Below are positions 1 through 64,000 of a stretch of 64,000 bases of DNA, piece by piece. The DNA lies in contig CAVSRN010000048.1 in NCBI GenBank assembly GCA_963730195.1, positions 30,466-94,465 of the forward strand, read 5' to 3'. The DNA is from an uncultured Alphaproteobacteria bacterium (lineage in GTDB: Bacteria; Pseudomonadota; Alphaproteobacteria; Geminicoccales; Geminicoccaceae). The notes under the pieces were generated by a model, which worked only from the letters and a program-made list of their open reading frames with translations, did no database searches and was not told the DNA's origin. The position numbers were made by a program, and so were the translations under genes. Each line of letters opens with the position of its first letter. Position 1 is the stretch's first letter.

Positions 1-194
1 CAACTTGCGCTGGCGCGTCCTCGACCCGTCGCGCCGGATCAAGCTGCGGCAGGTGACCGGCTGTCGGCGCTCGGCCCTTGGTGCCGGCCGGGTGGGATGG
101 CATCCTTCATCCATGGCGGTGCGGCGTTCGCCCAGCCGGCAACGAACAGGCCCTGTCCGGCCGCCCTATCCTGTGCTTTCGGGAGGCGTCGCAA

Positions 195-974
195 ATGCCC
201 TACACCGCATCGGAAATGGCCGAGTCCATCGGCACCATCACCCTCGATCACGAGCATCGGCGCAACGCCCTGGGCCGCGCCCTCGTCGAGGAGGTCTTGG
301 CCGCCCTTCGCTCGTTCTGCGAGGCGAAGGTGCGGGTGGCGATCCTGCGGGCCAGGCCCGGCAGCCGTGTGTGGTCGGCCGGTCACGAGGTCGATGAGCT
401 CCCGACCACGCACCGCGACCCGTTGGGCTGGGACGATCCGCTACGCCAGCTCGTGCGCGAGATCGAAGCCTTCCCGGCGCCTGTGATCGCGATGGTCGAG
501 GGCAGCGTCTGGGGCGGCGCCACCGAGACGGTGTTGGCCTGCGACCTCATCCTGGCCGCCGAGACCGCCACCTTCGCGGTCACGCCGGCCAAGCTCGGTG
601 TGCCGTACAACGTGAGCGGCATGCTGACCTTCCTCAATGCGGCGCCCTTGCCCATCATCAAGGAGATGATCTTCACCGCCCGGCCGGTCGACGCCGTCCG
701 CGCCGAGCGGTTCGGCATGATCAACTACGCCCTGCCGGCCGCCGAACTCGAAGGCTTCACGCTCGGCCTTGCCCGCCAGATCGTGGCGAACGCGCCGCTC
801 AGCGTCGCCGTGATGAAGGAGCAGCTGCGCATCCTGAGCGGCGCGCATCCGATGTCGCCGCAGGGCTTCGAGCGCGTCCAAGGCCTGCGCCGAGTGGTCT
901 ACGACAGCCGCGACTACCAGGAGGGCATCCGCGCCTTCAAGGAGAAGCGCCGGCCGATGTTCACTGGCGAGTAG
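195..974 (+). CDS. enoyl-CoA hydratase/isomerase (crotonase) family protein, methylmalonyl-CoA decarboxylase-like
   Basis: Track ORF 78..974. Crotonase-like sequence (VIAMVEGSVWGGATE, C-terminal EGIRAFKEKRRP). Start trimmed to ATG 195, which follows GGGAGG at 181-186. Confidence 0.8.
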   Translation: MPYTASEMAESIGTITLDHEHRRNALGRALVEEVLAALRSFCEAKVRVAILRARPGSRVWSAGHEVDELPTTHRDPLGWDDPLRQLVREIEAFPAPVIAMVEGSVWGGATETVLACDLILAAETATFAVTPAKLGVPYNVSGMLTFLNAAPLPIIKEMIFTARPVDAVRAERFGMINYALPAAELEGFTLGLARQIVANAPLSVAVMKEQLRILSGAHPMSPQGFERVQGLRRVVYDSRDYQEGIRAFKEKRRPMFTGE

Positions 975-1131
975 GCCGCCTCAGGCATCCGGACGCGACG
1001 GACAGCGGCACGGCGAGCGAGCCCAACCTCCTCGCTCAGGCCGACATCAGGCTGTCCGCGTCTGCTGACCCATCTGGCGCCGGGCATCCGCAAGGCGATT
1101 TCTGGATCGGCGACGCCCGAAGAGTTCTAAG

Positions 1132-1911
1132 CTACGTGCCGGCGCGCAGGCGCTCGAGGCCGCCCTTGCTCGGGTCGCCCATCAGGAAGCCGAGGTCGGA
1201 GGAGTACATGACCAGGCCCATGCCCTTGGCGAGCCAGGTCTGGAGCCCCTCGACGCTGCCCATGTGGATCGCCGGGACCACGCCGTGGCGGCGGGCGGCG
1301 GCCATCATCGTCTCGATCGCCGCGCTGACCCGGCCCGACACGTCCGCTTCGGCCAGGCCGAGCGAGACCGAGAGGTCCTCCGGCCCGACCAGCGCGACAT
1401 CGACGCCCGGCACCCCGAGGATGGCGTCGATGTCCTCGATCGCGGCCTTGCGCTCGATCTGGGCGATCGCGATCGTGTCCTCGTTGTTGATCCGGACGAA
1501 CTCGGCGAGCGGCCGGAAGTCGTAGCCGCTGTGCGGCGCGTCCGAGGATAGGCCGCGCCTGCCGAGCGGCGGATATTTGATCGACTGGACGAGCAGCTCG
1601 ACATCGGCCGGGCGCTCGACCCGGGGCAGCATGACGCCGATCGCACCCTGATCGAGGATCCGGCCGATCAGCTCGTACTGCGGCCCGGCGACCCGGACCA
1701 GGGGCGCGATGCCGACGAGCCTGGCGGCGCGGATGATCTCGGCCGCGGTCTCGAGATTGAAGCCGCCGTGCTCCATGTCCAGCATGAAGAAGTCGAAGCC
1801 GACCTGCTTCAGGATCTGGGCGATCGCCGGCGTCCGCACCTCCTGGACCATGGTGCCGATCAGGGTCTCGCCATTCTTGAGGCGCTGTCGCAGATGGCTT
1901 GGTTGCATCAC
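1132..1911 (-). CDS. HpcH/HpaI family 2-keto-3-deoxy-acid aldolase
   Basis: 259-aa ORF with LKNGETLIGTM, FDFFMLDMEHG and YPPLGRRG motifs typical of HpcH/HpaI aldolases. G/C-ending codons dominate. Confidence 0.8.
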   Translation of the reverse strand: MMQPSHLRQRLKNGETLIGTMVQEVRTPAIAQILKQVGFDFFMLDMEHGGFNLETAAEIIRAARLVGIAPLVRVAGPQYELIGRILDQGAIGVMLPRVERPADVELLVQSIKYPPLGRRGLSSDAPHSGYDFRPLAEFVRINNEDTIAIAQIERKAAIEDIDAILGVPGVDVALVGPEDLSVSLGLAEADVSGRVSAAIETMMAAARRHGVVPAIHMGSVEGLQTWLAKGMGLVMYSSDLGFLMGDPSKGGLERLRAGT

Positions 1912-1980
1912 TCGTCTCCCATGGATCAGGATATCTGAACCCGGGGCGGCGTCGGCCGTTTCCCGGGGCGGGGCGATCGC

Positions 1981-2652
1981 TCAGGTGCCGACCGTCCGCA
2001 GCATGCGGGCCTCGAGATGCGAGACCGCGCGGGTCAGCGGGAAGGCGACCGCGAAGTAGAGCAAGGCGACCGTGGTCAGGAGCTCGATCGGCCGTGCCGA
2101 GACGTTGGAGATGTTCTGGCCGGCGTACATCAGGTCGCTCATCCCGACCGCGGACACCAGCGAGCTCTCCTTGAACAGGCTGACGCTGTTGGAGAGCAGG
2201 GTCGGGATCGCGAGGCGGATCGCCTGCGGGAACACGATGTAGCGGACCCGCTGATAGGGCGACAGCCCAAGCGCCACGCCCGCGTCCGTGTGGTCCCTCG
2301 GGATCGCGTGCAGGGCGGCGCGGAAGGTCTCCGAGGAGATCGCGGCCATGAACAGCGTGAGCGCGATCACCGAGGACGCGAAGTTGCTGATCTCGACCCC
2401 GAGCACGATCGGCAGGCAGAAGAAGATCCAGAACAGCTGGACCAGGACCGGCGTGCCGCGGAAGAACTCGACATAGGCGGTGCTGACGACGCGCAAGAGA
2501 CGCGAGCGGCCGACCCGCATGACGCTGAGCACGAAGCCGAACAGCGAGCCGAGCACGATGCAGATGGAGGTGAACTCGATGGTCGTGAGCAGGCCCCAGA
2601 GCAGCACGTCGAAATAGTCGGCGATCACGCCGAACGAGAAATCGTAGCTCAT
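1981..2652 (-). CDS. amino acid ABC transporter permease (His/Glu/Gln/Arg/opine type)
   Basis: 223-aa hydrophobic ORF with the polar-amino-acid permease pattern (EFFRGTPVLVQLF, EAA-like loop ALGLSPYQRVRYIVFPQA). Confidence 0.9.
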   Translation of the reverse strand: MSYDFSFGVIADYFDVLLWGLLTTIEFTSICIVLGSLFGFVLSVMRVGRSRLLRVVSTAYVEFFRGTPVLVQLFWIFFCLPIVLGVEISNFASSVIALTLFMAAISSETFRAALHAIPRDHTDAGVALGLSPYQRVRYIVFPQAIRLAIPTLLSNSVSLFKESSLVSAVGMSDLMYAGQNISNVSARPIELLTTVALLYFAVAFPLTRAVSHLEARMLRTVGT

Positions 2653-2668
2653 CGCGCCATGCCCGCCG

Positions 2669-3340
2669 TCAGCCGCCGATCTTGGCGGCGAGGCGGTCCT
2701 CGACCAGCTTCACGGCCTGGCCGATCGGGAAGGCGATCGCAAAATACAGAAAAGCGACCGTGGTCAGGGTCTCGATCGGCCGGTAGGTCTGGGTCGCGAG
2801 CAGCTTGCCCTCATACATCAGGTCCGCGATCGCGACGATCGAGACCAAAGCACTCTGCTGGAAGGCGCCGATGCCGTTGGTCATCAGCACCGGCACCGCG
2901 AGCCGGAGCGCCTGGGGCAGGATGATCGTGCGCACCCGCTGGAACGGCGACAGGCCGAGCGCCACCCCGGCGTCGAGATGGGCGCGCGGGATCGCCTGGA
3001 TCGCGGCCCGGTAGGCCTCGGCGTTGAAGGCCGTGAGGTTGAGGCTCAGCGCCAGCAGCGCGCTCGCGAACGGGCTGATCGCGAGGCCGAACAGGATCGG
3101 CAGGCAGTAGAACACCCAGACGATCTGGACCAGCATCGGCGTGCAGCGGAAGAACTCGATGAACGCGGTCGCCGGCCAGGCGACGAGGCGCAGCGGGCTC
3201 ATGCGCATGAGCGCGACCACGAAGCCCCCGCTCAGGCCGATCAGGATGGTCAGGCCGGTGATCTCCAGGCTGAGCCGGAGACCCTCGAGCAGCATGTCGA
3301 AGTGCCGCCAGACGAAGAAGAAGTTGAGCTGGTAGTTCAT
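2669..3340 (-). CDS. amino acid ABC transporter permease (second subunit)
   Basis: 223-aa paralogue of the previous ORF (EFFRCTPMLVQIVW, ALGLSPFQRVRTIILPQA), 17 nt upstream of it. Confidence 0.9.
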   Translation of the reverse strand: MNYQLNFFFVWRHFDMLLEGLRLSLEITGLTILIGLSGGFVVALMRMSPLRLVAWPATAFIEFFRCTPMLVQIVWVFYCLPILFGLAISPFASALLALSLNLTAFNAEAYRAAIQAIPRAHLDAGVALGLSPFQRVRTIILPQALRLAVPVLMTNGIGAFQQSALVSIVAIADLMYEGKLLATQTYRPIETLTTVAFLYFAIAFPIGQAVKLVEDRLAAKIGG

Positions 3341-3375
3341 CTCAGATCGCGGCCGTCCGGCTCCGCCGCCCCGCT

Positions 3376-4239
3376 CTAGCCGACGATGAAGTGATCGAGG
3401 AAGTCGCGGGTGCGGGCTTCGGCCGGCTCGGTGAAGATGCGCGCGGGCGGTCCCTGCTCCATGATCCGGCCCTGATCGATGAACGCGACCCGGGTCGCGA
3501 TCTTGCGCGCGAAGTCCATCTCATGAGTGATGATCATCATCGCCATGTTCTGCTCGGCGAGCTGCAGCATGACGCTCAGGACCTCCTTGACCAGCTCCGG
3601 GTCGAGCGCCGAGGTGATCTCGTCGAACAGCATCAGGCGCGGTTCCATCATCAGCGCGCGGGCGATCGCGACCCGCTGCTTCTGGCCGCCCGAGAGGCGG
3701 TTCGGATAGGCGTCCGCCTTGTCCGCAAGGTTGAAGCGCTCGAGCAGCGCACGCCCGGCCGCGACCGCCTCGGCCTTGCGCTGGCGGCGTACCAGGACCG
3801 GTGCCAGCACCAGGTTCTGCATCACCGAGAGATGCGGGAACAGGGTGTAGTGCTGGAACACCATGCCGACCTGGAGCTGGATGCGCTTGTCGACGAAGGT
3901 GCGGTGGCGGCGGGCGCCGGGGCGCGCCTCGACGTAGACCTGGTCGTCGAAGGCGATCTGGCCGCGGTCGATCTCCTCGAGGCCCATGACGCAGCGCAAA
4001 AGCGTGCTCTTGCCGCCGCCGCTCGGGCCGATCACCACCAGGCGCTCGTTCTCGGCCAGATCGAGATCGAGCTCACGCAGGACGTGCAGCTGCCCGAAAT
4101 ATTTGTCGACCCCGCCAATCCGGAGCAGTCGCTTGGGATCGCCGGGGTTCGGGCCGATCGCGGCAGCGTCCCGCGTGGCGGGCTCGAGGGTCGTCATCGG
4201 TGGAACATTCCCGGCGGCCGGATCGCGGCCGTGCGCCAA
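3376..4239 (-). CDS. amino acid ABC transporter ATP-binding protein
   Basis: Walker A GPSGGGKST, signature LSGGQKQR, Walker B LMLFDE. Start is uncertain; ATG at 4197 (MTTLEP) is an alternative. Confidence 0.9.
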   Translation of the reverse strand: MAHGRDPAAGNVPPMTTLEPATRDAAAIGPNPGDPKRLLRIGGVDKYFGQLHVLRELDLDLAENERLVVIGPSGGGKSTLLRCVMGLEEIDRGQIAFDDQVYVEARPGARRHRTFVDKRIQLQVGMVFQHYTLFPHLSVMQNLVLAPVLVRRQRKAEAVAAGRALLERFNLADKADAYPNRLSGGQKQRVAIARALMMEPRLMLFDEITSALDPELVKEVLSVMLQLAEQNMAMMIITHEMDFARKIATRVAFIDQGRIMEQGPPARIFTEPAEARTRDFLDHFIVG

Positions 4240-4288
4240 CCCTGCCGGGGGAGCGCGGCGCTCGCCGCCGGCAGGGCGACGCCCCGGC

Positions 4289-5113
4289 TCACTCCTTGTT
4301 GGCCAGGATCTGGGTGACGTAGTGGTTCATCCACTGGTCCATGACGCCCTCGGCGCGCAGCTCCTCGATCAGGATGTCGAGGGCCTGGATGTCCTCGAGC
4401 GAGGTGGTCTTGCGGAAGCCGAACGCGATCCCCTGCTTGGCGATCGCCGGGTCGGGCAGGACGGTCGCGCTCCACTCCGGGTGGCTCTCGGCGAACAGCA
4501 TGTTGCCGTCGGCGTCGTCGGCCAGGGCGTCGGCGCGGTTGGAGATCACGGCCATCCGCGAGGCGTCGAAGTCCGGCAGGCGGGCGATCGTGGCGTTGTG
4601 GATCAGGGGCGTGATCGAGTGGTCCTGGGCGGTCCCCGACATGACCGCGATGGTGACGCCCTTTTTGTCGAAGTCGGCGAGCGACTTCCAGCTCGGGTCG
4701 ATCTTCTGGTTGGTCTTATTGTAGACCAGCGAGATCTGATAGAACCAATAAGGCGCCGAATAGTTGATGGCGATCGCCCGGCGCGGGGTGCGGTTGAGGG
4801 CGACCGCGATGTCCCACTTGCCGGCCTGCATGCCGGCGATGATGTTGTCCCAGGTGGTGTCGACCACCTGCAGCTTGACCTCCAGGGTATCGGCGAGCTT
4901 GCGCAGCACGTCGATCGCGACCCCGCTCCACTCGCCGGTCTTGGGATCACGGATGGCGTGCGGGGCGGCGACCGCGGCGCCGACCTTGAGCACGCCCTCG
5001 CTCTGGACCTTCTCCCAGAGCTTCTCCTGGGCCTGGACCGGACCGCCGGCCAGCAACCCACCGAGGACCAGCGTGGTCACGCCGGCCAGCGCCATTCTCG
5101 CAAGGCTTCGCAT
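4289..5113 (-). CDS. amino acid ABC transporter substrate-binding protein
   Basis: Track ORF 4289..5176. Start trimmed to ATG 5113 (MRSLARMALAGVTTLVLGGLLAGGPVQA signal peptide), preceded by AGGGAGG. Family-3 SBP-like sequence. Confidence 0.85.
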   Translation of the reverse strand: MRSLARMALAGVTTLVLGGLLAGGPVQAQEKLWEKVQSEGVLKVGAAVAAPHAIRDPKTGEWSGVAIDVLRKLADTLEVKLQVVDTTWDNIIAGMQAGKWDIAVALNRTPRRAIAINYSAPYWFYQISLVYNKTNQKIDPSWKSLADFDKKGVTIAVMSGTAQDHSITPLIHNATIARLPDFDASRMAVISNRADALADDADGNMLFAESHPEWSATVLPDPAIAKQGIAFGFRKTTSLEDIQALDILIEELRAEGVMDQWMNHYVTQILANKE

Positions 5114-5260
5114 GTTCGGGCCTCCCTGGGGCTTCGGCGGGCGACCGGCGCGCCGGTTCTCCGCCGCCTGTCTCATGTTCGGGCCAAACTGTACGCAAAG
5201 TGTCGACAGGGAGCAACACGCAAGGCCGTGGCCCGCAGGCTGGCCGCGCCGGGTCCGGGC

Positions 5261-5965
5261 TCAGAGGTGGCGGGTGAGGCCGCCGTCGACCCGGAGGTTC
5301 TGGCCGGTGATGTAGCCGGCGCCGTCGGACAGCAGGAAGGCGATCGTCTTGGCCATCTCCTGCACCGTCCCGATCCGCTGCGCCGGCACCCGCAGCCGGT
5401 TGTCCTCGCTCTGCGGCAGGCTGTCGATGAACCCGGGCAGGACGTTGTTGATGCGGATGCCGGCCTTGGCGTACTGGTCGGCGTAGAGCTTGGTGAAGCC
5501 CGCGAGCGCGGCCCGCAGCGACGCCGAGACCGGGTAGGCGGGCTCGGGCTCGAACGCCGCGAAGGTCGAGACGTTGACGATCGCACCGCCACCCTGGGCG
5601 ACCATGACCGGGGTCACCAGGCGGCAGATCCGGACCACGTTCAGGACCAGCATGTCGAGCCCGGCGTGCCAGTCGCGATCCGGGATCTCGAGCAGCGCGC
5701 CCTTGGGCGGATGGCCGGTGTGATTGACCACCGCGTCGATCCGGCCGTAGCGCTCGCGGCAGGCGGCCACCAGGCGCTCGAGGTCGCCCGCCTCGGTCAC
5801 CGAGCCGCGCACCGCGATGCCGTCCAGCTCCTTGGCCAGCCGCGCCACGGCCTCCGAGCGCGACATCAGCGCGAGCCGGTAGCCGCCGGCCGCCAGTTCC
5901 CGCGCGACCGCGGCGCCGATGCCGCCGCCGGCCGCCGTCACGATCGCGATCGGTTGCGCTGCCAT
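5261..5965 (-). CDS. SDR family oxidoreductase
   Basis: 234-aa ORF with an N-terminal Rossmann motif (VTAAGGGIGAA) and short-chain dehydrogenase length and pattern. Confidence 0.85.
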   Translation of the reverse strand: MAAQPIAIVTAAGGGIGAAVARELAAGGYRLALMSRSEAVARLAKELDGIAVRGSVTEAGDLERLVAACRERYGRIDAVVNHTGHPPKGALLEIPDRDWHAGLDMLVLNVVRICRLVTPVMVAQGGGAIVNVSTFAAFEPEPAYPVSASLRAALAGFTKLYADQYAKAGIRINNVLPGFIDSLPQSEDNRLRVPAQRIGTVQEMAKTIAFLLSDGAGYITGQNLRVDGGLTRHL

Positions 5966-5999
5966 GGTCGCTCTCCCGCGTGTGGCCGTTGCCGCCCGG

Positions 6000-7270
6000 T
6001 CAGAACCGGTCGACCCGGTAGGGGTGGAGGTCGATGGTCGGGGGCAGGCCGGCGGCCAGCTCCGCGATCAATTGCCCGGTGAGCGGGCCGAAGGTCAGAC
6101 CGAGATGGCCGTGCCCGAAGGCATAGCTGACGTTGCCGAAGTGCCGGGCGCGGCCGATCACCGGCAAGGAATCCGGGGTCGCCGGGCGATGGCCCATCCA
6201 CTCGCTGCCGCCGCCGTAGCGTCGAGCGCCGGGTAGACGCGCCTGGCCTTTTGCACCAGGATTCGCGCCCGGGCGTAGTCGGGCGGCGCCTCGAGGCCGG
6301 CGATCTCGACCGTGCCGGCGACCCGCAGGCCCATCTCCATCGGCGTGACCACGAAGTGCTCGGCGGCGTAGAGGACCAGGCGCCGCGGCCGGACGCCGGG
6401 GTGGGGCAGGGTCACGTGGTAGCCCCGGTGGCTCTCGAGCGGCACGCGGTCGCCGAGCGGCCGGGCGAGCCGGTGCGACCAGGCGCCGGCCGCGATCACC
6501 AGCTGGTCGAAGGCCTGGGCGCTGCCGTCACCGAGCCTGGCCGCGAGCGCCCGCCGGTCCCGGGTCTCGATGCCGACGACCTCGGCGCGCCGCAGCCGGC
6601 CGCCGGTGCGCAAAAAATGCTCGGCGAGACCGGTCACCAGCCGATGGGGGTTGGTGATGTGGTACCAGCCGGGCATCCGGATGCCGAAGGCGAAATCGCG
6701 GGCGAGGTCGGGCTCGAGCTCGGGCAGGGCCGGGCCGGCGACCCGCTCGAAGGGGATGCCATGGGTGCGGCGCAGGTCCCAGTGCAGGCGTTCCGCGGCC
6801 AGCTGGCGCTCGTCGTCGTAGAGGTAGAGACAGTCCTCGCGCGCCAGGAGATCGTCGAGCCCGGCGGCCGCCAGCAGCGTCTCGAGCGGCGCTCGGGCGG
6901 CATGGGAGAGGGCGGCGAGCGCCGCCGCCAGAGGGCGCACGCGCGCCTCCGAGCCGGCCGCAAGGAAGCGCAGCAGCCAGGGCAGCGCCCGCGGCAGATA
7001 GCGCCAGCGGACCGCGAGCGGCCCGAGCGGGTCGAGCAGCCAGCCCGGCACCTCGCGCAGCAGGCCCGGCACCGCGAGCGGGATGATCTCGCCGGTCGCG
7101 ACCCCGCCGGCGTTGCCAAAGGAGGTCGCCTCGCCCGGCGCCAGCCGGTCGACGACCGTGACCTCGAAGCCCTGGCGGCGCAGCCAGCAGGCGCAGCCCA
7201 TGCCGACGATGCCGGCGCCGATCACCAGGACTTCGCGCCCGCCCGGGCCCGTCGCTCCGGAAGCCATCAT
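6000..7270 (-). pseudogene. FAD-dependent oxidoreductase (D-amino-acid/D-hydroxyproline dehydrogenase-like), frame broken
   Basis: N-terminal part in ORF 6158..7402 (VLVIGAGIVGMGCA dinucleotide fold; start ATG 7270 after GAGG). C-terminal part (SEWMGHRPATPDSLPVIG...GHGHLGLTFGP) is in ORF 6000..6197, in another frame. A 1-nt indel lies between about 6198 and 6225. Confidence 0.8.
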
Positions 7271-7400
7271 CCGCCTCGGTGGTTTTGGTCGAAGCCTAGG
7301 CGAGCCCGGGACCGCCGACAAGTAGACATTGTGTCGACAGCTGTGCCAGGATGGGTCGATCCCAAGCGTGACTGGCGGAACATCGGGGCGAGGCGGGAAC

Positions 7401-8240
7401 ATGGCAGAGGTCGCGATCGATCGCTCGCAGCTCGAGCGTCTGGACGAGGCGGCGCCGCGGGACGAGCCCGCGCCGCGGGCGGCGCCGGTCCGCCGCCGGC
7501 GCGCGGCCGGCTCCCAGCGGATCTACAAGAAGATCCGCGAGGACATCCTCTGCCTCAAGCTGCGACCGGGCGAGCCGCTCGACGAGGTCGGCCTCGCCAA
7601 GCGCTTCAAGCTGTCGCGCTCGCCGGTCCGCGAGGCGCTGATCCGACTCTCGGGCGAGGGCCTGGTGACGCTGCTGCCGAACCGCAGCGCCCTGGTCGCG
7701 CCGCTCGAGTTCCAGACCCTGCCCCGCTACCTCGAAGCGCTCGACATGATGCAGCGGATCACCACCCGCATGGCCGCGGTGCGGCGGACCGAGACCGAGC
7801 TGGCGGCGATCCGGACGGCCCAGGCGGCGTTCGAGCGCGCCTGCGCGCGGGTCTCGATCGTCGACATGATCGAGACCAACCGCGCCTACCATCTCGCGAT
7901 CGCGGCCGCCGGCCGCAACCCCTACTTCACCTCGTTCTACGCGCGCCTGCTGGATGAGGGCATGCGCATGCTCCACATCCACTTCAAGTTCCGCGCCGAG
8001 ACCCAGGAGCTCAAGCCCGACCTGATGTTCGCCGAGCACACCCTGATGACCGAGGCGGTCGCGGATCACGATGCCGCGCTCGCCGAGCGGCTCGCCCACG
8101 AGCACGCGGAGGGCTTCAGCGAGGCCTTCATCCGCTACATGCGCCAGAACCTGGCCGCCGGGATCGACATCGCGAGCTCGACCGAGCGGGTCCTGCGCGA
8201 GGTGTCCCAGCTGCAACGCGCCAGCGCCAGGGCCCGCTGA
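7401..8240 (+). CDS. GntR family (FadR/FCD-type) transcriptional regulator
   Basis: Winged-helix segment IYKKIREDILCLKLRPGEPLDEVGLAKRFKLSRSPVREAL followed by a helical FCD-like domain. Divergent from the catabolic operon. Start ATG 7401 after GAGGCGGG. Confidence 0.85.
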   Translation: MAEVAIDRSQLERLDEAAPRDEPAPRAAPVRRRRAAGSQRIYKKIREDILCLKLRPGEPLDEVGLAKRFKLSRSPVREALIRLSGEGLVTLLPNRSALVAPLEFQTLPRYLEALDMMQRITTRMAAVRRTETELAAIRTAQAAFERACARVSIVDMIETNRAYHLAIAAAGRNPYFTSFYARLLDEGMRMLHIHFKFRAETQELKPDLMFAEHTLMTEAVADHDAALAERLAHEHAEGFSEAFIRYMRQNLAAGIDIASSTERVLREVSQLQRASARAR

Positions 8241-8286
8241 CCCTGGCCCGAGGCCGGCCACCGCCAACCGAGAGGGAGCCACCATC

Positions 8287-9166
8287 ATGTCCGAACTCGC
8301 CGGCATCTGCGTGCCGATCAGCACGCCGTTCGACCCGAGCGGCGAGCAGCTCGACGAGGCGGCGCTCTGCGCTCACATCGAACTCGATGCTGGACGCGGG
8401 CGTGCACATCATCCTGGTCTGCGGCGGCACCGGCGAGTTCCCCTATCTGCGCCCGGCCGAACGGCGCCGGATCGCCGAGATCGCGGGCCGCCAGATCGCC
8501 GGCCGCGCGCGCTTCATGGTCCAGACCTCGGGCGTCAGCACCTCCGAGACGATCGAGGCCTGCAAGCACGCCCAGGACACCGGCGCCGATGGCATCATGG
8601 TGCTGCCCCCCTACTTCGAGGGTCCGGAGCGCCGCGGCGTGCTCTGGCACTACGAGCAGGTGGCGCGCGCGGTCGAGCTGCCGGTCATGGTCTACAACAT
8701 CCCGCAGAGCACGACCATCGACATCACCCCGGATCTGTACGCGCAGCTGCTCGAGATCGACCACATCGAGGCGATCAAGGACAGCACCGGCAGCCTGATC
8801 CGGATCCAGGAGCTGCTGGCGGTCGGCGGCACGGTGTTCAACGGCGCCGATCCGATCGCCTTCGCCGCCCTGCTCGCCGGCTGCCCGGGCTGCGTCTGGG
8901 GCGCGGTCAACGCCATGCCGCGCGAGGCGGTCGAGCTCTACGACCGGGTGGCATCCGGCGACCTCGCCGGCGCCCGCGAGGTCTGGCAGCGCATGCTGCC
9001 GGCCCAGCTGTTCTTCTGGAGCCACTTCTACAATGCCGCGGTCAAGGCCGCGACCAACCTCTCCGGGCGCCCGGTCGGACCCTGCCGCAAGCCGGTGCAG
9101 CCGCTCACCCCGGAGGAGCAGCGCGGCCTGCTGCGCGCCCTCGAGCCGCTCGGCATCGGCCGCTGA
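8287..9166 (+). pseudogene. dihydrodipicolinate synthase (DapA/NAL) family lyase, frame broken
   Basis: N-terminus MSELAGICVPISTPFDPSGEQLDEAALCAHIE is in the frame of ATG 8287. The remainder (MLDAGVHIILVCGGTGEF...VYNIP...) is in ORF 8387..9166. Indel at about 8378-8388. Confidence 0.8.
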
Positions 9167-9214
9167 CCCCGTCCGCTCGAGCCGCCCCGTCCGCTCGAGC
9201 CGCGCCGCGCGCGC

Positions 9215-10102
9215 CTACGCCACCTGGGCCTGCTCGATGAACGGCTTGCCGCCGGCCGCGCGGATGGTCTCGTCCATGGCATCGCCGAGCGTCGGGCGCG
9301 GGTTGCGGTAGAGCACGCCGAGCGCTGGCGTGTTGGTGTCCATGGCCTGGGCCATCGCCGCCATCAGGTCGCTCGGCTCGTGGTCGGCGGCCAGGTGACG
9401 CACCTGCATGCCGAGGTTCTGATAGGTCTTGCTGGTCTTGTCGAAGGTCACGCAGGGCGAGAGGATGTGCAGGTAGGAAAAGCCGCGATGCGCGAGCGAC
9501 GCGGCGATCATGTCGGTCAGGTGATGGGGCTCGCCGGCGTAGGCCTGGCCGACCCAGCTGGCACCGTAGGCGAGCAGCATCATCAAGGGGTTGAGCGGCT
9601 GATCGCGGTTCTCGTAGGGGCTGGTCTTGGTCTTGAAACCCATGACCGAGGTCGGCGACACCTGGCCCTTGGTCAGGCCGTAGATGCCGTTGTCGAACAG
9701 GAGGTAGGTGATGTCGACGTTGCGCCGCGCCGCGTGCGGGATGTGGCCGCCGCCGATCGCGAAGCCGTCGCCGTCGCCGCCGATCGCGATCACCGTGAGC
9801 TTGTCGTTGGCGAGCTTGATCCCGGTCGCGACCGGCAGGGTGCGGCCGTGCAGGGTGTGGAAGCCGTAGGTGTCCATGAAGAACGGGAAGCGCGAGGCGC
9901 AGCCGATCCCGGACACGATCACCGCGTCCTTGTTCGCGATCTCGAGCCGGTTGAGGGCGAGCGTCAGGCCTTCGGTCATGCTGAAATAGCCGCAGCCCGG
10001 GCACCAGGTCGGCAGCGACTTGGAGCGGTAGGACAGGCGGCCGTTGCCCTGGATCTCCTTGAGTTTTTCTTCCAGGTAGATGGGCTCGCGGAGCTCGGCC
10101 AT
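9215..10102 (-). CDS. korB: 2-oxoacid:ferredoxin oxidoreductase beta subunit (TPP-binding)
   Basis: C-terminal 295 aa of track ORF 9215..11770 (MAELREP...WCPGCGYF...IGGDGDGFAIGGGH). ATG 10102 preceded by AGAGGGA. Confidence 0.85.
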   Translation of the reverse strand: MAELREPIYLEEKLKEIQGNGRLSYRSKSLPTWCPGCGYFSMTEGLTLALNRLEIANKDAVIVSGIGCASRFPFFMDTYGFHTLHGRTLPVATGIKLANDKLTVIAIGGDGDGFAIGGGHIPHAARRNVDITYLLFDNGIYGLTKGQVSPTSVMGFKTKTSPYENRDQPLNPLMMLLAYGASWVGQAYAGEPHHLTDMIAASLAHRGFSYLHILSPCVTFDKTSKTYQNLGMQVRHLAADHEPSDLMAAMAQAMDTNTPALGVLYRNPRPTLGDAMDETIRAAGGKPFIEQAQVA

Positions 10103-10128
10103 GGGACGGTCCCTCTTGTGGGAAAAAT

Positions 10129-11922
10129 TCAGGCGGCGGCGAACCGCCGTTTGGCGTCGACCTTCGCCAGACGCCGGATCTCGGCCAGGATGTCGTCGAC
10201 CGGCATCGGCCGGCCGGTCACCCGATCGAGACGGTGGACCAGGCAGCCGGTCGCGCCGGTCATCAGATGAGCGAACTGGCCCTCGAAGTTGAGCTCGGGC
10301 ACCAGGACCTCGCGGCAATCGGCGCAGAACCGGGCGATCGCCTCGACCGGCAGCGGCGAGAGCATGACCACCTTCATCGCGGCGCAGCGGATGCCCTCGG
10401 CGCGTGCCTTGAGGGTCGCCTCGAGCGCCTCGCCGAAGGTCGAGCCCCAGGCGATGACCCCGACCTCGACCTGGCCGTCGTCGCCGAACCGCTTCCAGGT
10501 CGTGAGGTCCGGGTGACCGACCGCCGTGGCGAGCTTGGCGTGCCGCTTCCCGGTCATGCGGGCGTGGACCTCGGGCGTGTCCTTGGGCCGCCCGGCCTCG
10601 TTGTGCTCGAGCCCGGTGATGGTGTGGATGCCGCCCTCCTGGCCCGGCACCGCGCGCGGGCTGACCCCGTCGTCGGTGAGCGCGAAACGCTGGTAGGCGA
10701 CGCCCGGCTGGCGGCCGTCGAGGCCTTTGATCAGGCTCGGCGCGAACGGCGCCTTGGCGGGCAGGGAGACGCTCTCGAGCCGGTTGGAGAGATAGAGGTC
10801 GAGCAGAACGATCACCGGCGTCTGATACTTCTCGGCGAGCTCGAACGCCTTGCCGGCGCAGCGATAGCAGCCCTCGACGTTGGTCGGCGCGAGCACGATC
10901 CGCTGGGCGTCGCCCGAGGCGCCATAGACCGCGAGGTTGAGGTCCGACTGCTCGGTCTTGGTCGGCATCCCGGTCGACGGGCCGCCGCGCTGCGAGACGA
11001 AGATCACGACCGGCACCTCGGCCATGACGCCGAGCCCCAGCATCTCGACCATGAGCGCGAGACCCGGGCCCGAGGTCGCGGTCGCCGCCCGGGCGCCGGC
11101 ATAACCGGCGCCGATCGCCGCCGAGATCGCCGAGATCTCGTCCTCGGTCTGCAGCACCCGCCCGCCCTGCTTGGGCAGGCGCGCCGCCAGCATCTCGAGG
11201 ATCGTGGTCGCGGGCGTGATCGGATAGCCGAAGAAGGTCTCGACATGGGCATCCAGGCAGCCGCGCGCGATCGCCTGGTTGCCGCTCATCATGACCGCAC
11301 CGGGCTCGGGCTTGCCGGTCGGCCCGAGCTCGATGAAGTCGAGCTTGAAGGTCCGGACCGCCTCCTCGTAGCCGGCATCGAAGGCCTTGATGTTGCCCTC
11401 GGTGATGGTGTCCGCCTTGCCCTTGAACTTGGCCGCGATGGTCTCGTGGAAGGCCGCCCGCGGCATGCCGTAGAGGCCGGCGACGAAGCCCAGCGCCACC
11501 ATGTTGCGCGACTTGCCGGCGTTGGTCGCGCGCTCCGAGATCTCGCGCATCGAAAGGCCATAGGGCAGCTGCGCCGGCCGGATGTGGCCGGAGATGTGCT
11601 GGCCCTCCTTCAGGGTCGCGATCGGCGCGTCGTCGTAGATCACCGCCCCGAAGTCGCAGACCTCCGGGACATGCGCGATCGCATGGCCATCGTTGAGCGA
11701 GACCAGGACGTCGGAGCGCGCCTTGAGCGAATAGACCTGGTCGGCGGTGATCCTGGAGCAGGCGATGCACTCGCCAAAACCCCGGATCTCGGCCGGATAG
11801 ACGTCGAAGGCGATGACCCGGTAGCCGGCACGCGCCATCGCCTGGTTGAGGATCCCGCCGGCGGCGATCGTGCCGTCGCCGGCGGAGCCGCAGATCGCGA
11901 TCTGGATGTCGGTATCGCTCAT
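10129..11922 (-). CDS. korA: 2-oxoacid:ferredoxin oxidoreductase alpha subunit
   Basis: Track ORF 10129..11949. Fused gamma/alpha-type sequence (ICGSAGDGTI..., GYPITPAT, TSGPGLALM). Start ATG 11922 after AGGTGAG. Confidence 0.85.
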   Translation of the reverse strand: MSDTDIQIAICGSAGDGTIAAGGILNQAMARAGYRVIAFDVYPAEIRGFGECIACSRITADQVYSLKARSDVLVSLNDGHAIAHVPEVCDFGAVIYDDAPIATLKEGQHISGHIRPAQLPYGLSMREISERATNAGKSRNMVALGFVAGLYGMPRAAFHETIAAKFKGKADTITEGNIKAFDAGYEEAVRTFKLDFIELGPTGKPEPGAVMMSGNQAIARGCLDAHVETFFGYPITPATTILEMLAARLPKQGGRVLQTEDEISAISAAIGAGYAGARAATATSGPGLALMVEMLGLGVMAEVPVVIFVSQRGGPSTGMPTKTEQSDLNLAVYGASGDAQRIVLAPTNVEGCYRCAGKAFELAEKYQTPVIVLLDLYLSNRLESVSLPAKAPFAPSLIKGLDGRQPGVAYQRFALTDDGVSPRAVPGQEGGIHTITGLEHNEAGRPKDTPEVHARMTGKRHAKLATAVGHPDLTTWKRFGDDGQVEVGVIAWGSTFGEALEATLKARAEGIRCAAMKVVMLSPLPVEAIARFCADCREVLVPELNFEGQFAHLMTGATGCLVHRLDRVTGRPMPVDDILAEIRRLAKVDAKRRFAAA

Positions 11923-11933
11923 CGGGCGCTCAC

Positions 11934-12965
11934 CTAATCGTAGTCCCAAAAGGACGAGTGGAGCCGGCCCTGGCCGTCGACCGCCAGGGTCTCGTCGACG
12001 AAGGTCCGAAACGACTGCTCGGCGCCGGCGATGTTGCGGGCCGCGATCTCGCCCATCGCCTTGACGTTCTTCCAGCCGTAGTAGAAGCGGTAGGCGTTCT
12101 CTTCCGCGCTCCAGATCTGGCAGACGTCGCCCGCCGCCCAGATGTGCGGATCGGTGGTCCGCAGCTCGGGGTTGACCAGGAGGCCGCGCTCGATGTCGAC
12201 GCCCGAGCCGACCATGAACTCGAGCGAGGGCACGAGGCCGTAGAACGCCATCACGACGTCGGCCGCGAGTTCCTGGCCATCGGTCAGCACGACCCGGCGC
12301 GCCGGGCCGCCACCCTCGGCCGCCTCGATCCGCTCGACCGGGCGGCTGTCCAGCACCTCGATCCCGGCCCGGCCGAGCGCCTCGAACAGGGTCGGCCGGT
12401 CGGCCTGGTCGACCTTGTGCGGCCAGAACGTCTGCTCGCTCGGGATCAGGATCACCCGGTGGCCGGTCGCCACCATGGCGTGGGCGACGTCGAGGCCGAG
12501 GATGTCGCCGCCGAGCATGATCACCGTGCCGCCCTCGGGCAGGGCGTCGGCGGTCGTGATCGCGGTCCGGTAGGTCACGAAGCTATGCAGGAGCGGCCGC
12601 GAATCGGCGAGCGTCGGCGGCAGATAGCCGGCCCCGCCGCTCGCGATCAGGAGGTGGTCGTAGCCGACCTCCTCGCGGTGCGCGAGCACGAGCATGCGCC
12701 GGCGCGGGTCGACCTGGACGACCCGGCATTTGCGCCGGACCGCGATCCGGTGGTCGTCGTAGTAGGACGGCGGATAGACCAGATAGTCGCGCCAGTCGCG
12801 CTTGCCACGGAAGATCTGCGGCAGCTGGTAGCGGTCATAGAAGAGCAGCGCGCCGATCGAGATGATCGTGATCCGGTTGTCCGGGTCGAGCTCGCGCAGC
12901 ACCGCGGCCGCGCGGTTGCCGGCGACGCCGTTGCCGATGATCACGTGGTGGGCTGGGCTCGCCAT
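11934..12965 (-). CDS. FAD-dependent pyridine nucleotide-disulfide oxidoreductase
   Basis: 343-aa ORF with HVIIGNGVAGNRAA and a second dinucleotide-binding motif (VIMLGGDILGLDVA), plus IWAAGDV. Confidence 0.8.
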   Translation of the reverse strand: MASPAHHVIIGNGVAGNRAAAVLRELDPDNRITIISIGALLFYDRYQLPQIFRGKRDWRDYLVYPPSYYDDHRIAVRRKCRVVQVDPRRRMLVLAHREEVGYDHLLIASGGAGYLPPTLADSRPLLHSFVTYRTAITTADALPEGGTVIMLGGDILGLDVAHAMVATGHRVILIPSEQTFWPHKVDQADRPTLFEALGRAGIEVLDSRPVERIEAAEGGGPARRVVLTDGQELAADVVMAFYGLVPSLEFMVGSGVDIERGLLVNPELRTTDPHIWAAGDVCQIWSAEENAYRFYYGWKNVKAMGEIAARNIAGAEQSFRTFVDETLAVDGQGRLHSSFWDYD

Positions 12966-12986
12966 GGCTGACCGGTCCCGATCCGC

Positions 12987-14831
12987 TCACACGTCCTGAT
13001 AGAAGATCTCGTTCTTGGTGATCGAGATACAGCGCGTCGGGCAGACCATGTAGCAGGCGCCGCAGCGGATGCACTCGTTGTTGTCGATCCAGATCGCCCC
13101 CACCCGGTCCCACTCGGCGGTCTCCTCGAGCTCGCCGTAGCTGCCGTCCTCCTTGATGTCGATGCCGCTGACCAGCTTGATGCAATTCCGGGGTGCCACC
13201 TCGATGCAGGCGCGGCAATAGATGCAGTTGTCGGGGTCGATCTCGTATTTGTGGTGGCAGAGGTAACAGCGCTTGGCCTCCTCGACCGCGAGCTCCTGGT
13301 CGTAGCCCTTCTCGGCCTCGAGGGTGAGCGTGTCGAAGCGCGACCTCATCGGCTCCATGGGGATGTGCTGGCCCGGGATGAAGTCCCAGGACCGGTCGCG
13401 TCGCGGCTCCTCGACCGGCTCGATCTTGACCACCAGCTTGCGCCGCTCGCGGCCCATCAGCCAATGGTCCATCTTGAGCGCGGTCTTGCGCCCGAGGCCG
13501 ACCGCCTCGACCACGGTCGAGGCGCCGATCACGAAGTCGCCGGCCGCATACAGCCCCTCGACCGAGGTCATGCCGTCCTCGCGCACCTTGACGTTGCCCC
13601 AGCGGTCGAGCTCGACCGGCAGGTCCAGGTAGTCGTTGACGGTCTTCTGGCCGATCGCGATCAGGAGCGTGTCGCAGGGCTCGACGAACTCCGAGCCCTC
13701 GATCGGGATCGCCTGCCGGCGGCCGCCCGCACGCCAGCCGCCGAGCCGGTTCTGGGCGAACTGGACGCCGGTCAGATGGCCGGCCTCGTCGGTGATCAGC
13801 CCTACGGGCGTGCGCAGTCCGAGAATCTTGGTGCCTTCGCGCTTGGCCTCGTGGATCTCCTCCTTGGTCACCGGGATGTATTCCTCGGTCGTGCGGATGT
13901 GGATCGTGACGTCCTCGGCACCGAGGCGCAGCGAGACCCTTGCGCAATCGAGTGCTGTGAAGCCCGCGCCGACCACCGCGACCCGCTTGCCGACGGTCTT
14001 GGTCTCGCCGCGGTGCAGCTCCATCAGGAAGTCGAGGCCGTACTCGGCATTCGGGATCTTGCGCGCCGGATCGTCGGCGCCGTCCTCGACCCCGCGCAGC
14101 GGCAGGCGGATCGCCGCCATGCAGCCGGTTGCCAGCAGCACGGCATCATAGTCCTTGAGCAGCTTGGACAGGCGGACATCGTTCGGCCCGGTGCCGACCG
14201 CGACGCCGGCCTTGAGCTCGACCCCGAGCCGGAGGGCGTTGCGAACCTCGACCGAGAGCACGTCGCGCGGCAGGCGGAACGCGGGGATGCCGTAGTAGAG
14301 CATGCCGCCCGCGATCGCCTCGGCCTCGAAGATCGTGACGTCGTGGCCGAGCATCGAGAGGTCGTGGGCAGCCGCGATCCCGGCCGAGCCCGCGCCGACG
14401 ATCGCGACCCGCTTGCCCGACGGCGTGAACAGGTTCTCGGTGATCCGGTGGCCGGACGGCTTGTGGTCGGCGGCCGCGCGCTTGAGGTGGCAGATGTTGA
14501 CCGGGGTGCCGTTGCCGGGCCAGCCGTGGCGGCAGGCATCCTCGCAAGGGCGCGAGCAGATCCGCCCGAGCGTGCCTGGCAGCACGTTGGCGATCCGGTT
14601 CAATTCGTACGAGCGGCCGTAGCGGTTCTCGAGGATCATCTGGATGTAGGCCGGCACGTTGGTGTCGGCGGGGCAGGCGGTCTGGCAGGGGATGTTCTGG
14701 CGCACCCAGCCGACATCGCGCGGATCGGTCGAGTAGCGGACCGGCGTCACCACCCGGCGGCCATAGGACTGGCGCTCGGAAAAGTCTTCGTCCTCGTCGA
14801 GATAGACCTTGCGGATCTGCTCTCCGGTCAT
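12987..14831 (-). CDS. glutamate synthase small-subunit (GltD/NfnB)-like flavoprotein fused to a 2x[4Fe-4S] ferredoxin domain
   Basis: 614-aa ORF. N-terminal Cys clusters (CQTACPADTN, RPCEDACRHGW), VAIVGAGSAGIAAA and VAVVGAGFTALD folds, and C-terminal CIYCRACIEVAP...CIRCGACYMVCP. Confidence 0.8.
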   Translation of the reverse strand: MTGEQIRKVYLDEDEDFSERQSYGRRVVTPVRYSTDPRDVGWVRQNIPCQTACPADTNVPAYIQMILENRYGRSYELNRIANVLPGTLGRICSRPCEDACRHGWPGNGTPVNICHLKRAAADHKPSGHRITENLFTPSGKRVAIVGAGSAGIAAAHDLSMLGHDVTIFEAEAIAGGMLYYGIPAFRLPRDVLSVEVRNALRLGVELKAGVAVGTGPNDVRLSKLLKDYDAVLLATGCMAAIRLPLRGVEDGADDPARKIPNAEYGLDFLMELHRGETKTVGKRVAVVGAGFTALDCARVSLRLGAEDVTIHIRTTEEYIPVTKEEIHEAKREGTKILGLRTPVGLITDEAGHLTGVQFAQNRLGGWRAGGRRQAIPIEGSEFVEPCDTLLIAIGQKTVNDYLDLPVELDRWGNVKVREDGMTSVEGLYAAGDFVIGASTVVEAVGLGRKTALKMDHWLMGRERRKLVVKIEPVEEPRRDRSWDFIPGQHIPMEPMRSRFDTLTLEAEKGYDQELAVEEAKRCYLCHHKYEIDPDNCIYCRACIEVAPRNCIKLVSGIDIKEDGSYGELEETAEWDRVGAIWIDNNECIRCGACYMVCPTRCISITKNEIFYQDV

Positions 14832-15039
14832 CGCTTCTCTTGAGCCCCCAGCCAGGCTTGCTCCAGCCCCCCGGTCCAGCCGCTGCGCCCGACCGTGCGC
14901 GCTGCGGATGAACCAACCCTGATTCCGGTATCTAGGCCGATCTGTCGGACTTGACCACCGCCTTGGCGACCTTGTGGGACAGCGTGGTCTTCAATATCGT
15001 GCGTCGGTTGAGTTTTGCCAATGGCTGGGAGCGCGCGCG

Positions 15040-15819
15040 ATGGAACGGGAGCAGCGCCGGCGCCTGCGCGAGATCCAGCGCCGGCGGGGTCAGAACGTCA
15101 ACGAGGCGCCCGAGGTGCGGGCCGCCTGGGAGCGCTGCCGCGAGCTCAGTCTCGGCTATCTGGACGCGGTGGTCGAGCTGCACGCCTCGGGCGTCCCGGG
15201 CGCGGTCCCGGGCTTCGGCAAATACGCCCATCTCGGCCCCGACGAGCAGGTCGCCCGCCAGGACCTCGATTACCGGGACTGGGTGCGGTCCATGGAGGAC
15301 ACGCCCTGGTTCCCGGGCCGGACCCTGGGCCAGGCACGGCTCGAGGCGCTCGAGGCCGAGATCTTCGCGGCCTGGGGCGAGTACGCCTTCCACGCCCGCC
15401 TTCAGAGCGAGCCGGCCAACTGCGCTGGCTTCGACGTCGAGCGGGCGCGCCTGTTCAAGGCGGGTGCCACCGCGGTCGGCTTCGACGACGAGGACGAGCT
15501 GGTCCAGCTCACCGATGGCGGCATGGACCTCTCGGGCCGCGAGGTCGAGGTCCTGATCCCGCCCGAGGCGCTGCGCATCCTGGGCCATGATTTCGGCCTC
15601 AGGAACAAGATCCCGAAGATCGCGCTCCTGACCCGGCAGATCCCGGACTGGGAATACCCGGGCTACTGGCTGATCAAGGACAACCGCGACATCGCCCCCG
15701 CAGCGCTCGCCGACCTCCTGGCGGGCCACCCCGGGGTCACGGAGCGGCAACTCCAGGCGCTGCGCGGCGATCTCGCACCGAGCGTGCTCGCGCCGCCCCA
15801 CCAACCCTCTCCGCGCTAG
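15040..15819 (+). CDS. hypothetical protein
   Basis: Track ORF 14974..15819. Balanced amino-acid composition (W/Y/F/K/D/E) and strong G/C third-position bias, unlike the antisense ORF 14932..15897. No family recognised. Start could be 14974 or 15040. Confidence 0.5.
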   Translation: MEREQRRRLREIQRRRGQNVNEAPEVRAAWERCRELSLGYLDAVVELHASGVPGAVPGFGKYAHLGPDEQVARQDLDYRDWVRSMEDTPWFPGRTLGQARLEALEAEIFAAWGEYAFHARLQSEPANCAGFDVERARLFKAGATAVGFDDEDELVQLTDGGMDLSGREVEVLIPPEALRILGHDFGLRNKIPKIALLTRQIPDWEYPGYWLIKDNRDIAPAALADLLAGHPGVTERQLQALRGDLAPSVLAPPHQPSPR

Positions 15820-16253
15820 CTGCGCCGTTGTCTCGGGTTGGCGCATGGACTCGAGGCCCTCTTGCCTCGAAAAATCTTTCCGGTATCTTCTATTCATACA
15901 TTAGTATACCAGCATAAAGGATTACTCATACTGAATTTTTTCTGAAGCCATTCCCGTGACTCCACTGTTCCCGCCGCCACCGTTCCCGGCCTGGGCGCCG
16001 GGACGGATTCCTACGGTCCCATGGACCCTCCGAAGACTGGGTTAACGGTCAATGGTTAACGTTCGGTTAGCAGCTTCTTGCCTGGCCAGGCACGCGGGTG
16101 GCGGATCCCGAGCGACCAACCTCGGCAGCTCCGCGGCCGGCGTCATGGGAGGGGGGCGGCAACCTGCGCCAGACAAGATCGGCGACGAGCGGCGTCCGGG
16201 GCGGCGCGACGGGCGTTGGTCGGGCTGGCGGGCGCACGCCGAGGGGCCGCAGG

Positions 16254-16832
16254 TCAGTAAGGGTCTTTGGGCGAGCGGTCCTCCGACAGGCTCGGGCGGC
16301 GCGCGCTGAGACGCTCGATCGCGTCGGCGAGGTGGATCTCGGCGATGCTCGGATCGCCCCGCGCGGTCCGGATCTTGTGGCTCTCCATCAGGACCTCGGC
16401 GTGGCTGCAGCCGGCCGGCGGCTCGAACCGGTAGGACGCGAGCTCGATCAGCAGGCCCAGCGGATCGGTGAAATAGATCGAATCCATGAAGCCCCGGTCC
16501 TTGACCCCGCTGTGCCGGATGCCGCGCTCGTCCAACCGCCCCACCGCCTGCTGGAAGGTCGCGCGCGAGACCGCGAAGGCGAGATGGTGGACCGTGCCGG
16601 GCTCGGTCGAGGTCCGGCGCGGATCGGGTTTGCGCTCGTCGTCGGTGAACACCGTGATCAGCCGGCCGTCGCCCGGGTCGAAATAGAGATGGCTCTCGGC
16701 CGGGTTGTCGAGGTTCGGCTGCTCGAACACGAACGGCATGCCGAGCACGCCCTCCCAGAAGTCGATCGAGGTCTGGCGATCGGCGCCGACCAGGGTGATG
16801 TGATGGACCCCCTGGGCCTGCAGCTTGCGCAT
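16254..16832 (-). CDS. VOC (glyoxalase/bleomycin-resistance/ring-cleaving dioxygenase) family protein
   Basis: 192-aa ORF with GVHHITLVG...FWEGVLGM and HHLAF...GFMDSIYFTDPLGLLIEL repeats typical of the VOC fold. Confidence 0.8.
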   Translation of the reverse strand: MRKLQAQGVHHITLVGADRQTSIDFWEGVLGMPFVFEQPNLDNPAESHLYFDPGDGRLITVFTDDERKPDPRRTSTEPGTVHHLAFAVSRATFQQAVGRLDERGIRHSGVKDRGFMDSIYFTDPLGLLIELASYRFEPPAGCSHAEVLMESHKIRTARGDPSIAEIHLADAIERLSARRPSLSEDRSPKDPY

Positions 16833-16996
16833 CGGTGATCTCCCTCAGAACCGGCCGTGGCGCGGCCGCGATCCCTTAGAATGTATCCGCTCCTTACGCG
16901 CGCGCCAGCCGGCGTCAATCGGAGCGCCGGATCGCTGGCCGAGGGCAGGCGTTGACGCTGGCGCGACAGGCTCCATATGCTGTGCTGGAGGTGGCG

Positions 16997-17248
16997 ATGG
17001 CCCTGACCCACAAGACGACCATCCTGCTGTCGGACGTCTTGCATCGGCAGCTGACGCAGCTGGCAGAGGAGCGCGGGCAGAGCCTTGGCGAGCTGGTCCG
17101 CCAGGCCTGTGAACGGCAGTACGGTCTGGCCGACGACCGAGCGCGGCTGGCCGCGGTCGAGGCGCTCGCGGCGCTGCGGCTGCCGGTCGGGCCGGTCGAG
17201 CAGATGATTGCCGAGAGCCTGCCGGACCCGGCGGATCTGCCCGATTGA
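16997..17248 (+). CDS. ribbon-helix-helix antitoxin (VapB-like)
   Basis: 83-aa ORF (MALTHKTTILLSDVLHRQLTQLAEERGQSLGELV). GGAGGTGG lies upstream. The stop overlaps the PIN gene start (ATGA-type 4-nt overlap). Confidence 0.7.
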   Translation: MALTHKTTILLSDVLHRQLTQLAEERGQSLGELVRQACERQYGLADDRARLAAVEALAALRLPVGPVEQMIAESLPDPADLPD

Positions 17249-17652
17249 TCCTGATCGACGCCAACCTCTTCATGTATGCGGCCGGCGCCGAGCATCCCCA
17301 CAAGGCGCCGAGCGTGGCTCTGCTGCGCCGCGTCGCGCGAGGTGAGATTGAGGCCGCGGTCGATGCCGAGGTGTTGCAGGAGATCCTGCACCGCTATCGG
17401 GCCATCCGGCGCTGGCAGAAAGGCCGTGAGGTCTACGCGCTGGCGCGCCGGATCGTGCCGTTGGTCGTAGCGATCACCGACCAGGTGGTCGACCGGGCGC
17501 GGGACCTGCTTGACGGCGACCAGCGCCTCGGTGCCCGCGACGCGCTGCACGCGGCGGTGGTTTTCGACCGCGGCCTCGAGGGCATCTGCAGCTACCACCG
17601 GGATCTGGACCGGATCGCCGGGCTGCGCCGGCTCGAGCCGCCCTCGCCCTGA
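17245..17652 (+). CDS. vapC: PIN-domain toxin (VapC family)
   Basis: 135 aa. MILIDANLFMYA with conserved acidic positions (D5, E44-region, D99). Paired with the upstream RHH gene. Confidence 0.8.
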   Translation: MILIDANLFMYAAGAEHPHKAPSVALLRRVARGEIEAAVDAEVLQEILHRYRAIRRWQKGREVYALARRIVPLVVAITDQVVDRARDLLDGDQRLGARDALHAAVVFDRGLEGICSYHRDLDRIAGLRRLEPPSP

Positions 17653-17943
17653 GCGCCGGGATGTCCTGGGAACCATGAAGGGCCGGTCTCGCTCGAGACC
17701 GGCCCGTCATGGGAGAGTTCCGTGCACGCGTCGGCGCGTCGTTCGGCGCGACCGGAGAGCCGGTCAGGCCGGCGAGCGCGCGGGTCGGTCGCCCGATCTC
17801 GGCTGGTCGCCGCCAGATGGCCCGGCCGCGAGCCCTCGCCTCGGAGCGGCTCGGTCACGCCGATCGGACCCCACGCCGAATCTGCCACGGTTCGGGTAAA
17901 TTCGGGGTGAAAGCGGTCCGGGTGGCGGCAAAATTGTCTCCTA

Positions 17944-19170
17944 TCAGACATGGCCGCCGCCGGGGCCGTCCAGGATGCGCACGTGGAAGCCCGCGGCGCG
18001 CAGCGTGGTCACGACCTCGCCCGCATGCGCGGCGTTGCGGGTCTCGACGATGAAGTCGACCCCGGTCGACTTGATCGACAGCGGCGAGAACGCCCGCTGA
18101 TGCTCGACCTCGAGGATGTTGCCGCCGGCCTCGCCGATCAGCGCGGCGACTTTGGCGAGGTTGCCGGGCGCGTCCGGCATGTCGACCTGGATCGAGATCA
18201 GGCGTCGGGAGTGGACCAGGCCGCGCAGGATGACCACGGACAGGAGGCGCAGATCGATGTTGCCGCCGCACAGGATCAGGCCGACCCGGCGGCCGGCGAA
18301 CCGTTCGCGCGCGCTCATCACCGCGGCGAGGCCGGCGGCGCCGGCGCCCTCGACCACCAGCTTCTCGACCTCGAGCAGGCAGAGGATCGCGGCCTCGATC
18401 GCGGCCTCCTCGACCAGCAGGATGTCGTCGACCAGGGCCTTGACGATCGGCAGCGTGAGGCGGCCCGGTCGCTTGACCGCGATGCCCTCGGCGATGGTCG
18501 GCCGCAGCGGCGCCTCGGGCAGCCCCGCGCGCCTGCGGTACATCGAGGGACAGGCGGCCGCCTGAACGCCCAGGATCTCGATCCCGGGGCTCAGCGCCTT
18601 GGCCGCGGTCGCGACGCCGGCGATCAGGCCGCCGCCGCCGATCGGCACCACCAGGACCTCGAGCTCGGGCACGTCCGCCAGCATCTCGAGACCGATCGTG
18701 CCCTGGCCGGCGATGATCGCCGGATCGTCGTAGGGGTGGATGAAGACCAGGTCGCGCCGGTCGGCGAGCTTTTTGGCATAATCGGCGGCCTCGTCGACCA
18801 ACTCGCCCTCGAGCACGACCCTGGCGCCGAACTGGGCGGTTTTTTCCACTTTTACGAATGGCGTCAGCTTCGGCATCACGATGGTCGCCGGGATGCCGAG
18901 CCGGGTCGCGTGCCAGGCGACGCCCTGGGCGTGGTTGCCGGCCGACATGGCGATCACGCCGCGCTTGCGCTCCGCCTCGGTCAGGCTCTGGAGCTTGACC
19001 AGGGCACCCCGGTCCTTGAACGAGGAGCTGTGCTGGAGGGTCTCGAGCTTGAGGGTGATCTCGGCGCCCAGCACCTCCGACAGGCGCGCCGAGCGCAGGC
19101 AGGGGGTGCGCACGACCTGGCCGGCCACGACCTCGGCCGCGGCCTCGATCTCGGCGAGCGTGATCGCCAT
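17944..19170 (-). CDS. ilvA: threonine ammonia-lyase (threonine dehydratase) with C-terminal ACT-like domain
   Basis: 408 aa. PLP lysine motif SSFKDRGA, GGGGLIAG glycine loop and a C-terminal regulatory domain. Confidence 0.9.
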   Translation of the reverse strand: MAITLAEIEAAAEVVAGQVVRTPCLRSARLSEVLGAEITLKLETLQHSSSFKDRGALVKLQSLTEAERKRGVIAMSAGNHAQGVAWHATRLGIPATIVMPKLTPFVKVEKTAQFGARVVLEGELVDEAADYAKKLADRRDLVFIHPYDDPAIIAGQGTIGLEMLADVPELEVLVVPIGGGGLIAGVATAAKALSPGIEILGVQAAACPSMYRRRAGLPEAPLRPTIAEGIAVKRPGRLTLPIVKALVDDILLVEEAAIEAAILCLLEVEKLVVEGAGAAGLAAVMSARERFAGRRVGLILCGGNIDLRLLSVVILRGLVHSRRLISIQVDMPDAPGNLAKVAALIGEAGGNILEVEHQRAFSPLSIKSTGVDFIVETRNAAHAGEVVTTLRAAGFHVRILDGPGGGHV

Positions 19171-19187
19171 CCTCGGCCAACGCCCGC

Positions 19188-20234
19188 TTACGGGAACAGC
19201 GGCGCCTGGCCGAGGCCCGCGGTCTCGGGCAGGCCGAGCATCAGGTTCATGTTCTGGAGCGCCTGGCCGGAGGCTCCCTTGACCAAATTGTCGGTGACGC
19301 TGATCAGGATCGCCCGGCCCGCGACCCGGTCGGGATGGACCGCGATCAGGCAGAGGTTGGTGCCGCGGACGTGGCGGGTCGCCGGCAGGCTTCGGAACGG
19401 CAGCACGCGCACGAACGGCTCGCCGGCGTAGCGCCGCTCGAGCGCCGACTGCAGGTCCTCGGCGCCGACGCCCTGCGCGAGGCGGACGTAGATGGTCGCG
19501 AGGATGCCCCGGTTCATGGGCACCAGGTGCGGCGTGAAGCTCACCACGACCGGCCGGCCGGCCGCGTCCGACAGGCCCTGCTCGATCTCGGGCGCGTGCC
19601 GGTGATTGGCGACCCCGTAGGCGTGCAGGCCCTCGCTCACCTCGCTGTGCAGCGAGGCCTCCTTGGCGGCGCGGCCGGCGCCGGTGACCCCCGACTTGGC
19701 ATCGATGATGATCGGGTCGAGCGCGATCAGGCCGGCCTCGAGCAGCGGCCGCAGCGGCAGCTGCGCCGTGGTCGGATAGCAGCCGGGATTGGCGACCAGA
19801 TCGGTCGCCCGGATCTGCTCGCGCGCGAGCTCGGTCAGGCCATAGACCGCGTCCTGCTGGCGCAGGGCCGCCCGGTGCGGCTGGCCGTAGGTCCGCTCGT
19901 AGAGCCGGACGTCGCGCAGGCGGAAATCGGCCGACAGGTCGATCACCTTGGGCCCGCGCGGCAGCTCGCGGATCACGTCCTGGGTGGTGCCATGCGGCAG
20001 GCAGCCGAAGACGACGTCGAGGCTGCCGGGATCAGTATCCTCGATCTTGGCCAGCGTCGGCAACGCGCGGCCGGCAAGGTGGGGAAAAACCGCGGCAATC
20101 GGCTGGCCGGCGTAGCGGTCCGAGGTCATGCATTCGACGCGCACCGACGGGTGGTCCTGGACCAGGCGCAAAAGCTCGATCCCGGTGTAGCCGGTCGCCC
20201 CCAAAATCCCGATGCTCACGCTGTTGGCCGTCAT
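19188..20234 (-). CDS. argC: N-acetyl-gamma-glutamyl-phosphate reductase
   Basis: Track ORF 19188..20303. Start trimmed to ATG 20234 (MTANSVSIGILGATGYTG). Active-site region NPGCYPT. Confidence 0.9.
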   Translation of the reverse strand: MTANSVSIGILGATGYTGIELLRLVQDHPSVRVECMTSDRYAGQPIAAVFPHLAGRALPTLAKIEDTDPGSLDVVFGCLPHGTTQDVIRELPRGPKVIDLSADFRLRDVRLYERTYGQPHRAALRQQDAVYGLTELAREQIRATDLVANPGCYPTTAQLPLRPLLEAGLIALDPIIIDAKSGVTGAGRAAKEASLHSEVSEGLHAYGVANHRHAPEIEQGLSDAAGRPVVVSFTPHLVPMNRGILATIYVRLAQGVGAEDLQSALERRYAGEPFVRVLPFRSLPATRHVRGTNLCLIAVHPDRVAGRAILISVTDNLVKGASGQALQNMNLMLGLPETAGLGQAPLFP

Positions 20235-20370
20235 CGCTCCGTCCTCGACCGGCACCGCCACCTTGGCGTGTATGTCACGTTTCGGGCGCGAGTTGGACCC
20301 CAAAGTTTTCTCCTGTTGCCTGACCGGGGCCGGCCGCTACAACGGGGCGGACGGCGGAGGTGGCACACTC

Positions 20371-21651
20371 GTGAAGCTGTTGGTGATCGGCGCGGGCGGG
20401 CGCGAGCATGCGCTCTGCTGGGCGCTCGCGGCCTCGCCCTTGGTGAGCGAGCTCCTGTGCGCGCCCGGCAGCGATGCGATCGCGCGCGAGGCGCGCTGCG
20501 TGCCGATCGCGCTCGACGATCTCGACGGCATCGTCGCCTTCTGCCGCGCGGAGCGGGTCGAGCTGGTCGTGCCCGGCCCCGAGCTGCCGCTGGTCCTCGG
20601 TCTGGTCGACCGGCTGGAGGCGGCCGGGATCAAGGCGGCCGGGCCGTCCGCCGCGGCCGCGCGGCTCGAGGGCTCCAAGGCCTTCGCCAAGGATTTCTGC
20701 GTGCGCCATGGCATCCCGACCGCGCGCCATCGGGCTTTTCGGGCCAGCGACGCCGCGGCGGCGAAGGCCTACGTCCGGGCCGAGGGCGCTCCGATCGTGG
20801 TCAAGGCCGACGGGCTCGCGGCCGGCAAAGGCGTGACCGTCGCGGCCACGGTCGACGACGCGCTGGCAGCTCTGGACGACGCCTTCGGGGGCGCGTTCGG
20901 CGCGGCCGGCGACACGGTCGTGGTCGAGCAGTGCCTCGACGGCGAGGAGGCGAGCCTGTTCGCTCTGGTCGACGGCCAGCATGTGCTCGGCTTCGGGACC
21001 GCCCAGGACCACAAGCGGGCGGGCGAGGGCGACACCGGCCCGAACACCGGCGGCATGGGCGCCTACGCGCCGGCGCCGTGCATGACGCCCGAGCTCACCG
21101 AGCGGGCGCTGGCGGAGATCATCCGCCCGACGGTCGCCGGCATGGCCGCCGAAGGCGCGCCCTTTCGGGGCGTGCTCTACGCCGGGCTGATGCTCACCAG
21201 CAGCGGGCCCCAGCTGCTCGAGTACAACGTCCGCTTCGGCGACCCCGAATGCCAGGTGCTGTTGCCCCGCCTGATGACCGATCTCGGCCAGCTGCTGCTC
21301 GGGGCGGCGGACGGCGCGCTCGGCCACATGGATCTGCGCTGGTACCCGGAGCCCGTCCTGACCGTGGTCATGGCGGCGAAGGGCTATCCCGGCGCCTACG
21401 CCAGGGGCAGCGAGATCCGGGGCCTCGAGGCGGCCGGCGCGGTCGAGGGCGTGACCATCTTCCACGCCGGCACCCGGACCCTGGACGGCCGCGTGCTCGC
21501 CAACGGCGGCCGCGTCCTGGACGTGACCGCTCGGGGGTCGTCGCTGGCGGAGGCCCGAGAGCGCGCCTACGCCGCGATCGACCGGATCGACTGGCCGGAG
21601 GGCTTTTGCCGGCGCGACATCGGCTGGCGCGCCCTCGGCGCCGGCGTCTGA
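20371..21651 (+). CDS. purD: phosphoribosylamine--glycine ligase
   Basis: Inside track ORF 20212..21651. GTG 20371 (VKLLVIGAGGREHAL) after GGCGGAGGTGG. ATP-grasp PurD sequence throughout. Confidence 0.9.
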   Translation: MKLLVIGAGGREHALCWALAASPLVSELLCAPGSDAIAREARCVPIALDDLDGIVAFCRAERVELVVPGPELPLVLGLVDRLEAAGIKAAGPSAAAARLEGSKAFAKDFCVRHGIPTARHRAFRASDAAAAKAYVRAEGAPIVVKADGLAAGKGVTVAATVDDALAALDDAFGGAFGAAGDTVVVEQCLDGEEASLFALVDGQHVLGFGTAQDHKRAGEGDTGPNTGGMGAYAPAPCMTPELTERALAEIIRPTVAGMAAEGAPFRGVLYAGLMLTSSGPQLLEYNVRFGDPECQVLLPRLMTDLGQLLLGAADGALGHMDLRWYPEPVLTVVMAAKGYPGAYARGSEIRGLEAAGAVEGVTIFHAGTRTLDGRVLANGGRVLDVTARGSSLAEARERAYAAIDRIDWPEGFCRRDIGWRALGAGV

Positions 21652-21657
21652 GCGGCG

Positions 21658-22725
21658 GTGCGGCCCTTGCCCGAGCGTCTCGGTTGCGCCGCAGCCGACA
21701 TCGAGCGGGCGGCGCGAGCGCTCCGCGCCGGCCGGCTGGTCGCCTTCCCGACCGAGACCGTCTATGGCCTGGGCGGGCTCGCGACCAGCGATGCCGCGGT
21801 CGGCCTGATCTTCGCGGCCAAGGGCCGGCCGCGCTTCAACCCGCTGATCGTGCACGTCGAGAGCCGCGCCGCGGCCGCCGCGCTCGCCGTCTGGAACGAG
21901 CTCGCCGAGCGCCTCGCGGCCCGGTTCTGGCCGGGCGCCCTGACCCTGATCCTGCCGCGCGCGGAAAATTGCCCGCTGTCGCCCCTGGTCAGCGCCGGCG
22001 GCCCGACGGTCGGCCTGCGGGTGCCCGCGCATCCGGTGGCGCTCGCCCTGCTCGCGGCGACCGCGCTGCCGGTCGCGGCGCCGAGCGCCAACCCGGCCGG
22101 CGCGGTCAGCCCGACCAGCGCGGGCGACGTCGCGGACGGGCTCGGCGACCGGGTCGACCTGATCCTGGACGGCGGCCGCTGCCGGGTCGGCATCGAATCG
22201 ACCGTGCTCGACCTGAGCGGGGGCCAGCCGCGCCTGCTGCGCCCGGGCGGCGTGACCCGGGCCGCGCTCGAGGCCGAGCTCGGACCGCTCGCGACCGGGC
22301 CCGACGATCCGGGCCGGGCGCCGCGCGGCCCGGGCCAGCTCGCCAGCCACTACGCGCCCGCGCGGCCGCTGCGGCTGGACGCGCGCGCGGTGGCCGCCGA
22401 CGAGGCGCTCCTGGCGTTCGGTCCGGAGCCGCTGCCGCAGCCGCTCCGGGGTGCTGCCGCGACCCTCAATCTCAGCCCGGCCGGCGACCTCGAGGAGGCC
22501 GCCGCCAACCTGTTCTGGATGGTGCGCCGGCTGGATCGGCCGGGGTATCGGGCGATCGCGGTGATGCCGATCCCGGGCAGCGGGCTCGGCGAGGCGATCC
22601 GCGACCGCCTGGCGCGGGCCGCGGCACCGCGGCGCGGCCGCCGGTCCGATCGAACGTCGATGAGCGCGGCGTGGCCGCGGGCGGCGAAGCGCATGGGCTC
22701 GATGTTTGTGCAACTATCTTCGTAA
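21658..22725 (+). CDS. L-threonylcarbamoyladenylate synthase (Sua5/YwlC type)
   Basis: 355 aa. FPTETVYGLG, KGRPRFNPLIVH and APSANPAG motifs, plus a Sua5 C-terminal domain. GTG start. The C-terminal tail may be over-extended. Confidence 0.85.
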   Translation: MRPLPERLGCAAADIERAARALRAGRLVAFPTETVYGLGGLATSDAAVGLIFAAKGRPRFNPLIVHVESRAAAAALAVWNELAERLAARFWPGALTLILPRAENCPLSPLVSAGGPTVGLRVPAHPVALALLAATALPVAAPSANPAGAVSPTSAGDVADGLGDRVDLILDGGRCRVGIESTVLDLSGGQPRLLRPGGVTRAALEAELGPLATGPDDPGRAPRGPGQLASHYAPARPLRLDARAVAADEALLAFGPEPLPQPLRGAAATLNLSPAGDLEEAAANLFWMVRRLDRPGYRAIAVMPIPGSGLGEAIRDRLARAAAPRRGRRSDRTSMSAAWPRAAKRMGSMFVQLSS

Positions 22726-22925
22726 AATCAGCCGCGATCCTCTGGACCCGGCGCCCGGATCAGGCTAGGCGACAAGGTGGAAGTCGGCTCGGTCGACGAT
22801 CGGGCCCTCCCAGGTCGCGAAGTTGAGCAGGGGGTCAGGGTTGGTGGTGCAAAGTCTCGGCGCAGCCGGAGCCTGCGATCGACGACGACGATCAGGCGGA
22901 GGGGGGCGGCCGCCAGTTCGGGCGG

Positions 22926-23483
22926 TTGCGGTCGTCGCTGATCACGCCGCCCAAGACCGCGCTGGACGGCCGCCCGAGGCTGCAGATGCAGGCGCGGCCG
23001 GCGCCGGATGCACCGCGGCCGCTGATGGCGCCGATCGATTCGAGCAAGACGTTCGTCGGCCCCAACGGCACCTACTACGACGAACGCTGGCGGTGGATGG
23101 AGTGGTGCGGCCAAAATCGCAGCTGGAACTGGGCCGCCGCGCTGACCTTCGGCGGCTGGCTGGCCTATCGGCGCCTGTACGGGCTGGCGGCGGCCTACCT
23201 GGTTTGGGTCGCCGTCCTGGTGCTGATGCTTCTGCATGGCGCCTCGCTGCAGTTCGTGGCCCTGGCGCAGCTGGGCATCGCGATCAGCGTCGGCCTGTAC
23301 GGCAACCGGCTGTATCAGGCGCGTTTCCGGCGCGTCGCCTGGCAGGTCGCGCGGCAGCACGACGAGCATGCCGCCCGCCTCGGCGCGCTCGCCGGCCAGG
23401 GCGGCGTCGACCGGCGCGCGGTCTGGGTCATGGCCCTGGCCGAGATCGGCCTCGCGGGTCTCTTGATCGGGCTCGACGTCTAG
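22926..23483 (+). CDS. DUF2628 domain membrane protein
   Basis: Pattern [11 protein letters not shown]...[20 protein letters not shown] with two or three TM segments. The true start may be an internal Met (e.g. 23025). Confidence 0.6.
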
Positions 23484-23543
23484 CCCTCGGGCCGGCCGGC
23501 CGAGGGCGCCCGCCCGGCCGCCAAGATCCGTGCGCCGCTGCGG

Positions 23544-23571
23544 TTGACAGCGGATGATTCGGAGCTAATAT
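23544..23571 (+). promoter_or_regulatory. sigma70-like promoter of the rplU-rpmA operon
   Basis: TTGACA (23544-23549), 16-nt spacer, TAATAT (23566-23571), about 90 nt upstream of the rplU ATG. Confidence 0.5.
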
Positions 23572-23586
23572 CCGGCCTCTCCCGAT

Positions 23587-23630
23587 CCGACCGGTGAGCC
23601 GGCCGCGCAGGCGGTGGCGGCACCGGTCGG
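23587..23630 (+). promoter_or_regulatory. 5'-UTR stem-loop in the rplU leader
   Basis: Perfect 10-bp arms CCGACCGGTG (23587-23596) and CACCGGTCGG (23621-23630), between the putative promoter and the rplU start. Confidence 0.4.
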
Positions 23631-23659
23631 GATGTGTTCAGCGCGGGCCTTGCAGGCAG

Positions 23660-23983
23660 ATGTACGCAGTCATCAAGACCGGCGGCAAGCAGTATCGGGT
23701 CGCCCATGGCGACGTGATCAAGGTCGAGCGGCTCGCCGGCGAGGTCGGCCAGACGATCGCCTTCGAGCACGTCCTGATGGTTGGCGGTGACGGCGACGGC
23801 GCCGCGCCCCGGATCGGCGCGCCCCTGCTCGACGGCGCGCGCGTGATCGCCGAGGTGCTGGAGCAGGCCAAGGCGCCCAAGATCATCGTCTTCAAGAAGA
23901 AGCGCCGCAAGAACTACCGGCGCAAGCACGGTCACCGGCAGTTCCAGACCGTGCTGCGCATCCAGGACATCGCGGTCGCCTGA
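23660..23983 (+). CDS. rplU: 50S ribosomal protein L21
   Basis: [14 protein letters not shown]... Start trimmed to ATG 23660 within track ORF 23594..23983. Confidence 0.95.
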
Positions 23984-24008
23984 GTAGCGCGGGCAGAGGA
24001 GAGCGGAG

Positions 24009-25371
<1,363 letters not shown>

Positions 25372-25391
25372 CGCCCCACCGCCCGCCGGCT

Positions 25392-25570
25392 GCGCGCCGC
25401 TCTGAGCACAGCGAGCGGACTGCGTGGTGCTCCAAACGAGGTGCGCTGGCTGCGTGGCGCTGTGCGCGAGGCGAGCGGCTACGCGGGGCTCTGAGCGAGG
25501 CAAGCAGGCGGCGCGGGGCTCTGAGCGAGGCGAGCGGGCGGCGCGACGCCGCGGTCAGAGCGCGCGAGCT
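25392..25570. repeat. tandem ~30-bp repeat (2 near-identical plus about 3 degenerate copies)
   Basis: gcggggctctgagcgaggcaagcaggcggc (25483-25512) is followed directly by gcggggctctgagcgaggcgagcgggcggc (25513-25542). Weaker copies sit on both sides. Intergenic between obg and proB. Confidence 0.55.
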
Positions 25571-25803
25571 TTCGGGCACCGTGATCAGAGTCACCGGGCG
25601 TCAAAGCCCGACGTCCGGCGGTAAGGTGACGGGGTCGAGGCGGGCGCCGGCTGGAGGGCGGTAACCGAATGTTAACCTTCGGATGTCAACTCTGCCTTCG
25701 GCTGGTCCATGCGACCGTGGCAATCCGTGCCGGCGATGGTTGGAGCGGGCGGGCGGACTCCCAGGGTCGCATGGACCATCGAGGACGGGCAGGCTAGGCG
25801 TCG

Positions 25804-26937
25804 ATGGTTGCCGAAAGGTTAGCCGGAAAAACGGGCACAGGCAGCCGCCGGCGCCGGGTGGTCAAGATCGGCTCGTCGCTCCTGGTCGACGGCGACGGGC
25901 GCGTCCGCCACGCCTGGCTCGACTCGCTGGCCGAGGATCTGGCCGCCTGCCGGGCGCGCGCCGAGGAGCTGATCGTGGTCACCTCGGGCGCGATCGCGCT
26001 CGGCCGGGCGGCGCTCAACCTCTCGGCCCGCACTCTGCGCCTCGAGGAGAAGCAGGCCGCGGCCGCGGTCGGCCAGATCAACCTCGCCCACGCCTATCAG
26101 GCGAGCCTCGCCCGCCACCGGCTGGCGACCGCCCAGCTGCTGCTGACGCTTGGCGACACCGAGAACCGGCGCCGCTATCTCAACGCCCGCTCGACCGTCG
26201 AGGCCCTGCTCAGGCTCGGCGTCCTCCCGGTGGTCAACGAGAACGACACGGTCGCGACCAACGAGATCCGCTTCGGCGACAACGACCGGCTGTCGGCGCG
26301 GGTCGCGGTCATGGCCAGCGCCGAGGAGCTGATCCTGTTGTCCGACGTCGACGGGCTCTACACCCGCGACCCGAGCCGGGATGAGGGCGCGATCCGGATC
26401 GAGCTGGTGACCGCGATCACGCCCGAGATCGAGGCGATGGCCGGCGGTGCCGGCAGCGCCGCCGGCACCGGCGGCATGGTCAGCAAGCTCGCGGCCGCGA
26501 AGATCGCGACCCGGGCGGGCTGCAGCGTGGTGCTCGCCCGCGGTGTCGAACCCCATCCGCTGGCGCGGCTCGAGGCCGGCGGCCCCTGCACCCGCTTTCC
26601 CGCCCGGGCCAACCCCGGGCGCGCACGCAAGGAATGGCTCGCGGCCACCCTGGGCGTCATGGGCGTGATCCGGATCGACGCCGGTGCGGCGCGCGCGCTC
26701 AGGCGTGGCAGCAGCCTGCTGCCGGCCGGCGTGGTCGAGGTCGAAGGCGGTTTCGAGCGCGGCGATCCGGTCCTGGTCCAGGGGCCCGACGGCCAGGACC
26801 TGGCCAAGGGTCTCTCGGCCTACGACGCCGCCGATGCCCGCCGCCTGCGCGGCCAGAAGACCGAGCAGATCGCGGCCCTGCTCGGCTATCGGGGGCGCGA
26901 CGAGCTGATCCACCGCGACGACCTGGTGCTGCTCTGA
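25804..26937 (+). CDS. proB: glutamate 5-kinase (with PUA domain)
   Basis: VVKIGSSLL, VVNENDTVATNEIRFGDNDRLSA and a C-terminal PUA-like segment. Confidence 0.9.
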   Translation: MVAERLAGKTGTGSRRRRVVKIGSSLLVDGDGRVRHAWLDSLAEDLAACRARAEELIVVTSGAIALGRAALNLSARTLRLEEKQAAAAVGQINLAHAYQASLARHRLATAQLLLTLGDTENRRRYLNARSTVEALLRLGVLPVVNENDTVATNEIRFGDNDRLSARVAVMASAEELILLSDVDGLYTRDPSRDEGAIRIELVTAITPEIEAMAGGAGSAAGTGGMVSKLAAAKIATRAGCSVVLARGVEPHPLARLEAGGPCTRFPARANPGRARKEWLAATLGVMGVIRIDAGAARALRRGSSLLPAGVVEVEGGFERGDPVLVQGPDGQDLAKGLSAYDAADARRLRGQKTEQIAALLGYRGRDELIHRDDLVLL

Positions 26938-26951
26938 GCGGGCGCGCACGA

Positions 26952-28161
26952 ATGCTCAAGGACTGGCGACAGACCCCGATCACCCGCCGGGTGCTGACCG
27001 AGGGACCGCGGGCGAGCTCGCACCTCGAGTTCCTGGTCGAGCTCTGCGACTGGCTCTGCCAGCGCGGCCTGCCACTCTACCAGGTCAACCAGTACACCCC
27101 GACCCTGCACCCGTTGATGCAGGGCGTGGAATGCATCTGGCACCGCTCCGGCCGCGCGCCCGAGGAGGTCCAGCTGCACTGGCGGGCCGGCGAGGACCTG
27201 CGCGCCTGGCAGGCCAACCCCTTGCGCAAGATCATGCTCGGCACCGACGAGCTCCGGATCGACCTCCAGGCCCCCGAGCCCACGCTTGCGGTACCGGTCC
27301 TCGACCGGCTGCGCGCCGAAGGGGCGAGCGAATATCTGGTGATGGCGGTGCCGCTCGCCGACGGCCGGCGCAACGCGATCAGCTGGGCGACCGATGCGCC
27401 GGGCGGCTTCACGCTCGCGGCGCGCACCGAATTGCGCAACCTCGCCGGCCCGCTCGGCCTGGTCCTCGATCTTCTGGAGTGGCGGCGGACCGCGCGCACG
27501 CTGCTCGACACCTACCTCGGCCGCGGCCCCGGCCGCGAGGTCCTGAGCGGCGCGATCCGGCGCGGCGACCGGCGCGATCTCGAGGCGGTGATCCTGTTCG
27601 CCGATCTGCGCGACTTCACCACCAAGGCCGCGAGCTGGAGCATCGACCAGCTGCTCGCCGCCCTCGACAGCCTACTATCAGGCGCTGGTCGACGCGATCA
27701 CGGTCGCCGGCGGCGAGGTCCTGAAATTCATGGGCGACGGCCTGCTGGCGGTGTTCCCGATCGGCCAGCCGCAGGCGCTCGCGCGCACCTGCCAGCACGC
27801 GCTGGCCGCGGCGCTCGCGGCACGCAACGCGCTCGCGCTGGCGAACCGGGCCCGCGCCGACGCCGGCGCCGAGGCGCTCGAGTTCGGGGTCGCCCTGCAC
27901 GTCGGGCCGGTGGCCTACGGCAACATCGGCGGCCAGGGGCGCCTCGACTTCACGGTGATCGGCCCGGCGGTCAACCTGGTCAGCCGGGTCGAGGGCCTGT
28001 GCAAGACGCTGGAGCAACCGCTGCTGGCGACCGCGGCGTTCGCGCGCCCGCTCGGCGACGAGCTCGCACCGGCGGGCGTGCATTCCATCCGCGGCCTCGC
28101 CGAGCCGGTCGAGCTGTTTGGCCTGCCTGAAGCGGTGGCATCGGCCTGCCGATCGGCCTAG
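26952..28161 (+). pseudogene. class III adenylate/guanylate cyclase with uncharacterised N-terminal sensor domain, frame broken
   Basis: N-terminal part (MLKDWRQT...AVILFADLRDFT) is in the frame of track ORF 26634..28130. The catalytic remainder (YYQALVDAITVAGGEVLKFMGDGLLAVF...[12 protein letters not shown]) is in the frame of ORF 27730..28161. Extra base near 27670-27673. Confidence 0.8.
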
Positions 28162-28189
28162 GTTACTGGGACAGAGACTGGAGGGCGGT

Positions 28190-29468
28190 ATGGCAACCGC
28201 GTTACGCCACGACCTCGAAGCCGAGATGCAGGCGCTCGGCGCGCGCGCCCGCAGCGCGGCCCAGCTCCTGGCCACGACCCCGCGCGCGGCCAAGGATCGG
28301 GCCCTGCTGGCGGCGGCGGCGAGCCTGCGGGCGCGGGCCGACGAGATCCTCGCGGCCAACGCCAAGGATCTGGCGGCGGCGCGAGGGCCGCGGCCTGCGC
28401 GCCTCGCTGCTCGATCGCCTGGCGCTCGATGGCAAGCGGATCGAGGCGATGGCCGTCGGGCTCGAGCTGGTCGCAGCCCTCGCCGACCCGGTCGGCGTCG
28501 AGATCGCCCGCTGGTCGCGCCCGAACGGTCTCGACATCGCCCGCGTGCGGGTGCCGCTCGGCGTGATCGGGATCATCTACGAATCCCGCCCCAACGTCAC
28601 CGCCGATGCCGGCGCGCTCTGCCTCAAGGCCGGCAATGCCGCGATCCTGCGCGGCGGCTCCGAGAGCTTCCATTCCTCGCGCGCGATCCTCGCCTGCCTC
28701 CAGGAGGGCCTGCGCGCGGCCGGCCTGCCCGCGGCCGCGATCCAGAGCCCGCCGACCACCGATCGGGCCGCGGTCGGGATCATGCTGACCATGAGCGAGC
28801 AGATCGACGTGATCGTGCCGCGCGGCGGCCCGTCGCTGATCGAGCGGGTGCAGAGGGAAAGCCGGATTCCGGTGCTCGCGCATCGCGACGGCGTCTGCCA
28901 CGTCTATCTGCACGCCGCCGCCGACCCCGCGATGGCGCGCGCCATCACCTTGAACGCCAAGCTGCGCCGGACCTCGGTCTGCGGCGCCGCCGAGACCCTG
29001 CTGGTCGATCGCGCCGCGGCCGGGCGCCTGCTGCCGGGCGTGCTCGAGGACCTGCTCAGGGCCGGGTGCGAAGTGCGCGCCGAGCCCGAGGTCCAGGCCC
29101 TGGACCCGCGGATCGGACCGGCGAGCGAGGCCGACTGGTCGACCGAGTATCTGGACGCGATCCTCGCGGTCAGGCTGGTCGACGGCGTCGACGCGGCGAT
29201 CGCGCACATCAACCGCTACGGCTCGCATCACACCGACAGCATCGTGACCGACGACCGGCCGGCGGCCGAGCGCTTCCTCGCCGAGGTCGACAGCGCGATC
29301 GTGCTGCACAACGCCTCGACCCAGTTCGCCGACGGCGGCGAGTTCGGCATGGGCGCCGAGATCGGCATCTCGACCGGCCGGCTGCACGCGCGCGGGCCGG
29401 TCGGCGTCGAGCAGCTGACCAGCTTCAAATACGTGGTCCGCGGCAGCGGTCAGATCCGGCCGGCATGA
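28190..29468 (+). pseudogene. proA: gamma-glutamyl phosphate reductase, frame broken near the N-terminus
   Basis: [17 protein letters not shown]...AKDLAAAR is in the frame of ATG 28190 (RBS GGAGGG). [25 protein letters not shown]... through the C-terminus is in the frame of ORF 28449..29468. Indel at about 28378-28392. Confidence 0.85.
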
Positions 29469-30134
29469 ACCACCGCCGGCCGGTCGCCCGGATCAACCGG
29501 CCGCGGCCCGCCGAGCTGGCGCCACGGCCGGTGCCGCGCCGTCGGATCGGGCTGCTCGGCGGCTCGTTCAACCCGGCCCACGAGGGCCACCTCGCGATCA
29601 GCCAGGACGCGCTCAGGCGGCTGCGCCTGGACCAGGTCTGGTGGCTGGTGTCGCCGCAGAATCCCTTGAAGCCGGTCGCCGACATGGCGAGCTTCGCCGA
29701 CCGCCTGGCCTCGGCGCGCGCCCTCGCGGCGCAGGGATCGGCGGATCCTGGCCAGCGATCTGGAGCAGCGGCTCGAGCTGCGCTACACCGTCGATACCAT
29801 CTCCTGGTTGAAGCGACATCGGCGAGACTACATCGTATGGTTGATCGGCGCCGATAATCTGCTGCAATTGCCGAAGTGGCGCCATTGGCGACGCCTTCTG
29901 ACGATGGTTGCCATTGCCGTCTTCGACCGCGAACCTTATTCTTACCCGGCATCGACTGGTCGGGTCGCGCGCACCTACGCCGAGCGGCGTCTTGAGCAAC
30001 GCGCCGCCGCGGCGTTGGCCACGCAGCGCCCGCCAGCCTGGGTGTATTTGCGGCTGCGCCGGCACGAAGCGTCGAGCACGGCAATTCGTCGGGAGCGGGT
30101 AAGCTCGGGTCGGCGCGCCCGGACCAAGGAGTGA
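29465..30134 (+). pseudogene. nadD: nicotinate-nucleotide adenylyltransferase, frame broken
   Basis: The ATG overlaps the proA stop (ATGA). [14 protein letters not shown] is in one frame and [25 protein letters not shown]...WLIGADNL in the frame of ORF 29808..30134. Indel at about 29725-29738. Confidence 0.85.
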
Positions 30135-30523
30135 CCGTCATAGGCACGGAGACGCCCGCGCGGCCAGCCAGCCCTGACCTGCGACAGCTCATCCTCGCCT
30201 CGCTCGCCGACGACAAGGCGATCGACCCCGTCACCATCGATCTCACCGGCAAGACCAGCATCGCGGATGCCATGGTGATCGCGACCGGCACCTCCCAGCG
30301 CCACCTCGCGGCCATGGCCGAGCACCTGATGATGCGCCTCAAGCGCGCCGGGCTGCAGGGACTCGGCTCGGAGGGCGGCGGCCAGTCGGACTGGCTGCTG
30401 ATCGACGCCGGCGACGTCATCGTCCATCTGTTCAAGGACGAGGTCCGCCGGTTCTACGACCTGGAGAAGCTCTGGGGCGCGGCGTTGCCCGAAGCGCCCG
30501 TCGTGGCCCGGCTGCACGCCTGA
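30131..30523 (+). CDS. rsfS: ribosome silencing factor RsfS (iojap-like)
   Basis: 130 aa, DAMVIATGTSQRHLAAMAEHL...DWLLIDAGDVIVHLF. GTG start overlapping the nadD stop. Confidence 0.9.
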   Translation: MTVIGTETPARPASPDLRQLILASLADDKAIDPVTIDLTGKTSIADAMVIATGTSQRHLAAMAEHLMMRLKRAGLQGLGSEGGGQSDWLLIDAGDVIVHLFKDEVRRFYDLEKLWGAALPEAPVVARLHA

Positions 30524-30541
30524 GCACACGGCGCCACGCGG

Positions 30542-31042
30542 GTGGCTGCGCCCGGCGCCCTGCGAGTCACGGTCGCGGCGGTCGGTCGCGACCGCGCCTC
30601 CCCGACCCGGGACCTGTTCGAAGACTATTGCCGACGCTCGGGCTGGTCGATCCGGCTGGTCGAGGTCGCGGCGCGCGGCCGCCTGCCGCTGGAGCGCCGG
30701 CTCGCCGACGAGGCCGCACGGCTGCTCGGCGCGGTCCCGGAGCGGGCGCTGGTCGTCGCCCTCGACGAGCATGGCCGGCAGCTCGACAGCCTGGCGTTCG
30801 CCCGCGAGCTCGGTCGCTGGCGGGACCGGGGCGAGACCGAGCTCGCCTTCCTGATCGGCGGTCCCGACGGCCTCGCCCCGAGCCTCCTGGAACGGGCCGC
30901 GACGGTGCTCGCGCTCGGCGCCATGACCTGGCCGCACCGGCTGGTCCGGGTCCTGCTGGCGGAGCAGCTGTACCGGGCCGAGACCATCCTCGCCGGCCAT
31001 CCCTACCATCGCGCCAGCCTGAAGGCCAGCCTGAAGGATTGA
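30542..31042 (+). CDS. rlmH: 23S rRNA (pseudouridine1915-N3)-methyltransferase
   Basis: 166 aa, LRVTVAAVGR...FLIGGPDGL...LSLGAMTWPH-type SPOUT sequence. Exact start uncertain. Confidence 0.9.
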   Translation: MAAPGALRVTVAAVGRDRASPTRDLFEDYCRRSGWSIRLVEVAARGRLPLERRLADEAARLLGAVPERALVVALDEHGRQLDSLAFARELGRWRDRGETELAFLIGGPDGLAPSLLERAATVLALGAMTWPHRLVRVLLAEQLYRAETILAGHPYHRASLKASLKD

Positions 31043-31137
31043 CGCGGTTTCGTGGGATCGCCGATACCAGCGGGAGGAGGCGCCCGGCGCCGGGATGACC
31101 TGCGCTGGTCGGGTCGGCCGATGGGATCGGACCCGCG

Positions 31138-33358
31138 ATGCGGCTGAGAACGGCATGCGCGATCGGCCTGATGACCGGCGGGCTCGGGGTGGCTGCTCGC
31201 GCTGACGCCGGTCGGCGCGGCGGTCGAGGAGCGGCTCGGGCTGGGCTGGCTGTTCGCGATCCGCGGCCCGCTCGAGCCGCCGGCCGAGACCGCGATCGTC
31301 AGCCTCGATCGGGAATCGGCGGAGCGCCTCGGCCTGCCCGAGAAGATCAGCGACTGGCCGCGGGTCGTGTACGTCCGGCTGATCGAGCGCCTGGCCGCCG
31401 CCGGCGCCTCGGTGATCGCGTTCGACGTGATCTTCGACCGGCCGCGCGAGCCGGCGGCCGACCAGGCCCTGGCGCAGGCGATCGCCGCCGCCGGGCGGGT
31501 CGTCCTGTTCGAGTTCCTGCACGAGGATTTCCGGTCGCTGCCGGGTCGCGATGGCAGGGTCGCGGGCCTGCTCGCCGGCAAGCAGCTGCGCCCGCCGTTG
31601 CCGGCCTTCGTCCGGGGCGCGGTCGGGACCGCGCCGTTCCCGCTGCCGCGGACGACCGAGCGGGTCAGCCGGTTCTTCGCCTTCGCGTCGGACCTGGAGG
31701 CGCGACCGACCCTGCCGGCGGTCGCCTTGCAGCGCTACGCGTTGCCGCGGCTCGGGGAGTGGACGCGCCTCTTGTCCGAGGCGGGCCTGCCGGTCGGGCA
31801 GGGCGATCTGGCGGCCGAGCCCGGGCAGCTCGCGAGCGCCGGCGCGCTGACCGCCTACATGCAGGCGCTGCGGCGGGCGTTCGTCGAGGACCAGGGCCTC
31901 GAGGCGCGGCTGCGGGCGGCGCTCGCCCGGGCGCGGCCGGACGCCCGGACCGGCCGCCTCCTGACCGCCCTGATCGGGCTCTATCATGGGCCCGACAGCC
32001 GCTATCTCAATTTCTACGGTCCGGTCGGACGGATCCGGACAATTCCCTTGTCCCGACTGCTGGAGGCGGCCCCGGGTGAACCCCTGGATCTGGCCGGCAA
32101 GGTGGTGTTCGTCGGCCAGTCGGAGCTGATCAACGCCAACCAGGACGGCTTCGTCACCGTGTTCGAGGGACCCAAGAGCGCGCGCATGGGCGGGGTCGAG
32201 ATCGCCGCCACGGCGCTCGCCAATCAGCTCGAAGGCCGCGTGCTCGAGCCGGCCGGGCTGCCGCTGACCCTGGCCTGGCTCACCGGCTTCGGCGGCCTGG
32301 TCGGGCTGATCGCCGGGCTGCTGCCGGCACCGCTCGCGGTGCCGCTGACCCTGATCTGCGCCGGGGCCGGCTACTTCGGCGCCCAGATGGCGTTCACGCA
32401 CGCCCATCTGTGGCTGCCGGTGACCGTGCCGCTCCTGGTCCAGCTGCCGCTCGGGCTGTTCAGCGGGCTGCTGTTGCAATATCGGGACGCCCAGCGGGCC
32501 CGCGCCAACATCAGCCACGGCCTGCGTTACTACCTGCCGGCCAAGATCGCGAGCGGGCTGGCCGATGCAAGGGTCGACCCGAGCACGGTCAAGGAGCAGC
32601 TGTTCGCGGCCTGCATGGTGACCGACGCCCATCACTTCACGACCTTGGCCGAGGGCATGGCGCCGGACCGACTGAGCGCGTTCCTGGATCGCTACTTCGA
32701 GACCCTGTTCCGGGTCATCGAGCGGTTCGGCGGCCTGGTCACCGACGTGATCGGCGACGGCATGACCTGCGTCTGGACGGTGCCGCCACCCGAGTGCCGG
32801 CGGCGGGCCTGCCTGGCCGCGCTCGAGATCGACCAGGAGCTGGTCGCGTTCAATCGCCGCTTCGAGCCGCTCGCGCTGCCGACCCGGATCGGTCTCAACG
32901 CCGGCCCGGTGATGGTCGGCAACGTCGGCGGCGGCGGCCGCTTCGCCTACAGCGTGGTCGGCGATCCGGTCAACACCGCGGCCCGGATCGAGGGCCTGAA
33001 CAAGCCGCTCGGGACCCGCATCCTGGCGAGTGAGATCGTGGTCGGCGACCTGCCCGAGCTGCTGCTGCGGCGGCTCGGCCGCTTCCTGCCGGTCGGCAAG
33101 ACCCAGCCGCTACGTCTGGTGGAGGTGGTCGGGCGCCAGGGCGAACCGCACGACCGCCGCCTGCTCGACGCCTTTGCCGCCGGCCTCGCCCGGTTCGAGG
33201 TCGAGGACTGGAGCGCGGCGGCCGCAGCCTTCGCGGCGATCCTGGCGGCGCATCCGCAGGACGGGCCGGCGCGGTTCTATCTCGACCTCTGCCGGCGCTA
33301 TCAGACCGGCGCGCCGCTGCCGCCGGATCCGAGCCTGATCCGCCTCGAGCACAAATAA
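31138..33358 (+). pseudogene. CHASE2 domain-containing class III adenylate/guanylate cyclase, frame broken at the N-terminus
   Basis: MRLRTACAIGLMTGGLG is in the frame of ATG 31138. WLLALTPVGAAVEERLGLGWLFAIRGP... through the C-terminus is in the frame of ORF 31367..33358. Indel in a G-run at about 31184-31192. The order is a periplasmic CHASE2-like region, TM segments (LAWLTGFGGLVGLIAGLL, LWLPVTVPLLVQLPLGLFSGLLL), then the cyclase domain (ACMVTDAHHFT...GDGMTCVW...GDPVNTAARIEG). Confidence 0.8.
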
Positions 33359-33458
33359 GGTTGCGCGCAGCGGTAACGCGCCACTGGTCGAACGAAGGAT
33401 ATTGTCGTAAAATTCAATCTGTATTAGAGTGGGCGATCGATAGGGGTGTAGATCAACA

Positions 33459-36400
33459 GTGTCGACTTGCGAAACGAGTCATAGCAGAGCCTCGCCGGCC
33501 GGCATCGCGCCGGCAGCGGTGGGGTGGATGGTTGCGGTCTCGGCCGGGGCCGCGATTCTGCTGACGGTCGCGACGGGCATGCGGCCGAGCCCTGTGAGCC
33601 GGCCCTCGCGCACATCGTGTCTCTGCAAGGCCGGGTCGAGATCCAGCGCGGCGAGGCCGGCGCCTGGACGGCGGCCTCGCTCGACGACCAGCTCTGCATC
33701 GGCGACGGCATCCGGCTCGGCCGCCTGGCGCGGGCGGCGCTGGCGCTGGCCAACGATTCCGTGCTCAAGATCGATCAGCTGACCACGATGCGCCTGGCGG
33801 GCGAGCCCGAGAGCGGGCGCTCGCTGCTCGATCTGCTGTTCGGCGACGTGCATTTCTTCAGCCATCGGCCGCGCGCGCTCGAGATCGCGACGCCGATCGC
33901 CAACGCCGGCGCCGAGGGCACCGAGTTCGCGATGCGGGTGCGGCCGGACCGGACCGAGGTCATCATGTTCGAGGGCCGGGTCCGATTGCAGACGCCGGAG
34001 GGCGAGCTGCTGCTGGCGAGCGGCGATGCCGCGGTCGCGAGGGCGGGCGCGGCGCCCCGGCCCGAGATCATCGTCCGGCCGCGGGATGCGGTCGCCTGGG
34101 CGCTCTACTACCCGCCGATCCTGGCCCCTCTGGCCGAGCGCCGGGCGGCACCAAGCGCGCTGCCGTCGGCTTTGCAGCAGGCGATCCTTCGGGTCGCCGC
34201 CAACGACTACGCCGGCGCGATCGCGGCGCTCGACGCGGTGCCGGAGGCGGCCCGCGATGCCCGCTACTACAGCTACCGCGCCGGCGTGCTGCTCAACGTC
34301 GGCCGGGCCGAGGCGGCCGCGCAGGACGTCGAGCGGGCGCTGGCGCTCGATCCCGATGCCGCTGATGCGCTCGCCGAGCGGGCGGTGATCGCGGTGGTCC
34401 AGAACCGGCGCGCGGAGGCGCTCGCGGACGCCAGGCGGGCGGTTGAGCTGGCCCCGGATTCGGCGCCCGCCCGGATCGCGCTCTCCTATGCGCAGCAGGC
34501 GAGCTTCGATCTCGAGGCGGCGCGCGCGACGTTCCGCGAAGCGGCGGCGCGCACGCCGGAGGATGCGCTGGTGCAGGCCAGGCTCGCCGAGATCGAGCTG
34601 TCGTTCGGCGATCTCGATGCGGCGCAGGCGACCGCCGCGCGGGCGGTGGCGCTGGCGCCGGAGCTCGAGCGGACGCAGATGGTGCTGGGCTTCGCCGCGC
34701 TGACCCGGATCGACCTCGACCGGCGCAAAGACGGCGTTCGAGCACGCGATCCAGCTGGATTCGGCGGAGCCGCTCGCGCGGCTCGGCCTCGGGCTCGCCA
34801 AGATCCGCGCGGGCGATCTCGAGGACGGCCGGCGCGAGCTCGAGATCGCGGCCGCCCTCGATCCCGACGACTCGCTGCTCCGGAGCTACCTCGGCAAGGC
34901 CTATTTCGAGGAGAAGCGCGATCCCCAGGACGCGCAGCAATACGAGATCGCCAAGCAGCTCGATCCGAACGACCCCACCCCCTGGTTCTACGACGCGATT
35001 CGTCTGCAGACCATCAACCGGCCGGTCGAGGCGCTGCACAACATCGAGAAGTCGATCGAGCTGAACGACAACCGCGCGGTCTACCGCTCGCGCCTCTTGC
35101 TCGATGAGGACACCGCGGTCCGCGAGACCAGCCTGGCGCGCATCTACAACGACCTTGGCTTCGAGCAGCTCGGCCTGAATGAGGCGACCAAATCGCTGAA
35201 CGCCGATCCGGCCAACTACTCGGCGCACCGGTTCCTGTCCGACACCTATGCCGCGCTGCCGCGCCACGAAATCGCGCGCGCGAGCGAACTGCTGCAATCG
35301 CAGCTGCTGCAGCCGATCAACATCAACCCGGTCCAGCCGAGCCTGCCGCTCACGGATTTCAACATCGTGACCGGCGCCGGCCCTGCCCAGGCCGCGTTCA
35401 ACGAGTTCACCCCGCTGTTCGCCCGCCAGAACGCCCAGCTGACCACGACCGGTATCGTGGGCAACAACGACACCTACGGCGGCGAAAGCGTATTGACCAT
35501 GCTGTACGGTCGCACGTCGCTGTCGGTCGGCGGCTCGGGGTTCACCACCGATGGCTTCCGCGACAACAACGACGACCGGACCGGCCTAGCCGACGCCTAT
35601 GCGCAGGTTGCCGTGACGCCGAAGCTCAACCTCCAGGCAGAATATCGCTACCGTGACACCAACCAAGGCGATCTCGCGCTGAATTTTGATCCAGACCAGT
35701 TCTCGCCCAATGCCAGTCGTGATGTCAAACAGCAAACGGCGCGGCTCGGCTTACGTTACTCACCGTCACCGAGTTCGGATCTCTTGGTCTCTCTTCTGTA
35801 CACCGATCGCAAGGAGGATCTTAGCGACGTGAATGTGCCGTTCCCTGACATCTTTGATCAGACTGATATTAAAACCGACGACAAGGGTTACCAGGCAGAG
35901 GGACAATATCTGTATCGCAGTGTCAATTTCAACACGACAGTCGGCGGTGGTACGTACTATGTCGATACTCACCAGACCAGTAATGAGACAGTGACCGCGT
36001 CCGGGATGGTATTTCCATTCCCTGAAACTGAAGATAACTTCGATCGCAAGCAGACGAACGTGTACGTCTACAATAACATAAATATACCTAATAATGTCAC
36101 ATGGACGCTTGGCTCCGGATTTGACACTTATAAAGACAAATCGATCGATTTCAATCGGGTGTCTCCCAAGTTTGGAGTTCAGTGGGGCGTGACTGACCGG
36201 ATTCGCCTGCGCGCTGCCGCCCTGCAAACGGTGAAGCGAGCACTGGTCGTGCAGCAAACCCTTGAGCCGACACAGGTGGCCGGATTTAATCAGTTCTTCG
36301 ACGATTTCAACGGCACGACTGCCGATCTGTACGGGGTCGGGATGGATCTTCAAGTCAGCCAGGATCTGTATAGCGGAGTCGAAGCTTCTTACCGCAATAT

Positions 36401-36908
36401 GAACCTGAAAACCAAGGTTTTCGAAGGAGGAAAGGCCACGGAAACAGTCAATACCAATCAGGACGAGCAAGTGTATCGGCTCTACGCCGACTGGACTCTG
36501 GCAAACAATTGGGCTCTGAACAGCGAAGTTCGGTTTGCGCAGTTCGACAGCGAAGACACGCTCGACCCGGACATCCCGAAGCACGTGAAGACTCTGACGG
36601 TACCCCTGACGCTCCGGTATTTCAGTCCGACGGGCTGGTTCGCGGAGGGCGGGCCGACGTTCGTCTATCAGGAGGTAGACCGACGTGACGCGTCGACGCT
36701 GGCCGATGGCGACGACAGCTTCGTGCCGGTCCATGTGGCGATCGGATATCGCTTTCCGAAGCGCTACGGCATCGTAAGCTTGGAGGTACGGAACCTGTTT
36801 GACCAGGGGTTCAAGTTTCAGGACGACAACTTTCGGACCTCGGAAATCCGAGAGCCGATATTCTCCCCGGAGCGGACCATTCTGGGGAGGCTGACGGTTT
36901 CGTTTTGA
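33459..36908 (+). pseudogene. FecR-domain / TPR / C-terminal beta-barrel outer-membrane protein (~1100 aa), one or two frame breaks
   Basis: Possible signal segment (VGWMVAVSAGAAILLTVATG) in the frame of 33459. FecR-like region (GRVEIQRGEAGAWTAA...GDGIRLG...ATPIANAGAEGTEFAMRV) and TPRs in ORF 33524..35107. Further TPRs and a beta-strand-rich domain ending ...RLTVSF in ORF 35097..36908. Certain break at 34704-34724, a possible second one near 33585. Start uncertain. Confidence 0.7.
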
Positions 36909-36935
36909 TTTCCACCAGAAGAAGGAGGTACCAAG

Positions 36936-37469
36936 ATGGTTGGCAGTGGTCAGCAAACGAGAAAAGACCTGTTCTTGACAGTACGCCACGTCCTCGCGCT
37001 TGCCGGGGCACTGTTGCTGACGTCCGGGCTGGCGCAGCTGCAGGCCCAGAGCATGGGCCCATCGTCCGGACCAATGCAGGAGGTCGACCAAGGGTTTGCT
37101 AATGGTTTGATGAACAATCCGAACCTGGTATTCGTTCCGGTCCTACAAAAGGGAGTGGGGCTTAGTGAGCGCACCGGCAAAGATCATGTTGTAGAGTCGG
37201 GGCAGTACCAGCCGAAAACCGACGCTCTGGAGTTCACCGGCGCCTGCAAAGACGAAACGGGATGCAACAAGGGCCAGGACTATGTCGACATTGCCGGGAA
37301 GGTGTCGACGGCAGCGCTTGGCGTTTCGGCAATAAGTCCGATCACGGAAGTGATCCCTATGGTCTTTATCAAAGTGGGGCACGGAAGCTGCTGGTGGTCC
37401 TGCAGCTCCCCTGGCGGTTCGTCGGGCTGCAAGTGCACGTGTGTGGGCGGCGGGTCTTGCCCGCAGTAG
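36936..37469 (+). CDS. small secreted Cys-rich protein (hypothetical)
   Basis: 177 aa. Strong RBS GAAGGAGG (36921-36928) 7 nt before the ATG. Signal-peptide-like LALAGALLLTSGLAQLQA. Eight Cys residues, six of them in the C-terminal GSCWWSCSSPGGSSGCKCTCVGGGSCPQ. AT-rich codon usage except in the last ~100 nt. Confidence 0.55.
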   Translation: MVGSGQQTRKDLFLTVRHVLALAGALLLTSGLAQLQAQSMGPSSGPMQEVDQGFANGLMNNPNLVFVPVLQKGVGLSERTGKDHVVESGQYQPKTDALEFTGACKDETGCNKGQDYVDIAGKVSTAALGVSAISPITEVIPMVFIKVGHGSCWWSCSSPGGSSGCKCTCVGGGSCPQ

Positions 37470-38496
37470 TAACCGGCCTCAGGAAGCCTCCGCTGGGGCC
37501 CGCGACGGCCTGCGGGTCGGCGGTCTGCTCGACGAAGGTGCGGGCGTGGCGGAGGTTGTCGGGCGCGGTGTCGGGCGGCGGGCGCTGGCGGGCGAACTTG
37601 ACCAGGTCGCAGCCGGCCAGGAGCCGGCCGATCAGCGGCCGGCGGGCGGTCAGCGACCCGCCGGTCCGGTCGGCCGCGGCCAGCAGCTCCTCGGTGGTCT
37701 GGGTCGGCGCGCTGAGCCCGAAGCGCAGGGCCACGTAGTGCCGCAGGATGGCGGCGAGGCGGACGTAGAACTCCTCCGTGCCCGGTCGATCGGCCGGCAG
37801 CTGGCGCTCGAGCCGCTCGAGCTCGGCCAGCGCCAGGAGATGGGCCGGTTGGGACGGCGGCAGCGCCAGCCGGGAGCGCCGCCGGCGCCGCCAGACCAGC
37901 AGCGCCAGGCCGGCGAGCCCGAGCGCCAGCAGGCCGACCGGCCAGACCAGCCGGGACAGCGCCGGCCGCGGCAGCTCGACCGGTGGGGCGATGTCCTTGT
38001 ACGCGGTGAGGTCGACGTCGGCCGGCAGGAGCGAGGTCACGGTGATCGCGAGCGGCGCGGTCGCGAGCTGCCGCGGCTCGGCGTCGGCCGGCGCCCGGAA
38101 GGCGACCGTCAGCGGCGGCAGGGCCAGCTCGCCGGTAGCCTCGGCCTCGAGGACGTAGTCGCGCCGCCACCGCCCGCCATCGGCGCCGGCGCTCGAGGGC
38201 GCCGCCGCCGTCTGGCTCGCGACCACGAACGGTCCGAGCTTGTCCGCGACCTCGGGCAAGGTGACGACGGTCCCGGCGGGCGCCTCGACCCGCAGGGAGA
38301 GTTGCAGGCGGCCGTCGATCGGCATCGTCCGCCGGTCGGCCTCGAGCGTGACCCGGACCGGGCCGAGGGCGACCTCCTGGCGGACCGGCCCGGGACCGGC
38401 CGCCGCCCGCCCGCCATCGCCGGCAACCGCCGCCAACAGCCCGAGCACGAACGCGCCGACCAGCCCGGCACGGCGTCTGCGCAGTTGCTGGCTCAC
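37369..38496 (-). CDS. BatD/DUF4381-like membrane protein of the MoxR operon
   Basis: 375 aa with a signal-like N-terminus, a central TM (LVWPVGLLALGLAGLALLVW RRRRR) and a C-terminal EEFYVRLAAILRHYVALRFGL...CDLVKFA pattern. The last ~100 nt overlap the convergent ORF 36936..37469, so the 3' end is uncertain. Confidence 0.6.
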   Translation of the reverse strand: MSQQLRRRRAGLVGAFVLGLLAAVAGDGGRAAAGPGPVRQEVALGPVRVTLEADRRTMPIDGRLQLSLRVEAPAGTVVTLPEVADKLGPFVVASQTAAAPSSAGADGGRWRRDYVLEAEATGELALPPLTVAFRAPADAEPRQLATAPLAITVTSLLPADVDLTAYKDIAPPVELPRPALSRLVWPVGLLALGLAGLALLVWRRRRRSRLALPPSQPAHLLALAELERLERQLPADRPGTEEFYVRLAAILRHYVALRFGLSAPTQTTEELLAAADRTGGSLTARRPLIGRLLAGCDLVKFARQRPPPDTAPDNLRHARTFVEQTADPQAVAGPSGGFLRPVTTAGKTRRPHTCTCSPTNRQGSCRTTSSFRAPL

Positions 38497-38509
38497 CTTG
38501 CGCCCCGCC

Positions 38510-39397
38510 CTAACGGCCCTCCCGCAGGCGCTTCTCGCGCTGGCGGAAGAAGCGCATCAGGGGCTGGATGTAGGGCTGGTCGGTCTGGACCTCGATCGGG
38601 TCGATGCCGAGCGCGCGGAACAGATGCTGGCGGGCCGCGACCGCCGCCGCCCGCCGCTCGCGGTACTGCCGGCGCACGGCAGCGCTGCCGCTGTCGACCA
38701 GGATCACGTCGCCGGTCTCGAGGTCGCGGAGCGCGATCAGGCCGAGGTCGGGCAGGCTCGCCTCCCGCCGGTCGCCGATGCAGATCGGGATCACGTCGTG
38801 GCGCTGGCGGGCGAGCCGGAGCGCCTGCTCGTAGCCGCTCGCCAGGAAGTCCGAGAGCAGGAACGCGACCGAGCGCCGCCGGCTGATCCGGTGCAGATAA
38901 TCGAGTGCCAGGCCGACGTCGGTGCCGCGCCGCTCGGGCTCGAAGTGGAGCATCTCGCGGATCACCCGGAGCGCCCGGTCCTTGCCCTTCTGCGGCGGCA
39001 CGAAGCGCTCGATCCGGTCGGTGAACAGGACCAGCCCGACCTTGTCGTTGTTGCGGATCGCGCTCAGCGCCAACAGCGCACAGAGCTCGGTCGCGATCTC
39101 GGTCTTGAGCTTGGCGACGCTGCCGAAGCGGCCGGATGCGCTCAGATCGACCAGCAGCATCACGGTCAGCTCGCGCTCCTCGATGTAGCGCTTGACGTAG
39201 GGATGGCCGGTGCGCGCGGTGACGTTCCAGTCGATCGTGCGGACGTCGTCGCCCGGCACGTAGTCGCGGACTTCGGCGAACTCCATGCCGCGGCCCTTGA
39301 ACACGCTGTGGTATTCGCCCGCGAACACGCCGTCGACCAGGCGCCGGGTGCGGATGTGGATCCGCCGGATCTGGCGGAGCGCTTCGACGCCCAGCAT
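38510..39397 (-). CDS. DUF58 domain protein (MoxR-associated)
   Basis: C-terminal 295 aa of track ORF 38510..40486 (GEYHSVFKGRGMEFAEVRDYVPGDDVRTIDWNVTAR...LLVDLSAS). ATG 39397, 14 nt downstream of the MoxR stop. Confidence 0.85.
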   Translation of the reverse strand: MLGVEALRQIRRIHIRTRRLVDGVFAGEYHSVFKGRGMEFAEVRDYVPGDDVRTIDWNVTARTGHPYVKRYIEERELTVMLLVDLSASGRFGSVAKLKTEIATELCALLALSAIRNNDKVGLVLFTDRIERFVPPQKGKDRALRVIREMLHFEPERRGTDVGLALDYLHRISRRRSVAFLLSDFLASGYEQALRLARQRHDVIPICIGDRREASLPDLGLIALRDLETGDVILVDSGSAAVRRQYRERRAAAVAARQHLFRALGIDPIEVQTDQPYIQPLMRFFRQREKRLREGR

Positions 39398-39411
39398 CGC
39401 GCCGCCGGCGC

Positions 39412-40635
39412 TCAGGGCACCGGGACGTGGTCGAAGACCTGCTGGATCAGGTCCTCGGCGCTGACGCCCGCGGCCTCGGCCTCGTAGGTCGTCAGCACCC
39501 GGTGGCGGAGCACGTCCATGCCGATCGACTTGACGTCCTGGGGCGTGACGTAGTCGCGGCCGCGCAAAAACGCATAGGCCCTGGCCGCGAGCGCCAGATA
39601 GATCGAGGCCCGCGGCGAGGCGCCGTAGTCGATGTAGGCGGCGAGATCCAGGCCATGGGCCTGCGGGTCGCGGGTCGCGAACACCAGGTCGACGATGTAG
39701 CGCCGGATCCGGTCGTCGACGTAGACCCGATCGACGATCTGGCGCGCCCGCAGGACCTGGGAGACCTCGGCGACCGGCTGGATCGCCGGCGGTGGTGCGG
39801 TGCGCGCCATGCGCTCCAGGATCAACAGCTCCTCGGCGCGGCTCGGATAGGTGACCTTGACCTTGAGCATGAAGCGGTCGACCTGGGCCTCGGGCAGGGG
39901 ATAGGTGCCGTCGTGCTCGAGCGGGTTCTGGGTCGCGAGCACCAGGAACGGCTGCGGCAGGGCGAAGCTCTCGTCGCCGATCGTGACCTGGTTCTCCTGC
40001 ATCGCCTCGAGCAAGGCACTCTGGACCTTGGCCGGCGCCCGGTTGATCTCGTCGGCGAGCAAAAGGTTGGCGAACACCGGCCCCTTGCGGACCCGGAACT
40101 CGCCCGACTGCGGCTGGTAGATCAGGGTGCCGATCAGATCGGCCGGCAAAAGGTCGGGAGTGAACTGGATGCGCTGGTAGTGGGCGCGAAGGGCCTGGGC
40201 GAGGCTGGTGACCGCGAGCGTCTTGGCGATCCCGGGCACGCCCTCGAGCAGGACGTGGCCATTGGCGAGCAGGCCGACCAGCAGGCGCTCGAGCATGTAG
40301 CGCTGGCCGATGATGACCGTCTCCATGGCCGCCAGCAGATCGCGGGCGAACCGGCCCTCCTCGACCAGCCGGGCGGCGCTCGCCTCGAGATCGGCGCTCG
40401 CGGCCCCGGGATCCGCAAAGGAGGGGTCGTCCAGTCGGGTGAGCTCGTCCACGTCGATCCGGCTGCGTTTGTGCCTTTTGGCGCATCCGGGCGGATCGGC
40501 GCGACGCGGCCGGATCGCGGCCGCCGGCGGCGCCGGCGCTCTCGGAGCACCACGCCCTGACGCTTTCACGATCGGGCGGCAGGGATCAAGCGCTTTTCTC
40601 CCGGCTGGCCTGCGACCAAGCGTCGGCCGAGCCAT
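39412..40635 (-). CDS. MoxR-family AAA+ ATPase
   Basis: VIIGQRYMLERLLVGLLANGHVLLEGVPGIAKT (Walker A), LLLADEINRA (Walker B). The N-terminus is probably shorter than the ORF (e.g. GTG 40452). Confidence 0.85.
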   Translation of the reverse strand: MARPTLGRRPAGRKALDPCRPIVKASGRGAPRAPAPPAAAIRPRRADPPGCAKRHKRSRIDVDELTRLDDPSFADPGAASADLEASAARLVEEGRFARDLLAAMETVIIGQRYMLERLLVGLLANGHVLLEGVPGIAKTLAVTSLAQALRAHYQRIQFTPDLLPADLIGTLIYQPQSGEFRVRKGPVFANLLLADEINRAPAKVQSALLEAMQENQVTIGDESFALPQPFLVLATQNPLEHDGTYPLPEAQVDRFMLKVKVTYPSRAEELLILERMARTAPPPAIQPVAEVSQVLRARQIVDRVYVDDRIRRYIVDLVFATRDPQAHGLDLAAYIDYGASPRASIYLALAARAYAFLRGRDYVTPQDVKSIGMDVLRHRVLTTYEAEAAGVSAEDLIQQVFDHVPVP

Positions 40636-40806
40636 CGGCCCCGCCCGGGAGGCGGCCGCGGAGGTTGATGAAATGCAGCTTGTGAGCTAGCAAAACCGAG
40701 CAGGCGAGCGCAGGGTGGTTGAGGCCAGGGCGCGATCGAAGTGCGGATCTGCCTCAGGGATCGCCGCCCACATCATGCGTGGGGCAAGAAAGCCGAAGGG
40801 GGGAGC

Positions 40807-41706
40807 ATGAGTGAGCTGCACTGGATGCGAGCCGGGCTCACCGCAGGTCTTGCGGCCTGTCTCATCCTGGCCGCCGGGCCGTCGCAGGCAGTCGAATGCG
40901 GCGACGTCATCACGACCGCCGTGCGGCTCGATCGCAACCTGATCTGCACGACCGACCCCGGCCTGACCGTCGCGGGCGGCACGCTCGATCTCAATGGCTT
41001 CGCGGTGATCTGCGACCACACCGGCGTCGGCGTCCGGCTCGACGGCAGCGGCGCGTGGCTGCGGCATGGCGCCGTGACCGGATGCGAGGTGGCGATCTCG
41101 CTCGGCGGCCTGGGCCATCACCGGGTCCGGGATGTGACCGCCAGCGCCTCCAACCAGGGGGTGTTGATCGAGAGCGACGGCAATTTCCTCCTGCTCAGCC
41201 GGGTGCTCCGCGGCGTCGAGGACGCCGCGGTTCAGGTCGACGGCTCCAACAACCAGCTGCGATCCAACGACATCGCCGGCTCGACCGACCAGGGTTTCGA
41301 GATCAATGGCAACCACAACCGCGTGATCGGCAACCACATCGCGAGCGTGGCGGAAGGGGTTCAGCTCAAGGGCGAGGGCAACCAGATCCTGCGCAATCAG
41401 ATGATCGGGACCACCGACCGGGGCGTCGAGGTGCGCGAAGGCGCGCACCGGATCGCCGGCAATCTGATTGCCGACGGCACCGCCGACGGCATCGCCGTGC
41501 TCTCGGACGGCAACCAGGTCACCGACAACATCATCGTCGGGCAGGGCGATCAGGGGCTGTTCGTCTCCGGCTCCGGCAACATTCTCGAGCGCAACCAGGT
41601 GCTGCGGAACCGGGTCGATCTGACCGACACGACCAAGGCCTGCGACAACAATCTCTGGCGGGACAATACCTTCGAGACCTCGGAGTCAGACGACTGCGTC
41701 GATTGA
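40807..41706 (+). CDS. secreted right-handed parallel beta-helix repeat protein (NosD/pectate-lyase-fold-like)
   Basis: Start ATG 40807 within track ORF 40741..41706. Signal peptide AGLTAGLAACLILAAGPSQA. Repeated G-x-x-N-x-(I/L)-x-x-N units. Confidence 0.7.
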   Translation: MSELHWMRAGLTAGLAACLILAAGPSQAVECGDVITTAVRLDRNLICTTDPGLTVAGGTLDLNGFAVICDHTGVGVRLDGSGAWLRHGAVTGCEVAISLGGLGHHRVRDVTASASNQGVLIESDGNFLLLSRVLRGVEDAAVQVDGSNNQLRSNDIAGSTDQGFEINGNHNRVIGNHIASVAEGVQLKGEGNQILRNQMIGTTDRGVEVREGAHRIAGNLIADGTADGIAVLSDGNQVTDNIIVGQGDQGLFVSGSGNILERNQVLRNRVDLTDTTKACDNNLWRDNTFETSESDDCVD

Positions 41707-41769
41707 AGGGAGCCCCGCCGGCCGCACCGCCCGCCCTTGGCGGCGGGACGCCCGGGCGGCCGCCGCCGG

Positions 41770-42033
41770 TCAGTGCAGGCGCATCAGGGCGCGGGCGTAG
41801 CGGAAGCGGCTCGGCTGGATCAGCTCGGCGCTCGCGATCTTGACGCTGTGCAGGCGGCCGTCGAGCGAGCTCTCCCAGAACGCCAGGAACTTGTGCAGGA
41901 TCGGAAACTTCGGCGCGAGGTCGAGGTTCTGCCAGATATAGGTCTGCAGGAGGCTCGGATGGTCCGGCAGGTGGTAGAGGATTTCCGCGGTCGTCAGGCG
42001 GTAGTCTTTGACCATCAGCTCGAGATCGCGCAT
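41770..42033 (-). CDS. usg: Usg family protein
   Basis: 87 aa (YRLTTAEILYHLPDHPSLLQTYIWQNLDLAPKFPILHKFLAFWESSLDGRLHSV). ATG 42033 after GAGGAGA. The track ORF 41770..42216 is over-extended. Confidence 0.8.
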   Translation of the reverse strand: MRDLELMVKDYRLTTAEILYHLPDHPSLLQTYIWQNLDLAPKFPILHKFLAFWESSLDGRLHSVKIASAELIQPSRFRYARALMRLH

Positions 42034-42246
42034 CGGCTGTCTCCTCGGGGGGCTCTGCCTTCGCTCCCTGGATCTCTCCCCTGATCGGCGCCGATCGGCT
42101 GGTGCTGGCGTCCGATCACAAACGCTCCCTTCGGGATTGTAGTTGCCGGGCCGGGCATGAAAAGCAGAAATCGGGGAGTTTTGCCCAAAACCTGCCGGTG
42201 CGGTACAAGGATGCACGACTTTCGCTCAGATTAGAGGAACTTGGGC

Positions 42247-43830
42247 ATGCGTGACTTTGCGTTGCCGGGGCGCTCGGCCGCCTACGGTGAGAACGGCATG
42301 GCGGCGACCTCGCACCCGCTGGCGACGCTCACCGCGCTCGACGTGCTGCGCGCCGGCGGCAACGCCGTCGATGCCGCGGTCGCGGCGGTCGCCGTGCAAG
42401 GCGTGGTCGAGCCGGGGATGACCGGCATCGGCGGCGACTGCTTCGTGCTCCTGGCGCCGGCCGGAGGCGGCGTGGTGGCGCTCAACGGCTCGGGCCGGGC
42501 GCCCCAGGCGGCAACGATCGAGCGGCTGCAGGCGGACGGCGTCAGCGAGCTCGAGGGCAGCGTCCATGCGGTCACCGTGCCGGGCGCGGTCGATGCCTGG
42601 GCCCGGCTGCTCGAGGCCCACGGCAGCAAGGGCCTGGACGAGCTCCTGCAGCCGGCGATCGACCATGCCGAGCAGGGCTTCCTGGTGACGCCCCGGGTCG
42701 CCTGGGACTGGGCGCGCAGCGGTCAGCGCCTGCTGCGCAGCGCCGCCGGGCGGGTCTTCTATCTGCCCGACGACCACGCTCCGGTCGCCGGCCAGAAGGT
42801 CCGCCTGCCGGCGCTCGCGGGCACGCTGAGGCGGATCGCGGCCGAGGGGCCCGACGCCTTCTACCGGGGCGAGCTCGCGGCGCGCATGGTCGCCTTTCTC
42901 AACCAGGAGGGCGGCCTGCACAGCACGGACGACTTCGCGGCCGCCGCCGGCGAGTTCGTGCAGCCGGTCAGCACCCGCTACCGCGACCTCGAGATCTACG
43001 AGTGCCCGCCCAACGGCCAGGGCGTGATCGCGCTCCTCTTGCTCAACATCCTCAAGGGCTTCGAGCTCGCCGGGCTCGACCCGAACGGGCCCGAGCGCCT
43101 GCACCTGCAGGCCGAGGCGACCCGGCTCGCCTTTCGCGACCGCGACGCCTGGCTCGCCGACCCGCGCCAGGCCCAGGTCCCGGTCGGCCGTCTGCTCGAC
43201 GAGGGCTACGCCGCCGGGCTCCGAGCCCTGATCGATCCCGAGCGGGCGCAGCCGGCGCTGCCGCCGCGGCCGGTGGTCGCCCATGCCGACACGGTCTACC
43301 TGACCGTGGTCGACCGCGACCGCAACGTCGTCTCCTTCATCAACTCGGTGTTCGACAGCTTCGGCAGCGGCCTGGTCTGCCCCGAGACCGGCGTCCTGTT
43401 CCACGATCGCGGCAAGTCGTTCGCGCTCGATCCGGACCATCCGAATGCGATCGCGCCGGGCAAGCGGCCGATGCACACGATCATCCCGGGCCTCGCCATG
43501 CGCGCCGGCCGGCCGGCGCTCGCCTTCGGGGTCATGGGCGGCCACTACCAGCCGGTCGGCCACGTCCAGATCCTGACCAACCTCATGGAATACGGGCAGG
43601 ATCCGCAGACCGCGCTGGATGCGCCGCGCAGCTTCGCCCATGGCGGCGAGCTGCAGGTCGAGACCGGGGTGCCGGCCGCGACCGCCCAGGCGCTGGCCCG
43701 GCGCGGCCACAAGGTCGTGGCCAGCGGCCGGCCGCTCGGCGGCGGCCAGATCATCATGATCGACCACGAGCGCGGGGTGCTGCTCGGCGGCTCCGATCCG
43801 CGCAAGGACGGGCTCGCGCTCGGCTTCTGA
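42247..43830 (+). CDS. ggt: gamma-glutamyltransferase family protein
   Basis: MRDFALPGRSAAYGENGMAATSHPLAT..., autoprocessing-site region ADTVYLTVVD, MHTIIPG. ATG 42247 after AGAGGA. Confidence 0.85.
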   Translation: MRDFALPGRSAAYGENGMAATSHPLATLTALDVLRAGGNAVDAAVAAVAVQGVVEPGMTGIGGDCFVLLAPAGGGVVALNGSGRAPQAATIERLQADGVSELEGSVHAVTVPGAVDAWARLLEAHGSKGLDELLQPAIDHAEQGFLVTPRVAWDWARSGQRLLRSAAGRVFYLPDDHAPVAGQKVRLPALAGTLRRIAAEGPDAFYRGELAARMVAFLNQEGGLHSTDDFAAAAGEFVQPVSTRYRDLEIYECPPNGQGVIALLLLNILKGFELAGLDPNGPERLHLQAEATRLAFRDRDAWLADPRQAQVPVGRLLDEGYAAGLRALIDPERAQPALPPRPVVAHADTVYLTVVDRDRNVVSFINSVFDSFGSGLVCPETGVLFHDRGKSFALDPDHPNAIAPGKRPMHTIIPGLAMRAGRPALAFGVMGGHYQPVGHVQILTNLMEYGQDPQTALDAPRSFAHGGELQVETGVPAATAQALARRGHKVVASGRPLGGGQIIMIDHERGVLLGGSDPRKDGLALGF

Positions 43831-43864
43831 GGCAGTCCGGCAGGCAAAGGGAAAGAACGGCGCC

Positions 43865-45220
43865 ATGACCAGGAAAGCCGCGCGTAAGCCGCCACCGGCG
43901 CGCTCCGTGGTCGGCCGGCTGCTGAGCCCGGTCCAGGAGTTCATCAGGACCGAGAGCGCCGGCGGCGTGCTCCTGATCGGCGCGGCGCTGCTCGCCTTCG
44001 CCTGGGCCAACTCGCCGTTGGCCGCCAGCTACCACGCCCTGCTCGAGGTCCGGCTCGGGGTCGGGCTCGGCAGCTGGCGCCTCGAGGAGACGCTGATCCA
44101 CTGGGTCAACGACCTGCTGATGGCGATCTTCTTCTTCCTGATCGGGCTCGAGATCAAGCGCGAGGTCCTGATCGGCGAGCTGGCCGGCTGGCGCCGGGCG
44201 GCGCTGCCGCTCGCGGGCGCGGCCGGTGGCATGCTGGTGCCCGCCCTGATCTACGTCGCCCTCAATCTCGGCCAGGCGGGCCTGCGCGGCTGGGGCGTGC
44301 CGATGGCGACCGACATCGCGTTCGCGCTCGGCGTGCTGGCGCTGCTCGGCGACCGCGTCAGCCTGGCGCTCAAGGTCTTCCTGCTGGCGCTGGCGATCGT
44401 CGACGATCTGGGCGCCGTGCTGGTGATCGCGCTGTTCTACACCGAGCAGCTGAACGTCGGCGCGCTCGCGCTCGCGTTCCTGGTGTTCGGCGCGGCGCTC
44501 GTCTACGGCCGCTTCGGCGGCGCCCGGCCGCTCGGCTTCGCGCTGTTCGGCCTGGTGCTCTGGTATTGCATGCTGCAATCGGGGGTGCACGCGACCATCG
44601 CGGGGGTCCTGTTGGCGCTCGCGGTGCCGCTCCGGCATCGGCTGTCGACCGAGCAGCTGCAGCAGGAGCTCCGGCCGCTGACCGGGCAGGGCGGGGGCTT
44701 CGAGCAGGTCGAGGTCGTGATCGAGCATGTGGAAGGGGTGCTCGCCCGGGCGACCAGCCCGCTGCACAGCATCGAGCACGCGCTCGCCCCCTACGTCGCC
44801 TTTCTGATCATGCCGGTGTTCGCCTTCGGCAACGCCGGCGTCGCGCTCGGCGGCCACCCGGCCGGGCTGATCGGCATGGTCTCGATCGGCGCCGGGCTCG
44901 GCCTCCTGATCGGCAAGCCGATCGGGGTCGCCGGCGGCGCCTGGCTCGCGGTCCGGACCGGGCTCACCCGGCTGCCCGAAGGCGTCCGCTGGTCGGGCGT
45001 GATCGGGATCGGCCTGCTCGCCGGGATCGGCTTCACGATGTCGCTGTTCATCGCCAATCTGGCGTTCGGCCTGAGCCCGGAGCTGGACCAGGCCAGGATC
45101 GGCGTGCTCGCGGCCTCGGTGGTCGCGGCGCTGCTCGGTCTCGCCTTCCTGTCCCGGGCCTTGCCGGGCCGCGGCCGGGCGGCCGCGCGCGGCACCGGAA
45201 CGACGGCGCGCGCCGCCTGA
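43865..45220 (+). CDS. nhaA: Na+/H+ antiporter NhaA
   Basis: 451 aa. WVNDLLMAIFFFLIGLEIKRE and WGVPMATDIAFALGVL motifs. Confidence 0.9.
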   Translation: MTRKAARKPPPARSVVGRLLSPVQEFIRTESAGGVLLIGAALLAFAWANSPLAASYHALLEVRLGVGLGSWRLEETLIHWVNDLLMAIFFFLIGLEIKREVLIGELAGWRRAALPLAGAAGGMLVPALIYVALNLGQAGLRGWGVPMATDIAFALGVLALLGDRVSLALKVFLLALAIVDDLGAVLVIALFYTEQLNVGALALAFLVFGAALVYGRFGGARPLGFALFGLVLWYCMLQSGVHATIAGVLLALAVPLRHRLSTEQLQQELRPLTGQGGGFEQVEVVIEHVEGVLARATSPLHSIEHALAPYVAFLIMPVFAFGNAGVALGGHPAGLIGMVSIGAGLGLLIGKPIGVAGGAWLAVRTGLTRLPEGVRWSGVIGIGLLAGIGFTMSLFIANLAFGLSPELDQARIGVLAASVVAALLGLAFLSRALPGRGRAAARGTGTTARAA

Positions 45221-45230
45221 CCGGTCGGGC

Positions 45231-45554
45231 TCAGACCCGGAGGTCGACCGAGGCGATCGGGCCGAAATAGCGGATCCGGTCCGCCAGCCGGGCGTGATAG
45301 GCCGCGAGCGTCCGCGGCCGGCTGGCGGGCGCCCGGCCGAGCTCGGGCGCCTCGGCGAGCAGCTGGTGGATCGAGAAATGGGTCGCGCGCGCCAGCCGCG
45401 GCAGCGTCAGCTCCGCCGGCACCGATGCCGCGCCCGGCGCCGGTTGTCCCGGTCGCGCGCGCTCCGGCGCCGGCCGGTCGGGGCGGAGCGCGCCGGCACG
45501 GCCGAGGCGCTCGCTCGCGGCCGGGCTGCCGGCAAGGCCGATGGTCATGGCCAT
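45231..45554 (-). CDS. hypothetical protein
   Basis: 107-aa ORF with a strong G/C third-position bias in its C-terminal half. No family recognised. Confidence 0.3.
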   Translation of the reverse strand: MAMTIGLAGSPAASERLGRAGALRPDRPAPERARPGQPAPGAASVPAELTLPRLARATHFSIHQLLAEAPELGRAPASRPRTLAAYHARLADRIRYFGPIASVDLRV

Positions 45555-45653
45555 CAGGGCGACCCGCGCCCGGTCGGGGGCTCAGCGAGCAGCGGATCGC
45601 ACCGGACGCCGGCGGGAAGGGCTGGGGAGATGGCCGGCGCGCGGGCGCGGCGT

Positions 45654-45854
45654 TCAGGCCGTGAGGTCGACCAGCCGGCCGCGCAGCGGGTCGGGCCGGC
45701 GCCGCGGCTGCCGGCGCCGCTCCTGGCGGGCCGCCAGCCGCAGGCTCTCGGGCGTCGCCGGCCCCGGCTGGGTGCGGCCATAGCCCTCGATCTCGACCTG
45801 GCGCCGCGGCAGGGTCAGCCGCTCGATCAGGCCGTTGGGACGGATCAGGTTCAT
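45654..45854 (-). CDS. hypothetical small protein
   Basis: 66 aa from ATG 45854 (MNLIRPNGLIERLTLPRRQVEIEGYG...). High GC3. No family recognised. Confidence 0.3.
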   Translation of the reverse strand: MNLIRPNGLIERLTLPRRQVEIEGYGRTQPGPATPESLRLAARQERRRQPRRRPDPLRGRLVDLTA

Positions 45855-46060
45855 CGCGTCGCCCCTCTCTCCTGGCGGCCGCCGGGCACCGGTTGCCACC
45901 GGTGCGCACCCGCGCCGCGCCGATCACCGCTAACCATAGGACCGATCTGGTTAAGATCGGCTTACCTTACCCAACCACTAAGGGGCCAGCGGGCCGATCG
46001 GCGCAAGCGGCGACGCATGCAGCCGGGTGCGCCCGCGACGCCGGTCGTTCCGGCCCGGGC

Positions 46061-47000
46061 TCACAGCCCGGCCGCGACCCGGCGCTCGAGGCGGGTCAGC
46101 AGCCGGTCGAGCTCGGCCCGGTCCTGGTCGTCGAGCCGGGCGCCCGGCGGCCGCAGCAGCGGGCTCTGGATGACGCCCCGGCGGTGCAGGATCTCCTTGC
46201 GGATCGCGAGCCCGATGCCCGGCTGCTGCTCGTAGCGGATCAGCGGCAGATAGGCGTCGTAGAGGTCGAAGGCGTCCTCCTGCTGGCCGGCGGCGAAGCG
46301 CTCGTAGACCTCGACCAGCAGCTCGGGGTAGCCGAAGCCGGTCATGGCGCCGTCGGCGCCGCGCGCGAGCTCGAGCGGATAGTAGAGCGCGCCGTTGCCG
46401 ATCAGGATCGCGACCCGCCGGCGGCCGTCGCGGGCGGCGCTCGCCCGCAGCCGCGAGAGCTTGCCGAGCCCCGGGCAGTCCTCGTGCTTGAGGACCTTGA
46501 TCTGGCGCAGATCGTCGATCAGGCGGCTCGAGCAGGCCGACCGAGAGGTGCACCCCGGTCGCCTGCGGATAGTCCTGGAGCACCAGCGGCACATCCTCGC
46601 CGATCGCCTCGCACAGCTGGTGCAGATAGCCCTCGACCTGCTCGTCGGTCGCGAGCCCGGCCGGCGGCGCCGCCATGACCGCGGCAGCACCCAGCGACAT
46701 GGCATCGCTGGCGAGCGCCGCGAGCGTCGCGAGCCCGGGGCTGCTGACCCCGACCACGACCGGCACCTCGCCCGCGACCTGGCGCAGCACCGCCTGAATC
46801 ACCAGCCGCGCCTCGTCGTAGGTGAGCTTGTGCGCCTCGCCCATCATGCCGAGGATCGTGATGCCGTGGACGCCGGCGTCGATGTAGAAGCCGATCAGCC
46901 GCTCCAGGCTCTTGAGATCGAGCGCGCCCTGGTCGGCGAACGGGGTCGCGGCGATCACGAACACGCCCTTGGCGCTTTCATCGAGCAGATGTCCAGGCAT
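46061..47000 (-). pseudogene. dihydrodipicolinate synthase (DapA) family protein, frame broken
   Basis: N-terminal part (MPGHLLDESAKGVFVIAATPF...ILGMMGEAHKL...VLQDYP) is in the frame of track ORF 45978..47087. C-terminal part (RLIDDLRQIKVLKHEDCPG...) is in ORF 46061..46705. Extra base at about 46521-46535. Confidence 0.75.
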
Positions 47001-47329
47001 GGCTGCGCTCACCCCGCCGAGATCGTCCCGCTCATCGGAGCACCTGCGCGCGCCGACCGCAAGCGGGATGGTGTCCGGAGTACACAACTATAAATAGATT
47101 TCTATTCGAAGTAAATTCCATGTATTGGATCATATCGTTGCCAGACCCCGGTTCCCCTCAACTTAGAGGTTGACGAATGCCTGGTTCCTCTGCAATCGGT
47201 GAGGCAAGAAGGCCAACCCAAGGCCACTGTGGTGTCGCTTTCGGCATCCACCGGGCGCCGTCTGACGAGCAACCTGCCTGGGGCGTCGCCGCCTGCAGGC
47301 GCAACCACGTTGGTCGCCGGAGCCCCGTC

Positions 47330-47929
47330 ATGCCTCAGGGTCGTCGTTCCACGCCGGTGCTGCAGGAGCTGTTCGCCGCCCGCCAGGTCTACGTCCGCAG
47401 CGGCCTGACCAGTCGCTACGTCGCGCTGTCGCGCTCGTTGCAGGTCTCGGTCGCGGTCGGCCTCGGCGTGCTGGCGCTGTGGCTGGGCCTCGCCTCCTAC
47501 GCCGCCATCGCCAAGCATCTGGAGACCCTCGCGCAGGGCCGCGAGCTGGCCCGCCTGGAAAGCATCACCAAGACCTTGCGGACCACGGTCGAGCAAGCCC
47601 AGAGCGTGCCGGAGGCCGGGCGCCAGGCCGAAGCCGTGCCCGACCTGGTGGCCGAGCTGGCGGACGCCAAAACCGCGCGCGATCGCGCCCACACGCTCGC
47701 CCAGGCGGCCGCCGGCGAGGCCACCGAGCTGCGTCACGAGCTGGCGCTCGCCCGCGATGAGATCCGGGACCTGAGGTGCGATCTCGCCCGGGTCGAGACC
47801 GATGGTCGGGCGGTTGCCGATCACCGCGCCGCGTTCGCCGGGCCGGCCGGCCGGCGGGCGGCGGACGGCGCCGAGGTCACCCTCGCCGGGCAGCTGGCGC
47901 TCGCCGACCCGGCCTGTCCGCCGAACTGA
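47330..47929 (+). CDS. membrane-anchored coiled-coil protein (resembles the N-terminal region of alphaproteobacterial M23-type peptidases, no peptidase domain)
   Basis: Start ATG 47330 within track ORF 47177..47929. RQVYVRSGLTSRYVALSRSLQ followed by TM VAVGLGVLALWLGLASYAAI and a heptad-like region. Confidence 0.5.
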   Translation: MPQGRRSTPVLQELFAARQVYVRSGLTSRYVALSRSLQVSVAVGLGVLALWLGLASYAAIAKHLETLAQGRELARLESITKTLRTTVEQAQSVPEAGRQAEAVPDLVAELADAKTARDRAHTLAQAAAGEATELRHELALARDEIRDLRCDLARVETDGRAVADHRAAFAGPAGRRAADGAEVTLAGQLALADPACPPN

Positions 47930-47942
47930 GCGGCGCCGGCGG

Positions 47943-48404
47943 CTAGCCGGCCGCCGCCGCGACCGGGGCGCCGTGGACGAAGCCGGTCGCCAGCTGGCGG
48001 ATGCGCGCGAGCATCGCGTGCAGGCCGTTGGCCCGGGTCGGGCTGAGATGGGCGCCGAGCCCGATCTTTTCGAACACCTCAGGAGGATTGGCCAGGATCT
48101 CCTGCGGCCTGCGGTTGGCGTACAGCCGCAGCAGGAGTGCGATCAGCCCCTTGACGATGAAGGCATCGGAATCCGCGCGGATGCGCATGCGCCCGCTCGC
48201 CGGATCGATCTCGGCGACCATCCAGACCTGCGACTGGCAGCCCCTGACCTTGTTGGGCTCGGCGTAGTCCGCCGCCGGCAGCGGCTCGAGCCTCCGGCCG
48301 AGATCGAGGATGTACTCGATCTTCTCCCGCCAGTCGTCGAACAGCTCGAAGTCGTCCGCGATCAGCGCCTGCTCATCGGCAATGGTCGCCGCCTGCTCCA
48401 TCAT
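47943..48404 (-). CDS. sufE: SufE-like cysteine desulfuration protein
   Basis: KVRGCQSQVWM active-site Cys motif. ATG 48404 after GGGAG. Confidence 0.85.
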   Translation of the reverse strand: MMEQAATIADEQALIADDFELFDDWREKIEYILDLGRRLEPLPAADYAEPNKVRGCQSQVWMVAEIDPASGRMRIRADSDAFIVKGLIALLLRLYANRRPQEILANPPEVFEKIGLGAHLSPTRANGLHAMLARIRQLATGFVHGAPVAAAAG

Positions 48405-48442
48405 GCTCCCGCCGGTTCCGCTGCCTGCCCGCCCGATCATAA

Positions 48443-48485
48443 GGCCGCGGCCGGGCCGAGATCAACGCCCGGGCCGGCCGCGGCC
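48443..48485 (-). terminator. GC-rich stem-loop between rpoH and sufE
   Basis: 12-bp perfect arms GGCCGCGGCCGG (48443-48454) and CCGGCCGCGGCC (48474-48485), 42 nt downstream of the rpoH stop. Only a weak U-tract follows. Confidence 0.35.
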
Positions 48486-48526
48486 CGGTCCTTGGACCCG
48501 CAAGGATCGGGACGTACCGCGCGGGG

Positions 48527-49411
48527 CTAGGCGGCCAGCGCGCTGCTCCGGTTGGCCGCGACCTCGAGCATGGCGTGGCGCAGCTTCTCGAACGCGCGCG
48601 CCTCGATCTGGCGGACGCGCTCGCGCGACACGCCGTAGATCTGGCTCAGATCCTCGAGCGTCTTGGGCTGATCCTTGAGCCGGCGCTCGGCCAGGATGTG
48701 GCGCTCGCGCTCGTTCAGCACCTGCATGCCCTCGGCGAGCAGGCCGCGCCGCCAGGTGAGCTCGCTCGCCTCGGCGATCAGGCTCTCCTGACCCTCGTCC
48801 TCGGACACCAGCGTGTCCTGCCATTCGCGGTCGCCCTCGCTCGAGAGCGGCGTCGCCAGCGAATGGTCGCCCGTCGCGAGGCGCCGGTTCATCTGGACCA
48901 CGTCGTCCTCGCTGACGCCCAGGTCCTTGGCGATCTTGACCACCGCGGCCGGCGGCAGATCGCCGTCGCCGACCTCCCCCATCCGGCTCTTGAGCCGGCG
49001 CAGGTTGAAAAAGAGCTTCTTCTGCGCCGCGGTCGTGCCCATCTTGACCAGCGAGCGGTTGTGCAGGACGTACTCCTGGATCGCCGCCCGGATCCACCAC
49101 ATGGCGTAGGTCGCGAACCGGAAGCCGCGGTCCGGATCGTACTTGGCGAGCGCCTGCACCAGGCCGACGTTGCCCTCGGCGATCAGATCGTTGAACGGCA
49201 GGCCGTAGCCGCGGAAGCCGCGGGCGATCTTGACCACCAGGCGGAGATGGCTGCCGACCAGCTGACGCGCGGCGTCCTCGTCCCGACGGTCGCGCCAGCG
49301 CTCCGCGAGGCTGCGCTCGGCGTCGACGTCGAGCAAGGGGTAGCGCGCCACGTCCTTGAGGTAGCGCTCGAGATCGGTGCCCGGATAGGCGGTCAGAAGA
49401 TTGGAGCTCAT
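48527..49411 (-). CDS. rpoH: RNA polymerase sigma-32 factor
   Basis: ATG 49411 (MSSNLLTAYPG...). RpoH-box-like QKKLFFNLRRLK. Regions 2 and 4 conserved. Confidence 0.9.
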   Translation of the reverse strand: MSSNLLTAYPGTDLERYLKDVARYPLLDVDAERSLAERWRDRRDEDAARQLVGSHLRLVVKIARGFRGYGLPFNDLIAEGNVGLVQALAKYDPDRGFRFATYAMWWIRAAIQEYVLHNRSLVKMGTTAAQKKLFFNLRRLKSRMGEVGDGDLPPAAVVKIAKDLGVSEDDVVQMNRRLATGDHSLATPLSSEGDREWQDTLVSEDEGQESLIAEASELTWRRGLLAEGMQVLNERERHILAERRLKDQPKTLEDLSQIYGVSRERVRQIEARAFEKLRHAMLEVAANRSSALAA

Positions 49412-49748
49412 GGTGCTGCTGATTCCGAAAACTTTTGGCAACGCCCCCGACACAGCGCAAACCCACCCCCGAGCGCCACTCCCGGCATCTCGGCATTCCG
49501 CAAGGTCCACTGGATTGGTTTGCTATTGCTGGGGACGTAACCGCATATGGGGTGCCAAGGCGCGTTCCGCAAGAGCTGGCGCCGCGTTTTCCGCAGCTCC
49601 CGGACCTCCTCGATGAAGCCGGCAACCCGCGCTCGTCACCCGGCACTGCCCGTCGCCGACGACGGTATAATCGCGTAGGCTGAACGACATCATCGACGGG
49701 ACGCCAGAGTGTCGTGGTCGAGGAGCAAAGGACGGACCGGGCGGAAAT

Positions 49749-50010
49749 GGCCCGAAGATCTTTCTCGCCCACGCCCGTGAGGACAAACCCCGAGGTTCGA
49801 AAGCTCTACGCCGACCTCAAGGCTCGCGGCCTCGACCCATGGCTCGATGAGGTCGACCTGGGTGCCGGGCCGATCTGGAAGGCGAGATCCCGCGGGCGAT
49901 CCGCGAAGCCGGGGTGTTTCTGGCGTGTCTATCCAGCCGATCCGTCAGAAGCTCGGCTACGTCCAGAATGAGTTCCGGCTGGCTCTCTCGGCGTTCGGAG
50001 GACGCGCGCC
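49749..50010 (+). pseudogene. TIR-domain gene remnant (three frame breaks, 3'-truncated)
   Basis: GPKIFLAHAREDKP / EVRKLYADLKARGLDPWLDEVDLGAGPIWK / IPRAIREAGVFLACLSSRSV / KLGYVQNEFRLALSAFGG can be read only by switching frame three times. No start codon. Ends at the hairpin repeats. Confidence 0.6.
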
Positions 50011-50013
50011 TGA

Positions 50014-50070
50014 GAAAAGGTGTCAGGAACCTTTTCATTCACGGGAGGAAAAGGTGTCAGGAACCTTTTC
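50014..50070. repeat. two copies of the REP-like hairpin GAAAAGGT-gtcagga-ACCTTTTC
   Basis: Perfect 8-bp inverted arms with a 7-nt loop at 50014-50036 and 50048-50070. Confidence 0.8.
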
Positions 50071-50100
50071 CATTCCCGGCGACGGCTCTGGACTGCTCGC

Positions 50101-50378
50101 TCAGGTGATGCAGAGGGCGCCGCGCGGCCGGTGCGGGTCGCGATCCCGGCGAGCTGGTCGGCAAGCGTGATCAGCGGGCGGAGCGCGGCCTGCGGGTCCT
50201 GGTCGTGCTGCGCCGGATCGGGCTCGAAGCGTTCGAGATAGACCGCGCAAGCTGGCGCCGGCGGTGCCGGTGCCGGACACGACGATAGAGCGATCCGGGC
50301 ATGGCCCGCGAACAACAGCCGGGTGCCCTGCTTGGTGCTGATCGCAGCCGTCGACCGGATCGGTGTAGCTGAAGTCGA
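50101..50378 (-). pseudogene. diverged duplicate of the pgm 3' end (fragment)
   Basis: Aligns by eye with 50499-50773 at a 398-nt offset, with scattered substitutions and indels. Encodes [10 protein letters not shown].../...[33 protein letters not shown] in broken frames. Confidence 0.75.
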
Positions 50379-50413
50379 TCGGCCTGGCGTCGATCGCCGA
50401 TGCTGCCTCGACT

Positions 50414-50469
50414 CCGAAAGTGTCGGACCTTTTCATTCACGGGAAAGAAAAGGTGTCAGGAACCTTTTC
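50414..50469. repeat. REP-like hairpin copies (one degenerate, one perfect)
   Basis: ccgaaagtgtcggaccttttc (degenerate) and GAAAAGGTgtcaggaACCTTTTC (50447-50469), immediately downstream of the pgm stop on the minus strand. Confidence 0.75.
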
Positions 50470-50498
50470 ATTCACGGCGACGGTCTCGATCCGCTCGC

Positions 50499-54375
<3,877 letters not shown>

Positions 54376-54509
54376 TTTTTTCTCCACATCTCCTGCAGGC
54401 CCGCCCCCGATACTCCCGCAACTCCGCCCGCCACGAAAGCCCTTTCCTGATCCGGCCGCCAAACGCTGTGCTGCTTCTCCCGTCCCACATTGTGATAAGC
54501 TTTCAAGCC

Positions 54510-54764
54510 ATGCCGACGCTCGCGATCATCGACGGCGTGAGGATCACGATGTACTACGCCGACCACGAGCCGGCGCACTTCCATGCGATCGCCGGGGAGG
54601 ATGAAATCGTGATCGGCATCGCCGATCTGAGAGTCATCGCGGGCACGGCACCACCCGCCCTGGTCCGCCGGGTCCGCACATGGGCGCGGCGACGCCAGGG
54701 CGAGCTCGCGCTCTGCTGGGTCCGCTGCCGTGCCGGGCAAAAGCCGGGAAGGATCGAGCGATGA
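54510..54764 (+). CDS. DUF4160 domain protein
   Basis: MPTLAIIDGVRITMYYADHEPAHFHA... ATG 54510 within track ORF 54468..54764. Confidence 0.75.
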   Translation: MPTLAIIDGVRITMYYADHEPAHFHAIAGEDEIVIGIADLRVIAGTAPPALVRRVRTWARRRQGELALCWVRCRAGQKPGRIER

Positions 54765-55195
54765 AGCTGCGAACCATCCAAACCGCCGACCCGCTGCCGG
54801 CAAGCCGCATCCGGCTGGAGTGGGACGACGGCTCCGAATCGGTCGTCGATCTCGCCCCGGTACTGGCCAAGGGCGGCGTCTTCGCCTTCCTTTCCGACGC
54901 CGCCGCTTTCAACGCCGTCACCGTCGGCGAGCGCGGCCGCACTCTGGTCTGGCGCGACCCCGAGGGCGACGAGATCGACCTCTGCGCCGACGCCCTCTGG
55001 CGCCTGGCGCATGAGGGCGACGACCGAAGCGGTCTGAGCCCGCGGCGGCCGGTTCCGCCAGCGCCACCCCCCGCCTTTGCAGCTAGACTGCCGCTTGCTT
55101 TCCCTTGGCCACGGCGCGCCGCGCGACGGTGGTCACCACCAGCTCGACCCGCCGGTCGAGACGGTTCAGGATGCGCACCAGCCGGTCGATGGTGA
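54761..55195 (+). CDS. DUF2442 domain protein (3' end uncertain)
   Basis: The ATG overlaps the DUF4160 stop (ATGA). The domain-like part ends near ...LWRLAHEG. The ORF tail overlaps the convergent antitoxin gene by about 110 nt. Confidence 0.6.
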   Translation: MKLRTIQTADPLPASRIRLEWDDGSESVVDLAPVLAKGGVFAFLSDAAAFNAVTVGERGRTLVWRDPEGDEIDLCADALWRLAHEGDDRSGLSPRRPVPPAPPPAFAARLPLAFPWPRRAARRWSPPARPAGRDGSGCAPAGRW

Positions 55196-55415
55196 AGCGG
55201 TCGATGTCGACCTTGCAGATGCGCGAGATGTCCGCGCGCTGCACCTCGGCGCGCTCGGCCGCGGCGGCGTGAGTGAGCCCCTGCTCGCGCATCGCCTTGA
55301 GGATCTCGGCAGCCAACGCCGATTTCATCTGCTCGGTGTCGGCATCGGCCAGGCCCAGGTCGCGGAACACGTTGCCGCTGCCTCGTACGACCTCGAGATC
55401 GTCGCCTTCGCTCAT
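55083..55415 (-). CDS. XRE-type HTH antitoxin (HigA-like)
   Basis: 110 aa (…LAAEILKAMREQGLTHAAAAERAEVQRADISRI…). AGGAGGA lies upstream. The ATG overlaps the toxin stop. Confidence 0.75.
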   Translation of the reverse strand: MSEGDDLEVVRGSGNVFRDLGLADADTEQMKSALAAEILKAMREQGLTHAAAAERAEVQRADISRICKVDIDRFTIDRLVRILNRLDRRVELVVTTVARRAVAKGKQAAV

Positions 55416-55750
55416 GACCGTTCCTCCTGCAACCGGCGCAACCGCTGCCGGATCAGCTCGATGTCCTGCTTGGGCGTCTTGATCCCGGCCTTCGATTTCT
55501 TCTGGAAGGCATGAACCACCCAGACCGCCGCACCCAGTCTCACCGCATACACGGCGCGGTAGGCGTCCGTGCGATGGGCGAGAGCGATCTCGAACACGCC
55601 GCTTCCGAGCCCGCGCAACGGCTTGGCGATCTCCGCCATTTCGCCCCGGGCGGCAGCGTCGAGCGCACGGGCCATCCGCCGCTGCACGGTCGTCGGAAAC
55701 CGCTCGAATGCCCTGCGCGCAGCCTTGACCCAGGCAATCTCGCGATCCAT
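55412..55750 (-). CDS. RelE/ParE-superfamily toxin (HigB / phage Gp49-like)
   Basis: 112 aa. GVFEIALAHRTDAYRAVYAVRLGAAVWVVHAFQKKSKAGIKTPKQDIELIRQR. Toxin-first order typical of higBA. Confidence 0.75.
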   Translation of the reverse strand: MDREIAWVKAARRAFERFPTTVQRRMARALDAAARGEMAEIAKPLRGLGSGVFEIALAHRTDAYRAVYAVRLGAAVWVVHAFQKKSKAGIKTPKQDIELIRQRLRRLQEERS

Positions 55751-55759
55751 CGCCGCATG

Positions 55760-55775
55760 GTGTCATATCTGACAC
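55760..55775. promoter_or_regulatory. palindrome GTGTCA-tatc-TGACAC upstream of the higBA-like operon (possible operator)
   Basis: Perfect 6-bp inverted arms 10 nt upstream of the toxin ATG, in the divergent intergenic region. Confidence 0.35.
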
Positions 55776-55891
55776 ATATGCGTCAACGACGGCTCTATGG
55801 CCAGTGGCGCGCGCTCACACTCGCCGCTTGGCATGCGCCTCAGGATACCGCAGAATGCTGCACGGAGCTGATTGAAACCTATCGTGACGCG

Positions 55892-57095
55892 ATGGCAGCG
55901 ACCCAGACCCTGCGGATCTTTCTGTCCTCGCCGGGCGACGTCGACGAGGAGCGGCAATGCGCTCGCGAGGCGGTCGCCGAGCTGCAGCGCGAGCCCCAGT
56001 TCGAGGCGGTCAAGCTCGAAGCCATCAGCTGGGACGATCCCCAGGCCCGCACGCCGCTTCCAGCACAACTCGGACCCCAGACCGCGATCGCGCGCGGCTT
56101 GCCGAAGCCATCGGAGTGCGACGTTGTCGTCGGCATTTTCTGGAGGCGAATTGGGTCACCGCTGCCCGTCGACACATACAGGAAACCCGACGGTAGCTCG
56201 TACATCTCAGGCACCGAGTACGAGTTGGAGGATGCTTTCAACGCCTCGCCAAGCCCCGACGTACTGCTCTACCGTCGGAGCGAGCAGCTGCGTTGGCCCG
56301 CCAGCGATCCTGCGCTGGGAGAAAAGCAGGAAACAGCTTGCGCGCCTGGACGCCTATCTCGAGTCCCTCGAGGCGACGCGGCGGTGCATCGACGCCTATC
56401 TGGCGCCCACCGAGCTGAAGGAGCGCCTGAAGCGCGATCTGCGCCAGCTTCTCGCCCGCAGGAGCTCCAAGCCTACTCCCCACGCCAGCGGCGAAAATCA
56501 GTTCGACGTTTTTCTGAGTTATTCTCACGACGACGCCAGTTGTGTTGAGCAGTTGGCATGCGTTTTAGAGGATATTCATAAATTCCGTGTCTGGTTGGAT
56601 AAGTGGATCCTGCCACCAGGAAAATTATGGCAGCAAGAAATCTTCAGAGCTCTGACCCAGACCGCTGCATGCGTTATATGTATTGGATCTTCTACGCCAA
56701 AGGGTTGGTTCTTGCAGGAAATCCACCGGGCTCTTAACATCCAGAGCAAAGATGAGAACTTCAGTGTTATACCTGTGATACTGCCAGGCGGCCACGAGAA
56801 TATGATAGATGATTTCCTAGAGCTTCACACATGGGTTGATTTATCAAGCGGCCTTAAGTCCGAGGAAGCAATGCATTTACTGATATGCGGAATTAAAAAA
56901 ATTGCGCCAGGCCGGTTTGTGTCTGCACGAGCCGAGTCTGCAAAAATGACGGTAACTCCAGTGATCACGAGGCTAAAAGAACTGGCAGAGTTACGTGAAC
57001 AAAAGATTATTGATGAGGACGTCCATAAGAGATTCCAAATAAATATGCTTGAGGACTATCTTCAAATCGAAGGAGTCGGCGATGTCAAACTGTGA
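55892..57095 (+). pseudogene. DUF4062 - TIR - SHOCT-like three-domain protein, one frame break
   Basis: MAATQTLRIFLSSPGDVDEERQ... (DUF4062 signature) is in the frame of track ORF 55511..56548. LARLDAYLESL...FDVFLSYSHDD...GWFLQEIHRAL (TIR) and ITRLKELAELREQKIIDEDVHKRF (SHOCT-like) are in ORF 55872..57095. Indel in an A-rich stretch at about 56325-56335. Start could be 55778. Confidence 0.7.
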
Positions 57096-58534
57096 ATACG
57101 ACATCTTCCTAAGTTACCGGCACACTCGACTCCGCTCTAGTGGGAGAACTGGCACATCTTTTGACAATCAGTAAGATAAATGTTTGGCTAGATCAATGGG
57201 AAATTGCACCGGGTGCTAGTTTCGTTGCTCAAATTAACGAGAGCATGGCAAAGGCTGCAACGATTGGTTTGTGCATAGGAGAGCGAGCGGGATCGACCCG
57301 TCAAGCGGATGGGATACACGACGTACTCGAACTGCGGGCAACTCGGCCTCATGTTACGGTCATCCCCATTTTACTTCCTAATGCTGATACTACCAATCTG
57401 CCGGTTGAGTTCAAAAAAAATAGTCAGTTCGTGGACTTAAGTCGCGGATTTGGAGACGAGCGTGGATTGAGAAGGCTGGTGACGACCCTGACGAGCGCTC
57501 TTAATGATCTCGGTATGCTGTTGCGGGAGGAGGGGAACTTGGTGGGCTCTAGAGCCTGCTTTGAGCGAGCGCTGCGGATCGACAAGTCTAGTTTTGGCTC
57601 CGACCACCCAAATGTTGCGATCGACGTCAATAACCTGGGCGGTGTCCTGAAGGACCTGGGGGATCTGGTGGGTGCCAAAGCGGCATTCGGGCGGGCGCTT
57701 GAGATCGACGAAAGGACGCTCGGCCCCGACCACCCCAACGTCGCCGTACGGGTCAACAACCTCGGCTCGGTGCTGAAGGAGCTGGGCGATTTGGCAGGTG
57801 CTAGCGCTGCCTTCGAAAAAGCGCTTAGGATCGACGAGGCGAGTTTCGGCGATGACCACCCCGAAGTCGCCACCGACCTCAACAACCTGGGCTTAGTCCT
57901 GAAGGACATGGGCGATCTGGCGCGCGCCAGGGTGGCCCTTGAGCGGGCGCTGATGATCTTCGAGCGTGTTCTCGGACCAGACCACCCCAAAGTCGCTACG
58001 AGCGTAAACAACCTGGGCTCGGTGCTCAGCGCTCTGGGCGATCTGGGCGGCGCTAAAGCAGCGTTCGCGCGGGCGCTTGAGATCGACGAGGCGAGCTTCG
58101 GGCCCGAGCACCCAAACATCCGAGTCAACAACCTGGGCTATGCACTGCGCGCCGAAGGCGATTTGGCGGGCGCGAGGGCAGCCTTCGAACGGGCGCTTCG
58201 GATCGGAGAAGTGAGCTTCGGCCCCGACCATCCCGAGGTCGCCAGAGACGTCAACAACCTGGGCTTGGTGCTGCGAGCGCAGGGTGATCTGGCGAGCGCC
58301 AGAGCGGCGTTCGAGCGGGCGCTCGCGATCGACGAGGCGAGCTTCGGGCCCGACCACCCCAACGTCGCCAGAGACGTCAGCAACCTGGGCTGGGTGCTGA
58401 AGGCCCAGGGCGATCTGGCGGGCGCCGGGGCGGCCTTCGAGCGGGCGCTTTCGATCTTCGAGCGCTTCCTCGGGCCGGATCATACGAACACGCGCAAGGC
58501 GCGCGGCAACCTGGAGCGCCTCGGCGTCGGTTGA
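57082..58534 (+). pseudogene. TIR - TPR (kinesin-light-chain-type, 8 units) protein, one frame break
   Basis: ATG 57082 after AAGGAG, overlapping the upstream stop by 14 nt (MSNCEYDIFLSYRH). LDSALVGELAHLL...WLDQWEIAPGASF and eight ~42-aa TPR units are in ORF 57140..58534. Indel at about 57115-57125. Confidence 0.7.
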
Positions 58535-58560
58535 AGCTCCCTGGCATCAGCCGGCCCGAG

Positions 58561-58778
58561 GAGAGAAAAGGTGTCAGGAGGAGAGAAAAGGTGTCAGGAA
58601 CCTTTCTTACAAGCGCGAGAGAAAAGGTGACAGGAACCTTTCTTACAAGCGCGGCAGAAAGGGAGGTGGCCGCTTGTGGAGAGAAAAGGTGTCAGGAACC
58701 TTTCTTACAAGCGCGGGAGAGAAAAGGTGTCAGGAACCTTTCTTACAAGCGCGGCAGAAAAGGGGGCGGCCGCTTGTG
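58561..58778. repeat. cluster of the same hairpin repeat family (4.5 core copies arranged as a ~100-bp unit duplicated in tandem)
   Basis: The core gagagaaaaggtg(t/a)caggaacctttcttacaagcgcg occurs at 58581, 58618, 58679 and 58717, with a partial copy at 58561. Every second core is followed by gcagaaa(a)ggg(a/g)gg(t/c)ggccgcttgtg. Confidence 0.85.
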
Positions 58779-58884
58779 GCGAGGGATCTACGTCGCCTGG
58801 GTCACAGGCGTCTTGGGGGAAAATCCTGGATTCGAGCCTTGCAGCCAATGGGCCCCCCGGCACCGGGCCGGAGGGCACCAGGGC

Positions 58885-59346
58885 TCACGGCCACCAGTCG
58901 GTGGTGATCTGGTCGAAGGCATAGGGACAGGCGAGGGGCAGGGCGTCGGCGGCGGCCTGCTCGCCATGGTCGCTGAGCGTGCCCAGAGCGTTGCGCCGGG
59001 CGATCGCATAGACGCGCGTCAGCTCGTCCCCCAGGGCTTGGCGCAGCCGCGGCGTGAGCCCGAGCTCGAGCCGGGCGCGGTGCTCGCGCACCGTCGCGCG
59101 CCAGCCGTTCCGCGGGTCCTGGGCCGGGCTGTGGGCGAGCTTCAGGAGATGCTCGATCACGACCCGCGCGTTGCTGAGCACCGCCTCGCGCTGCACGTCG
59201 CCAGCCTCCAGGGTGGCCTCGATCAGATGGTCCAGATCGAGCGCGTTGAAGCGCCGGGACCGCAGGAGCGCCGCCTGCTGCCGGGTCCAGGCGTAGAAGT
59301 CCTGCTCGTAGAGTTGCTGAGGCGCGGGTTCGACCTTGGTCGCCAT
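58885..59346 (-). CDS. DUF29 domain protein
   Basis: YEQDFYAWTRQQAALLRSRRFNALDLDHLIE...VIEHLLKL...CPYAFDQI. ATG 59346 (a GTG at 59349 is also possible). Confidence 0.75.
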   Translation of the reverse strand: MATKVEPAPQQLYEQDFYAWTRQQAALLRSRRFNALDLDHLIEATLEAGDVQREAVLSNARVVIEHLLKLAHSPAQDPRNGWRATVREHRARLELGLTPRLRQALGDELTRVYAIARRNALGTLSDHGEQAAADALPLACPYAFDQITTDWWP

Positions 59347-59494
59347 CACTAAGCTCCGGCTTTGACAGCTTGGGACAAGCTATCACAACCCGCGCCAAGC
59401 GTGGAGGATGCGGCCGCGCCCGTCCCCCGGCGCAACTCTGCTCTGGCGCCGAGCCGCGCCCTTTGCGTTAACGCGCTCTGGCGGCGCCCGGGCG

Positions 59495-59596
59495 TCCTAC
59501 GAGCGCGCGTTGGCGATCTGGGAGCACGTGCTCGGGGAGCATCATCCGAACACGCGCACCGTGCGCGCCAACCTGGACAGCCTCGGTGGCGGTTGA
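59495..59596 (+). pseudogene. remnant of a TPR-protein C-terminus
   Basis: SYERALAIWEHVLGEHHPNTRTVRANLDSLGGG* parallels the end of the TIR-TPR gene (FERALSIFERFLGPDHTNTRKARGNLERLGVG*). The nucleotides after the stop (ggttgaagct) also match. Confidence 0.55.
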
Positions 59597-60082
59597 AGCT
59601 TCCGGCGACCACCGGTGCAGCGCACTTCTGTGTCAGATGTGGCGCCTGTGGCGCATGGAGGCGTGCCGCAACCGGGCGCCAGCCGCCTTCCCCGAATTCT
59701 ACCAACCTTGCCGCCCGAAGGCCATGGTCATTGAGCAGATATTTGGTCACTCCTGAAGCTTATTTCACGATGACTGTGTATATGTTCTCGTAACGAGATT
59801 GATCCTCGGATCAAGCGGATCAATGGTCGGTTGATGCTCCGTTTGACTTGCCCCAGGAGTTCCTCACTTTGAATAAATCATGCGTCACCGATGCGCCACT
59901 CATGCGCCACTCAACAATCAAAGAGTCCTCACCCGCAAGCTCTTCGGTAGAACACAGGCCTACGATCTCAGACGGTCGGCCATCGCACAGCTTTCCACCG
60001 CCGAAGAGAAACTGGTTGGTAGCCATGGCTACACTACGCCAGTGATCGGATCATCGACAAACCATTGACGCCGGCAGAGACT

Positions 60083-61810
60083 TCAGCGGAGGCGCCAGCG
60101 TTGGGTGCGGGCGAGGACGCCGCGGGTGGCGAGCATGTGGATCAGCCGCGCGGCGACGTTGGTGTAGAAGATCATCATGCCCATCGCCGCGGCCGGCGCG
60201 ATGTCGCCGGCGTCGTCCATGTTGAGGACCGCGACCGAGGCCAGCGTCGTGTCCGGGCCATAGAGAAAAACGACCGCGGAAACCGTGGTCATGGCGTTGA
60301 CGAACAGATAGATCGAGATGTCGAGGATCGGCACCAGGCAGACCGGCACCGTCACCCGCCAGAAGGTCTTGTAGAAGGGCTGCTTCAACGACGCCGAGAC
60401 CGCCTCGAACTCGGGGTCGAGCTGCTTGAGCGCGGTGACCGCGGTCAGGTGGGCGACCGTGTAGAAGTGGGTGATGGTCGCGATCACCAGGATTGGCCAT
60501 CGTGTGATAGATCACGTTCAAGGGATTATGTCGGTGCGTTGAAGAAGAAGATATAGGCGAGCCCGAGCACCAGGCCCGGGACCGCCATCGGCAACATGGC
60601 GAACAGTTGGAAGAGGGTGCGCGCCGGCGCGGAAACCTTGCGCCTTCTCGACCAGATAGGCGCCGAGGAAGACGACGATGGTGCCGAACAGGGCGGTCCA
60701 GAGGCCGAGCTGGATCGAGTTGTAGTAGGACGACCAGCCGCCGCCGTCCATCAGGTCGAACCGGTAGTTCTTGAGGCCGAGCTCGAGGTTGTAGGGATAG
60801 AACTTGACCAGCGCAGCGTACTGGCAGGTGCCGAGGATGCCGAGGATGAACAGGCTGACCAGCAGAAGGTAGCCCAGCATCAGGAGGTCGAAGCGGCGGC
60901 TGGGCAGGGGTGTGAGCGGCACCGCGCGGGCGGAAAGCAGCGCCACCTGGCGCTTTTGGACCAGCCGGTCGACCAGGAAGGCGAACGCCGCCGGGATCAG
61001 GAGCACCACGCTGACGACCGCGCCCATCTCGAAGTTCTGCTGGCCGATCACCTGCTTGTAGACGTCGGTTGCGAGCACGTCGTAACCGCCGCCGATCACC
61101 TTGGGCGCGCCGAAGTCGGTGAAGGCCAGGGTGAACACCACGAAGGCGGCGCTGATCAGGCCGTAGCGCACGCCCGGCAGCGGTGACCGAGAGGAAGATC
61201 CGGGGCTTGCTCGCGCGCAGCGCCAGCGCCGCCTCGTAGAGCCTGGCGTCGGCGACCGAGAGCGCGGTCAGGACGATAATCAGCGCGTGCGGCAGCGTGA
61301 AGAAGACCTCGGCGATCACGATGCCGATCGGGCCGTAGATGTCGTGGCCGAACATCAGCCCATTTGATCAGGCCCTGGTTGCCGAACAGGTAGACCAGCG
61401 CGATGCCCGGGCAGGAGCGAGGGCACCAGGATCGGCACCATCGCAATGGTCTTGAACAGGCCCTTGGCCGGGACGCAGCTGCGGGTCAGCGCGTAGGCGA
61501 ACACGAACGCCAGCGGCACGGTGATGCCGGTCGTGATCAGCGCGACGTGCAGGCTGTTGCAGATCGAATAGGACAGCGCCGGGGTCGCGAAGTAACGGGC
61601 GTAGTTGGCAAGGCCGATGAAGCTGCCGTCGTGGGCCCGGAAGCTCTTCGAGAGCATGGCGTAGAGCGGCAGCACCAGGGTGATCACCAGGTAGAGCCCG
61701 ATCACCGCCATCAGAAGGCGCATCAGCAGAGCGTCGCGCCCGAGCCGCGGCCGTATTACTGTTCCAAGCGCCGCCGGTACTATGGTCGCGGACCTAGCCA
61801 TCGGGGTCAC
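60083..61810 (-). pseudogene. two-domain ABC transporter permease (iron(III)/2-aminoethylphosphonate type), about six frame breaks
   Basis: The continuous permease sequence can be read only by joining ORFs 61355..61810, 61156..61446, 60051..61355 (part), 60518..61171, two short unlisted frames and 60083..60487. Breaks near 61410, 61358, 61175, 60625, 60530 and 60495. Confidence 0.75.
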
Positions 61811-62921
61811 CCTCGAACACCCGCAGGCGCTCGGCGGGCAAGGTCACGGCCAGCGTCTGGCCGACCTCGATGCTCTGGCGGCGGACCAGGTTGATCGAGA
61901 AGTCGGCGCAGCAGCGCTGGTCGGCGAAGCCGCCGAGCGCAAGATCGGCGCGCACGAACGAGCCCAGGAACTCGAGCCCCTCGACCCGGGCCGCGAAGGT
62001 GTTGGGCGCGTCGCTCGCGCCGTCCTGGACCAACAGGTCCTCCGGTCGGACGGCGAGGGTCACCGGCGTGCCCGGCGCCAAAGCATCGAGCCGCCCGGGC
62101 AGCCCGATCTCGATCTCGGCAAGATGCACCCGGTCCGGGCCCGCGACCGTGCCCGGCAGGAAGTTCATGGTGCCGATGAAGTCGGCGACGAAGCGGGTTA
62201 CCGGCTCGCGGTAGATCTCGAGCGGCGTGCCGACCTGGTCGATCACGCCCTGATTCATGACCACGATCCGATCGGCCATGGTCAGCGCCTCCTCCTGGTC
62301 GTGGGTGACCATGATCGTGGTCACCCCGAGCCGGCGCTGGAGGGTCCGGACCTCCTGGCGGAGCCGGGCGCGGACCTTGGCATCGAGCGCCGAGAGCGGC
62401 TCGTCGAGCAACAGGAGGCCGGGCGAGGGCGCCAGCGCCCGGGCGAGCGCCACCCGCTGCTGCTGCCCGCCCGAGAGCTGGGCCGGATATTTGTCGCCCT
62501 GGTCGGCGAGCCCGACCAGATCGAGCAATTCGTCGACCCGGGCCTCGATCGCGGCCCGCCGCGCCCGTCGGCTCTCGAGCCCGTAGGCGATGTTTCTGGC
62601 GACCGTGAGGTTGGGGAACAGGGCGTAGGACTGGAACACGATGCCGAAGTCGCGCTCGGCGGGCGGCAGGGCCGAGATCTCGCGGCCGGCCTGCTCGATC
62701 CGGCCGCTCGACTGGACGTCGAGCCCGGCGATCGCGCGCAAAAGCGTGGTCTTGCCGCAGCCCGACGGCCCGAGGAAGCAGACGAACTCGCGCTCGAAGA
62801 TCTCGAGCGAGATGTCGTCGAGCGCGGTGAAGCCGCCGAACCGCTTGGTCAGGCCCTCGATCCGCAGATAAGGGGCGCCTGCCTCGGTTGCCGCCACCAC
62901 GTCTGGCACCTCCCTGCCCAT
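61794..62921 (-). CDS. ABC transporter ATP-binding protein (PotA/FbpC/PhnT-like, with C-terminal TOBE-like domain)
   Basis: Walker A GPSGCGKTT, LSGGQQQRVALARAL, LLLLDEP. Intact 375-aa ORF. Confidence 0.9.
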   Translation of the reverse strand: MGREVPDVVAATEAGAPYLRIEGLTKRFGGFTALDDISLEIFEREFVCFLGPSGCGKTTLLRAIAGLDVQSSGRIEQAGREISALPPAERDFGIVFQSYALFPNLTVARNIAYGLESRRARRAAIEARVDELLDLVGLADQGDKYPAQLSGGQQQRVALARALAPSPGLLLLDEPLSALDAKVRARLRQEVRTLQRRLGVTTIMVTHDQEEALTMADRIVVMNQGVIDQVGTPLEIYREPVTRFVADFIGTMNFLPGTVAGPDRVHLAEIEIGLPGRLDALAPGTPVTLAVRPEDLLVQDGASDAPNTFAARVEGLEFLGSFVRADLALGGFADQRCCADFSINLVRRQSIEVGQTLAVTLPAERLRVFEGDPDG

Positions 62922-63059
62922 CGCCGGCTACCTGCAGGGCGCGGCGGACGGCCCACCCCGATCGTTGGCGCGTCGCGCCAAGAGCGATGCCGCAACCGGC
63001 GGACGCACTACATGATTGAGCGCCACGACGCAGCCCGCGTCGTTCATGGAGGCACCAAG

Positions 63060-64000
63060 ATGCCGCTCGGGGGGGAAAGCCTGGCCACGGTCCGGCACGG
63101 GATCGGCCAGATCTTGTTGGATGTGTACATCGCCCAGGCGATCGTCAACGTCGAGGTCGAGCGCGGCGCGACCGCGGCGCGGTTCCGCTTCGAGACCGTG
63201 TGGCCGAGCTTCGCCACGGTCGAGATCTTCCGCATGGTCCATGGCGAGCTGGCGCTCGACATGGAGAAGGAGAACCTGGTGCGGACCGAGATCGAGCTGT
63301 TCGGCGATGCCCGGTCCCTGCACGAGGTGCTGGTCGGCGGTCTCGAGCAGGAGCACCGCTTCTGGTACCGGATCTCGGTGCCGCGGCGCTCGCCGCCCGA
63401 GCCCGCCGCGACCGGCAAGCTGCGCGCCCGCGGCGAGTTCGCGACCAAGCGGCGCGACACGATCGGCAACATCGAGACCATCCACATCATCGACGACAGC
63501 GACACCTCGGGCGCCGGCGAGCTCCGCTTCAGCGCCGCGGTCTACGACGCCACCATCGCGCAGGGCCCGCGCCTCGGCCCGCCGCAGGTCACCGGCGAGC
63601 GCGACATCGACAGCGGCGGCGACTTCGACGCGCCGTTCGACAACCTGGTGACGATCAGCCGCGCGCCGGATCGGATCGGCATCCTGGTCGCTGGTCAGGA
63701 CGACGACGTCGACGTCGAAGACTTTCTCACGTTCCAAGGCTTCGCCGGGATCGGCCTGCTGCCACCCGACCGGATGCCCGCGCAGGCCGGGACGTTCAGC
63801 AACAGCGCGGTCGACGCCAGCGACGCGCTTGGGTTCGTCGACCTGCCCAATTTCGGCGAACGATCGGTGCAGCCGTTCAGCTTCAAGAGCGCCCGCGGCG
63901 CGCTGTGGTATTCGTGCAGCGGTCATATCATCACCAACCTGCTCGACACCCTGGGCCAGCGCCCGCTGTCGCCCTGGAAGGCGCTCCAGCGGAGCAAGAT
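63060..64000 (+). CDS. hypothetical protein (partial, runs off the window end)
   Basis: Not in the ORF track because it has no stop. ATG 63060, 7 nt after GGAGG. 313 codons read with almost exclusively G/C-ending codons (MPLGGESLATVRHGIGQILLDVYIAQ...). The antisense ORF 62928..63926 is judged spurious. Confidence 0.6.
   Translation, partial: MPLGGESLATVRHGIGQILLDVYIAQAIVNVEVERGATAARFRFETVWPSFATVEIFRMVHGELALDMEKENLVRTEIELFGDARSLHEVLVGGLEQEHRFWYRISVPRRSPPEPAATGKLRARGEFATKRRDTIGNIETIHIIDDSDTSGAGELRFSAAVYDATIAQGPRLGPPQVTGERDIDSGGDFDAPFDNLVTISRAPDRIGILVAGQDDDVDVEDFLTFQGFAGIGLLPPDRMPAQAGTFSNSAVDASDALGFVDLPNFGERSVQPFSFKSARGALWYSCSGHIITNLLDTLGQRPLSPWKALQRSK

Follow-up and report, generated by a model that had tools for sequence, protein, structure and literature searches.

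The window, a 64,000-nt stretch of a contig from an uncultured alphaproteobacterium of the Geminicoccaceae, includes a variable islet with a HAD hydrolase gene on one side and an ABC transporter on the other. Within this islet, two overlapping genes on the forward strand encode a protein composed of an NIR (DUF4062) module, a stalk, a TIR domain and a helical tail (gene 1, 55892-57095) and a protein in which a TIR domain is fused directly to a TPR array (gene 2, 57082-58534). Divergent from gene 1, on the reverse strand, domain searches identified a Gp49/HigB-like toxin gene (55412-55750) and an HTH_37 antitoxin gene (55083-55415), together spanning 55083-55750; the same pair adjoins the single NIR-NB-ARC-TPR gene of a syntenic locus, L001, that proved central to the interpretation of the window. 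Directly 3' of gene 2, repeat analysis revealed tandem REP-like hairpin repeats with units of 36-38 nt (58558-58783, forward strand), which are absent from L001. Farther downstream, the final ~150 nt of the ancestral TPR gene recur as a second copy with greater divergence (59473-59630, forward strand; ORF 59408-59596). This copy runs on into DNA that shares 90% identity with the region 3' of the L001 gene; the segment separating both copies of the TPR gene 3' end contains a DUF29 gene on the reverse strand (58885-59349; E 2.3e-31). No tRNA or known RNA was found in the islet. The neighboring genes are DUF4160/DUF2442, HTH_37/Gp49, DUF29, HAD and ABC transporter genes, with toxin-antitoxin modules among them, and the first-pass annotation was right that neither a ThsA/SIR2 nor a cyclase gene is found among those adjoining the pair.

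As assembled, both genes are frame-broken. Gene 1 reads in a single frame from the ATG at 55892 (MAATQTLRIFLSSPGD...) to GAA at 56330-56332 and resumes one base on, at CAG 56334, to reach the stop codon at 57093-57095. The reading frames and the sequences of homologues (..EKQ-QLARLDAYL..) place the break at a +1 insertion, an extra A in GGAAACAG (56331-56333, forward strand), and deletion of one A from this AAA run yields an uninterrupted protein of 400 aa. The start at 55892 agrees with the N-termini of homologues P0002-P0004, which indicates that an earlier placement at 55778 was probably 114 nt too far upstream. In gene 2, removal of any single base from 57118-57130 (forward strand) gives an uninterrupted protein of 483 aa, with C 57127 the best candidate for the inserted base because its removal restores the family motif SY-x3-D. 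One break per gene had been reported previously, and both prove to be +1 insertions; apart from the stops that these two single-base insertions cause, the genes contain no stop codons. Programmed frameshifting was considered and rejected, as neither break has a slippery site or a stimulatory stop and both are plain +1 insertions of the kind seen in the permease gene of the nearby ABC transporter. Compared with an intact orthologue, that gene carries six +1 insertions; pgm is disturbed as well, and frameshifting also affects the syntenic assembly L001. Breaks of this kind are not confined to genes 1 and 2, and, because the permease has six similar insertions, they may be assembly errors.

The NIR module and its two stalk helices occupy aa 1-192 of the gene 1 protein (55892-56468, forward strand), as delimited by profile, homologues, an AlphaFold model and DNA identity to L001. 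On gene 1, the DUF4062 profile (Pfam PF13271) aligns over positions 1-81 of 82 and reaches 24.2 bits, just under the gathering cut-off of 24.7. Close homologues of the module have precomputed PF13271 matches, the PADLOC model PDC-S60 matches the module itself, and NIR-NB-ARC and NIR-Sel1 proteins have N-termini 64-72% identical to it. DUF4062, formerly a domain of unknown function, is now described in 2026 preprints as a TIR-like NADase that depletes NAD+ as the effector of Avs and further systems (10.64898/2026.09.04.749371; 10.64898/2026.05.01.722283). Its predicted catalytic Glu in gene 1, E111 (56222-56224), lies in SGTEYE in a column that is invariant across 42 sequences (alignment A3) and corresponds to the conserved NIR catalytic Glu, E108 in PsAvs2 and E97 in KpSwz. 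The AlphaFold model of the module (pLDDT 90-98) has a beta-alpha-beta topology and two long helices; in Foldseek, its matches to NDT (8pqt) and MilB (4ohb) do not exceed a TM of ~0.5 and have E >= 0.03.

The gene 1 TIR domain follows at aa 204-341 (56502-56915, forward strand; TIR_2 profile, E 6.6e-21). Since the TIR half was poorly modelled in the full-length protein, leaving Foldseek uninformative, the TIR domain and tail were modelled alone, and this model matched AbTir (7uxu) with a TM of 0.78 and an rmsd of 3.0. A predicted catalytic Glu, E276 (56718-56720) in GWFLQEI, aligns with the Glu in W..YE of AbTIR, in agreement with the earlier remark that the domain keeps a W-x-x-x-E-like position. 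By profile, modelled fold and the Glu at the W..E position, the domain is thus a predicted TIR NADase. After a disordered linker, the protein ends in a two-helix hairpin, the tail (56952-57071, forward strand), which was defined by alignment A1 and by AlphaFold, whose TIR-tail model places the helices at residues 161-176 and 182-200 (pLDDT 74-84). The tail motif, L..IR.LR.EQLIDD.IALEYQRRLLD, is kept across the TIR subfamily of gene 1 (alignment A1). The domain order first proposed, DUF4062, helical linker, TIR and helix pair, is upheld by Pfam and AlphaFold, but the SHOCT label given to the helix pair is not: no Pfam match to SHOCT (PF09851) was obtained with the whole protein at E<=0.1 or with isolated tails at E<=1.

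ORF analysis again placed the ATG of gene 2 at 57082, 14 nt ahead of the end of gene 1 and 6 nt downstream of an AAGGAG ribosome-binding site (57070-57075, forward strand), as initially read. Profile searches with the gene 2 protein return TIR_2 (E 5.5e-16) and TPR_12 (E 1.2e-89) and no NTPase domain, confirming that its TIR domain is joined straight to ~8 TPR units with no NB-ARC or NACHT module between them. Neither gene has an NTPase domain in the Pfam profile search, and the STAND NTPase that lies between effector and repeat sensor in Avs and other STAND proteins is absent from both. At the catalytic-Glu position of the gene 2 TIR, alignments reveal a Gly codon, GGG (57311-57313, forward strand; QADGIHD). 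This position aligns with CWDELE of Cat1 and is Glu in all 11 of the 11 operon-partner homologues, whereas Glu is also missing from the column in several of the sequences closest to the gene 2 TIR. The gene 2 TIR therefore lacks the catalytic Glu of TIR NADases. It is also orphan-like: its best relative among 1.84 billion representatives searched with phmmer is 39% identical, and a word-indexed protein search gave no match. As the full phmmer scan returned distant relatives only (<=39% identical), no donor of the domain can be named.

The TPR array (57498-58534, forward strand) comprises ~8 units of KLC/NPHP3 type with a period of 126 nt, of which TRF counts 7.1 copies. It is resident-type. 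Compared with the L001 array, its DNA goes from 72% identical at the 5' end to 91% identical at the 3' end, and GC3 climbs from 0.71 to 0.93. The repeats belong to TPR_12/TPR_10, with TPR-S (PF20308) absent among matches at E<=0.1; on the homologue from locus L005, the TPR-S model gave E 0.023. A PF20308 sensor beside a TIR gene, as in BcTir/Tpr and TPR-S systems, is not found at the window locus.

Between the NIR module and the distal repeats lies an AT-rich block of ~1.03 kb (56470-57500, forward strand) that is foreign by GC, GC3 and the lack of homology to L001. It had been noticed by eye at ~56490-57640; computed GC and GC3 place it at ~56470-57500, where GC is 0.42-0.49, compared with 0.63-0.75 in the flanks, and GC3 is ~0.45, compared with 0.75-0.92 in the NIR head and distal TPRs. 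The NIR module, with a GC3 of 0.75-0.85, is resident-type. The left edge of the block is sharp (~56470-56500), and the right edge, at ~57500, is followed by a graded zone to ~57700. At the same site, L001 has a single NIR(DUF4062)-NB-ARC-TPR gene, whose NTPase contains Walker A and B motifs and is 31% identical to an NB-ARC protein (E 2e-13). The NIR region of the window is 70% identical to L001 at the DNA level up to 56460, no homology is found between 56460 and ~57520, and homology resumes at ~57520. Because homology to L001 stops and resumes at these points, base composition and synteny together show, at the level of sequence, that foreign low-GC DNA of ~1.03 kb took the place of the resident NB-ARC module in the window lineage. 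The block contains the gene 1 TIR and tail, the stop codon, the ribosome-binding site, the overlapping start and the gene 2 TIR, which is the core of a pre-existing two-gene operon composed of a TIR-tail gene and a TIR-TPR gene. As a consequence, gene 1 consists of a resident NIR head with a foreign TIR and tail, and gene 2 of a foreign TIR with a resident TPR array. Each join preserves the reading frame and coincides with a domain boundary. The suggestion that a TIR cassette had recombined into a DUF4062...TPR sensor gene is borne out by L001, which has such a gene at the site and whose homology brackets the block; base composition and this one syntenic relative also indicate which way the replacement went. 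A search around the block for the direct or inverted repeats that mark transposition found none. In blastn searches of plasmid and phage collections the block had no match, and tblastn of the TIR-tail against plasmids gave two distant TIR matches only.

The pair belongs to a module that we define as a gene for a small TIR protein bearing the conserved hairpin at its C-terminus and, next on the same strand, a gene whose product starts with a TIR joined directly to TPRs, and the window genes have this form, with their 14-nt overlap and the conserved tail motif. The arrangement is found in 11 of 13 genome-derived loci, overlapping or adjacent and on the same strand, and in about 40 of 51 metagenome loci, recurring in L002-L014 and L017; it ranges across bacterial phyla from Acidobacteriota to Actinomycetota and includes one archaeon (ANME-2). 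Intact pairs include those of L004 (5983-8206) and L005 (5992-9486). Among the 13 loci, the pair has no conserved third gene and no conserved ThsA, SLOG, Macro, SAVED or TPR-S sensor. PADLOC v2 has no specific model for the pair and returns generic TIR-level matches only, which, together with the recurrence across phyla, bears out the alternative proposal of an uncatalogued two-gene TIR system. Thus, the two readings originally offered as alternatives are both supported and describe one event. In the TIR-tail homologues, the N-terminal modules vary and include SEFIR, a second TIR, a DUF676 alpha/beta-hydrolase and a Ser/Thr kinase-TPR; these genes still precede a gene that opens with a TIR, and TPRs follow save where the contig ends early (L035). 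Apparent N-terminal extensions of the gene 1 homologues in L008, L013 and L014 proved to be open GC-rich reading frame rather than domains. No second NIR-TIR-tail protein was found among 5.8 billion proteins, leaving this fusion with no record of retention by selection; an in-frame stop interrupts the one other NIR-TIR fusion encountered (L015).

DUF4062 NADases and ATPase-less TIR-TPR defence are already known, while the linked two-gene TIR module is widespread but unstudied: literature searches with naming variants of TIR-TPR returned nothing beyond BcTir/Tpr and TIR-II. In NIR-STAND-TPR proteins, NLR-like Avs of the PsAvs2 type (10.64898/2026.09.04.749371), an N-terminal NIR of ~190 aa with the conserved Glu and a C-terminal TPR sensor array are likewise present, and the orthologous site in L001 has exactly that architecture; in contrast, the window has no STAND NTPase, is divided into two genes, and has two canonical TIR domains and a helical tail instead. 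TIR-II is a single TIR+TPR protein that defends E. coli and needs the TIR catalytic Glu, and variants of it with one or two extra proteins have been noted (PMC11350192). In architecture, gene 2 resembles TIR-II as a TIR fused to TPRs without an ATPase, but in the module a second TIR gene is obligatorily linked upstream and the gene 2 TIR of the window lacks the catalytic Glu. In BcTir/Tpr of Bacillus cereus, a TIR without the Glu and an NADase-TPR protein act together as a complex (10.1101/2023.05.26.542521); they are encoded by a two-gene operon in which a small TIR gene precedes an N-glycosidase/NADase-TPR gene. One partner is thus Glu-less in both cases; however, in BcTir/Tpr the Glu is missing from the small TIR, with a MilB-like head on the TPR protein, whereas in the window it is the TPR protein that has the Glu-less TIR, its repeats are of a different type (TPR_12), and the small partner has a predicted catalytic TIR and an NIR. 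Swarozyc, Vulcan and Evangelion share a DUF4062 NADase head, a helical stalk and a variable C-terminal module, which in the window is instead a TIR and tail that pair with a separate TIR-TPR protein. Thoeris (ThsA + ThsB) also combines TIR proteins in a small defence operon with NAD+ chemistry, but the window locus has no ThsA (SIR2/Macro-SLOG) partner.

By their predicted content, the domains of both new genes are all typical of NAD+-depleting antiphage systems. Collectively, the data are probably best explained by replacement of the NB-ARC module with a foreign TIR-pair core, which divided one gene into a TPR sensor gene and an NADase effector gene acting in abortive-infection defence. In this model, the gene 2 TPR array would sense a phage protein, and the gene 2 TIR, without the canonical Glu, would nucleate a heterotypic TIR-TIR assembly with the gene 1 TIR. 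The assembly would cluster and activate the gene 1 enzymes, TIR (E276) and NIR (E111), which would hydrolyse NAD+ and so halt the infected cell. TIR-TIR co-assembly would thereby take over the oligomerizing role of the lost STAND NTPase, and the TIR-tail protein would act as an adaptor bringing a variable N-terminal effector to the sensor. Such sensor-executor logic would be shared with the paired plant TIR-NLRs RRS1/RPS4 and the animal TIR adaptors MAL/MyD88, a comparison that is an analogy only, as the pair has neither NB-ARC nor LRR and homology does not extend past the TIR fold. Both TIRs retain Glu in most homologous pairs, which counts against a scaffold role of the gene 2 TIR as a rule for the family.

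A less likely explanation, albeit one that merits serious weight, is that recombination destroyed a working NIR-NB-ARC-TPR gene and that the remainder is decaying. The two breaks can be read as real frameshifts, the gene 2 Gly occupies a column that is Glu in every operon homologue, the NIR-TIR-tail architecture is unique and L015, the other NIR-TIR fusion, is also interrupted, and the locus bears a leftover gene-end copy (59473-59630) and inserted REP-like repeats. Decay does not, however, account easily for junctions that are in frame at domain boundaries, for an intact ribosome-binding site and overlapping start and stop, or for reading frames free of stops other than those from two single-base insertions. 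Moreover, the insertions in the permease, the disturbed pgm and the frameshifted L001 make indel errors the simpler explanation of the breaks, and the absence of Glu extends to several of the sequences nearest to the gene 2 TIR. Bacterial TIRs are often signal generators, as is ThsB of Thoeris, and the TIR or TIRs of the pair could make an NAD+-derived messenger for an effector that is encoded elsewhere or is the NIR head itself. The cADPR isomer produced by BcTpr (10.1101/2023.05.26.542521) and the Glu retained by both TIRs in most pairs are consistent with this idea, but we consider such signalling improbable, given that the pair has no ThsA, SLOG, Macro, SAVED or TPR-S sensor as a conserved companion, that the repeats are of KLC/TPR_12 rather than TPR-S type, and that no such receptor is among the neighbors in the window. 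Mis-assembly of metagenome reads, joining an AT-rich block from another organism, would fit the sharp GC step of ~25 points, the many indel problems in the window and the metagenomic origin of the related records, but it is very improbable, as it needs two breakpoints, both falling in frame at domain boundaries of one ancestral gene with head and tail in the correct order and orientation, and leaves the graded GC3 transition over the first TPR units to be explained.

On the favored reading, in which a foreign TIR-pair core replaced the NB-ARC module, a single event turned an NIR-NB-ARC-TPR gene into two genes, one for an effector that has two NADase-type domains and a separate one for the sensor. 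The window copy is a natural experiment in module exchange and illustrates the rewiring of NLR-like immune genes through short foreign cassettes. Should the pair prove to be a working defence, the catalogue would gain a widespread NTPase-free two-TIR system, which would offer a simple model of TIR-TIR contacts standing in for the STAND switch. More speculatively, the TIR-tail protein could be a general adaptor, a prokaryotic counterpart of the TIR adaptors in which heterotypic TIR-TIR assembly links interchangeable modules (NIR, SEFIR, second TIR, DUF676 hydrolase or Ser/Thr kinase) to an NTPase-free TIR-TPR sensor, and the window would then record the birth of such a system from an NLR-like gene through replacement of its NTPase module. 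Related loci place the pair in a defence context, with ThsB_TIR and SLATT, further TIR genes and a DUF4062 gene adjoining it.

The two same-strand genes at this locus are each split over two frames in the ORF listing and three-frame translation, and removal of a single base from each restores a full-length protein. Gene 1 (window 55892-57095, forward strand) starts at ATG 55892 (MAATQTLRIFLSSPGDVDEER...), which agrees with the N-termini of its homologues, so that the start at 55778 given in the first-pass annotation is probably too far upstream. Without one A of the AAA run 56331-56333, it encodes a 400-aa protein that agrees with homologues across the break (..GEKQE-QLARLDAYL..). Gene 2 (57082-58534, forward strand) starts at ATG 57082, 6 nt after an AAGGAG motif (57070-57075), overlaps gene 1 by 14 nt and, minus one base within 57118-57130, gives a 483-aa protein; the best candidate for the extra base is C 57127, whose removal would give the family motif SY-x3-D. 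In Pfam searches, gene 1 matched TIR_2 (E 6.6e-21) and the whole DUF4062 profile (24.2 bits versus a cut-off of 24.7), while gene 2 matched TIR_2 (E 5.5e-16) and TPR_12 (E 1.2e-89) and contained no NTPase domain. The gene 1 tail, previously read as SHOCT, did not match the SHOCT profile, even when isolated and searched at E<=1. AlphaFold predicts residues 1-192 of gene 1 to form a beta-alpha-beta domain with two long helices (pLDDT 90-98), from which Foldseek weakly recovered NDT and MilB; the TIR-tail half modelled alone comprises a confident TIR fold (TM 0.78, rmsd 3.0 to AbTir 7uxu by Foldseek), a disordered linker, and a two-helix hairpin. Across 42 aligned sequences, gene 1 and its homologues, G88 and E111 (SGTEYE) are invariant, E111 being the counterpart of the Glu reported in 2026 preprints to be essential in DUF4062/NIR NADases (10.64898/2026.09.04.749371; 10.64898/2026.05.01.722283), and the catalytic Glu of AbTIR aligns with E276 (GWFLQEI).

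The halves of gene 1 resemble different proteins, and a search of 5.8 billion proteins recovered its whole architecture only in P0001, a mis-called ORF of the window itself. Residues 1-190, the DUF4062 (NIR) head, share 64-72% identity with the N-termini of proteins whose next module is a P-loop NB-ARC-type NTPase (P0002, P0003) or a set of Sel1 repeats (P0007-P0013), and more distant relatives lead into nSTAND1/AAA_16 NTPases or SIR2_2. Residues 200-400 are 45-60% identical to small TIR proteins that share its C-terminal tail (P0015), a SEFIR-TIR-tail protein (P0020), and TIR-NB-ARC proteins (P0017, P0019, P0036). P0003 lies on a 650-kb contig in a neighborhood, L001, that is syntenic with the window and reads pgm, glycosyltransferase, HAD, toxin-antitoxin pair, HTH_37/Gp49, P0003 plus a 323-aa TPR ORF (a single gene interrupted by a frameshift), ABC permease, and ATPase. 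By blastn, the flanks are 87-93% identical, the toxin-antitoxin pair and NIR head (55109-56460) 70% identical, 56460 to about 57520 has no match in L001, and identity along the TPR array increases from 72% in its first unit to 91% in its final one. Residues 240-387 of P0003 carry Walker A and B motifs and match the P0017 NB-ARC region at 31% identity (E 2e-13), and thus the ~1.03-kb block sits exactly at the NTPase module of the relative. At the right junction (..LVTTLTSA|LNDLGMLL..), the second half matches ..SLTSLGYHL.. of L001. The block that had been judged AT-rich by eye over the TIR domains is so by computation: GC is 0.42-0.49 over 56500-57400 versus 0.63-0.75 on both sides, and GC3 is 0.75-0.85 over the NIR head and 0.80-0.83 as far as about 56480, drops to about 0.45 in the two TIR domains, and recovers along the TPR array from 0.55 to 0.92. 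Its left edge, at about 56470, is sharp, and its right edge, at about 57500, passes into a graded zone; no flanking repeats were found, nor any match in plasmid and phage collections. Since L001 homology brackets the block in place of the NTPase module, the earlier proposal that a TIR cassette recombined into a DUF4062...TPR sensor gene is borne out, and it is very probable that a foreign block replaced the NTPase module of an NLR-like gene. DUF4062 is a TIR-like NADase that serves as effector of an Avs2 protein (10.64898/2026.09.04.749371; 10.64898/2026.05.01.722283) and of Swarozyc, Vulcan, Vesta, and Evangelion, and is present in other NLR-like proteins; the ancestral gene at this site was therefore of a known kind. 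The locus is of wider interest because it clearly illustrates how a short foreign cassette has rewired an NLR-like gene.

The block holds the core of an operon of two genes, TIR-tail then TIR-TPR, that recurs across genomes. On the contig of P0015 (L002), 10 nt separate the TIR-tail gene from the next gene, which has a TIR at its start, continues into KLC-type TPRs, and is colinear with gene 2 at 30% identity. Scanning 185,579 species genomes for patterns from the TIR-tail alignment returned 12 loci, in Blastocatellia, Nitrospinota, Hyphomicrobiales, Nitrospira, Thermoanaerobaculia, Oceanospirillaceae, Paractinoplanes, an alphaproteobacterial MAG, and the archaeon Candidatus Methanogaster. Of the 13 loci L002-L014, 11 have a TIR-first gene directly downstream, with TPRs inside it in 10 and in an adjacent ORF in L014; no further gene is conserved with the pair in an all-against-all comparison of the 13. 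Metagenomes yielded 51 more loci, some near-duplicates, about 40 of which have the same downstream TIR-first gene (TPRs seen in 32); the remainder are contigs ending early or tail-less variants. The second gene mostly leaves no room for an NTPase, its TPRs beginning at about residue 160-280, and variants carry an extra WD40 (L009) or CHAT-STAND (L013). PADLOC v2 matched intact pairs only in part and at the generic TIR level (E 1e-8 to 1e-12), so the pair is not catalogued there, in keeping with the earlier suggestion of an uncatalogued two-gene TIR system. ATPase-free TIR+TPR proteins (TIR-II) protect E. coli, sometimes with extra proteins (PMC11350192), and BcTir/Tpr comprises two genes, a Glu-less small TIR acting in complex with an NADase-TPR protein (10.1101/2023.05.26.542521); neither the TIR-tail/TIR-TPR operon nor the NIR-TIR-tail fusion appears in the accounts of these or of the DUF4062 systems. 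In L009 (276-4468; Candidatus Methanogaster, an ANME-2 archaeon), a TIR_2 gene, the TIR-tail/TIR-TPR-WD40 pair, and, directly after it, a DUF4062 gene (E 1.7e-15) share one strand. The setting of L005, a Hyphomicrobiales MAG, is TIR-rich and defence-island-like, with a TIR + WD40 gene pair and a ThsB_TIR + SLATT pair adjoining the pair (1757-5759 and 9862-12176) and, by eye, ORFs resembling IS21 transposase genes just downstream.

The plain form of the first gene is about 200 aa, and several homologues carry N-terminal heads: SEFIR (P0020/L017), a second TIR (L019, L020), a DUF676 alpha/beta-hydrolase (L035), or a Ser/Thr kinase-Zn ribbon-TPR module (L041/L050, L062, L059/L060). The kinase-headed proteins (L041/L050 1673-4597, L062 1814-4609, L059/L060 4490-7534), of about 930-1015 aa, run through kinase, Zn ribbon, TPR, TIR, and tail, and a TIR-TPR gene comes next in every case. 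After every real addition the next gene opens with a TIR, and its TPR repeats are seen for all head variants except L035, whose contig ends too early. Apparent extensions in L008, L013, and L014 were rejected as open GC-rich frame only. NIR as a head of TIR-tail is found in the window alone among the 5.8 billion proteins; because it fits the variable-head pattern, a functional fusion is more plausible than an accident. The modular heads and wide distribution of this uncharacterised two-TIR operon give it broader interest. In five loci (L054-L056, L059, L060), a further small TIR gene precedes the kinase-headed one, forming three-gene arrays. A different NIR-linker-TIR frame, with one in-frame stop, occurs on a Methylotetracoccus contig (L015 6001-11656). 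The genes after it encode FGE-sulfatase, a TPR-S protein of 664 aa, and patatin, and the locus is a TIR system of the TPR-S type with a NIR head.

The first-pass proposal of a candidate NADase-type defence module was sound, and we predict a TIR/NIR NADase-type defence pair. The TPR array would sense a phage protein, and the sensor TIR of gene 2 would nucleate a mixed TIR assembly with gene 1, activating the catalytic TIR and NIR head and leading to NAD+ depletion and abortive infection; TIR-TIR assembly would stand in for the lost NTPase. This mechanism as a whole is tentative, with slightly less than an even chance of being correct, and the copy in the window might or might not work. That the pair is a dead relic is rather unlikely. 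Both frame breaks are +1 insertions, like those in the nearby ABC transporter permease gene (60083-61810, reverse strand) and at a similar density of about 1 per kb. Against its intact 570-aa L001 orthologue, the permease has six single-base insertions (60497, 60533, 60622, 61182, 61357, 61405) that split it into four ORFs; they form two groups of three, with frame regained after each group, a pattern suggestive of indel errors in the assembly or of an unusual pseudogene. The phosphoglucomutase gene pgm (50498-52118, reverse strand) is also disturbed, with indels at 50956, 51433, 51490, and 51497; L001 is itself frameshifted in the NIR-NB-ARC-TPR gene and in pgm (4586-6222), which is called as two ORFs split near the same place. 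The breaks are thus unreliable evidence of pseudogenisation. The gene 2 TIR has Gly (QADGIHD; 57311-57313), aligned with the Glu position of Cat1, at a column with Glu in 11 of 11 operon homologues. It is an outlier whose best match among 1.84 billion representatives is 39% identical, with none scoring below 1e-30. Glu is also absent in 6 of its 20 nearest relatives, mostly TIR-TPR proteins (G, I, Q, Q, D, D), so the Gly could be characteristic of the lineage and not recent damage. A system that produces a messenger and has an unlinked effector is improbable, and an assembly chimera even more so.

The surroundings differ from L001 in other respects. A DUF4160/DUF2442 pair (54404-55100) versus a FitA-like/PIN toxin-antitoxin pair (L001 8196-9150) marks a variable islet, and the HTH_37/Gp49 pair common to both is about 70% identical in DNA versus about 90% in the flanks. 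A glycogen-synthase-like gene (52118-53713) occupies the position of a GT4-type glycosyltransferase gene in L001 (6272-7483), with no DNA homology between them; this makes a second replacement by a non-orthologous gene in the vicinity. A REP-like hairpin repeat (GAAAAGGTGTCAGGAACCTTTC), absent from L001 at corresponding sites, forms 36-38-nt tandem units at 58558-58783 and 50014-50468 (7 copies over both places versus 0 expected by chance), and both arrays adjoin a duplicated gene 3' end: that of pgm (50100-50383 and 50498 onward) and that of the TPR gene (58410-58567 and 59473-59630).
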